The translations under genes were made by a program, and so were the position numbers. Shown one piece after another: positions 1 to 47,926 of a stretch of DNA of 47,926 nucleotides (positions within the stretch are counted from its first letter, which is position 1; each line of letters starts with the position of its first letter). The stretch lies in assembly GCA_903876815.1 (NCBI GenBank), contig CAIRBL010000087.1, forward strand, positions 1 to 47,926, read 5' to 3'. Under the pieces are notes generated by a model. That model had not been told where the DNA came from. It ran no database searches and was given only the letters and a program-made list of their open reading frames with translations. Source of the stretch: an uncultured bacterium (GTDB taxonomy: Bacteria; Patescibacteriota; Patescibacteriia; UBA1558; GWA2-36-10).

Positions 1-8177: not shown

Positions 8178-9107
8178 ATGAAAAAGATTTTTAGTTTAGC
8201 CTTTGTTTTTTCTCTATTAGTTGTGCCACATTTTGTACAAGCTGGTTTTTTAGATGGCTTAGCTTGTGTGGAGAGTGGAGCAAATTGTAGTTTGGATGAT
8301 ATAAAAACTGGCTTTATAACTTTGACAAAATTATTAATAGGTGCGGTTGGCGCCTTAGCTCTTTTATATTTTATTTGGGGTGGAATACAGTGGATGACTT
8401 CTTATGGTAATCAGCAAAAAATTCAGCATGGTCGAGACATCATGTTACAAACAGTTGTGGCTTTGGTGATTGCCTTTACTAGTTTTTTGTTGGTAGAATT
8501 TTTTGTTAACGATTTTTTAAAAGCAGAATCACCGATCACTTCAGAATGCGCTAATCAAAAAGAAGGCAAGGCTTGTGGCGAAAATTATGTGTGTAGTGGC
8601 ATAGATTTTAAAGATGATCAAGCTGTTTATAATGAAATTTGTATGAGTAAGTGTCAGCTTAAAAGTCTAAAAGATACTAGCACTAATTGGACTTGTTTAT
8701 CGCCAGCTATAGCTGAGATGTCAGGTGTGAAATCAGAAAAAGGTTTGTGTCCAGGCAAGGACATTTGTGTGGATGTCAATTCTATTGCTATTGATAACTC
8801 ATCATCACCTACTAATGAATTTGCCGGAAAATCTTGTTGTGTCAATTATAGCGTTGGACGACCTAGTTGTCAGGAGATATCTTATTTAGATGAGTGTTTC
8901 GCTGGGCAGACAAAATTTAGCACAAATTGTAGTGAAGTTGATATGTGTGATCCAAATTGGGTTCAGGCAGATATCGGTTGTTGCGTGTCGAATGCTGGTG
9001 AGAATATTTGTATGGTGCCAAACGCTGGCATAATTTGTGATAATTTTTCTGCGCAAGATTGTGAAAATATTGTGGCCTGTGGTTGTACGTCGGGTTGTTA
9101 TGAATAA
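8178..9107 (+). CDS. VirB2/TrbC-like pilin domain fused to a Cys-rich extracellular C-terminal domain (P1)
   Basis: Signal peptide, two TM helices and the conserved loop WGGIQWMTSYGNQQKIQHGRD. A ~190-aa extension with 22 Cys follows. Confidence 0.65.
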   Translation: MKKIFSLAFVFSLLVVPHFVQAGFLDGLACVESGANCSLDDIKTGFITLTKLLIGAVGALALLYFIWGGIQWMTSYGNQQKIQHGRDIMLQTVVALVIAFTSFLLVEFFVNDFLKAESPITSECANQKEGKACGENYVCSGIDFKDDQAVYNEICMSKCQLKSLKDTSTNWTCLSPAIAEMSGVKSEKGLCPGKDICVDVNSIAIDNSSSPTNEFAGKSCCVNYSVGRPSCQEISYLDECFAGQTKFSTNCSEVDMCDPNWVQADIGCCVSNAGENICMVPNAGIICDNFSAQDCENIVACGCTSGCYE

Positions 9108-9125
9108 GTTGTATTAATTTAAAAT

Positions 9126-9464
9126 ATGAAAATAAAAAATTTGTTAGTTAGTTTGTATCTATTATTTTTAGCAAACATAGCTCAAGCGGAATCCTTGTAC
9201 AATCCTTTGGGTAAAAGTACAAATAAATTTCCCGTTTTAATTAATAATGCCATCAAAGGTATCTTAGGTTTGAGTGGCGCAGTAGCTTTGGTGATGATAG
9301 TTATTGGGGGTATTACTTGGATGACTTCAGCTGGTAACTCTGATCGCGTCAGACGTGGCAAAGACACTTTGTTGTGGGCAATTTTAGGCTTGTTGATTAT
9401 CTTTTTAAGCTACGCTATTATTAATTTTGTGTTTGAAGCTTTAGCAAGAGAAGCAAGTTTATAA
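9126..9464 (+). CDS. VirB2/TrbC-like pilin (P2)
   Basis: Signal peptide ..ANIAQA, GGITWMTSAGNSDRVRRGKD loop, two hydrophobic helices. Confidence 0.7.
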   Translation: MKIKNLLVSLYLLFLANIAQAESLYNPLGKSTNKFPVLINNAIKGILGLSGAVALVMIVIGGITWMTSAGNSDRVRRGKDTLLWAILGLLIIFLSYAIINFVFEALAREASL

Positions 9465-9543
9465 TTATAGTATTAATAATTGAAATTTATTACCTTGAAA
9501 GGGGGTGGAAAAATGAAAAAAATTATTACAGCTTTATTATTAG
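9460..9543 (+). repeat. 84-nt block identical to 9904-9987 (promoter, leader, SD and signal-peptide codons of pilin P3)
   Basis: The exact match tataattatagtattaataattgaaatttattaccttgaaagggggtggaaaaatgaaaaaaattattacagctttattattag occurs at both positions (444-nt period). Confidence 0.9.
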
Positions 9544-9872
9544 TAGCGCCGATGATGGCTTCAGCTCAAGTGACTACCGATTTTGGTTTGAATACTTTTG
9601 CAAATAGCGGCTTAGGCACTCGTGATCTTAAAGAGACTATTGCTGCTTTGATTAATGTTATTTTAGGTTTCTTAGGCATCATTGCCGTGTTGATCATTTT
9701 GTTAGGTGGTTTTAAATGGATGACCTCACAAGGTGATTCTGGTAAAGTAGATGAGGCTAAGGGTTTGATTGGTGCTGGCGTGGTTGGTTTAGTTATTATT
9801 TTAGCCGCCTATGCCATTGCTCAATTTGTTTTGACCAATGTCTATAACGCCACCGGCGGAGTAACGGCTTAA
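9513..9872 (+). CDS. VirB2/TrbC-like pilin (P3)
   Basis: ATG at 9513 is preceded by the SD AGGGGGTGG at good spacing; the track TTG start at 9480 is rejected. Signal ..PMMASA, loop GGFKWMTSQGDSGKVDEAKG. Confidence 0.75.
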   Translation: MKKIITALLLVAPMMASAQVTTDFGLNTFANSGLGTRDLKETIAALINVILGFLGIIAVLIILLGGFKWMTSQGDSGKVDEAKGLIGAGVVGLVIILAAYAIAQFVLTNVYNATGGVTA

Positions 9873-9880
9873 AATATTGA

Positions 9881-9909
9881 TTGAGTTTTTGTTTTTTTTA
9901 TCGTATAAT
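9881..9909 (+). promoter_or_regulatory. Promoter of pilin P4 (TTGAGT-17-TATAAT)
   Basis: -35 at 9881-9886, 17-nt spacer, -10 at 9904-9909. The -10 and everything downstream are duplicated from the P3 copy, whose -10 is at 9460-9465. Confidence 0.5.
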
Positions 9910-9987
9910 TATAGTATTAATAATTGAAATTTATTACCTTGAAAGGGGGTGGAAAAATGAAAAAAATTATTACAGCTTTATTATTAG
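9904..9987 (+). repeat. Second copy of the 84-nt pilin promoter/leader/signal block
   Basis: Identical to 9460-9543. Confidence 0.9.
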
Positions 9988-10295
9988 CAGCACCTATGAT
10001 GGCTTCAGCTCAAGGCAATTTTGGTCTTGATGATCTTAATACAAGTTTAGGCTCTCGTGAGCTTAAGAGCACGATTAGTCAATTAATTAATGTTGTCTTA
10101 GGTTTCTTAGGCATCATTGCCGTGTTAATCATTTTGTTAGGCGGTTTTAAATGGATGACCTCACAAGGATCGTCTGATAAGGTGGACGAAGCTAAGAAAT
10201 TAATTGGCGCTGGTATCGTGGGTTTGATTATTATCTTAGCCTCTTACGCAATTGCTCAATTTGTTTTGACCAATGTCTATAACGCTACTGTATAA
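9957..10295 (+). CDS. VirB2/TrbC-like pilin (P4), recent paralog of P3
   Basis: Same SD and signal peptide as P3. Loop GGFKWMTSQGSSDKVDEAKK. Identical C-terminal AIAQFVLTNVYNA. Confidence 0.75.
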   Translation: MKKIITALLLAAPMMASAQGNFGLDDLNTSLGSRELKSTISQLINVVLGFLGIIAVLIILLGGFKWMTSQGSSDKVDEAKKLIGAGIVGLIIILASYAIAQFVLTNVYNATV

Positions 10296-10302
10296 ATACC
10301 AT

Positions 10303-10339
10303 TATAGTCTAGACTATAGTAGGTCAACGCTTGACCTAC
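10303..10339. promoter_or_regulatory. Two adjacent perfect palindromes between pilins P4 and P5
   Basis: tatagtctagactata at 10303-10318, and gtaggtcaa-cgc-ttgacctac at 10319-10339. No T-run follows. Confidence 0.4.
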
Positions 10340-10345
10340 TAAAGT

Positions 10346-10771
10346 ATGGATTTTAAAAGTATGAAATTTAAATTAATTTTTTCTTTTCTTTTGCTTGCAC
10401 CTAGTCATTTGCTTTTAGCCGATGGTTTGTCTGAGGCACAAGCTGGTTTGAACGTAGCTGCTGGCGGAAATTTTAACACCAATAGAGGTATTAGAGATTA
10501 TATTGCTATTTTAATCAAAGGTGCTCTGTCATTGCTCGGGGCAATTTTTATTGTATTGATAGTTTTAGCTGGTTTTAAATGGATGACCTCAGCTGGAAAT
10601 TCTAGTAAGATAGATGAAGCTAAATCTACTATTGTAAATTCTGTGATTGGTTTAGCGGTAGTATTAGCAGCTTATGCTATTGTTAATTTTGTTTTACAAG
10701 CTTTACAAGATTCAGTTTCTAATTCCGGAGGCTTTAATGATGGTGGCGGTGGTGGTAATACACAAAATTAA
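10346..10771 (+). CDS. VirB2/TrbC-like pilin with a Gly-rich C-terminal tail (P5)
   Basis: Loop AGFKWMTSAGNSSKIDEAKS and two TM helices. The alternative ATG at 10361 (MKFKLIFSFLLLAPSHLLLA) may be the true start. Confidence 0.7.
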   Translation: MDFKSMKFKLIFSFLLLAPSHLLLADGLSEAQAGLNVAAGGNFNTNRGIRDYIAILIKGALSLLGAIFIVLIVLAGFKWMTSAGNSSKIDEAKSTIVNSVIGLAVVLAAYAIVNFVLQALQDSVSNSGGFNDGGGGGNTQN

Positions 10772-10786
10772 ATTTATATAATTGAA

Positions 10787-10820
10787 CCCCCGCCAAGCTG
10801 TGCTTGGCGGGGGCCTTTTT
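10787..10820. terminator. GC-rich bidirectional terminator
   Basis: 12-bp stem cccccgccaagc / gcttggcggggg (10787-10798 / 10802-10813) plus a T-run that overlaps the stop codon of the convergent gene. Confidence 0.8.
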
Positions 10821-11430
10821 ATCTCCTTTCTAAGGTTATGACCCAATCAACCATTTCACCATTGAATTCCATCTTGTGGTTATCGTTGGCTATGGCCGTT
10901 TCGTATTCGTAGACTCGGCCATTAGGTCTAATCTGCCAGTAAATAGTCAGGGGACCAGGACTAAGATCCTGTTGGCTAAAAGCGCCAGCTCTTAGGGCGA
11001 TCGTTTTGCCTTTGAATTTGACATTGATGATGTCTTGGCCAAAGGCATTATCTATGTAGCCATACAAGAGTGGGGCATCGTAGACGAAACGATCGTTAAT
11101 TTTGACCTCCTGGATACCAGGCCAGTGACCAGATCGTGGGATGGGAGGCAATTTAATTTCGTCAAGTGCCCAGCCACCCTTGTCATCTTTAACTCTTATA
11201 GAGATATGGATTACATCTCTACGCGGAGTTGACACTAGCTTAGGGTAATTTGGCAAGACTATGTGCCAAATATTTCCCTTTTCTTCGGCCACATTAACAA
11301 GGACTGCTTGTTCGCTTGTGATCCTCCACTGACAATATGAAGGATCATAATCAGGCGTGGGGCCTTGGTAGCTACTGCAAGCCACCATTAGCCAGCTCAG
11401 AGCCAGCCAAAAGAGCGTGTGCTTCTTCAT
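10819..11430 (-). CDS. Orphan lipoprotein, function unknown
   Basis: Lipobox LMVAC|SS. Strong SD (AAGGAAG, 7-nt spacing). More G/C-ending codons than neighbouring genes. No recognisable motif. Confidence 0.6.
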   Translation of the reverse strand: MKKHTLFWLALSWLMVACSSYQGPTPDYDPSYCQWRITSEQAVLVNVAEEKGNIWHIVLPNYPKLVSTPRRDVIHISIRVKDDKGGWALDEIKLPPIPRSGHWPGIQEVKINDRFVYDAPLLYGYIDNAFGQDIINVKFKGKTIALRAGAFSQQDLSPGPLTIYWQIRPNGRVYEYETAIANDNHKMEFNGEMVDWVITLERR

Positions 11431-11540
11431 TAGACTTCTTCCTTATGTTGGATGATTTGTGATTATAAGAGCGTGAACTATATATTATACATTATTTATG
11501 TTTTTTTGTCAAATATAAGCTAAAGTCTTTGGTAGAAATA

Positions 11541-11549
11541 TGATATAAT
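11541..11549 (+). promoter_or_regulatory. Extended -10 (TGATATAAT) placed for a leaderless transcript
   Basis: TGnTATAAT ends at 11549, a 6-nt spacer follows, then ATG at 11556. Confidence 0.55.
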
Positions 11550-11555
11550 TTAGCC

Positions 11556-13412
11556 ATGAATTTCCTATTAAAATTAAAAAAATTTTTAGAAAAGCACAGT
11601 TTTTTGTTTTTAGTTATAGCTGTCATTATTTATATAATCAGCTTTAGTTTTTTGACTCTAAAAAAACTAGACTATTTTGCTTATAATAATTTTGACCTAG
11701 CTATTTTTAATCAAGTTTTTTTCAACACTATTCACGGTCGTTGGCTAGAAATGACGGTTAATTTGAATAATTATATAGCTGATCATTTTACGCCTTTTAT
11801 CATTTTTCTTTTACCATTTTATGCTTTAAAACCTGGCCCAGAAACTTTACTTGTGATGCAAAGCTTTATTTTGGCTATTAGCGCCTTACCTTTATATTTT
11901 ATCAGTCACAGAGTAACTAAAAATAAAATATTATCTTTAGGCATAGCCTTGGCTTGGTTACTTAATCCATTTATCCACCAAGTTAATTTTACGGAAGTTC
12001 ATTTAGAGGTGGTAATGGCATCTTTATTTTTTATTATTTTTTATTTTTATTATCTTGATAAGTTTGGATATTTTTTATTATTTTTTATCCTCACTTTATT
12101 AGTCAGAGAGGATATGGCTTTATTTTTATTAGGCTTTCCTCTTTTGGCGTTATTTGAAAAAAGAAATTGGCGTTGGACATTTTTGCCAATTTTATTATCA
12201 ATTTCTTATTTTTTGTTTGCTGTTAAAGTAATAGATATTTTTTCAGTCCATAAACAGTATAAGTTTTTTATTTATTATGGCTGGCTAGGGGGCAGCGATG
12301 CTTTTTCCATTGCTTGGTCATTTGTCAGTCACCCTTGGCAAGTTTTGCGACATATTTTCAAGCTAGAAAATATTACTAGTGTTTTAGTTGTTTTGTGGCC
12401 GATGTTGTTTTTGCCTTTATACAAAAGCAAGTATTTACTTTTATCAGCCGTGCCTTTTGTTTTGACATTATTAACCGGCAGCGGCTTTAGCTCTTTGGTT
12501 TATCATACCCATTATATTTTATTTGTTTTACCAGGTATTTTTATTGCTTTTATTTTTGCCTTAGCTGATTTGCAGCAACATAAGTATTATCAGTATATTA
12601 TAATTTTATTGAGCGTTACTGTGATATATTTGGCTATATTTTTAGGCCCAGTAAAAAATTTTTTAGCGCATCAATTTGACACTAAGATAATAGATTATAA
12701 AAGACAATTAGTAAATCAAATACCTCCTGAGGCGAAAGTAGCTGTCAGCTCAGATTTTTTACCAGCCTTAAGTAGTCGGCAATATGTCTATCCTTTAAAT
12801 TATGCTTTTTTTGGTTATAGTCAATTTTTATTAGAACCTTTTGTTTTACCCCAGGTAGATTATTTATTTATTGATTTTGAAGATTTTATGATAGACGTGG
12901 TGGCCAAAGAGGGCAAGAGTTTTTTGACCGAGCATAAAGAAGTGATGAATGAAAACTGGCATAAAACATTGTCTGATTATGATTTGATTTCAGTTGAAAA
13001 AAATATTTTTTTCTTTAAGAAAAAAACTGAAGGGCAACAAAATTTATTTTTAAGTGAAGTAGTAGATTTTAGTAAAACAGACAATAACAAGGATTTGTTT
13101 TTTGGCCATAATTTTTTTGCCAAAGATAATGTTTTAGAAATTTTTGTGGATACAAATCTTTTTGTAGAAAATGCGTTGATTCGTTTTTATAGCAAAGACT
13201 CTTATTTTGATTTTCCATTAGACTATGCGATGTTTTCTAAAAAATTTTTAGAGCCAGACAAGGCTATTAAGCTGCATTATTATTTACCAGCAGACGTCGA
13301 GTCCTTTGAGATATTTAGTTGGACTGGTGAAAATATGGTTAGTTTGATTAATAATGCTGTGCCAGTTTTTCAGCTAGAGCTTTTACAAAGTAAAATTATT
13401 TTAAAGCGATGA
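11556..13412 (+). CDS. Polytopic membrane protein, DUF2079-like
   Basis: More than 10 TM helices. N-terminal FDLAIFNQVFFNT..ADHFTPFIIFLLPFYAL resembles the DUF2079 signature as I recall it. Large C-terminal soluble domain. Confidence 0.55.
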   Translation: MNFLLKLKKFLEKHSFLFLVIAVIIYIISFSFLTLKKLDYFAYNNFDLAIFNQVFFNTIHGRWLEMTVNLNNYIADHFTPFIIFLLPFYALKPGPETLLVMQSFILAISALPLYFISHRVTKNKILSLGIALAWLLNPFIHQVNFTEVHLEVVMASLFFIIFYFYYLDKFGYFLLFFILTLLVREDMALFLLGFPLLALFEKRNWRWTFLPILLSISYFLFAVKVIDIFSVHKQYKFFIYYGWLGGSDAFSIAWSFVSHPWQVLRHIFKLENITSVLVVLWPMLFLPLYKSKYLLLSAVPFVLTLLTGSGFSSLVYHTHYILFVLPGIFIAFIFALADLQQHKYYQYIIILLSVTVIYLAIFLGPVKNFLAHQFDTKIIDYKRQLVNQIPPEAKVAVSSDFLPALSSRQYVYPLNYAFFGYSQFLLEPFVLPQVDYLFIDFEDFMIDVVAKEGKSFLTEHKEVMNENWHKTLSDYDLISVEKNIFFFKKKTEGQQNLFLSEVVDFSKTDNNKDLFFGHNFFAKDNVLEIFVDTNLFVENALIRFYSKDSYFDFPLDYAMFSKKFLEPDKAIKLHYYLPADVESFEIFSWTGENMVSLINNAVPVFQLELLQSKIILKR

Positions 13413-15142
13413 GATTAAATATATTGTTAAAATTTTTTATCGTAGTTGTATTTTTTTCTTTTATTTTTTTAAGTTATTTCTTGAGCCACCCACACTACAA
13501 CTTGACTGATTGTTTGTTTATTAGTGGACAGTTTTTCTTGGTTTTTTTTCTTCTTTGGCAATTACTGGTTAAATTTTTACCACAGAAGATAGTCGCTTAT
13601 TTATTGAGTTTTGTGTTTATTATAGATTTTCTCTTGGTCATTTATTTTTTAATAGTAGGCATTCGTTTTAATTGGTTTTATTTTTGGTACAATCGTCAGG
13701 ATGCTTTTTTGAGCTTGCGGTTAGTTTTTGATAATTTTTATTTATCTTTATTTATCTTATTTATCTTTTTTCTTGTTATTGCCAAATTATTTTTGCTTAT
13801 CTTGGCTGATTTAAAATTTCCAAAAACAAAAACACAATATGTAGTGTATGTTTGTGCTTTTTTGTTTGTATTGTTTGCTTCTGCTGGGCCCAATAAAGCA
13901 GAAATTTTTACAGTATGGGGGGAAACTTTTAGTGGAAATAGTCAGATTATCAATTTGTATAGTCAAAAGTATAGTGATATTTTAGCACAAACCAATCAAG
14001 CTAATAAAAAAAATATAGAAACATTGCATGGTCTTGATGATTCTCAAAACGTATTTTTTTTACACTTAGAAAGTTTGAACAGTTCCTTAGTTGGTGAGGA
14101 CTTTACGCCAAATTTTTATAAGTTACAAAGCGAAGGATTAGTGTTTAAAAATTTACAAACAAATAATATTCAAACCATTAGAAGTGAAGAAAATATTTTG
14201 TGTCCAGTATTACCATCATTCGGCCTGTCCTTGCATCAGCAAGGCAAGTCGGCTGATTTATATTGTTTGCCGGCTATTTTTAAAGACCTTGGTTATAAAA
14301 CTTTATTTTTTAAAGACGATGATTTAAGTTTTGCCAATACCGGTGATTTTATGTTGAGTCTTGGTTTTGATGAGGTGCATAATAGCGATATTATGAAGCC
14401 AGAAGATAAATCTTTGCCTTGGGGTTATAGAGAGGATATTTTTTATCAGCGAGTTTTAGAATATTTAGAGCTATATAAGGGTCAAAAGATATTTGTTTAT
14501 ATTGCTGTGAGTGCAACTAATCACTTTCCTTTTATGACTTATGATAATTATCAAGACCTAAACTTAAACCTGCCATTTCAAGATGCGCAAAACATCAAAG
14601 AAAGAATGTCTAATACAAGCTTTTTGCAAGATCATTTTTTTGGTCAATTTTTGGAAACTTGGCGTTCAAAATATGCCAGCAGCTCTCATTTATTTGCTTT
14701 TGGTGATCAAGCTTGGCCAACCCAAGAGCATGGTAATTATCACAATGAGGCCTTTGCTTGGCAGGAAAATTTTGTTTCTAGTTTAGCTATGATTTCTCCG
14801 CAAATAGCTCAAGACACTTATGGTCTTAAAAATGATTATGTGCATCAGCTAGATATTTTTCCGACGGTCTTATCTTTAAATAATGTTACAAATACCATTT
14901 CTTTGGGCATTGATTTACTAGCAAAAAATGAAAAGCGTAAATGTATTATTTCTGTGCAGCCTTATTCTCGTAGATACATTGTGGTGATAGAATATCCCAA
15001 AAAATATTTGTATAATATTTTAGATAATAGTTTGGAAATTTATGATTTAGAACAAGACCCACAAGAAAAAAATCCAATTTTTCAGGGCTCCGCAGACGAC
15101 ATTTCTTATTTGGAAAATTGCCTCAACAATATTATTGATTAA
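13409..15142 (+). CDS. LtaS/sulfatase-family (alkaline-phosphatase superfamily) membrane enzyme
   Basis: About 5 N-terminal TM helices and an extracellular domain with FFLHLESLNS and SATNHFPF motifs. ATGA overlap with the upstream gene. Confidence 0.6.
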   Translation: MRLNILLKFFIVVVFFSFIFLSYFLSHPHYNLTDCLFISGQFFLVFFLLWQLLVKFLPQKIVAYLLSFVFIIDFLLVIYFLIVGIRFNWFYFWYNRQDAFLSLRLVFDNFYLSLFILFIFFLVIAKLFLLILADLKFPKTKTQYVVYVCAFLFVLFASAGPNKAEIFTVWGETFSGNSQIINLYSQKYSDILAQTNQANKKNIETLHGLDDSQNVFFLHLESLNSSLVGEDFTPNFYKLQSEGLVFKNLQTNNIQTIRSEENILCPVLPSFGLSLHQQGKSADLYCLPAIFKDLGYKTLFFKDDDLSFANTGDFMLSLGFDEVHNSDIMKPEDKSLPWGYREDIFYQRVLEYLELYKGQKIFVYIAVSATNHFPFMTYDNYQDLNLNLPFQDAQNIKERMSNTSFLQDHFFGQFLETWRSKYASSSHLFAFGDQAWPTQEHGNYHNEAFAWQENFVSSLAMISPQIAQDTYGLKNDYVHQLDIFPTVLSLNNVTNTISLGIDLLAKNEKRKCIISVQPYSRRYIVVIEYPKKYLYNILDNSLEIYDLEQDPQEKNPIFQGSADDISYLENCLNNIID

Positions 15143-16673
15143 TTTGGTATATTTCTGCTTCAAGGTCTTCATAGACCAAATTAATATTTTGATTAGCCAA
15201 AAGAGCATTTTTAAATGCTTCTTTTTTATTGTCTTTTTCTAGGAAAATATAGTGTGCGCCAAATTTAGCGGGGATTACTTGATCTAAGCTATTTATTTTG
15301 CCCTCCAGAATATCAAAATAACTTTGTTGTAAATCAGGGCTAAAATTGTACATAAAAGTTTGATCTAGACCGATTAAGTAATAGTTGTGATCATTGTGAT
15401 AAAACAGCATAGGCCATTGATCCCAATCATCATGAAAAACAATACTTTTTTCTGGTATATTTTGTTTGAGCCAAGTAGCGCTGGCTTGAAATTTATCAAG
15501 TGGCCAGTTGTTATATAAAGACGAGCCAATGGTTTTATTGATTAAAAGTGGAATTATTAAGATAACTAAAATACTTAAGCAACTGGTGACAAATATTTTT
15601 AAGTTGATTTTTAAACTGAGCCAAAAATGATAAAAATTTTTAAGCTTTAGAATATTTTTTAAATCATCTCCAGCAAAAGCAACAAATATTAAGGTGAATG
15701 GCAAAAAGTACTCTATATATCTTTTTGATTTGACGGTCAATAATAAAAAACCAAAAGCTAGTAAAAAGGCAAAAAGTGTTTTTTTTGTGATCGATTGATA
15801 TTGAAAAACTAACAGGGCAATAAATAAAATACTTAATATAAAGAGCTGTGGTCCAGAGGATATGATTTCGAAAAATTGAGCCCCATACCATTCGCTACCA
15901 ACAATAAATTTTTGTCCGAGATTAATAATGCCGATTTGTACAACTTGTTGGTAGTAAAAGTATAAATTTTGTGGCCAATTGGGGTGAGATGCTATGCCAA
16001 TCAAAACACCACTAAGACTCCAAAAGATGCTGGACCAATGATAATGAGATTTTTCTTGATTTGTAAGTTTATTAAATAAATAAATACTAGTAAAATACGC
16101 TAAATAAATAGGAAAGATGATTGGCCAGCCACCATATAGCCAAACAAACATAAAACCGCTCAGCAGTAATAAATATTTTTTTTGTTTTATTAAAGCATAA
16201 ATAAATAGTAGGCAGATGATAAAGCTTAGGGAGTTGACTTTGATGAGACTCCAGCGAAAATTGAGATTTGGTAAAGTTATCACTAATAAAGTCAGTGGCC
16301 AAGCCAAGTTAATTTTGAGTTTTTTTAAAAAAATATATAAAGCTAGAGCAGCTGAGCTAGCAAAAATAACGGTTGCTATTTTTACTGCCCAAAGTGGGTC
16401 AAAAATATGAGTAAAAAAAGATAGTAAAAGATGATAAAGAAAATGATGGTCAGTAAAACTGTCTTTAAGGGTGCTAAATTGCATCCAGGGCAAAGTTTGT
16501 AGTATTTCACCTTTAGCGATTAATTGAGCCATTTTGGCGTGATAAAAGCCATCTGGATCACCGATAATAGGCTTTCTTTGCCACCACCAATAAAAAGATA
16601 AAAAAATGATAAATAATGACAAATAATCAATTGGCCATTTTTTGAGCTTATTTTTCCAGTCGCCACTATGCAT
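15132..16673 (-). CDS. Polytopic GT-C-like (ArnT/PMT-like) membrane glycosyltransferase candidate
   Basis: About 12 TM helices, an early extracytoplasmic DPDGFYH loop and a C-terminal soluble domain. ATG at 16673 is preferred over the TTG at 16709. Confidence 0.4.
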   Translation of the reverse strand: MHSGDWKNKLKKWPIDYLSLFIIFLSFYWWWQRKPIIGDPDGFYHAKMAQLIAKGEILQTLPWMQFSTLKDSFTDHHFLYHLLLSFFTHIFDPLWAVKIATVIFASSAALALYIFLKKLKINLAWPLTLLVITLPNLNFRWSLIKVNSLSFIICLLFIYALIKQKKYLLLLSGFMFVWLYGGWPIIFPIYLAYFTSIYLFNKLTNQEKSHYHWSSIFWSLSGVLIGIASHPNWPQNLYFYYQQVVQIGIINLGQKFIVGSEWYGAQFFEIISSGPQLFILSILFIALLVFQYQSITKKTLFAFLLAFGFLLLTVKSKRYIEYFLPFTLIFVAFAGDDLKNILKLKNFYHFWLSLKINLKIFVTSCLSILVILIIPLLINKTIGSSLYNNWPLDKFQASATWLKQNIPEKSIVFHDDWDQWPMLFYHNDHNYYLIGLDQTFMYNFSPDLQQSYFDILEGKINSLDQVIPAKFGAHYIFLEKDNKKEAFKNALLANQNINLVYEDLEAEIYQINQ

Positions 16674-16680
16674 ATAGCTT

Positions 16681-16689
16681 ATTTTAGCA
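16681..16689 (-). promoter_or_regulatory. Extended -10 (TGCTAAAAT) 7 nt upstream of the ATG at 16673
   Basis: The minus strand reads TGCTAAAAT-aagctat-ATG. Confidence 0.45.
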
Positions 16690-16806
16690 GAACAAAAAAT
16701 CCTCGCCAAGCATGGGGGCGGGGATCTCTACAAAATCAGCTAAACTAATTTTATTATGGATCTTTAAAGTCGTCAAGTTTTTGTAGGGAAGGTGCTGGTT
16801 TTTTGG

Positions 16807-16835
16807 TTGATTTTTGTCTAAATATTTGCTACACT
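16807..16835 (+). promoter_or_regulatory. Promoter of the yebC operon (TTGATT-17-TGcTACACT)
   Basis: -35 at 16807-16812, 17-nt spacer, -10 at 16830-16835 with an upstream TG. Confidence 0.45.
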
Positions 16836-16848
16836 AGACAAAGAGTGG

Positions 16849-16877
16849 AGCATAAATTAATAAAATTTATGCTTTTT
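16849..16877 (+). terminator. Terminator-like hairpin plus T-run inside the yebC leader
   Basis: 10-bp stem agcataaatt / aatttatgct, loop aataa, then TTTTT. It sits 20 nt upstream of the ATG at 16898. Confidence 0.45.
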
Positions 16878-16897
16878 AAGTAGTTTAATACAAAGCT

Positions 16898-17602
16898 ATG
16901 AGTGGACATTCTAAATGGGCAACAACTAAGAGGGCCAAAGAGGCCAAAGATTCTAAGCGCAGTGGTTTATTTACCAAGTTATCCAAAAATATTACTATTG
17001 CCGCTCGTGAGGGTCAAGACATTGATTCAAATTTTAAATTACGCATGGCAGTAGATAAGGCAAAGGCTTTGTCTATGCCTAAAGATAATATTGAACGTGC
17101 TATCAAAAGGGGCGCTGGAGTTGGTGGTGGTGAAAATATCGAGCATTTGATTTATGAGGCTTATGGACCAGAGGGCGTGGCTTTGATTATTGAGGTTTTG
17201 ACGGACAATAAAAATCGCGCAGTCTCCAACATCAAACATATTTTAAATAAATACAACGGCAACATGGGATCTAGTGGTAGTGTGCTCTGGATGTTTGCTT
17301 TTAAGGGGGAAATTATTTTAAACAATACTACCTTAACAGACGAAGAGGAACTCAAAATTATTGAAGCCGGTGCAGAAGATATCATCAAAGACGAGCAAAT
17401 TCGAGTCATTACGGATAAAGAAAATTTGGCCCTAGTAAGAGACAGCTTGGTCAAAAATAATTTTTCCATTCAAGAGTCAAATATTATTTATTTGCCGAAA
17501 GAAAAAGTGCAAGTGCAAGATGAAGACAAACTGTTGCGCTTATTAGATGCTTTGGACGATGATGATGACGTGGACACTTTGCACACTAACGCCGATGTTT
17601 AA
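16898..17602 (+). CDS. yebC: YebC/PmpR-family transcriptional regulator
   Basis: MSGHSKWATTKRAKEAKDSKR N-terminus and overall YebC-like sequence. Confidence 0.9.
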   Translation: MSGHSKWATTKRAKEAKDSKRSGLFTKLSKNITIAAREGQDIDSNFKLRMAVDKAKALSMPKDNIERAIKRGAGVGGGENIEHLIYEAYGPEGVALIIEVLTDNKNRAVSNIKHILNKYNGNMGSSGSVLWMFAFKGEIILNNTTLTDEEELKIIEAGAEDIIKDEQIRVITDKENLALVRDSLVKNNFSIQESNIIYLPKEKVQVQDEDKLLRLLDALDDDDDVDTLHTNADV

Positions 17603-17607
17603 TTTAA

Positions 17608-18111
17608 ATGTCAAATATTAAAAAAACTATTTTAGGTTTAGACCCTGGTTTTGCAGATACTGGTTTTGGTGTGGTGACAAAAGAAAATCATACTTTAAAA
17701 TTTATTACAGCCGGCAGTATCAAGACAGATAAAAAGCTTGATTTTGCCAAGCGTTTGGAAGTTATCTATAAAGAAATCAATTTACTCATCAAAAAATATC
17801 AGCCTGATATAGTAGCGATTGAAAAATTATATTTTGCTCGTAACGTTACAACTGCTTTGGACGTTGGTCAGGCTAGAGGAGTAGTTTTATTGGCTATCGC
17901 GCAGCAACAAAAAAATTTTATAGAGTTTACTCCCTTGCAAGTCAAACTGACTTTGACAGGCTCGGGTGCAGCCGATAAGCGCCAGGTTGGTCTGATGGTG
18001 AAGACAATTTTAAAATTATCAGCCGTACCTAAGCCAGACGATGCAGCCGATGCGGTGGCTCTGGCTATTTGCGGCGCTTGGTTTAATCAAAAATTATCAC
18101 AAGTGAAATGA
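17608..18111 (+). CDS. ruvC: Holliday junction resolvase RuvC
   Basis: ILGLDPGFADTGFGVV catalytic N-terminus and C-terminal DAADAVALAI motif. Confidence 0.85.
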   Translation: MSNIKKTILGLDPGFADTGFGVVTKENHTLKFITAGSIKTDKKLDFAKRLEVIYKEINLLIKKYQPDIVAIEKLYFARNVTTALDVGQARGVVLLAIAQQQKNFIEFTPLQVKLTLTGSGAADKRQVGLMVKTILKLSAVPKPDDAADAVALAICGAWFNQKLSQVK

Positions 18112-19598
18112 AAAAATTAAAAATAGTTTCAATTTCTTCAGAGCTTGATCCATTTGTCAAAACTGGTGGCTTAGGTGATGTGGCTCGAGCTTTGCCTAAA
18201 AGTTTGCATCGTTTAGGTCACGAGGTGATAGTTATTATTCCTTTTTATAGCAAAGTCATTGACGCTAAAAAGTATAATTTAAAAAAAATTTATACCGATA
18301 TTTTGATTAATGTCGATAAAAAAAATTCAGTTAAAGTAGATTTTTACCAAGGAGAATTAATGCCTCAATTACCAGTTTATTTTGTTCGTTGTGATAAATA
18401 TTTTGGTAAGAAAAAAAATATTTATAGCTCATCTCGTGAAAATGCGCGTTTTTATTTATTTTCTGTAGCCGCTTTAAAGTTAATCTCTTTACTGAAATTT
18501 AAAGCCGACATTATCCATTGTCATGATTGGCATACAGGTTTAATTCCCTATTTAAAAAATACTCGTTTTAAAGACAGCCAGACACTCAAAAATTCGGCTA
18601 CTATTTTTACGATTCATAATCTGACTTTTCAATTCGGACAAAATTGGTGGGAAGTACCAGTAAAATTAAGAGACAAAGGCAAGCTGGCTTTACCAGATTT
18701 TAAAGCCAGTCAATTAGCTTATATTAATTTTGCTAAACGAGGTATTATGTATGCTGATGCTGTTAATACAGTTTCAGAAACTTATGCTAAAGAGATTTTA
18801 AAAAAACATTTTGGTCAAGATTTACATCGTATTTTGATGAATCGAAAACATAAATTATTTGGCGTCGTTAATGGCATTGATTATTATCAATACAATCCCA
18901 AAACTGATAAGACTTTGATTAAAAATTATACTATAGACAATATTCATCGTAAAATAGTCAACAAAAGATATGTGCAAAAGCTTTATCATTTACCCATAAC
19001 TGACAACACGCCATTGATTTGTTTGACCTCTAGATTAGTTGAACAAAAAGGTTTTGATTTAGTCATTGATGTTTTGCCAACTTTGCTTTTACAAGATGTA
19101 CAAGTGATTATTTTGGGAGCAGGTGATAAAAGATATGTCCAAAAACTAAATAAATTAGCTAAAGCCCATAGTGATAAATTAGTTGTCATACCTTCTCATC
19201 AGGAAGTTTTAAAAAGAGAGACTTTGGTTTATGCTGGAGCGGATTTCTTTTTGTTGCCTTCTCGTTTTGAGCCTTGCGGAATTAATCAGTTGATTAGTTT
19301 TCGTTATGGCTGTGTGCCGATAGTGCGTGCTACTGGTGGTTTGTCTGACACGGTGATTAATTTTGATCCTAAAACAGATAAGAAAACCAAAGGTAACGGC
19401 TTTAATTTTAAAAATTATAAAACCGCTGAATTGTTAGTAGCCTTAACCAGAGCAATAGAGACTTATCATCACAGGCAAATATGGAAAGACTTGATTAGAC
19501 GTGGCATGTCAGCTTCTTTTTCTTGGGATTTGCCAGCCAGAAAATATTTAGAGCTTTATAAAAAAGCTATTAATTTTAAAAAAGAAGAAAATGTCTAA
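18108..19598 (+). CDS. glgA: Glycogen/starch synthase (GT5), paralog 1
   Basis: KTGGLGDV motif and HCHDWHTGL. ATGA overlap with ruvC. Confidence 0.85.
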   Translation: MKKLKIVSISSELDPFVKTGGLGDVARALPKSLHRLGHEVIVIIPFYSKVIDAKKYNLKKIYTDILINVDKKNSVKVDFYQGELMPQLPVYFVRCDKYFGKKKNIYSSSRENARFYLFSVAALKLISLLKFKADIIHCHDWHTGLIPYLKNTRFKDSQTLKNSATIFTIHNLTFQFGQNWWEVPVKLRDKGKLALPDFKASQLAYINFAKRGIMYADAVNTVSETYAKEILKKHFGQDLHRILMNRKHKLFGVVNGIDYYQYNPKTDKTLIKNYTIDNIHRKIVNKRYVQKLYHLPITDNTPLICLTSRLVEQKGFDLVIDVLPTLLLQDVQVIILGAGDKRYVQKLNKLAKAHSDKLVVIPSHQEVLKRETLVYAGADFFLLPSRFEPCGINQLISFRYGCVPIVRATGGLSDTVINFDPKTDKKTKGNGFNFKNYKTAELLVALTRAIETYHHRQIWKDLIRRGMSASFSWDLPARKYLELYKKAINFKKEENV

Positions 19599-20742
19599 AA
19601 TAACGTGGGTTAATTTTTTACATATTTATCAGCCACCTTGGCAAGAAGAGGGCATCATTCACCAAACTGCCAGAGAGAGTTATGACTATTTATTTACTTT
19701 GCTTGAGAAATATCCTAAGTTTACTTTTACTTTAAATATTAGTGGTTCTTTAATTGAACAATTAAATATTTTAGAGCCAGAAATTTTAGCTAAGTTACAA
19801 CTTGTCGTCAAAAATAAACGTTTAGAACTTACAGCCTCGGCTTTTTATCACCCCATTTTACCATTACTACCAGAGCAAGAAGTATTAAGGCAAATAAAAC
19901 TTAATCAAGAAATATTATTTAAATATTTTAAAATTAAGCCAGCAGGTTTTTATTTACCGGAAATGGCTTATAGTTTAAAAACTGCTAAAATTATTAAAAA
20001 ATTAGGTTTTAGCTGGATTATTTTAGATCCAATTTCCACGTCGCAAAAAATAAACAATAATATTTTATACCAAATTAAAAATTTAGGTCTAAAAGTAATT
20101 TTTAGAGATAGATGCTATTCCCAAAGTTATCCTGCCGAAGCTATTTATCAAAAATTTCAGCACCAAGAAATAAAAGTAGAAACTATCATTACTGCCACTG
20201 ACGGTGAAATGTATGGTCATAAACATGAAGACTGGCAGGGACATTTGGAAAAGATTTTAGTAAATAAAAATTTAGATGTTTTAACGGTTTCTCAATATTT
20301 AAAAACTTTAAAACAAACAGCAAGTGTGAGCTTACGTGATTCTTCTTGGGAGACAAGTCAAAAAGATTTACAAAAAAACATTCCTTTTGCTTTATGGCAA
20401 GATCCCAAAAATAGTATTCACAAAACTTTATGGCAATTAGCAAATTTAAGCATTAGTTTAGTCAAAAAATACCCTAAAGATCAAAATCATTTTTGGGCTC
20501 GATACCATTTAGATAGAGGTTTATCATCTTGTACTTTTTGGTGGGCAAGTGCTAAAAAAGTAGGTATTTTTTCAGACCTCGCTTGGCATCCAGACATGGT
20601 AGACAATGGCGCTGAAGAATTAGTAAGAAGTGCAAGATCACTAAAGCAAGCAAGTGTTGCGGAAAAAATTCAAGCTGAACGTTATTATACTAAAGCAAAA
20701 AGATTGATTTGGGAGAGGCATTGGCGTAAATATAATATTTAA
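19591..20742 (+). CDS. Glycoside hydrolase family 57 protein (short form)
   Basis: HIYQPPW, YPKFTFTLNISGSLIEQL and FYHPILPLLP motifs. Candidate nucleophile region FYLPEMAYS and acid/base region TDGEMYGH. 8-nt overlap with glgA. Confidence 0.7.
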   Translation: MSKITWVNFLHIYQPPWQEEGIIHQTARESYDYLFTLLEKYPKFTFTLNISGSLIEQLNILEPEILAKLQLVVKNKRLELTASAFYHPILPLLPEQEVLRQIKLNQEILFKYFKIKPAGFYLPEMAYSLKTAKIIKKLGFSWIILDPISTSQKINNNILYQIKNLGLKVIFRDRCYSQSYPAEAIYQKFQHQEIKVETIITATDGEMYGHKHEDWQGHLEKILVNKNLDVLTVSQYLKTLKQTASVSLRDSSWETSQKDLQKNIPFALWQDPKNSIHKTLWQLANLSISLVKKYPKDQNHFWARYHLDRGLSSCTFWWASAKKVGIFSDLAWHPDMVDNGAEELVRSARSLKQASVAEKIQAERYYTKAKRLIWERHWRKYNI

Positions 20743-20750
20743 TAAAATCT

Positions 20751-21809
20751 ATGGAACTTGAAGAACAAAAGAAAAAGGTAGCCTTGTTAAACGATGAGTT
20801 GTTTATTAAAGATTGTTTTAATCAAAATTTAGGTAAATATTATCCAGATTTTGTAGAAGTAAAACAGCTTGATTTGCATGCTTACAAAAAACATGTGGGC
20901 AAAACTAGTGCTGTTTTTGTGGTGGGCTATAAAGTAGAATACTTAGCCAAAGATAATAGTATTAAAAAAATAAAATTAGTTGCCACTGGTCATTCTGATG
21001 GCTCAAGAAAATTAGCTTTTGCTAAACTCAATTATTTGTATCAACATGGTTTTAATGACGGTAAATATTTGGTCACCAAACCATTGTTTTATTTAGAGGA
21101 AAATTTAGCTTTTGTTTACGAAGCTTCTATTGGTCATCGTTTGTTTAGTTTTTTTAAAGCAGATGAGTATTTAAATTTAGCTAATGCTATGAATTTAGCT
21201 GCTGCTTGGGTTAAAAAATTACATCACTTAGAATTAGACGAGACTTTTGCTTGGCCAAAATTTTCCGTTAATCATATTGGCCCTAGTGTACAGAAATTTT
21301 TTACTGACATTATTAGTCACAATGAAGTTTTGGGTAAAAGAGTAGAAAAGATGTTAGCAGATATTAAAAACCATGAAGAGAAATTTCAGCAAAATTTAAA
21401 ACCATGTTTAGTCTATGGTGACTATCATCCAGAAAATGTGATTTTGACTAGCCTAGAAGCTAAACAAATTAAGATGATAGATTTTACTGATGTGGCTTTG
21501 GGTGATCCAATGGTGGATCTTGGCTCTTTTTTACAGCAATTAGATTTTATGGGGCATAGATTTTTTTCTCGAGCTAAAGTTAACTACGAAAAAGAGTATT
21601 TTATCACTAGCTATTTTGGTCAAAAAATTCAAGATATTCCAGCAGAATTTTTTCCTCGTATCAATTTATACCAAGCTTGGGTAGCTTTACGCACTGCTGC
21701 CTTTTTGTTTTATATGCACAAAGATGATTCAGTGAATTTATTATTAGATGAAGTAGAGAAATATTTAGTTTTGGTTGAAAGTGGTGAAAGAAAAATTAAT
21801 CTTTATTAG
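20751..21809 (+). CDS. APH/ChoK-fold phosphotransferase (kinase) of unknown substrate
   Basis: Catalytic loop YGDYHPENVIL and Mg-binding IDFTDVALGDPMVDLG. Confidence 0.65.
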   Translation: MELEEQKKKVALLNDELFIKDCFNQNLGKYYPDFVEVKQLDLHAYKKHVGKTSAVFVVGYKVEYLAKDNSIKKIKLVATGHSDGSRKLAFAKLNYLYQHGFNDGKYLVTKPLFYLEENLAFVYEASIGHRLFSFFKADEYLNLANAMNLAAAWVKKLHHLELDETFAWPKFSVNHIGPSVQKFFTDIISHNEVLGKRVEKMLADIKNHEEKFQQNLKPCLVYGDYHPENVILTSLEAKQIKMIDFTDVALGDPMVDLGSFLQQLDFMGHRFFSRAKVNYEKEYFITSYFGQKIQDIPAEFFPRINLYQAWVALRTAAFLFYMHKDDSVNLLLDEVEKYLVLVESGERKINLY

Positions 21810-21867
21810 TTTTTAGTTTTATAAATTTTCATGTTATAATTAGCTTATCTTAAATGGTAAGCTTTTT

Positions 21868-23340
21868 ATGTTAAATAAAAAAATAACCCCGCAAAGCGGG
21901 ATCAAGAAAATAATATTTATTGGTGCTGAACTTAATCCCCTAGTTAAAGTAGGAGGTTTGGCTGATGTGATGGGAGCTTTACCTAAAGCCTTGCTTAAGT
22001 TAGATATAGAGCCTTTGCTTATTTTACCTTTTTATGGCGCCATCAATAAACAACTATATCCTAGCAAATTAGTCAAAGCTAATTTAAAATTTCCTCATAC
22101 CAAAGTTATTTTTTCTGTTTATCAAACTTTATTGCCAAAAACTAAAATCAAAATTTTATTAATTAAAAATAAATTTTTTGATACTCAAGAGGTTTATTTG
22201 CCCGCTTCGCCGAATCGAGGCGAGCTAAAAAATGATGCAGAAAGATTTGCGGTGTTTGCTAAATGTGCAGTTGAAGCTATCAAGGTTTTAAATCTCAAGC
22301 CAGATTTGGTTCATTGTCATGATTGGCACACAGCACTAGTGCCGACTATTTTAGATGAATATAGTTTAGCAGATAAAAACTTTGCTAATATACCGACTTT
22401 ACTCACTATTCATAATCTTGCCAGTCAAGGTTTAAGCTCTTTAGAGTTAGTTTATCAAGTGGCTTTAAATAAAAAACTAACACCAGCTTTGATGGAGGAT
22501 TATTATGATGATGACAAGCTCGATCAATTAAAAATCGGCATTTTATCAGCTGATATGATAAATACCGTGAGCCCAACTTATGCCCAAGAAATTTTGACCA
22601 AAGCTTATGGCGCTGGTTTAGAAAAATATTTGCAAAGAAGAAAGAAAAATTTAAAGGGAATTCTAAATGGTATTGATGTAGATTTTTTTAATCCTCATAC
22701 TGATAAATTAATTTATAAAAAATACAATATTAATAATTATCAAGCAGCTAAATTATTTAACAAACAGGCTTTACAAAAAGAGTTAAAATTAGCAGAAAAA
22801 AATGTACCGATATTTGCTATTATATCTAGACTAGTTTCCCAAAAAGGTCTAGACATTTTAAGTCCTTTATGGGAAAAATTTTTGAGCTATGATTTGCAGA
22901 TTGTTATTTTGGGCACCGGTGACAAAAAGTATGAAGCTGAGCTGGCAATCTTAAATAAAAAATATCCTAAAAAGTTTAGAGCTATTTTAAAATTTGATGC
23001 CACACTTGCTCAAAAAATTTATGCGGGTGCTGATTTTTTCTTAATGCCCTCTCATTTTGAGCCTTGTGGTTTAGGTCAAATGATTGCTATGCGCTATGGC
23101 ACTTTGCCTCTAGTGCGAGAGACTGGTGGCTTAAAAGATAGTGTGAGGCATAAAAAAACAGGTTTAGTTTTTACAAAATATGATAGTAAAGATTTAGAAC
23201 AAACTTGGCAACAAGCACTCAAGATTTTTGCTGATAAAAAAGTTTTAGCTAAAATGATTAAAGCAGCGATGAGTCAAGATTTTTCTTGGGACAAATCAGC
23301 TTTAGAGTATGTAAAAATATATAAGAAGTTAATAAAATAA
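21868..23340 (+). CDS. glgA: Glycogen/starch synthase (GT5), paralog 2
   Basis: KVGGLADV, HCHDWHTAL and the C-terminal EPCGLGQMIAMRYGTLP motif. Confidence 0.85.
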   Translation: MLNKKITPQSGIKKIIFIGAELNPLVKVGGLADVMGALPKALLKLDIEPLLILPFYGAINKQLYPSKLVKANLKFPHTKVIFSVYQTLLPKTKIKILLIKNKFFDTQEVYLPASPNRGELKNDAERFAVFAKCAVEAIKVLNLKPDLVHCHDWHTALVPTILDEYSLADKNFANIPTLLTIHNLASQGLSSLELVYQVALNKKLTPALMEDYYDDDKLDQLKIGILSADMINTVSPTYAQEILTKAYGAGLEKYLQRRKKNLKGILNGIDVDFFNPHTDKLIYKKYNINNYQAAKLFNKQALQKELKLAEKNVPIFAIISRLVSQKGLDILSPLWEKFLSYDLQIVILGTGDKKYEAELAILNKKYPKKFRAILKFDATLAQKIYAGADFFLMPSHFEPCGLGQMIAMRYGTLPLVRETGGLKDSVRHKKTGLVFTKYDSKDLEQTWQQALKIFADKKVLAKMIKAAMSQDFSWDKSALEYVKIYKKLIK

Positions 23341-23345
23341 TTTTT

Positions 23346-24281
23346 ATGAAAAGACTTACAAAATCTGAAATTCGCAAAGACTATATTCAGGAAAAATATG
23401 TCATCATTGCTCCTAAGCGTGGCAAGCGTCCTCATGATGTGATTAAAGCCAAAGAATATCACAAGCCCCTGAATACTTGTGTGCTATGTCCAGAATCTTT
23501 AAAAGACACTAAGGCTTTATATCAAATAGGTAGCGGTGATAAGTGGTCACTGAAAGTTATTGCCAATAAATTTCCTGCAGTCTCTAAAACAAATAAAAAA
23601 GCCTACGGACAACAAGAAGTAGTAGTGGAAAGTTCAGATCATACTAAAGAAATAGAGGACTTAAGTGTGAAACAGATTGCTGATTTATTGACGGCTTACC
23701 AAGTCAGGACCAAAGAAATCTCTAAAGACAAAAAAATTGAGTATATTTTGATTTTTAAAAACGATGGTGGTGTAGCCGGTGCCAGTCTTCAGCATTCACA
23801 CTCACAAATTTTTGCCACTCAATTTTTACCGCCACATTTATTAGACAAATCCAAAAGGCAACAAGAGTATACTTTAGAGCACGGCACTTGCGTTTATTGT
23901 GATGTGATCAAAAAAGAGACCAAAAGTCCACGCTTTATTTGGCAAGATAAAAATATGATTGCTTTTTGTCCTTATGCTTCAATGTTTAATTATGAAGTTT
24001 GGATTATGCCCAAAAAGCATCAAGATAATATCACAGATTTATCAAAAGACGCTAAGCTTTCGATGGCGAAAATTTTGAAACACATTTTGACTAAAATCAG
24101 TCAGCTAGATTTGCCTTACAATTTTTATTTTCATCAGCTTATCAATGATGACGATCAGCATTTGTACTTAAAAGTTGTGCCGCGCGGTTCTGTTTGGGCG
24201 GGAGTAGAAATAGGTTCTGGTTTAATTATCAATCCTATTCCACCTGAAGAAGCAGCGGAATTTTATCGAAAAGGATTATAA
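23346..24281 (+). CDS. GalT-like HIT-family nucleotidyltransferase (Gal-1-P uridylyltransferase / NDP-glucose phosphorylase class)
   Basis: Zn-site CVLCPE and the HxHxQ active site HSHSQIF. Confidence 0.7.
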   Translation: MKRLTKSEIRKDYIQEKYVIIAPKRGKRPHDVIKAKEYHKPLNTCVLCPESLKDTKALYQIGSGDKWSLKVIANKFPAVSKTNKKAYGQQEVVVESSDHTKEIEDLSVKQIADLLTAYQVRTKEISKDKKIEYILIFKNDGGVAGASLQHSHSQIFATQFLPPHLLDKSKRQQEYTLEHGTCVYCDVIKKETKSPRFIWQDKNMIAFCPYASMFNYEVWIMPKKHQDNITDLSKDAKLSMAKILKHILTKISQLDLPYNFYFHQLINDDDQHLYLKVVPRGSVWAGVEIGSGLIINPIPPEEAAEFYRKGL

Positions 24282-24294
24282 ACTATTGCAAACT

Positions 24295-24365
24295 AAAACC
24301 CGCCAAGATAATTTTACTAAACGCCATTTTGGCTAAAATCGTAAAATTATCTTGGCGGGTTTTTT
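24295..24365. terminator. Long bidirectional terminator hairpin
   Basis: About 20-bp stem aaaacccgccaagataatttta / taaaattatcttggcgggtttt with a 25-nt loop. Flanked by an A-run and a T-run, between convergent genes. Confidence 0.75.
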
Positions 24366-24388
24366 AATTTTGGTTCCGAGCCGAGTGG

Positions 24389-25606
24389 TTATTTAATCTT
24401 CGCAAATTTTCTTTTACCGGCTTGAATAATATCTCCAGTTTTTAAGTCTAAATCTTTTTCCCAGGAGTTTATTTTTTCTTGATTGACTTTCATGCCATTA
24501 CCTTCTATTAAGCGCTTAGCTTCATTTTTAGAAGCGACAAATTTTAAAGTAAGCAGTAAATCTACAGGGTTTATTTTTTTGCTTTGCAACTTGATTTCTA
24601 AAATATCATCAGGAATTTCTTTTTTAGCAAAAACTTTGGCAAAATTTTCTTGGGCAAGTTTGGCTTCTTTTTCTGAATGATAGATTTTTACTATTTCATA
24701 AGCTAAACGAATTTTTAAGTCACGAGGATTAGCGCCAGCTTTTAATTTCTTTTCTAAACTTTTTATTTCGTCCATACAAAGATAAGTGCAATCAATAAAG
24801 CATTGGACAATCGCTTCATCAGGTAAAGCCATAGTTTTGCCAAACATGTCAGTCGCATTTTCATCTAGTCCAATACCAGTACCTAAACTTTTACTCATCA
24901 ACTTTTCGCCAGTGACGGGATTTTCTAAGAGCGTAGTAGTGACCACAATTTTTTCTCTATTTTGATAAGCTTTTACTAAGGTTCTGCCAGCTAGCATGTT
25001 AAATGTTTGATCAGTACCGCCGATTTCCACATCAGCTTGCAAAGCTACCGAATCATAACCTTGCATCAGGGGATAAAAAAATTCATGAACGTATAAAGGC
25101 TTTTGTTCTTTAATTCTTTTTTCAAAATTATCGCGTTCAAGCATTCTTTGTACAGTAAAATGTGAGGCGAGTTCTACGGCGTCAGCAAAAGTAAGTTTAG
25201 CTAGCCATTTAGCATTAAACTCAAATTCAATCGGATTTTTTTTATCATTAAAATCTAAAATTTGACCAATTTGTTTTTTGAAAGTTTTGAGGTTTTCTTT
25301 GACTTCTTCTTTGGTCAATCTTTTGCGGGCTGAATTTTTGTCACTTGGGTCACCAATCATAGCAGTAAAGTCACCAATCAAGACAACGATTTTATGACCT
25401 AATTCATGTAGTCTTTTTAAGATAATATAGTTCGTGGCATGGCCCAAATGAGCATAAGTAGCGGTCGGGTCAATGCCCATATAAATGCGTAATTGTTTGC
25501 CAGATTTTAGTAAATCTTCAAAAGCTTTACGACTAGGGTAAATCGTATCAATAGAGCGAGTAAGGATTTCTTGTATTTTTTCCGAATTAGTGTTAATTTT
25601 TGCCAT
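24389..25606 (-). CDS. tyrS: Tyrosine--tRNA ligase
   Basis: HIGH-type motif (AHLGH), KMSKS-type motif (KLMSKS) and a C-terminal S4 domain. Confidence 0.85.
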   Translation of the reverse strand: MAKINTNSEKIQEILTRSIDTIYPSRKAFEDLLKSGKQLRIYMGIDPTATYAHLGHATNYIILKRLHELGHKIVVLIGDFTAMIGDPSDKNSARKRLTKEEVKENLKTFKKQIGQILDFNDKKNPIEFEFNAKWLAKLTFADAVELASHFTVQRMLERDNFEKRIKEQKPLYVHEFFYPLMQGYDSVALQADVEIGGTDQTFNMLAGRTLVKAYQNREKIVVTTTLLENPVTGEKLMSKSLGTGIGLDENATDMFGKTMALPDEAIVQCFIDCTYLCMDEIKSLEKKLKAGANPRDLKIRLAYEIVKIYHSEKEAKLAQENFAKVFAKKEIPDDILEIKLQSKKINPVDLLLTLKFVASKNEAKRLIEGNGMKVNQEKINSWEKDLDLKTGDIIQAGKRKFAKIK

Positions 25607-25627
25607 AATATTACTTAATTTATTATA

Positions 25628-25656
25628 TTCAAATTATAGCGTATTTCTGGTATAAT
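25628..25656 (+). promoter_or_regulatory. Promoter of the PBP gene (TTCAAA-17-TATAAT)
   Basis: -35 at 25628-25633, -10 at 25651-25656. Confidence 0.4.
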
Positions 25657-25698
25657 TCAAATACTAAGGTTTTTTAGTTATTAAATTTTTTAGACATT

Positions 25699-28620
25699 AT
25701 GTCAAGTAATTTTTCTCGTCGCAAAATAGATGAAAATTCAGCTTTTCACAAGCATCAAATATCAGATGCAAAACGTAAGCTTCCTGGGCTGGCTAAAATT
25801 AAGGTGAGAATCAAGCCAAACATTTTGACTCGTCGTTTTGATAATAATGAAAATGGCTCTTGGTGGAAAAATTTATTTAAACGTTATTGGCGAAAGCTTT
25901 TGGCAGCTTTTTTCATTGGCGGCATTTTATTTGTTATTTTAGTTGCTTGGTATTCTCGAGATTTGCCTGATCCTTATAAGATTATGGACAGATCAGTGCA
26001 GTTATCTACTAAAATTTATGATCGTACTGGCGAAGTTTTGCTTTATGAATTAAGTGGTCCAGAAAAAAGAACTTTAATTAATATCAAAGACATTCCTGAG
26101 TATGCGGTCAATGCTACGATTGCTGTTGAGGACAAAAATTTTTATAAACACGGCGGCATTTCTTTGTGGGGAATCTTACGTGGACAGATTGTCCCTAGAT
26201 TACAAGGTAAGCGTGCCCAAGGTGGCTCAACTTTGACTCAACAATTTGTGAAGAATGCTATTTTGACAAATGAAAGAGCGCTCTCAAGAAAAATTAAAGA
26301 GTGGGTCTTATCTTATCGTTTAGAACAAAAGTTTTCTAAAGAAGAAATTTTACAACTTTATTTTAATGAAATTCCTTATGGCTCATCAGCCTATGGCATT
26401 GAATCAGCAGCTTGGTATTATTTTGATAAAGCCGCTAAAGATTTAAGCCTAGCTGAAAGCGCTATTTTAGCAGCCTTGCCACAAGCACCATCTTATTATT
26501 CTCCTTATGGTAGTAATTTTGATGCCTTAATTGCTCGTCAACACACAGTTTTAGATTTGATGCTTGATCAGGGTTATATAAATCAAGAAGAAGCAGACAA
26601 TGCAAAAAAAGAAGAATTAAAATTTAAAAAGCGAGCAGAAAATATTAAGGCTCCACATTTTGTGATGTACATTCGTCAACTTTTGGGTGAAGAATATGGT
26701 GATACAGTGATTGAACAAAGTGGCTGGAAGATTATCACCACTATTGATTGGAAGGCCCAAGAAGAAGCTGAAAAATTAGTGACTGAGCAAGCAGAGAAAA
26801 ATACCGCCTACGGCGCTCAAAACGCTGCCCTAGTGGCTTTAGATGTAGAAAATAGCGAGATATTGGCTATGGTTGGCTCTAAGGATTATTTCAATGATGA
26901 GGTAGATGGGCAGTTTAATGTGGCTCTAGCGCCTCGTCAGCCAGGCAGCTCACTTAAGCCTTTAGTTTATCTGACAGCTTTCAATAAAGGCTTTAGACCA
27001 GATACTATGCTATTTGATTTAAAAACTAACTTTGCTGCTTCAGGCAAGCCTTATGAACCACAAAATTATAATTTGCAAGAGCATGGTCCGGTAACTATGC
27101 GCCAAGCTTTGGCTGGTTCTTTAAATATTCCCGCTGTCAAAACTTTGTATTTGGCCGGTATGGACAATGTTTTAGAGTTAGCTAAAAACTTTGGTTATAC
27201 TACCTTGACCGATAAAGATCGCTACGGCTTATCTTTAGTCTTGGGCGGTGGTGAAGTGAAGCTTTTGGAGCATACCAATGCCTACGCTAGCTTTGCTCGT
27301 GAGGGTGTTGCCAAAGACACGGTAGCTATTTTGAAAATTGAAGATAGCAAAGGCAAGGTGATTAAGGAGAACAAAGAGAATAAGGGCAGACGCGTTTTAG
27401 AAAAAGAACCCGTCAGATTATTAAATGGGGTATTATCTGATAATTCTGCTCGAGCTTTTGTTTTTGGTGAAAATAATTATTTAACCTTGCCAGATAGACA
27501 AGTGGCAGCAAAAACCGGTACAACTAATGATTATCATGATGCTTGGACTATGGGTTTCACGCCACAAATAGCTGTCGGTGTTTGGGTGGGCAACAATGAC
27601 AATACAGCGATGTCTAGTGGAGCGGACGGCTCACAAATAGCTGCTCCAATTTGGCAAAAGATGATGAAGTTTTTACATCAAGACAAGGCTGTTGAAGGAT
27701 TTAAAGCAGGTGAATTATCTGCTTGTGATAAGCCTATGTTGTGCGGTAAAACCGCGGCTGAGCAGATTGTCAAAATAGATAAAGTGTCGGGCAAACTCGC
27801 TACTGAGTATACGCCTTATACCCAAATTGAAGAAAGAAAATATATGCAAGTACATAGTATCTTGCACTTTGTGGATAAAAACAATCCCAGTGGCGATCAG
27901 CCTAGCGACCCAAGTAGTGATCCGCAGTATGCTTTATGGGAAGCGCCTATTAAAGCTTGGGCAGAAAAAGAAAATTATTTGATAGATTCCCCGCCAACTG
28001 AGTATGATGATGTTCATTTATCAGAAAATCGTCCTAGTATCAATCTTGTCAGGCCAAATAATAATCAAAATATTAGTAACAATGTTTTAGAAATAGAGGT
28101 AGAAGCTTCGGGGCCACGGGGAGTCAGTAGAGTTGAATATTTTGTCGATGGTGATTTTGTTGGTCAGAGTCATCAGGCGCCATTTTCTTTGAACTATGAT
28201 ATTAATCCACTTATAAAAAATGGCCCACATGTTTTAAAAGCTATGGCTTTTGATGATTTGGAAAATTGGCAAGAGAGTAGTCGCAGTTTTTCTTTAGAAT
28301 TAGATAACTCTGCTCGAGCTTTTAATGTGTCTTGGCTTGAGCCTAGCGATGGTAGTAATTTAAGTTTAACTGACTTGCCTTTGAATACAAAATTAGCTAT
28401 TAGTAGGCCAGAAAATATTCAAAAAATAGATTTTTATTATTTAGATCCAGATAATGCGGCTAAGTGGTTTGCTTTTATGCCAAATCCAGGCGCAGAAGTT
28501 GTGCAGACTTGGGGTAATAATATTACCAAAACCGGTACTTATAAATTATATCTCATTATCACAGATAATAGTGGTAAAACATTTAATTCCCCACCACTTG
28601 TGGTCAATATTAGCGAATAA
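25699..28620 (+). CDS. Class A penicillin-binding protein (transglycosylase/transpeptidase) with a C-terminal Ig-like extension
   Basis: GT51 motifs EDKNFYKHGG and RKIKE. Transpeptidase motifs SSLKP (SxxK), SLN and KTGTT. N-terminal TM helix. About 200 extra C-terminal residues. Confidence 0.85.
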   Translation: MSSNFSRRKIDENSAFHKHQISDAKRKLPGLAKIKVRIKPNILTRRFDNNENGSWWKNLFKRYWRKLLAAFFIGGILFVILVAWYSRDLPDPYKIMDRSVQLSTKIYDRTGEVLLYELSGPEKRTLINIKDIPEYAVNATIAVEDKNFYKHGGISLWGILRGQIVPRLQGKRAQGGSTLTQQFVKNAILTNERALSRKIKEWVLSYRLEQKFSKEEILQLYFNEIPYGSSAYGIESAAWYYFDKAAKDLSLAESAILAALPQAPSYYSPYGSNFDALIARQHTVLDLMLDQGYINQEEADNAKKEELKFKKRAENIKAPHFVMYIRQLLGEEYGDTVIEQSGWKIITTIDWKAQEEAEKLVTEQAEKNTAYGAQNAALVALDVENSEILAMVGSKDYFNDEVDGQFNVALAPRQPGSSLKPLVYLTAFNKGFRPDTMLFDLKTNFAASGKPYEPQNYNLQEHGPVTMRQALAGSLNIPAVKTLYLAGMDNVLELAKNFGYTTLTDKDRYGLSLVLGGGEVKLLEHTNAYASFAREGVAKDTVAILKIEDSKGKVIKENKENKGRRVLEKEPVRLLNGVLSDNSARAFVFGENNYLTLPDRQVAAKTGTTNDYHDAWTMGFTPQIAVGVWVGNNDNTAMSSGADGSQIAAPIWQKMMKFLHQDKAVEGFKAGELSACDKPMLCGKTAAEQIVKIDKVSGKLATEYTPYTQIEERKYMQVHSILHFVDKNNPSGDQPSDPSSDPQYALWEAPIKAWAEKENYLIDSPPTEYDDVHLSENRPSINLVRPNNNQNISNNVLEIEVEASGPRGVSRVEYFVDGDFVGQSHQAPFSLNYDINPLIKNGPHVLKAMAFDDLENWQESSRSFSLELDNSARAFNVSWLEPSDGSNLSLTDLPLNTKLAISRPENIQKIDFYYLDPDNAAKWFAFMPNPGAEVVQTWGNNITKTGTYKLYLIITDNSGKTFNSPPLVVNISE

Positions 28621-28623
28621 TAA

Positions 28624-28646
28624 ATACCCTCAAAGAGGGTATTTTT
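28624..28646 (+). terminator. Rho-independent terminator
   Basis: ataccctc-aaa-gagggtat followed by TTTTT. Confidence 0.75.
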
Positions 28647-28664
28647 CTCAGTGGTTATTTTACG

Positions 28665-28693
28665 TTGATTTTAAAAGGTTTTTTTGTTAGAAT
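28665..28693 (+). promoter_or_regulatory. uvrB promoter (TTGATT-17-TAGAAT), near-leaderless
   Basis: The -10 ends at 28693 and the ATG is at 28702 (8-nt spacer). No SD. Confidence 0.5.
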
Positions 28694-28701
28694 TGTTTTT
28701 T

Positions 28702-30666
28702 ATGGATTTTCAATTACAAGCACAATTTCAACCAGCTGGAGATCAAGCCCGAGCCATCGAAAAACTTTATCAAGGTTTAAAAGCTGGTTATAAAGAACAA
28801 ACATTATTGGGAGTGACTGGTTCCGGTAAGACTTTTACTATGGCCAATATTATAGCTAAAGTAAATAAACCCACACTTGTTATTTCTCATAATAAAACCT
28901 TGGCTGCCCAACTAGCTTCTGAATTTCAAGATTTTTTTCCTAATAATGCCGTGCATTATTTTGTGTCTTATTATGATTACTATCAGCCAGAAGCCTATCT
29001 GCCAGCAAGTGATACTTATATTGAAAAAGAAACACAAATTAATGAAGAGATTGATCGCCTAAGGCACGTTTCTACACAAAGTTTAATCACGCGCTCAGAT
29101 GTTTTGATTGTTGCTTCTGTGTCTTGCATTTATAATTTGGGTAGCCCACTAGAGTATCAAAATTATAAATTAACTTTGAGCATTAATAATATTTATAATC
29201 GTTTACAGATTTTAAAGCACCTAAATGATTTACAATATCAACGTAATGATGTGAATTTGGTTCGCTCCAGCTATACAGTCAAAGGTGAGTTGGTGGAAAT
29301 TTTTGCCTCTGGTCAAGAAGACGAATTTTATCGTTTAGTTTTTTTTGGTGACACCCTTGAAGCCATCGAATTGATTGATTTATTTAATCGGCAAGTAAAA
29401 AGTAGATTGCAACAAGTAGAAATTTTTCCGGCTAAACACTTTATGACCAATAAAGATGATTTGCAAACTACTCTCAAAAATATTAGAGAAGATTTGCAAA
29501 AAGAAGTAGCTCATTTTCAATCACTAGGGCAAATAGTTGAGGCGCAGAGACTTGATACTAGAGTGAGACATGATTTAGAAATGATTGAAGCCACTGGCTA
29601 TTGTAACGGTATTGAAAATTATTCACGTTATTTTTCTAAAAGAAATATTGGTGACCCGCCTATTAGTTTGCTAGATTATTTCCCTGAAGATTTTTTGCTT
29701 TTTATCGATGAGTCGCACATGACTATTCCGCAAATCAGAGGAATGTACATGGGTGATCAAGCGCGTAAGAAAAACTTAGTTGATTTTGGTTTTCGGCTTG
29801 AAGCTGCTTTTGATAATCGTCCTTTAAAGTTTGCTGAATTTAGTAAATATTTAAAACAAGTAGTTTATGTTTCAGCTACACCAGCTGATTATGAGCTAGA
29901 ACACTCTAAAGCAGTGGTAGAGCAATTAATTAGACCCACTTTTATTTTAGATCCAGTGGTGGAAGTCAGGCCCACCAAGGGTCAGCTTGATGATTTGAGT
30001 AAAGAGGTGGCAGCTGTGGTTGCCAAAGGCCAGAGAGCTTTAATTACAGTTTTGACCAAACGTTTAGCTGAAGATCTGACAGAAATTTTACAAGAAAAAG
30101 GTGTTAAGGTTCAATACTTACATTCAGAGGTAAAAACTTTGGATCGCATTCAAATTTTACAAGACTTGCGCTCGGGTAAATATGATGTTTTGGTAGGAGT
30201 GAATTTATTGCGCGAAGGTTTGGATTTACCGGAAGTGTCTTTGGTGGTGATTTTAGATGCAGACAAAGAAGGCTTTTTGCGTTCCAAATCAGCTTTTATT
30301 CAGGTCATGGGTAGGGCAGCTCGTCATCAAGATGGCAGGGTGATTATGTATGCTGATAAAATGACCGGCTCCATGGACATAGCCATTGCCGAAACTCAAC
30401 GTCGCCGTACTTTACAAGAAAGGTATAATATAGACAATAAAGTTACACCACAATCTATTAATAAAAAAATTAAAGAAAAATCTCTAAGAGAATTAGATAA
30501 AGATAAAACTTTTTCAGATAGTCTGGAATTATTAGACAATAAAGCTCTCAGACTTTTGAGCCAGGAATTAGAAGAGAAAATGCAGTTGGCCGCTGAAAAT
30601 TGGCAGTTTGAGCAGGCGATACTTTATCGAGATCAGCTAGCAGAATTAAATAAAAAATTAAAATGA
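28702..30666 (+). CDS. uvrB: Excinuclease ABC subunit B
   Basis: Walker A GVTGSGKT, helicase motifs and a C-terminal UVR domain. ATG at 28702 is preferred over the TTG at 28684. Confidence 0.9.
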   Translation: MDFQLQAQFQPAGDQARAIEKLYQGLKAGYKEQTLLGVTGSGKTFTMANIIAKVNKPTLVISHNKTLAAQLASEFQDFFPNNAVHYFVSYYDYYQPEAYLPASDTYIEKETQINEEIDRLRHVSTQSLITRSDVLIVASVSCIYNLGSPLEYQNYKLTLSINNIYNRLQILKHLNDLQYQRNDVNLVRSSYTVKGELVEIFASGQEDEFYRLVFFGDTLEAIELIDLFNRQVKSRLQQVEIFPAKHFMTNKDDLQTTLKNIREDLQKEVAHFQSLGQIVEAQRLDTRVRHDLEMIEATGYCNGIENYSRYFSKRNIGDPPISLLDYFPEDFLLFIDESHMTIPQIRGMYMGDQARKKNLVDFGFRLEAAFDNRPLKFAEFSKYLKQVVYVSATPADYELEHSKAVVEQLIRPTFILDPVVEVRPTKGQLDDLSKEVAAVVAKGQRALITVLTKRLAEDLTEILQEKGVKVQYLHSEVKTLDRIQILQDLRSGKYDVLVGVNLLREGLDLPEVSLVVILDADKEGFLRSKSAFIQVMGRAARHQDGRVIMYADKMTGSMDIAIAETQRRRTLQERYNIDNKVTPQSINKKIKEKSLRELDKDKTFSDSLELLDNKALRLLSQELEEKMQLAAENWQFEQAILYRDQLAELNKKLK

Positions 30667-31421
30667 TCAAAGCTTTTAGCGACAAACAAATAGCAAGTAT
30701 TGTAGCTGATCCGGCAGCTGCTGTATATTTGTTAGACAAACCACGAGGTGTTAATTCTTTTCAAGCAATTTCTACTTTAAGAAAATTATTAAACCAACAA
30801 AAAGTTGGCTTTTCTGGAACACTCGATCCACTGGCTTCTGGTTTACTCATTGTTTCTACAGGAAAGGCCACAAAAATTTTAGACGCTTTTCACACCTTAA
30901 CAAAAACTTACCAAGCAGAAATTTTATTTGGTGTCCGTTCTATTACTTTTGATTTAGAAGGAGAGCTTATCAAAAATGAACAGGCCAAAATTTTTACTCA
31001 GGATGATTTAGAAGATGTGTTGCAAAATTTTTTTGGCAAACAGTTACAAACAGTCCCAGCATATTCTGCTGTCAAAGTCGGTGGTCAAAAATTACACAAG
31101 CTAGCTCGTAAAGGTAAGTTTGTAGATTTACCAAAAAAGGAAATAGAAATTTTTTCTTTGGAGATTAAAAAATTTGCCTACCCGAATTTATTTTTAGAAG
31201 TTCAAGTTTCAGCTGGCACCTATATTCGTAGCTTAGCGCATGATTTGGGTGAGGCTTTGGGGACAGGAGCAGTGTTAGCAAATTTAAGACGTACAAAGAT
31301 CGGGCACTTTAGTGTTGAGCAAGCAGTTAGTTTGGCAGATTTAAGTTTAGAGTCATTAAAAGCTGGTCGTTTAGATTTGGCAGATGTTATACAGTATCTA
31401 AATCAACATCTTGGCCAGTAA
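30663..31421 (+). CDS. truB: tRNA pseudouridine(55) synthase
   Basis: GFSGTLDPLASGLL catalytic Asp motif. ATGA overlap with uvrB. Confidence 0.85.
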   Translation: MIKAFSDKQIASIVADPAAAVYLLDKPRGVNSFQAISTLRKLLNQQKVGFSGTLDPLASGLLIVSTGKATKILDAFHTLTKTYQAEILFGVRSITFDLEGELIKNEQAKIFTQDDLEDVLQNFFGKQLQTVPAYSAVKVGGQKLHKLARKGKFVDLPKKEIEIFSLEIKKFAYPNLFLEVQVSAGTYIRSLAHDLGEALGTGAVLANLRRTKIGHFSVEQAVSLADLSLESLKAGRLDLADVIQYLNQHLGQ

Positions 31422-31638
31422 CTTCTTTCGTAAAACGTTCTACATAAAAATCTGAAAAATGAGTTTGTTTCATTTTTCTACAAAATTCAGTTATAGGCAT
31501 TTGATGTTCGCCCATTTTACCTAATTTAGCCTCATATTGTTCATTAAATTTTCTGGTGCTGGAAATAGCATCAGTTGAACGATAAAGCTTTTCTAAAATT
31601 AGCTGTTGTTCTTGCCAGGAGATATAGTACATGTTCAT
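31387..31638 (-). CDS. Hypothetical 83-aa protein
   Basis: An ATG-initiated ORF fills the truB-rpsT gap and overlaps the truB 3' end by 35 nt. No motif recognised. Confidence 0.35.
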   Translation of the reverse strand: MNMYYISWQEQQLILEKLYRSTDAISSTRKFNEQYEAKLGKMGEHQMPITEFCRKMKQTHFSDFYVERFTKEVTGQDVDLDTV

Positions 31639-31660
31639 ATTTTTGTTGATATTTTAGTCA

Positions 31661-31689
31661 TTGACAACTTATCATCTTTATGTTAATAT
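31661..31689 (+). promoter_or_regulatory. rpsT promoter (TTGACA-17-TAATAT)
   Basis: -35 at 31661-31666, 17-nt spacer, -10 at 31684-31689. Confidence 0.6.
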
Positions 31690-31738
31690 GAGACTACTTT
31701 AAGTCCCATAATTATAATTTTAAAGGAAAAAAGAGTTT

Positions 31739-32026
31739 ATGCCAAATAAGAAATCCGCAATCAAAGATTTGCGTAAAAATTTAAAACGTCAATTAGCCAA
31801 CAATTTAGTTAAACGTAATATTAAAGAGTTGGTCAAACAAGGCAAAAAAGCCGTGACCGAAGGCACAGTAGAAGCCAAGGCTAAAGAATTAGCTCATAGT
31901 TTGCAAAAAGCCGTTGATAAAGCTGTGAACGCTGGTGTTTTGAAAGCTAACACTGGTAATCGTCGCAAATCACGCTTTATGAAAATGTTAAAAAATTCTC
32001 CTGCCACTAAAGCAGACAAAAAATAA
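31739..32026 (+). CDS. rpsT: 30S ribosomal protein S20
   Basis: MPNKKSAIKDLRKNLKR... basic helical protein of 95 aa. Confidence 0.85.
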   Translation: MPNKKSAIKDLRKNLKRQLANNLVKRNIKELVKQGKKAVTEGTVEAKAKELAHSLQKAVDKAVNAGVLKANTGNRRKSRFMKMLKNSPATKADKK

Positions 32027-32031
32027 ATTAT

Positions 32032-32055
32032 AAAATCCCGTTTAGACGGGATTTT
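32032..32055. terminator. Bidirectional terminator
   Basis: aaaatcccgt-ttag-acgggatttt. It overlaps the holA stop codon. Confidence 0.75.
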
Positions 32056-33007
32056 ATAATTGGTTAATCATTTGCATAAAGAAGATTTTTTCCTTAGGGG
32101 CCTCTCTTTTTAATTTGCCATCTAAATTCAAGAGTAGTTGGTATATTTTTTTTAGCTCAGCTAAAGTGTAGAGCCTACTTTGCTCCAATGTTTTTTTGGC
32201 TACAAAAGGGTGTAGTTTTAAAGCTTGCGCTACCGCAAATGAGTTGTCTATTTTTTCGCTAAATAATTTTACTTTAATTAAGATTCTGAATTGCCTGACC
32301 ATCATTGATAAGATATAAAGAGAGTTAACGCCGCTATCTAATTGCTTTTCTAAAAGTTCTAAGGCAAGAGGTTTGTTTTTTTTGCCAATTGCATCAACTA
32401 GATTAAAAATGTTATCATCAGTTTTTGCTTGTACAATAGTCTTGATATCTTCAAGGCTGATTTCTGGGCTCTGACTAAAATTTACTAGTTTATTTATCTC
32501 TTGAGATAGTTGCCACAGGTCTTCGCCAACATAGCTTAATAAGGTCATAATGGCTTGGTTGCTGATTTGTTTGTGATATTTTTCTACTTCTTTTTTAATC
32601 CAAGTATTGATTTTTTCAGCCGCTAATTTTTCAAATTCTTCGACGTATTTAAAATTTTTTAAAGCTTTATAAAGTTTATTTTTAGGATTTGGCTTACCTA
32701 CTTGCCAAAAGATCAGATAATTTTCTTCAATAGTATCTTTTTGCTTAGCTAGATATGCAATTAAAGCGTCTTCTAAATTTTTAATATTTTTATTATCAAA
32801 AATATTTTTGATAATAATCAATTTTTTACTAGTAAAAAAACCACTCGATTCAACAGCTTTAAAAAAGTCAGTTAGAGTTGCAGTTTCGCCATCAATATTT
32901 TCTAAACTATGACCATCATGGTCAACGGCGGTTTTGAATTTTTCCTTGATAGCATCTATTTTATTTTTAGCGCGAAATGAGTCTTCGCCGTAAAAGAAAA
33001 AAATCAT
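32054..33007 (-). CDS. holA: DNA polymerase III delta subunit
   Basis: FFFYGEDSF N-terminus and a HolA-like length and helical C-terminal domain. ATGA overlap with polA. Confidence 0.7.
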   Translation of the reverse strand: MIFFFYGEDSFRAKNKIDAIKEKFKTAVDHDGHSLENIDGETATLTDFFKAVESSGFFTSKKLIIIKNIFDNKNIKNLEDALIAYLAKQKDTIEENYLIFWQVGKPNPKNKLYKALKNFKYVEEFEKLAAEKINTWIKKEVEKYHKQISNQAIMTLLSYVGEDLWQLSQEINKLVNFSQSPEISLEDIKTIVQAKTDDNIFNLVDAIGKKNKPLALELLEKQLDSGVNSLYILSMMVRQFRILIKVKLFSEKIDNSFAVAQALKLHPFVAKKTLEQSRLYTLAELKKIYQLLLNLDGKLKREAPKEKIFFMQMINQL

Positions 33008-35754
33008 ATTTCTAGTTTTTCTTGTTCGTACCAGTTTTGCCCTATTTCTAAATCTACTACCAAAGGCACGCTTAAAGTGTAGATGTTTTCCATAGTATCC
33101 TTGACGAATTTAGCCACTTTTTCTAAATCTTTATTGGGCACTTCAAAAACTAATTCATCATGTACTTGTAAAAGCATCTTAGAGCCAATACTTATTTTTG
33201 GCAAGTTGGAGTGGAGCTTGATCATGGCCAACTTGAGAAGATCGGCGGCTGTGCCTTGAATGGGCATATTGATGGCCATACGTTCAGCGGCAGCTTTCAG
33301 CTGTGGCAAGGAAGAGTGAATATCTGGCAATTGTCTTTGGCGACCAAATAAAGTTTGGACATAGCCATGCTGAACAGCAAATTTTTTGGTGTTATCTAAA
33401 TAGTCTTTTATTTTTTTATAGGCAGCAAAATAACGCTCAATAAATTCTTTGGCCTCTTGACGACTCATTCCCGTGCGCTGAGCAAGTCCAAGCGATCCTA
33501 AGCCATACAAAATACCAAAATTTACTTCTTTAGCAGTACGACGAATTTCTTTGGTCACTTCAGCCAAAGGAATTTTGTTTATTTCTGCTGCAGTAGCAGT
33601 GTGAATGTCTGCTCCTTTTTTGAAGCTCTCAATCATTTTTGGATCTTTGGATAAAGCAGCCGCTAGACGTAGTTCGATTTGTGAATAGTCAGCTGACAAC
33701 AAAACATAATCTTTGGGCGCGACAAAAGCTTGGCGAATTTTTCTACCCAGTTCAGTACGCATAGGAATGTTTTGTAAGTTTGGATCAGAAGAAGAAAGGC
33801 GTCCTGTTGCGGCGATAGTTTGGTTAAAGCTAGTGTGAATTCTTTTGGTAGTTTTGTTTAAAAGTTCGGGCAGAGCTTTGATATAAGTAGATTGTAATTT
33901 TGTTAGCTCACGATATTCAATAATATGTTCAATGATTGGATGACTATTTTTCATTTTATCTAGTTCAGCTGCCGCGGTAGAAAGGCCAGTTTTAGTTTTT
34001 TTGATACCTTGAGTTTGAATGTTTAGTTTGTCAAATAAAATTTCTTTTAGTTGCAAAGGTGAGGAGACATTAAATTCAGTTCCGGCTAGTTTAAATATTT
34101 TAGTTTTGACTTTTTTGATTTCGTTTGTAAAAGTTTTTTCCATGTCAGCTAAAAATTTTACATCCAAACAAATACCATTGATTTCCATTTCAGCCAACAC
34201 TGGCAACAAAGGCAACTCCATTTTAGTCAGGAGGTCAAAATTTTTAGTTTGTTTGCTTTCAGGTAATAATTTGTGATACAGAGCCAGAGCAATATCAGCA
34301 TCTTCAGCGGCATACCAAGCTAATTTTTCTAGAGGGATATCAGCGACTTTGATATCTTTCTTTTTAGTATCCACGTCCACTAAATCGCTCAATTTTGATT
34401 TTTGATAGCCTAAATAGCTGAAAGCCAATTCTTCTAGTTTGAGACCTCTATTGGGATTAACTAAATAAGCAGCAATCAAAGTGTCAAAACAAATGCCCTT
34501 TAAAGTGATGTCTAAAGCTCTTAAAACTTTATAATCAAATTTTAAGTTATGACCAGTTTTTTGAATTTTTTCATCTTCTAAAATTGGCCTTAGTTTTTCT
34601 ATGGCTATTTTTTTTAATTCTTTATTTTTTAAATTAAGATAAAAGCCCTGATCACTTTGCCAAGCAAAAGAGCAACCTAAAATTTGGTCGTTGATAGTAT
34701 CCAAGCCTTCAGTTTCCGTATCAAAAGCAAAGAGTTTTGCTTTTTTGAGTTTAGCTAAAAATATTTCAAAAGTTTTTAGATCATCAATCAACTGGTAATC
34801 TTTATTAGTAACAGTCTGTTGACTGGCACTCAGTGGTTTTGGATTAGCATCAGCTTTAATATGGACGGCTGCGTTATCATTGTTTGGTATTTTATTTAGC
34901 AAAGAATTAAATTCAAATTTTTGAAACACTTCTAAAACTTCATTTTTATCAAAATCACCAAATTTCATGGTTTGCAAATCCCAATCTAGTTTCAAATCAG
35001 TGACAATAGTCACTAGATGTTTGCTAGCTAGCGCATTTTTTTGGTCAGCTAATAATAAAGCTCTAGTGCGTTCTTTTATTTTTGGGCTGTCAATATTTTT
35101 ATATAAATTTTCTACATCACCAAACTCACGGATTAAATCACTAGCTGTTTTTTGTCCGATGCCTTTGACACCTTTGATGTTATCAGAGGAGTCTCCCATC
35201 AAAGCCTTGAGATCAATGATTTGTTTAGGCGCTAAATCATATCTATCTTTGACTGCTTGAATATCATAAGTGACGATGTCGTTGAAACCTTTTTTTAAAG
35301 TCAAAACTTTGATGCGATCATTGACGAGTTGTAATGTGTCTAAGTCTCCGGTGACGATAAAAATCTCGAGCTCAGGATATTTTTTGTAAGCTTGCGTAGC
35401 CACTGAACCTAAGATGTCGTCAGCCTCAAACCCGGCTTTACTCAAAATGGGAATTTTTAAGGCATCAAGCACCTCTCGTGCCAATGGTATCTGGTCATAA
35501 AACTCGTCAGCCTGTTTTGTCCTTTGGGCTTTATAATTGTCATATTCGGTGTGTCGAAAAGTCGGTCCCGCTAGGTCAAAAGCAGCCATTATATAGTCCG
35601 GCTGGCTCTGCTTTATGATATTTAGCACTAAGGAGCTAAAGCCATAGACAGCGTTCACTAGCAGGCCATTTTTGGTCTCTAGCGGGGGTATAGCGTGCCA
35701 GGCTCGGTGAAGTAGGGCATAGGAGTCAATAATGACGAGTTTTTGTTTGTTCAT
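33004..35754 (-). CDS. polA: DNA polymerase I
   Basis: 5'-nuclease, 3'-5' exonuclease-like and polymerase domains. Motif A LLSADYSQIELR and motif C LQVHDELVFE. Confidence 0.95.
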   Translation of the reverse strand: MNKQKLVIIDSYALLHRAWHAIPPLETKNGLLVNAVYGFSSLVLNIIKQSQPDYIMAAFDLAGPTFRHTEYDNYKAQRTKQADEFYDQIPLAREVLDALKIPILSKAGFEADDILGSVATQAYKKYPELEIFIVTGDLDTLQLVNDRIKVLTLKKGFNDIVTYDIQAVKDRYDLAPKQIIDLKALMGDSSDNIKGVKGIGQKTASDLIREFGDVENLYKNIDSPKIKERTRALLLADQKNALASKHLVTIVTDLKLDWDLQTMKFGDFDKNEVLEVFQKFEFNSLLNKIPNNDNAAVHIKADANPKPLSASQQTVTNKDYQLIDDLKTFEIFLAKLKKAKLFAFDTETEGLDTINDQILGCSFAWQSDQGFYLNLKNKELKKIAIEKLRPILEDEKIQKTGHNLKFDYKVLRALDITLKGICFDTLIAAYLVNPNRGLKLEELAFSYLGYQKSKLSDLVDVDTKKKDIKVADIPLEKLAWYAAEDADIALALYHKLLPESKQTKNFDLLTKMELPLLPVLAEMEINGICLDVKFLADMEKTFTNEIKKVKTKIFKLAGTEFNVSSPLQLKEILFDKLNIQTQGIKKTKTGLSTAAAELDKMKNSHPIIEHIIEYRELTKLQSTYIKALPELLNKTTKRIHTSFNQTIAATGRLSSSDPNLQNIPMRTELGRKIRQAFVAPKDYVLLSADYSQIELRLAAALSKDPKMIESFKKGADIHTATAAEINKIPLAEVTKEIRRTAKEVNFGILYGLGSLGLAQRTGMSRQEAKEFIERYFAAYKKIKDYLDNTKKFAVQHGYVQTLFGRQRQLPDIHSSLPQLKAAAERMAINMPIQGTAADLLKLAMIKLHSNLPKISIGSKMLLQVHDELVFEVPNKDLEKVAKFVKDTMENIYTLSVPLVVDLEIGQNWYEQEKLEI

Positions 35755-35760
35755 AGGGTG

Positions 35761-35769
35761 ATTTTAGCA
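35761..35769 (-). promoter_or_regulatory. Extended -10 (TGCTAAAAT) placed for a leaderless polA transcript
   Basis: The minus strand reads TGCTAAAAT-caccct-ATG (6-nt spacer). Confidence 0.5.
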
Positions 35770-35794
35770 TTTTTGGGAGAGAAAATAAAGAAAT

Positions 35795-35835
35795 AAAAAA
35801 GGACCAGGCAGAGTCGTGATGACCCCGCTTGATCC
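35795..35835 (-). terminator. GC-rich rho-independent terminator of the orphan gene
   Basis: The minus strand reads GGATCAAGCGGGGTC-atcac-GACTCTGCCTGGTCC, a 15-position stem with one mismatch and a few G-U pairs, followed by TTTTTTATTT. Confidence 0.65.
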
Positions 35836-35865
35836 AAGGGCAGTTGCCCTGAGGAGCGTTTGATT

Positions 35866-36492
35866 CTATTGGATGAGTATCATATATGGATCGGCGGGGT
35901 TTTTCTTAGCCATTTCCACCGCCACACCTATAACTTCAATCGGACTTTGAGCTAGATTCAAATCAAGCCATGTACGAAGTTCTCTTGCGATGTCATTTGG
36001 ATTTTGGTTAGTCGCAAGAACTTCGCTTGCTTCAGAGCGAAACAATTTTTGTGTACGACGATCCCACCAGCCATCCCCCCAGTTTTCAAAATAGTCTTTA
36101 GCATTTTTTTGAAATGCCACACTATCAAACCCACTTCCGTTCGTGGCTGGGCTATGACGCAGACAAGTCACCACTGATATAGTGGCTATGCCGCCAAAAG
36201 ACTCTTTTAGGGTGGAAGGTTTGTAGCTTGCTCTATATCGTACTTCATCATACCATCCCAATTGATATGATCCTTGATTTATGACTATGCCGGCAAATCT
36301 TTCCTTAAAGGGCGAGGTATTGACTATATAGCCAATTTCACCGTCTCCAATATATCCGTGTTCAGGATTAAATCCAAATAAAATGAACAAGCCACAAAAG
36401 ATCAAGAGAGCGATTATTAGAAAATTGAGTAATGCTCCTAATTTGATCTTTGCTATTTCTTTGTAGCGTGCGTCTTTGTTTTGCTCGTTCAT
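35866..36492 (-). CDS. Orphan N-terminally membrane-anchored protein (weak SPFH/band-7-like resemblance)
   Basis: One TM helix (LLNFLIIALLIFCGLFILFGF), SD GGGG, and a high share of G/C-ending codons. The SPFH resemblance is only an impression. Confidence 0.55.
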   Translation of the reverse strand: MNEQNKDARYKEIAKIKLGALLNFLIIALLIFCGLFILFGFNPEHGYIGDGEIGYIVNTSPFKERFAGIVINQGSYQLGWYDEVRYRASYKPSTLKESFGGIATISVVTCLRHSPATNGSGFDSVAFQKNAKDYFENWGDGWWDRRTQKLFRSEASEVLATNQNPNDIARELRTWLDLNLAQSPIEVIGVAVEMAKKNPADPYMILIQ

Positions 36493-36502
36493 GATGCGCC
36501 CC

Positions 36503-36544
36503 TTTTGTGAATGTGCGTTGACTTATCACAAAACAATTTTGTGA
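36503..36544 (-). promoter_or_regulatory. Operator-like repeats: an inverted pair tcacaaaa / ttttgtga plus a third half-site
   Basis: ttttgtga at 36503-36510, tcacaaaa at 36526-33 and ttttgtga at 36537-44. All lie between the promoter and the SD of the orphan gene. Confidence 0.45.
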
Positions 36545-36551
36545 ATAAAAT

Positions 36552-36580
36552 ATTCTACCAAGTATTAAATATTTTGTCAA
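36552..36580 (-). promoter_or_regulatory. Near-consensus promoter (TTGACA-17-TAGAAT)
   Basis: On the minus strand the -35 is at 36580-36575 and the -10 at 36557-36552. Confidence 0.65.
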
Positions 36581-36666
36581 TATTATATTAAATAAAAAAT
36601 AAGCCCTAAGAGCTCATTGTATGAAGTCCCTCGCCTGCGCTCGGGGCACCCTTCGCAAGCGAAGGG

Positions 36667-36740
<74 letters not shown>

Positions 36741-37075
36741 TTGTTTACAAAACAAGATGTTTTTAATTTAGCAGATTTGTCAGCATTTTTCAAGTCTTTA
36801 GAGGCCGTATTCTTTTAAGTTGTGCCCGTGTTTTTTATGCAGTTTAGCACTTAAAGTTTGACTAAATGACCGGTGTAAAATTGGACTACTTAATATACCT
36901 AAGATAATTGGACTCGCAATAATAAGATGTTCCATAGTTTATTTTTGTTTATTTTTTAAAGACGTGATTTTTGAGGGGGAAGATTATTGTAGCACAAGTT
37001 ATCTTTTTTTTCTATCTGCAAAAATGTGGATAATTTTGTAAACAAAAAACAGCCTGATTATAAGCTGATTTTTGG

Positions 37076-37161
37076 TGGTACCGGCGATCGGACTTGAACC
37101 GATACGACCAGAGGTCACAGGATTTTAAGTCCTGCGTGTCTACCAATTCCACCACGCCGGC
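37076..37161 (-). tRNA. tRNA-Leu (UAA), long variable arm, CCA encoded
   Basis: Anticodon stem-loop CAGGA-CTTAAAA-TCCTG, variable arm GACC..GGTC, T-arm ATCGG-TTCAAGT-CCGAT. Confidence 0.9.
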
Positions 37162-37164
37162 AAA

Positions 37165-37241
37165 TGGAGCGAGTGACCGGGCTCGAACCGGCGACCTTTT
37201 CCTTGGCAAGGAAACGTTCTAGCCAACTGAACTACACTCGC
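37165..37241 (-). tRNA. tRNA-Gly (GCC), CCA encoded
   Basis: Acceptor GCGAGTG/CACTCGC, anticodon stem-loop TTTCC-TTGCCAA-GGAAA. Only 3 nt separate it from tRNA-Leu. Confidence 0.9.
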
Positions 37242-37258
37242 ATGAAAATAACATAAGT

Positions 37259-37286
37259 ATTATACTGAAAAATAGCCAAAAGTCAA
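37259..37286 (-). promoter_or_regulatory. Promoter of the tRNA-Gly/tRNA-Leu unit (TTGACT-16-TATAAT)
   Basis: On the minus strand the -35 is at 37286-37281 and the -10 at 37264-37259, about 17 nt upstream of the tRNA-Gly 5' end. Confidence 0.6.
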
Positions 37287-37296
37287 GGCTCTTGAG

Positions 37297-38082
37297 TTAG
37301 GCCCAACTTTTAAGTTTTTTTTGTAGGGTAGAATAAATTTTTTGGTTGCTAGCCAATAAGTCTTTTGTTTGTAGTGTCCAGTCTTTGCCTTGCCAATCAG
37401 TAGTTTTTCCTCCGGCTTCTTGCACCAAAATAATACCAGAGGCTATATCCCAAAGTTTTGGTTTTGGCACAATTAAGCTTTCAGTGTGCCCTGAGGCCAC
37501 CATAGCTAGTTCAAAAGTAGTACTACCAAAATGACGACAGTCTCGAGCTTGATCATGAAAGTATTGATAAAGCTTATAGGCTTGCTGGCGACTAGTTTTA
37601 TTTTGTCCATGACAATAAGTCAGAAAAGATTTTTTTAGTTTATCAATTGTTGAAACTCGTATCTTTTTATTATTACAATAAGCTCCTTGATTTTTGATCG
37701 CCCAATATAGCTCGTTTAAAATAGGCACATAAGTGACGCCCAAAACAATTTCATTTTGATAAACTAGACTGACAGATACAGTAAACAGTGGATTGTGAAT
37801 AGTAAAATTACTCGTGCCATCTAGCGGATCAACGATCCAAAAATAAGGACTATCTTTTTTATCTAAGCCACTTTCTTCGGATAAAATACCATAGCTAGGA
37901 AAATATTTTTTGAGCTCGTTTAAAATAATGTTTTCTGATTTTTTATCTAAATCAGTCACAATTTCATCATGAGCTTTATATTTATCTTTGTTTCTCTGAT
38001 ATTTGCCAAATTCTTTTTCTAGCATTTCGCCAGATTTGGTAATAATATTTTTAACAATTTTTAATTCGTTGGAGTAATTCAT
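37297..38082 (-). CDS. Inositol monophosphatase-family phosphatase
   Basis: WIVDPLDGTSNF motif and the downstream WDIASG motif. Confidence 0.8.
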   Translation of the reverse strand: MNYSNELKIVKNIITKSGEMLEKEFGKYQRNKDKYKAHDEIVTDLDKKSENIILNELKKYFPSYGILSEESGLDKKDSPYFWIVDPLDGTSNFTIHNPLFTVSVSLVYQNEIVLGVTYVPILNELYWAIKNQGAYCNNKKIRVSTIDKLKKSFLTYCHGQNKTSRQQAYKLYQYFHDQARDCRHFGSTTFELAMVASGHTESLIVPKPKLWDIASGIILVQEAGGKTTDWQGKDWTLQTKDLLASNQKIYSTLQKKLKSWA

Positions 38083-38588
38083 TTTATTTCGTTTAATAAA
38101 ATTAATTTGGCTTTTAGATTATTTAAATCGATAATGGCAAAAGTTGGTGCGCAGCGTATATTTGCAATATTACCGGGATTCAAAAGTTTAGTTGTGCCAA
38201 TTTTTTCTTCCCATGGCAGATGTGTATGTCCAGCTAGAGCTAGTGTATATTTATTGGGGTAATGAAGAATAATTTTTTTTATAATTTCTGGGTAGTGCCC
38301 AAAAATAATTTTTTGCTTATTTAATTCCACTGCAGCCACATTGGCAGAAAAGTTAATTTTTTTTAAATTGGCTCTTAATTTTTTTTCACCAATAATATCT
38401 TTATCAGCATTACCCATTACTGCCCAAACAGGAATTTTAAGTTCATCTAATAGTTGCCATGACTCTAGACTTTGTAGGTCGCCTGTAGAAATCAAATAAT
38501 CAACTTGTTCTTTTTGGATATAGTCTAAAGCTTTTTGTAAATTAACCAAATTATCATGGACATCAGAAATAACGGCAAGTTTATTCAT
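38079..38588 (-). CDS. YfcE-like metallophosphoesterase
   Basis: Motifs VISDVHDN, TGDL, GNAD and GHTH. The start at 38588 (MNKLAVISD) is favoured by the TATAAT-N6-ATG geometry. An ATG at 38594 is an alternative, and the track start at 38687 is rejected. Confidence 0.75.
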   Translation of the reverse strand: MNKLAVISDVHDNLVNLQKALDYIQKEQVDYLISTGDLQSLESWQLLDELKIPVWAVMGNADKDIIGEKKLRANLKKINFSANVAAVELNKQKIIFGHYPEIIKKIILHYPNKYTLALAGHTHLPWEEKIGTTKLLNPGNIANIRCAPTFAIIDLNNLKAKLILLNEIK

Positions 38589-38594
38589 AGACAT

Positions 38595-38600
38595 ATTATA
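38595..38600 (-). promoter_or_regulatory. -10 box (TATAAT) placed for a leaderless transcript
   Basis: The minus strand reads TATAAT-atgtct-ATG(38588). Confidence 0.45.
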
Positions 38601-38618
38601 CCTTAAATTTATAAAAGG

Positions 38619-38649
38619 AAAAACTCTCACCTCAGGGTAGAGGCGAGAG
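38619..38649 (-). terminator. Rho-independent terminator of the orphan helical-protein gene
   Basis: The minus strand reads CTCTCGCCTC-taccct-GAGGTGAGAG followed by TTTTTCCTTTT. Confidence 0.65.
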
Positions 38650-38676
38650 CGTGTGGACTTGTGATAGGCAAGCAAG

Positions 38677-39075
38677 TCAGGGTGCAAGTTTTTTTTCCAT
38701 TGCCCTGTGCAGACCTGCTACTGTCAAGTTTTTCTGGGGACAGAGAGGAGCAAAGGCTTGGAGAAAAAATTTGCCGTTGAGTTCAAGCCAGGTATCAAGA
38801 ACCATATATGAAGACAATGTGCCATGATCTGACAGTTGGACGATATAGTGAAGTTCCCAGAGGGCAATTGTGATTATTTGCTTGACGCTCAGTACGCCAA
38901 GTAATGTTTCGATCTCCTCTGAGTTACGGAAGTAGGTTTTGAAAGCATGGTGTCTTAGGTTTTGGATCAGTCGATCATCGACGATACTGTCGCGTATGAT
39001 CAGCAACCAACGTAAATAGCTAATGTATTCTTCATAAGAGTTTAGCTTATTTTTGTTGGCAATTATACCAGACAT
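38677..39075 (-). CDS. Orphan 132-aa helical protein, function unknown
   Basis: Consensus SD GGAGG 8 nt upstream of the ATG at 39075. Higher G+C than most neighbours. No motif assigned with confidence. Confidence 0.55.
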   Translation of the reverse strand: MSGIIANKNKLNSYEEYISYLRWLLIIRDSIVDDRLIQNLRHHAFKTYFRNSEEIETLLGVLSVKQIITIALWELHYIVQLSDHGTLSSYMVLDTWLELNGKFFLQAFAPLCPQKNLTVAGLHRAMEKKLAP

Positions 39076-39151
39076 TTGAGTTACCTCCATTGTTACACAA
39101 GGTGCATTGTTCCTATTTACCCTAGCATTTTAAAAATGGTCTGTAAAGTTT

Positions 39152-40393
39152 TTATAGATATTTTTTTGGTCCAAATTTATCCGGCCAATGTTGTTGATTT
39201 TGTATTTCTTGGGCGCTTGAGTCGGGCGCGTATTTATAATTTTTACCGTAGCCTAATTCTTTCATCAATTTTGTAGGCGCATTGCGTAAAACCAAAGGCA
39301 CTCCAAGTGTGCTAGTGTTTTGAGCGTCTGTGGCCGCTTGCCCATAAGCAGTATAGAGGGCGTTAGATTTTTTAGTTTTAGCTAAATAAACTACAGTTTC
39401 AGCTAGGGCTAATTTACCCTCTGGAAGCCCAATAAAATGTAAAGCATCTTTGGCAGCGACGGCGACTACTAAAGCATGACTATCAGCAATACCGACATCT
39501 TCACAAGCAAAACGAATCAATCGTCTCGCTACATAAAGTGGATCTTCACCAGCTTCCAGCATGCGCGCTAACCAATAAAGAGCAGCGTCGGGGTCTGAGT
39601 CACGTAAGCATTTGTGTAAAGCAGAAATTATATTATAATGCTCTTCTCCATTTTTATCATAATACAAAATTGAGCTTTGAATTGCCTCTTTGATATCTTC
39701 TTCTTTCAAAGTTTCGTTATTTTTTCCAACTACTGCAATCTCTAAAGCAGTCAGTAAACTACGCGCATCACCACCAGCAAAGTCTATTAATATTTTTTCA
39801 GCTTTTTTATTTAGCTTTATTTTTTTAGAGGCTAAAATAAATTTTTTGTCGTTCAAAGCCCTTTTTAATATATGACTTAAGTCTAAATCACTTAAAGATT
39901 TTAAGGTCAGCACTCGACAGCGAGATAGTAGGGCAGAGTTAAGAGAGAAAGAGGGATTTTCAGTTGTGGCACCAATTAAGATCAAAATACCTTTTTCTAC
40001 ATAAGGCAAAAGTACATCTTGTTGTCCTTTATTAAAACGATGAATTTCATCTAAAAATAAAATTGTTTTGGTTTGAAAAAAGTTTAAATCAGTTTCAGCT
40101 ACTTGAGCTAATTTTTTAATTTCTGCTACCCCGATTAAGACTGCTGAAGAGGCGATAAATTTAGCTTTGATATTTTTGGCAATGATTTGTGCCAAGGTAG
40201 TTTTTCCTACTCCTGGAGGTCCCCAAAAAATTATAGAGCTTAAAGCTTGGTGCTTTAGCATTTGATCTAAAATTTTATTTGGACCCAAAATATGTTCTTG
40301 ACCAAAGTATTGGTCTAAACTCTCTGGTCTTAAAATATCTGCTAATGGTTGCTGGTTTTCCATAGATTTTGTGTTCATTTTTAAGGGTAGCAT
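39152..40393 (-). CDS. rarA: Replication-associated recombination protein A (AAA+ ATPase)
   Basis: Walker A GPPGVGKTT, Walker B LFLDEIHRF and a MgsA C-terminal domain. Alternative starts at 40378 and 40363. Confidence 0.85.
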   Translation of the reverse strand: MLPLKMNTKSMENQQPLADILRPESLDQYFGQEHILGPNKILDQMLKHQALSSIIFWGPPGVGKTTLAQIIAKNIKAKFIASSAVLIGVAEIKKLAQVAETDLNFFQTKTILFLDEIHRFNKGQQDVLLPYVEKGILILIGATTENPSFSLNSALLSRCRVLTLKSLSDLDLSHILKRALNDKKFILASKKIKLNKKAEKILIDFAGGDARSLLTALEIAVVGKNNETLKEEDIKEAIQSSILYYDKNGEEHYNIISALHKCLRDSDPDAALYWLARMLEAGEDPLYVARRLIRFACEDVGIADSHALVVAVAAKDALHFIGLPEGKLALAETVVYLAKTKKSNALYTAYGQAATDAQNTSTLGVPLVLRNAPTKLMKELGYGKNYKYAPDSSAQEIQNQQHWPDKFGPKKYL

Positions 40394-40426
40394 TAATATC
40401 TTTTATCTTAGCAGATTTGAGTAAAA

Positions 40427-40456
40427 TAAAAAACTGGCTTAAACAGCCAGTTTTTT
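40427..40456. terminator. Terminator after tig (symmetric A-run and T-run)
   Basis: ctggct-taaac-agccag flanked by A6 and T6. Confidence 0.6.
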
Positions 40457-40458
40457 AT

Positions 40459-41736
40459 TTATTTAACGATTTTATCAGTAACGAATTTTAAGACTTTTTG
40501 GTTTAGCAAAACATTGTTTAGATAACTACGATAATGCGGTTCTTTGAAGTCTATTTTTGAGCCAGCTGCTTGTGCTTGGATTTCTTGATTTTTGATTTCC
40601 GTTTCAATTTCTTCTTCGGTCACTTCGATATTTTCAGTTTCCGCTAAAGTTTTTAAAGCAAGAGTGGCTTGGATTCTTTTGATAGCCTGTTCTCTAAAAT
40701 CATGGTGTAGATCTTCTTCAGTTTTTTTGATAGACTCAAGATATTTATTCATTTCTAAACCTTGATTTTCAACATCGTATCTTAACTCACTGATCATTTT
40801 GTGAATTTCATTGTGAATTAATTTGTCTGGTATTTCTTCAATGCTTGAGGTAGATACTAAAATATCCAAAACTTCTTTTTCGGTTTTTTGTTTAGCTTTA
40901 TTTTGTCTATCGGTGAAAATATTATCACTGATTTGTTTTTTTAAAGCAGCTAAATTATCAAAACCAAATTCCTTAGCCAGCTCATCGTTGAGTTCTGGTA
41001 AAGTTCTTTCAAAAACTTCCAAGACTTTGATTTTAAAATGAGCTTCTTTGTTAGCTAGATTTGCTTGATGGTAATCACTGGGAAAGATTAAGTCAAATTC
41101 TAGCTCTTCACCTGCTTTACTACCAACTAATTTTTCTTCAAAGCCCGGCACCATTCGTCCTTCTCCTAAAATCAAGGGATGTTTGTAACTAGTGCCTCCT
41201 TCTAAAACAGCTTTGTTGATGGAGACTTCAAAATCCATCATGATTTTATCTCCAGTCTTAGCTTCTCTAGCTACCAATGTTTCTTTGGCACGCATTTTTT
41301 TTAATTCGCCCATAGTTTTTTCTAGCTCTTCTTCTGGCACAAGAACTTCTGTAGCTTTGAGACTTTTTTCTTGCCAATTACCCAAAGTGACTTTTGGTAA
41401 TAAAATTACAGTAGCAATATAGACGATAGGATTGCCAGGGGCAAGCTTTTCTATTTTGATATCAGGTTTACCAATAGTCTCAAGTTTTTCTTTGGTAACA
41501 GCTTGGAAAAAAGAATGATTAATAATATCTTCTAAAGCTTCTTGATATATACTCATTTCACCAACTTTGGTTTTGATAATATCATAAGGAGCCTTGCCTG
41601 GTCGAAAGCCAGCAATAGCGCTTTTTTGGCTGAGTTTAAAAGCAGCTTTTTTTAGATGCTCATCAAATTCTTCTAGAGGCACTTCAATAGTAAGTTCTAT
41701 TTGATTTTTGCCTAGATCTTTTTTAGTTATTTGCAT
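40459..41736 (-). CDS. tig: Trigger factor
   Basis: N-terminal ribosome-binding GFRPGKAP motif and a central PPIase-like domain. ATG at 41736 is preferred over the TTG at 41778, which overlaps hppA. Confidence 0.85.
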   Translation of the reverse strand: MQITKKDLGKNQIELTIEVPLEEFDEHLKKAAFKLSQKSAIAGFRPGKAPYDIIKTKVGEMSIYQEALEDIINHSFFQAVTKEKLETIGKPDIKIEKLAPGNPIVYIATVILLPKVTLGNWQEKSLKATEVLVPEEELEKTMGELKKMRAKETLVAREAKTGDKIMMDFEVSINKAVLEGGTSYKHPLILGEGRMVPGFEEKLVGSKAGEELEFDLIFPSDYHQANLANKEAHFKIKVLEVFERTLPELNDELAKEFGFDNLAALKKQISDNIFTDRQNKAKQKTEKEVLDILVSTSSIEEIPDKLIHNEIHKMISELRYDVENQGLEMNKYLESIKKTEEDLHHDFREQAIKRIQATLALKTLAETENIEVTEEEIETEIKNQEIQAQAAGSKIDFKEPHYRSYLNNVLLNQKVLKFVTDKIVK

Positions 41737-41761
41737 AAGTTTAGAAGTTGTTTGTGAGTTT

Positions 41762-43795
41762 TTAGAATAAAATAGCAATCAATAATAAAGCGACAACGTT
41801 TAAAATCTTGATCATTGGATTGACAGCAGGACCAGCTGTATCTTTGTAAGGATCGCCAACAGTGTCACCAGTAACAGCTGCCTTGTGAGCATCAGAGCCC
41901 TTGCCACCATGATGACCGCTTTCGATGTATTTTTTAGCATTATCCCAAGCGCCACCACCAGTGGTCATAGAAATAGCCACAAATAAACCGGTAACAATGC
42001 TACCCATCAAAGTACCGCCCAAAACTAACAGACCGTTATTATCGCCAAAGACTACTAAAATTAAAATTGGCACAAGCACCGGAATTAAAGCGGGGATAGT
42101 CATTTTTTTCAAAGCTCCCATAGTCACAATATCAACCGCTTTGTCATATTCTGGTTTTTCGGTGCCAGACATAATGCCTGGTTTTTCTTTAAATTGTCTG
42201 CGGACTTCTTCAACAATAGCGCCAGCAGTTTTGCCAACTGCTTCCATACACATAGCACCAAAGATATAAGGCAATAGTCCGCCGATAAACAAACCACCGA
42301 TTACATAAGGATTGTCTAGAGAGAAAATAATTTCTTTACCAATCGTTAATAATTCTTCGGTGTAAGCAGCAAATAAAACTAAAGAAGCAAGTCCAGCTGA
42401 AGCAATGGCATAACCTTTGGTTACAGCTTTGGTGGTGTTACCTACGGCATCTAGAGGATCGGTAATATCACGTACTTCTTCTGGTAGTTCGGCCATTTCC
42501 GCAATGCCGCCAGCGTTATCGGTAATTGGCCCATAAGCGTCAATAGTGACGATGATGCCAGCCAAAGATAACATGCTCATAGCAGCCACAGCAATGCCGT
42601 ATAATCCAGCAAAACTATAAGCTGCTACAATACCGATGACAATCACTAGTACTGGGAAAGCAGTAGCTTTCATACTGACGGCAAGTCCTTGAATTACATT
42701 GGTACCATGACCAGTTTCAGAAGCCTTGGCAATACTTTGGACAGGGCTGTATTTGGTAGAAGTATAATATTCAGTTAGCCAGACAATAGCAGCAGTAACT
42801 ATTAAACCAACTAAACTAGCATAATAAATATTTAAATAGCTATAATCAATTAAGTCGTTCATCAAATATTTAGTCACAAAGAAGAAAGCAACGGCTGAAA
42901 GTAAACCAGCAGCAATCAAGCCTTTGTATAAAGCCTTCATGATGCCATCGTTTTTGACGACTTGCTCAACTGTTTGTCCTTTTTTTAGTTTGATAAAATA
43001 TAAACCAATTAAAGAAGTAAAAATAGAAGTAGCACCCAAAGCTAAAGGATATAAAATAGCAGATTCCATATTGGCAAAAGTAAGGGATCCCAAAAGCATA
43101 GCAGCTACTAAGGTGACAGCATAAGTTTCAAATAAATCAGCAGCCATACCAGCACAATCACCGACATTATCGCCGACATTGTCAGCTATTACCGCTGGAT
43201 TGCGAGGATCATCTTCGGGAATACCAGCTTCTACTTTACCAACTAAGTCAGCGCCTACGTCAGCAGCTTTAGTGAATATTCCGCCACCCAAACGAGCGAA
43301 AACAGAAATCAAACTGCCACCAAAACCTAGACCAACTAAATGTTTGACCGTAAAAGCCGGAATCATATATAAGCCAGCTACTCCTAATAATGCTAAGCCA
43401 ACGACTAACATGCCGGTGACGGCACCACCTAACACAGCCAGTTTTAAGGCTGGTTCAATGCCATTTCTAGCTGCTTCAGAAACACGAACATTAGTGCGCA
43501 CAGAAATGTTCATACCAATGATACCAGCGGCAGCTGAAAAAGCAGCGCCAATTACAAAGGCAAGCGCTGTCCACCAGTCAATCAAAAAGCCTAAGATCAA
43601 AAACAAAGGGCCAGCAATATAAGCGATAGTTTTATATTGGCGTGTGAGGAAGGCTTTAGCGCCACTTTGAATAGCGTCAGCTATATTTTGCATTTTTTCA
43701 TTGCCACGAGATTTTTTTAAAATCAATTGGATCATTACTGCGCCAAAGATGATAGACACCAAGGCGGCTAGTATTGCAATTAATGTTACATTCAT
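41762..43795 (-). CDS. hppA: Membrane-bound proton-translocating pyrophosphatase
   Basis: [27 protein letters not shown] and [13 protein letters not shown] motifs. About 16 TM helices. Confidence 0.9.
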
Positions 43796-43827
43796 AAGTT
43801 TTAATTAATTATTTATAAATATTTTAA

Positions 43828-45048
43828 TTATTCTTGTTCTTCTTCATCTTCATCATCATCCTCATTTGCTTCAGTCAAATTTTCATCTGTTTCTTCAGGG
43901 GATTTTTTGGCTTTTTTTGTCTCGCCATCAGCATTAGGATTGATATCTATTTTCCAGCCCACCAAGCGCGCAGCCAAACGTACATTTTGTCCGCTTTTAC
44001 CTATGGCTAGTGATAGCTGATCTTCATTGACCATGACGGCTGCAATTCTTGCCTCTTCGTCAATTTCAATTTTATTTACTTTGGCTGGTGATAGAGCGTT
44101 GATGATATATTTTTTAGGGTCTTCTTCCCATTGGATAATATCAATTTTCTCGCCACCTAATTCACTGATAATAGTTTGAATGCGTGATCCTTTTTGTCCG
44201 ACACAAGAACCGATTGGGTCAATGCTTTCTTCATCAGTGTGTACAGCTACTTTAGAACGAGAGCCAGCTTCACGGGCAATGCCTTTGATTTCGACACTGC
44301 CAGCAGCTATCTCTGGCACTTCCATAGCGAATAATTCTTTGACAATATCTGGGTGGGTACGAGACAAGATAATCTCTGGGCCTTTATTTGTCATGTGTAC
44401 TTTGACTACATAAAAATTGAGTCTAGCGCCAGTGTTGTAGCCTTCACGTGGAATTTGTTCTTCCGGTGGTAAGATGGCAGTTGCCTGACCTAAGTCCACT
44501 AAATAACGTCTGCCTTCACGGCGAGTGACGGTACCTAAAACTAGTGTGCCTTCTTTATCTTGATATTCATTAAAGACGTGATCGCGTTCAGCTTCACGTA
44601 AACGTTGAATAATAACTTGTTTAGCAGTTTGGGCGGCCATACGACCATATTCAGCTGGTACTTCTAGCTTGGTTTCAATCACATCGCCGATTTTATAATC
44701 GGTGTTGATAAGCCTTGCTTCAGAGAGCATGATTTCGCTACGTGGGTTAAAGCGTTTAATTTCTTCGTCTTCGTCGATATCTTCGCCAGCTTCACGGCGT
44801 TCTCTCAAGAGCTCTAGCTCTTTTTCTTGTTCTTCTAAATCAACGTCTGCAACGACTGTTTTGACATCAAACACAACGGTTTGCGCATTATCAGCGTTAA
44901 AGACTACTTTAATATTTTGGTTTTTGTCACCAAAATCTTTTCGATAAGCAGCAGCTAAGGCTGCTTCAATGGCACCAATCACAGCGTCAAGAGGAAGATT
45001 TTTTTCCTCACAAATGTGTTTGATGGCATTGGAAATTTCATTAGCCAT
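43828..45048 (-). CDS. nusA: Transcription termination/antitermination factor NusA with an acidic C-terminal tail
   Basis: NusA N-terminal, S1 and two KH domains (GxxG: GKSGQNV). Tail EANEDDDEDEEEQE. Confidence 0.9.
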   Translation of the reverse strand: MANEISNAIKHICEEKNLPLDAVIGAIEAALAAAYRKDFGDKNQNIKVVFNADNAQTVVFDVKTVVADVDLEEQEKELELLRERREAGEDIDEDEEIKRFNPRSEIMLSEARLINTDYKIGDVIETKLEVPAEYGRMAAQTAKQVIIQRLREAERDHVFNEYQDKEGTLVLGTVTRREGRRYLVDLGQATAILPPEEQIPREGYNTGARLNFYVVKVHMTNKGPEIILSRTHPDIVKELFAMEVPEIAAGSVEIKGIAREAGSRSKVAVHTDEESIDPIGSCVGQKGSRIQTIISELGGEKIDIIQWEEDPKKYIINALSPAKVNKIEIDEEARIAAVMVNEDQLSLAIGKSGQNVRLAARLVGWKIDINPNADGETKKAKKSPEETDENLTEANEDDDEDEEEQE

Positions 45049-45076
45049 TTATTTGCTTTTTAATAGTAAATTGTTT

Positions 45077-45113
45077 AAAAAATAAGCTAGTCTACTATCA
45101 GTAAACTAGCTTA
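45077..45113 (-). terminator. Strong intrinsic terminator inside the nusA leader
   Basis: The minus strand reads taagctagtttact-gat-agtagactagctta, a 14-bp stem with one G-U pair, followed by TTTTTT. It lies between the promoter and the ATG. Confidence 0.6.
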
Positions 45114-45124
45114 CAATTAAATAG

Positions 45125-45153
45125 ATTATAAGACATATTTTATTTTTTGTCAA
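45125..45153 (-). promoter_or_regulatory. Consensus promoter of nusA (TTGACA-17-TATAAT)
   Basis: On the minus strand the -35 is at 45153-45148 and the -10 at 45130-45125. Confidence 0.65.
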
Positions 45154-45165
45154 ATATCAAAGCTT

Positions 45166-45513
45166 TCAAATTTTAAAGATTATGATCTTGTGTTTTGCAT
45201 TATTTTTTTCCACTACACAAATTTCTATCTGAAAATCAGGGGATAAATTATTTTGGGCAGCAAAGATTTGATAAGTTTGAATAATATTTTTTAATTTTTT
45301 ATTAGAAATACTTTCTTCGCCAAAACCAAAAAGACGACTGGCTCTAGTTTTGACTTCTACTACCAAAATTTGATGATCTTTTTTTATAATCAAATCTAAC
45401 TCACCGTATTTTTGAGAAAAATTTTTTTCTAGTATTTCAAAACCTAATTTTTGGTAATATTGACTAGCAATTTTTTCTCCCCAAGCACCCAAATTTTTTT
45501 TATATTTTGACAT
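45166..45513 (-). CDS. YraN-family (UPF0102) endonuclease-like protein
   Basis: GAWGEKIASQYYQKLGFEIL..GELDLII..VVEVKTR pattern. ATG at 45513 is preferred over the TTG at 45522. Confidence 0.7.
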   Translation of the reverse strand: MSKYKKNLGAWGEKIASQYYQKLGFEILEKNFSQKYGELDLIIKKDHQILVVEVKTRASRLFGFGEESISNKKLKNIIQTYQIFAAQNNLSPDFQIEICVVEKNNAKHKIIIFKI

Positions 45514-45569
45514 AAAAAACAAGCCGATTATTTTAAGGGGCCTGTTATTTTATTTTTTAATTTTAGATT

Positions 45570-45977
45570 TTATGATTTTTTCTTAGGCAACCATTTTTCA
45601 AATTCAGCCTTTTCTTGTTTGAGTTTGCTTTGTAAGGGGACTTGTATTTTCCAGTAACGGATAATAAAGACTAGCCATACAAAAGCTACTAGTAATAATA
45701 GCAAAAGCCAGATACGAGAACCAAGATAAACAGCGCGTACTTCTCTAAAGAAAATTAGTAATAAACCGATCACGCCGATACTGTAGCCCCAAGTTTGAAT
45801 TTTGAGCCAAAGTTTTTTAAAACCAGCTCCAGCTTTGATTTTTTGTCCAGCTTTGATAGCGCTAATAATGGCAAAAACAAAAAATGCCAATAAGACAATA
45901 CGCATCGGCCAAGATAAGCCGGTCATGGCGTAAGGAGCAGTCAGATATTGCCAGTCAAATAATTTTCCTAAATTCAT
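45570..45977 (-). CDS. Small integral membrane protein (4 TM helices), function unknown
   Basis: Hydrophobic helices. ATG at 45977 is preferred over the TTG at 45998. Confidence 0.5.
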   Translation of the reverse strand: MNLGKLFDWQYLTAPYAMTGLSWPMRIVLLAFFVFAIISAIKAGQKIKAGAGFKKLWLKIQTWGYSIGVIGLLLIFFREVRAVYLGSRIWLLLLLLVAFVWLVFIIRYWKIQVPLQSKLKQEKAEFEKWLPKKKS

Positions 45978-46016
45978 AAATATTATTTTATTTATCAAAA
46001 GTGAATTAACTCTGGT

Positions 46017-46045
46017 ATATTAAAAGAATAGTAGACTAAAGTCAA
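46017..46045 (-). promoter_or_regulatory. Promoter (TTGACT-17-TAATAT) for the membrane-protein/yraN-like unit
   Basis: On the minus strand the -35 is at 46045-46040 and the -10 at 46022-46017. Confidence 0.5.
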
Positions 46046-46052
46046 CCCTAGA

Positions 46053-46634
46053 TTATTTGATAAAAATCAAGCCAAAATGATAAGTGCCAGCCTGAAAGGC
46101 GCTGTCTAGGCTCAAGCTCAGTTTTTGGGCGATAGCCATTACTTCCTCTTGGCTAACTTGTCTTTCTTGTGGCGGCGCAAAACTAGGATTTAAGTCTGCC
46201 CAGTCTATCACTGTCAAACGGCCGCCAGGTTTTAAAAGTCGTGTTGCTTCAGCCATCATTTCGGCATGTTTATTTGATTGGAACAAAGTATTAATAAGTA
46301 GAGCATGATCTAAACTAGCAGCTGGAATTTTGGTAGCACCAAAAATTTCTAAGTCGCTCCAAATAGTTTTGACATTATAGAGACCAGACATTTTAGCTTT
46401 TGAGTCAATTGTTGACAAAACATTTTTGACAACATCGACAGCATAAACCTGTCCTTGACTACCAACTATTTTTGCTGCTTGCATCGTAAAATAAGCAGCG
46501 CCACCAGCACCTAAGTCGGCAACTACTTGGTTATTTTGTATTTTTACTTGTTGAGATAAAATCTGATAAGCATCTAGTAAGTTATTACCACCAAAAAATT
46601 TATTGGCGGGATTTTTTTCTGTGTTTGTTTCCAT
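46053..46634 (-). CDS. Class I SAM-dependent methyltransferase
   Basis: Motif I VADLGAGGAAY and post-I YAVDV. Confidence 0.7.
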   Translation of the reverse strand: METNTEKNPANKFFGGNNLLDAYQILSQQVKIQNNQVVADLGAGGAAYFTMQAAKIVGSQGQVYAVDVVKNVLSTIDSKAKMSGLYNVKTIWSDLEIFGATKIPAASLDHALLINTLFQSNKHAEMMAEATRLLKPGGRLTVIDWADLNPSFAPPQERQVSQEEVMAIAQKLSLSLDSAFQAGTYHFGLIFIK

Positions 46635-46667
46635 ATGATTTTTGTCCGGCGTATGCCAGATTATTTA
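46635..46667 (-). promoter_or_regulatory. Conserved leader hairpin motif, copy 2
   Basis: The minus strand reads AAATAATCTGGCATACGCCGGACAAAAATCAT-ATG. It matches 4713-4746 at about 30 of 32 positions, and the C-to-U change keeps pairing only in the minus-strand RNA. Confidence 0.55.
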
Positions 46668-46710
46668 CTTTGCTTTAAGTATACTAAAAAAATAAATTTT
46701 AGGCTACTGA

Positions 46711-46746
46711 AAAATAAAAACACTCCACCAGAAGCAGAGTGTTTTT
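46711..46746 (-). terminator. Rho-independent terminator of csp
   Basis: Stem aaaaacactc / gagtgttttt (46716-46725 / 46737-46746) with a T-run on the minus strand. Confidence 0.75.
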
Positions 46747-46766
46747 ATTTTTTAACTTAAAAAATA

Positions 46767-46964
46767 TTAAGCTAAAGTTACTTTTGTAGCAGCTTGACCT
46801 TTTGGGGTGTCGCTAACTTCGAAAGTTACTTTGTCACCTTCGCGAAGTTCGTCAAAGTTTGCACCGACTAATTCGTTGGCGTGAAAAAATAAATCTTTTC
46901 CTTCGCCTTCTGGGGTGATGAAACCGAAATGTTTATCGGTTAATTTTTTGATAATTCCTTGCAT
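46767..46964 (-). CDS. CspA-family cold-shock protein
   Basis: RNP1-like HFGFI and RNP2-like LFFH motifs. 65 aa. Confidence 0.9.
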
Positions 46965-46966
46965 AA

Positions 46967-47025
46967 TATAGAAATCAAAAACTAATTAAGATATAGAAGT
47001 TTGAAATTCGACTTTGATTTCTATA
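46967..47025 (-). promoter_or_regulatory. Structured csp 5' UTR: a 13-bp long-range inverted repeat ending 2 nt before the AUG
   Basis: tatagaaatcaaa (46967-46979) pairs with tttgatttctata (47013-47025). Confidence 0.5.
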
Positions 47026-47068
47026 CTTGCTATATACTCTTATTTCTCGTCGCTTGATAGCGACGGGG

Positions 47069-47143
47069 TGGTGACCCCACGGGGAATTGAACCCCGGTTG
47101 CCAGGATGAAAACCTGATGTCCTAACCACTAGACGATAGGGCC
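47069..47143 (-). tRNA. tRNA-Glu (UUC), CCA encoded
   Basis: Anticodon loop TTTTCAT, T-arm CGGGG-TTCAATT-CCCCG, acceptor GGCCCTA/TGGGGTC with two G-U pairs. Confidence 0.85.
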
Positions 47144-47177
47144 TTAAAAAACATTGTTAATATCAATAACGTCCAGT

Positions 47178-47206
47178 ATCATAGCTAAAAACTATTAAAT
47201 TGTCAA
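47178..47206 (-). promoter_or_regulatory. tRNA-Glu promoter (TTGACA-17-TATGAT)
   Basis: On the minus strand the -35 is at 47206-47201 and the -10 at 47183-47178. Confidence 0.55.
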
Positions 47207-47217
47207 GGTGTGATCAT

Positions 47218-47246
47218 TTGTTTTTTCTCTATTTTGGGGATATAAT
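47218..47246 (+). promoter_or_regulatory. Promoter (TTGTTT-17-TATAAT)
   Basis: -35 at 47218-47223, -10 at 47241-47246, upstream of the 82-aa ORF. Confidence 0.45.
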
Positions 47247-47279
47247 AAGCTTATTATTAATCATTTAAAGCTTGAAACT

Positions 47280-47528
47280 ATGCAAAAACTTATCAAAATT
47301 CAATTTGGGGTTTTATTATTAGGCACTTTATTTGCTTGGGCAAATTTTGTTTGGGAGTTAGTCAGTTGGTTGCAAAAAAAAGATTGCCCCACTGGTTGTT
47401 CAGTTGGTCTAGTCAATCCATTTTTGACCCCATGTTTTTATGGTGCTTGTTTTTTCTTAATTACTTTTATTTTAAGCTGCATGATTTTGAAAGAAAGTAC
47501 CTTGCCTAGCGGCAGGCAGGAAAAATAA
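47280..47528 (+). CDS. Small 2-TM membrane protein with a CPTGC (CxxC) motif
   Basis: Two hydrophobic helices and 6 Cys, including a CxxC between the helices. Confidence 0.45.
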   Translation: MQKLIKIQFGVLLLGTLFAWANFVWELVSWLQKKDCPTGCSVGLVNPFLTPCFYGACFFLITFILSCMILKESTLPSGRQEK

Positions 47529-47530
47529 AC

Positions 47531-47926
47531 ATGCACCCGATAGAAAAATATCTAGGAGAAATAAATTCATTTTTATTTAAAGTCTTTGCCGCTTTAGCCA
47601 AAGATAAAATTGATGTTTCTAAATATGAATTAGATCATGTTTGTTATCGTGTGGAAACATTAGATAGATATGAAGAATTAAAAAAACAACTTTTAAATTC
47701 CGGGGAGCTTTTAAGTGAAAATGAGATTAACGGCCGGGCAATTGCTAATTTTAAATTAAATGAACCGATTATTTTTGCAGACAGAAAAATTTTTGGCATT
47801 GAATTACCAGCACCAAAGCTAGGAGTTTTTTTCAAAGAAGGATATGAACATGTAGAATTTGGTGTGCAAGAAACAGTTGATTATAAAAAAATTGTTAAAG
47901 AGATTCAAAAACGTTTGAATATCCAT
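47531..47926 (+). CDS. YecM-like VOC-fold protein, 3'-truncated by the window edge
   Basis: The frame is open from the ATG at 47531 to the window end, so it has no stop and is not in the track. ELDHVCYRVETLDRYEELK..IELPAPK..GYEHVEF resembles the YecM family. Confidence 0.55.
   Translation, partial: MHPIEKYLGEINSFLFKVFAALAKDKIDVSKYELDHVCYRVETLDRYEELKKQLLNSGELLSENEINGRAIANFKLNEPIIFADRKIFGIELPAPKLGVFFKEGYEHVEFGVQETVDYKKIVKEIQKRLNIH

Follow-up and report, generated by a model that had tools for sequence, protein, structure and literature searches.

Five tandem VirB2/TrbC-superfamily genes downstream of galU and a solute-binding lipoprotein gene in a putative ABY1 patescibacterium

A tandem array of five pilin genes

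The window, by which we mean the whole 48-kb (47,926-nt) stretch of DNA analysed, carries five consecutive, co-directional open reading frames (ORFs) in tandem on the plus strand at 8178–10771, downstream of a galU-like gene and a gene for a carbohydrate-type solute-binding lipoprotein (SBP) (Table 1). In each product, a signal-like N terminus is followed by two hydrophobic segments with a loop between them that carries an invariant G..WMTS.G motif, confirming in all five ORFs the VirB2/TrbC pilin layout described in the initial annotation. Profile searches agree: all five proteins pass the Pfam gathering cut-off of PF18895 (T4SS_pilin, 26.6 bits) with 31.9–46.5 bits, and two of them, pilins 2 and 4, also pass that of PF04956 (TrbC/VirB2, 27.9 bits). 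All five products belong to the VirB2/TrbC superfamily (PF18895), and in each a signal peptide precedes a two-helix hairpin. Among NCBIfam models, the best match for every gene is NF045849, a Mycoplasma integrative and conjugative element (ICE) pilin-like family (E = 4e-9 to 6e-3). The same array turns up at 79 species-level loci in genomes, and many metagenome contigs carry it too, a recurrence that argues against a chance arrangement.

Table 1. Features of the galU–SBP–pilin region
Feature	Position	Strand	Description
Candidate sigma-70-type promoter	5890..5918	+	TTTACT-17-TATAAT, just upstream of galU; consensus scan only, 10/12 matches
galU-like UTP-glucose-1-phosphate uridylyltransferase	5925..6785	+	PF00483 NTP_transferase, E 2e-28
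Family-1 carbohydrate-type solute-binding lipoprotein (SBP)	6793..8157	+	PF13416, PF01547; signal peptide and Cys
Pilin 1 (type 1, "long pilin")	8178–9107	+	309 aa; PF18895 31.9 bits
Pilin 2 (type 2)	9126–9464	+	112 aa; PF18895 46.5 bits, PF04956 32.0 bits
Leader before pilin 3	9460..9512	+	53 nt; TATAAT and strong Shine–Dalgarno site GAAAGGGGGTGGA
Pilin 3 (type 3)	9513–9872	+	Longer ORF from 9480; PF18895 34.0 bits
Promoter-like site before pilin 4	9881–9909		TTGAGT-17-TATAAT; consensus scan
Leader before pilin 4	9904..9956	+	Second 53-nt copy; promoter-like site and Shine–Dalgarno site
Pilin 4 (type 3 duplicate)	9957–10295	+	Longer ORF from 9924; PF18895 33.3 bits, PF04956 29.1 bits
Conserved intergenic element	10305..10352	+	Directly 5′ of the last pilin gene
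Pilin 5 (type 5, last position)	10361–10771	+	Alternative upstream ATG 10346; PF18895 39.3 bits
Stem-loop	10787..10813		G+C-rich, 12 bp (10 GC), then T run; terminator scan and sequence
Predicted lipoprotein, convergent	10819..11430	−	203 aa; same-position homologues in 21 loci

Judged from orthologues and Shine–Dalgarno sites, pilins 3, 4 and 5 likely start at the ATGs at 9513, 9957 and 10361, the last of these placed by pilin 5 orthologues that begin MK(Y/I/L)KL; the longer ORFs from upstream TTG or ATG codons are probably not used. The mature N terminus of pilin 2 starts near a conserved LYNPLG, and the C-terminal tail of pilin 5 is Gly-rich. Pilin 1 is the most elaborate, with a signal peptide, a conserved GFLD..C..NC segment, a helical hairpin with the loop GGIQWMTSYGNQQKIQHGR and a C-terminal extension of about 190 aa that holds 22 of its 24 cysteines, a Cys-rich ectodomain. 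Searches with full-length pilin 1 returned only pilin relatives: 26 of 27 homologues have a recorded PF18895 domain, and the remaining one aligns as a long pilin. Their C-terminal extensions are modular and vary in length.

AlphaFold2 (AF2) models of pilin 1 (mean pLDDT 76.8; hairpin at residues 39–113, extension residues 120–200 at pLDDT ~88–90) and pilin 2 (pLDDT 85; helices at residues 35–66 and 72–111) are both alpha-hairpins. Helical hairpins being generic folds, Foldseek returned no PDB match at E ≤ 1e-3 for either model. The best relevant match, and the only pilus subunit among the top matches of both, is 8dfu, the Aeropyrum pernix conjugation pilus (rank 4, E 1.6–2.2, target TM 0.51–0.56). 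A sequence-profile search of the PDB gave no match at all, and the Cys-rich ectodomain of pilin 1 had no PDB fold match.

Ancient paralog types in a fixed order

With the pair of pilins 3 and 4 left out, mean identity between the paralogs is 51% in the loop and 33–35% in the helices but falls to 13% for the exposed N segment and to 2% for the C tail, so that the paralogs do differ mainly at their ends, as first proposed. The other paralogs are 27–33% identical to pilin 1; the exception to this divergence is pilins 3 and 4, a recent tandem duplicate pair whose units are 84.5% identical in DNA.

The paralog types hold their positional orthology in about 40 loci from deeply diverged species. The pilin 1 type comes first in the array without exception, the pilin 2 orthologue sits at position 2 in most loci, and pilin 5 is the positional orthologue of the last array gene elsewhere. 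Median identities to orthologues are, by type, 41, 55, 63 and 44%, compared with about 64% for YebC and RuvC; type 3, the most conserved (63%), evolves about as slowly as these two proteins. At least four ancient paralog types make up the array, and many species keep them in the same order, a pattern that fits a multi-subunit assembly better than antigenic switching. In natural fusions, single polypeptides contain 2–17 pilin hairpins, with internal signal peptides in none of the three that were read, which suggests that the hairpins assemble side by side.

The marks of antigenic variation, namely rapid turnover, silent cassettes and recombination among copies, were not seen at the array. All five copies are complete genes with a start codon and signal peptide, no silent cassettes or recombination-driving repeats were found there, and three assemblies of the same population are 99.98–100% identical over the array. 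Apparent strain-level differences in protein length (119 versus 125 aa, for example) were rejected as start-call differences in this near-identical DNA. The initial annotation had envisaged a multi-subunit or antigenically variable filament: the fixed order of types supports the former, whereas the latter, as the main reading, is disfavoured by the age and order of the types and the conservation of type 3.

The two leaders of the duplicate pair are identical at 53 of 53 nt, although the coding dS of the pair is about 0.53, and their Shine–Dalgarno/TATAAT motif is conserved upstream of type-3 pilins in related loci. The dN/dS ratio of the pair is 0.94 in the exposed N segment (only 21 codons) versus 0.17 in the core, showing an apparent relaxation of constraint confined to the exposed N segment. 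Highly conserved and equipped with a strong Shine–Dalgarno site and its own promoter-like site, the type-3 pilin would be a candidate for the major, or bulk, subunit.

A predicted RNA hairpin before the last pilin gene

The intergenic element upstream of pilin 5 begins with an invariant 19-mer, TAGTCTAGACTATAGTAGG (10305–10323), which forms the 5′ half of an interrupted RNA hairpin of ~18 bp (10306–10352). The exact 19-mer occurs in 30 loci, inside a pilin array wherever checked, and all 39 metagenome contigs that carry it have a pilin gene no more than 650 nt upstream. In the hairpin alignment, 98.2% of cells are paired and covariation reaches 0.263, compared with 0.108 in shuffled alignments (0 of 500 shuffles as high). 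RNAalifold predicts 18 pairs, with outer-stem changes that are G–U compatible on the plus strand, and the hairpin has a minimum free energy of −26 kcal/mol (z = −6.6). A covariance model built on it scores 63–80 bits on the plus strand (with one match, L029, at 47) and 25–53 bits on the minus strand. No Rfam family matched at gathering or E ≤ 1 thresholds. The alignment, folding and covariance data show a conserved element, predicted to be structured as RNA, before the last pilin gene. The palindrome TAGTCTAGACTA could conceivably be no more than a DNA operator; a sense-strand RNA is the better reading, given the G–U-compatible changes and the 25–30 bits by which the covariance model's scores differ between the strands. 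Such a hairpin might act on mRNA processing or stability, for instance, and in this way fix how strongly the last pilin is expressed relative to the others.

Coupling of the lipoprotein gene to the first pilin gene

The gaps between galU and the SBP gene (7 nt) and between the SBP gene and pilin 1 (20 nt) are as short as originally reported. The candidate promoter in front of galU may be that of the operon, and the stem-loop behind pilin 5 is likely a bidirectional terminator that closes both the operon and the convergent gene. The lipoprotein encoded by the latter, a possible member of the pilin system, matched no Pfam or NCBIfam family. Further neighbours are envelope-glycan genes: a DUF2079 gene, a GT-C-like membrane protein gene and an LtaS/sulfatase-like gene.

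The GalU–SBP–pilin order is kept in about 60–70 species-level loci. In 63 loci the SBP gene is immediately preceded by a GalU homologue (median gap 6 nt), and the SBP is found in 71 of about 83 clustered loci, directly before the pilins in every one. The SBP and pilin genes abut or overlap (gap ≤ 0 nt) in 37 of 68 loci, the gap having modes at −4 and −8 and the SBP stop often running into the start of the first pilin, and three of three SBP homologues at 42–44% identity still precede a PF18895 gene. The coupling of the SBP gene to the first pilin gene is tight and probably translational. Initially taken for an orphan, the SBP is linked to the first pilin more tightly than any other partner. 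The protein has remote matches to sugar-binding SBP structures, and NCBIfam sugar SBP models score far below cut-off. Neither the 48-kb window nor the set of gene families that recur within ±10 kb of the 79 related loci contains the linked permease and ATPase genes of an SBP-dependent ABC importer.

T4SS machinery in the window and in related genomes

Pfam scans of all ORFs of at least 90 aa bore out the reported absence of VirB4, VirB6, VirD4/T4CP and relaxase genes from the 48-kb window. The gene list for the next 10 kb of the contig, which brings the coverage to about 58 kb, contains no type IV secretion system (T4SS) genes, and Pfam searches for hidden T4SS parts at E ≤ 1 on 15132–16709, 35866–36492, 38677–39090, 45570–45998 and 10819–11430 gave nothing relevant. 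The VirB4-type ATPase and channel that accompany a functional T4SS pilin are thus not encoded alongside the array in the window and the next 10 kb, and no VirB4-like family is among the recurrent (annotated) families within ±10 kb of the 79 loci.

The closest named relative is GW2011_GWA2_36_10 (GCA_000991205.1) of class ABY1; its neighbour proteins are 67–93% identical and the synteny is shared, on which grounds we assign the locus to ABY1. For this genome, the published Table S3 gives TrsD as gene 233, VirB4 as gene 234 and VirB2 as genes 464–466 and 648, every VirB2 match being marked "proximity: No" to virB4. All four ABY1 genomes checked (this one and three others among the related loci) are VirB4-positive, with their VirB2 matches marked as not near virB4. 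Because TrsD and VirB4 lie away from VirB2 in a close relative that shares this locus, the absence of machinery is most likely local only, which goes against the implication of the initial annotation that no secretion machinery serves the array.

Discussion

Pilin arrays are an established feature of Patescibacteria. Quinonero-Coronel et al. (2025; PMC12102498) catalogued 441 VirB2 arrays of 2–11 genes, defined as at least two pilin genes in tandem or one non-pilin gene apart in a Patescibacteria genome, a definition that takes in the five adjacent genes described here. The same study reports VirB2-like pilins in 1,948 VirB4-positive Patescibacteria assemblies, near virB4 in only 1,135 (away in about 40%); with arrays far from virB4 already catalogued, the novelty first implied for this locus falls away. 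Published paralogs have a mean identity of 25% and a maximum of 54% (PMC12102498), a range that the five paralogs share, the 3/4 pair excepted. In common with those arrays, the present one consists of tandem, divergent PF18895/PF04956 paralogs, is chromosomal and has no relaxase nearby. The T4SS of Patescibacteria has no relaxase, and in Southlakia epibionticum ML1 a six-pilin array is essential (Wang et al. 2023, PMC10633639), a published view with which the initial reading of the array as something other than a classical conjugative pilus is in keeping; according to the reviews consulted, no pilus of this kind has yet been seen in any Patescibacterium. The S. epibionticum array lies inside a T4SS locus, whereas the array here, like those of the checked ABY1 relatives, lies away from virB4, in a galU–SBP operon. 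This operon with its GalU–SBP–pilin order, the SBP/pilin overlap, the ordered types, the Cys-rich ectodomain of the first pilin and the RNA hairpin were not found in the published accounts consulted.

Comparison with better-known systems gives a mixed picture. VirB2 of the T-pilus, TrbC of RP4 and TraA of F share the signal peptide, two helices and short polar basic loop, a likeness extended by the PF04956 scores of two of the five genes and the predicted alpha-hairpins; they differ in that a single major pilin takes the place of several paralogs, in the linkage to VirB3–B11, which is missing here, and in that the present host is thought to be monoderm, and no significant structural or PDB-sequence match joins them to the array. 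The NF045849 proteins Mbov_0395 and MMCAP2_0565 belong to Mycoplasma ICEs, monoderm MPF-FATA-type elements with a T4SS class related to Patescibacteria VirB4. They are encoded by a single ICE gene rather than a chromosomal array, and all five proteins here score 16–36 bits, below the 40-bit cut-off, and are therefore not members of that family. The virB2 clusters of Anaplasma and Bartonella (cited in PMC12102498) likewise contain several tandem, divergent copies that differ in exposed parts; their hosts are diderm pathogens of eukaryotes in which the arrays are read as antigenic variation, whereas the types here are ancient and ordered. To the archaeal Ced/Ted conjugation-like pili, the link is the 8dfu match, at Foldseek rank 4 but with non-significant E values and no sequence similarity shown.

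We consider it probable that this region supplies the pilins of a Patescibacteria-type (ABY1) T4SS-related system and is organized as a galU–solute-binding lipoprotein–five-pilin operon. The pilins would leave the cytoplasm through Sec, lose their signal peptides to signal peptidase and wait in the cytoplasmic membrane, both ends outside, until a VirB4/TrsD/VirB3-type machine extracts and polymerizes them; as in GW2011_GWA2_36_10, the genes for this machine would lie at another place on the chromosome. The product may be a heteromeric pilus-like filament or conduit for interaction with a host cell, not for conjugation, in which pilin 1, as a distal or adhesive subunit, could display its disulfide-rich C-terminal ectodomain together with the SBP lipoprotein. 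The roles given to individual paralogs, the SBP and the hairpin are what we infer. Several observations count against this reading. The array is constantly linked to galU, the SBP and envelope-glycan genes rather than to virB4, an arrangement that could likewise suit an envelope role independent of a T4SS. The window and the next 10 kb of the contig contain no T4SS machinery gene. Similarity to a solved pilus stops at the non-significant 8dfu match, the PDB sequence-profile search being empty, and the reviews consulted record no such pilus for any Patescibacterium.

A serious but unlikely alternative, which sharpens the idea of the initial annotation, is that hairpins and SBP form an autonomous membrane- or wall-spanning complex or a surface layer that works without VirB4, perhaps in host-glycan capture or uptake. 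The distance from virB4 of VirB2 matches in the checked ABY1 genomes would be expected of such a device, as would the lack of a VirB4-like recurrent family around the 79 loci (recurrent families only were annotated), the SBP–pilin adjacency that persists even in split arrays, the common start/stop overlaps and the envelope-glycan neighbours; poly-pilin fusions of fixed hairpin number suggest assemblies of defined size rather than open-ended filaments. It has to be reconciled, however, with the fact that other Patescibacteria classes have homologous, essential PF18895 arrays within their virB4 loci, with VirB4 in every ABY1 genome checked (four of four), and with two-helix pilins that have neither ABC permease features nor a linked ATPase.

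Still less probable is a cassette for antigenic or host-range variation, in which the paralogs would be alternative versions of one surface subunit, as has been proposed for the virB2 paralogs of Anaplasma and Bartonella. That possibility was raised by Quinonero-Coronel et al. (2025; PMC12102498), and the concentration of divergence in the exposed N segment and C tail, together with the dN/dS contrast in pilins 3 and 4 (about 0.94 exposed versus 0.17 core, 21 codons only), is what it would predict. Against it, species that diverged deeply retain positional orthologues of each type, type 3 matches housekeeping proteins in conservation, every copy has its own start codon and signal peptide, the pilin 3/4 leaders differ from the pilin 5 hairpin, and the population assemblies are near-identical over an array free of silent cassettes and recombination repeats. 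We give hardly any credence to the idea that the five are not pilins at all but generic small two-helix membrane proteins, holin-like or membrane-anchoring, that match the profile by hydrophobic composition. Weak sub-threshold matches to Holin_9, DUF6112 and other membrane families and a non-discriminating structure search point that way; the curated PF18895 threshold is nonetheless passed by all five, the polar G..WMTS.G loop is kept across 92,503 representatives of the family (E ≤ 1e-3) and is not a matter of composition, similarity to NF045849 is present below threshold, and relatives are located in virB4 loci elsewhere.

The wider question is how Patescibacteria, ultrasmall bacteria of the candidate phyla radiation (CPR), attach to their host cells and draw nutrients from them; in the one species tested, the T4SS and pilin arrays are essential. 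The locus adds nothing new on the mere existence of Patescibacteria pilin arrays. For the large uncultivated class ABY1 it offers leads: at least four pilin types in a set order, co-encoding of the SBP with the first pilin and an array-specific hairpin. If the SBP–pilin coupling reflects a physical complex, the "pilus" would be linked to substrate capture. A bolder proposal, which we regard as quite unlikely, though less so than the variation cassette, is that in ABY1 the SBP and the ordered hairpins make up one dedicated module, with the first subunit in physical partnership with the SBP. It would be either a receptor-tipped filament or a conduit of fixed stoichiometry that spans the envelope, would take up host-derived glycans, possibly without a conjugation-type ATPase, and would have its subunit ratios set by the pilin-specific structured RNA. 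If true, the VirB2 fold would have found a new use in an SBP–hairpin glycan-uptake module, and the CPR would have a concrete mechanism of nutrient acquisition.

Five VirB2/TrbC-type pilin genes in tandem

Five consecutive genes of the window (pilins 1–5), the first encoding a long pilin, each specify a signal-peptide-like N terminus and two hydrophobic segments, joined by a loop in which G..WMTS.G is invariant. The initial annotation had read them as co-directional genes with the VirB2/TrbC (T4SS-pilin) layout. Our profile search bears this out: PF18895 (T4SS_pilin) matches 5/5 at 31.9–46.5 bits, above the curated Pfam threshold of 26.6, and for pilins 2 and 4 the score also exceeds the PF04956 (TrbC/VirB2) threshold. 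As judged from sequence, the pilin assignment of the five genes is right. The best NCBIfam match is NF045849, a Mycoplasma ICE family ('pilin-like conjugal transfer protein') that all five resemble with scores below the family cut-off; this likeness is hard to square with the published claim that VirB2 homologues are lacking from MPF-FATA systems (PMC12102498).

The paralogs differ mainly at their ends, as initially described, with a mean identity of 13% in the exposed N-terminal segment and 2% in the C-terminal tail versus 51% in the loop. Pilin 1 contains 24 Cys, 22 of them within a C-terminal extension of ~190 aa; the long pilins form a small subfamily of 27 homologues, whose Cys-rich extensions are modular. 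AF2 models both pilin 2 (pLDDT 85) and pilin 1 as hairpins, and the extension of pilin 1 is fairly confidently modelled over residues 120–200 (pLDDT ~88–90). Foldseek searches of both models against the PDB gave no significant match, the A. pernix conjugation pilus standing at rank 4 (E 1.6–2.2).

Features of the pilin locus and its surroundings (window positions)
Feature	Position	Strand	Remark
Dockerin-domain protein	131–1270		
Cohesin-domain protein	1285–2175		
Big_13 protein	2310–4067		
galU	5925–6785	+	
SBP (solute-binding lipoprotein)	6793–8157	+	
Pilin 1	8178–9107	+	ORF
Pilin 2	9126–9464	+	ORF
Leader before pilin 3	9460–9512		53 nt; TATAAT and strong GAAAGGGGGTGGA Shine-Dalgarno site
Pilin 3	9480–9872	+	ORF; likely true start ATG 9513
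Leader before pilin 4	9904–9956		53 nt; identical to leader before pilin 3
Pilin 4	9924–10295	+	ORF; likely true start ATG 9957
RNA hairpin element	10305–10352	+	After pilin 4, just 5′ of pilin 5; 19-mer TAGTCTAGACTATAGTAGG at 10305–10323
Pilin 5	10346–10771	+	ORF; likely true start ATG 10361
Predicted lipoprotein, 203 aa	10819–11430	−	Convergent; no family match
DUF2079, LtaS/sulfatase-like and 525-aa multi-pass proteins	11556–16709		
Glycogen-synthase cluster	18108–24281		Co-directional

Paralog order and divergence

Relatives were sought with the long pilin family by scanning one genome per species, which returned 253 long-pilin relatives and 79 loci labelled Komeili-, Uhr-, Magasanik- or Falkowbacteria or 'Parcubacteria'. 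Across about 40 loci, positional orthology places pilins 1 and 2 at positions 1 and 2, pilins 3 and 4 both at position 3, and pilin 5 at the last position. Median orthologue identity is 41% for pilin 1, 55% for pilin 2, 63/58% for pilins 3/4 and 44% for pilin 5, compared with 58% for SBP and about 64% for YebC and RuvC.

Pilins 3 and 4 stem from a tandem duplication specific to the lineage (84.5% DNA identity, dS about 0.53); between them, dN/dS is about 0.94 over the 21 codons of the exposed segment, against 0.17 in the core. The first 57 nt of their coding sequences are nearly identical, and the Shine-Dalgarno motif is kept ahead of type-3 pilins, the type of this pair, in related loci. The identical leaders and near-identical coding starts point to strong constraint or gene conversion at the 5′ end.

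That the paralogs are ancient, ordered and individually conserved favours separate roles within a single assembly over switching between alternatives. Natural fusions point the same way. A profile of the short pilins matched, at E ≤ 1e-3, 92,503 cluster representatives, and five of its matches (P0061, P0063, P0064, P0071 and P0073) carry 2–17 pilin hairpins per polypeptide. These 'poly-pilins' look like real fusions, not read-through calls, since the three sequences inspected (P0061, P0064 and P0073) have no internal signal peptides. P0073 ends in a Cys-rich tail.

A conserved GalU–SBP–pilin module

The galU–SBP and SBP–pilin 1 gaps measure 7 and 20 nt, in agreement with the 7–20 nt first reported. 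Clustering all ORFs of the related loci into families yielded 453 pilin ORFs in 81 loci (3–12 genes per array); SBP homologues are present in 71 loci, GalU homologues in 63. Nearly all loci with these homologues keep the order GalU, SBP, long pilin, short pilins, despite differing flanks: upstream, either FtsK, an HTH protein, RecA, Wzx and Wzy, or Big_13, an M23 peptidase and a PD40 protein; downstream, a small lipoprotein, DUF2079, a GT-C-like membrane protein, YebC and RuvC. In 37/68 loci the start of the first pilin touches or overlaps the SBP stop (modes −4 and −8 nt), and the gap is at most 30 nt in 59/68. In a search from SBP, all three homologues at only 42–44% identity are directly followed by a PF18895 gene; in two of these three loci galU is absent and the remaining array lies 5–7 kb off.

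Some arrays are split (L127, 8001–9896; L129, 8001–9923; also L046 and L076): one pilin stays directly downstream of SBP, HTH_25 and methyltransferase genes come next, and the other pilins lie 5–7 kb beyond. No ABC permease or ATPase gene accompanies SBP in the window or belongs to the gene families that recur in the related loci, and the 2025 survey of Patescibacterial VirB2 arrays by Quinonero-Coronel et al. (PMC12102498) makes no mention of SBP. In eight Magasanik- and Uhrbacteria-like loci (L047, L048, L053, L061–L063, L074 and L086), three type IV pilus-type pseudopilin genes with N-terminal GFTLIE or ISLIET motifs lie immediately upstream of GalU; two unrelated pilin systems are therefore adjacent there.

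An RNA hairpin before the last pilin

The 19-mer TAGTCTAGACTATAGTAGG, between pilins 4 and 5, is invariant, recurring exactly in 30 loci whose proteins share only about 45–60% identity. It makes up the 5′ half of a ~18-bp hairpin with interruptions (MFE −26 kcal/mol, z = −6.6), in whose alignment 98.2% of cells are paired. Covariation is seen at two inner pairs (UA15/CG12/UG3 and CG20/UA6/AU4), and the covariation score is 0.263 versus 0.108 for shuffled alignments; 0/500 shuffles score as high, and slid controls collapse. All outer-stem changes are G–U compatible on the sense strand, and a covariance model scores 63–80 bits on the + strand (47 for an added match in L029) against 25–53 bits on the − strand. 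Four further loci were recovered with the model, one of them truncated by a contig end; away from pilin arrays, the model gave no reliable match in the 1.4 Mb searched. The hairpin has no Rfam match.

Each of the 39 metagenome contigs that carry the exact 19-mer has a pilin gene no more than 650 nt upstream. Among the loci and contigs examined, the element occurs only within pilin arrays (the window, L005–L033, L038, L049, L065, L075, L078, L081 and L088–L126). A role in processing, mRNA stability or protein binding would be a guess.

Genomic surroundings and the secretion machinery

The window is housekeeping chromosome of ~35% GC, encoding RuvC, YebC, PolA, UvrB, NusA, trigger factor, H+-PPase and PBP1. 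Adjoining dockerin-, cohesin- and Big_13-domain proteins are possibly a surface-adhesion set, a kind noted as essential in Southlakia epibionticum. Homologues of the convergent lipoprotein likewise follow the array in 21 loci. The DUF2079, LtaS/sulfatase-like and 525-aa proteins (the last without a Pfam match, GT-C-like by appearance) lie downstream of the array in 19–28 related loci and resemble a gene set for an envelope glycopolymer. The glycogen-synthase cluster (two paralogues, a GH57 enzyme, an APH-like kinase and a GalT-like transferase) is kept beside YebC and RuvC in relatives.

A domain search found no VirB4, VirB6, T4CP or relaxase domain in any window ORF of at least 90 aa, and none of these appears in the next 10 kb of the parent contig (72.9 kb) past the window, which encode CSD, TsaD/E, an aaRS and a PilB-like T2SSE ATPase. 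The ATPase gene (PF00437, 578 aa, about 7.5–9.5 kb past the window end) is of the type IV pilus/T2SS family, not the VirB4 family. The observation of a five-pilin array without local T4SS genes is confirmed.

The claim that no secretion machinery lies nearby thus holds locally, but this most likely does not mean that the machinery is non-existent, because ABY1 relatives are VirB4-positive with VirB2 remote from virB4. The closest named genome, Parcubacteria group bacterium GW2011_GWA2_36_10 (L020), has identical gene order, and its neighbouring proteins are 67–93% identical to those of the window. It belongs to GTDB class ABY1 (Table S1, PMC12102498) and encodes TrsD (gene 233) next to VirB4 (gene 234); its VirB2 matches, genes 464–466 and 648, are all marked 'VirB4 proximity: No' (Table S3, PMC12102498). 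All four ABY1 genomes shared by our loci and Table S1 are VirB4-positive, and two more ABY1 Magasanikbacteria genomes (Table S3), outside the compared loci, have VirB2 matches remote from virB4 (PMC12102498). Pilin genes away from virB4 are the usual ABY1 layout. Probably the pilins build a pilus-like structure of several subunit types, which a VirB4/TrsD machine encoded elsewhere would assemble. The main rival, an envelope device independent of any T4SS, seems unlikely.

Such arrays are not new, contrary to what the initial annotation had implied. Searching 3,035 Patescibacteria genomes with PF04956, PF18895 and CONJScan profiles, the 2025 survey found VirB2-like pilins in 1,948 VirB4-positive assemblies, near virB4 in only 1,135, and listed 441 arrays of 2–11 pilin genes across 383 assemblies (mean within-array identity 25%; PMC12102498). 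A six-pilin array is essential in S. epibionticum (Wang et al. 2023, PMC10633639), whose T4SS has no relaxase and is thought to be non-conjugating. The window locus is a further case of this published class; the parts that deserve specialist attention are the coupling to SBP, the fixed paralog order, the Cys-rich first pilin and the RNA hairpin.
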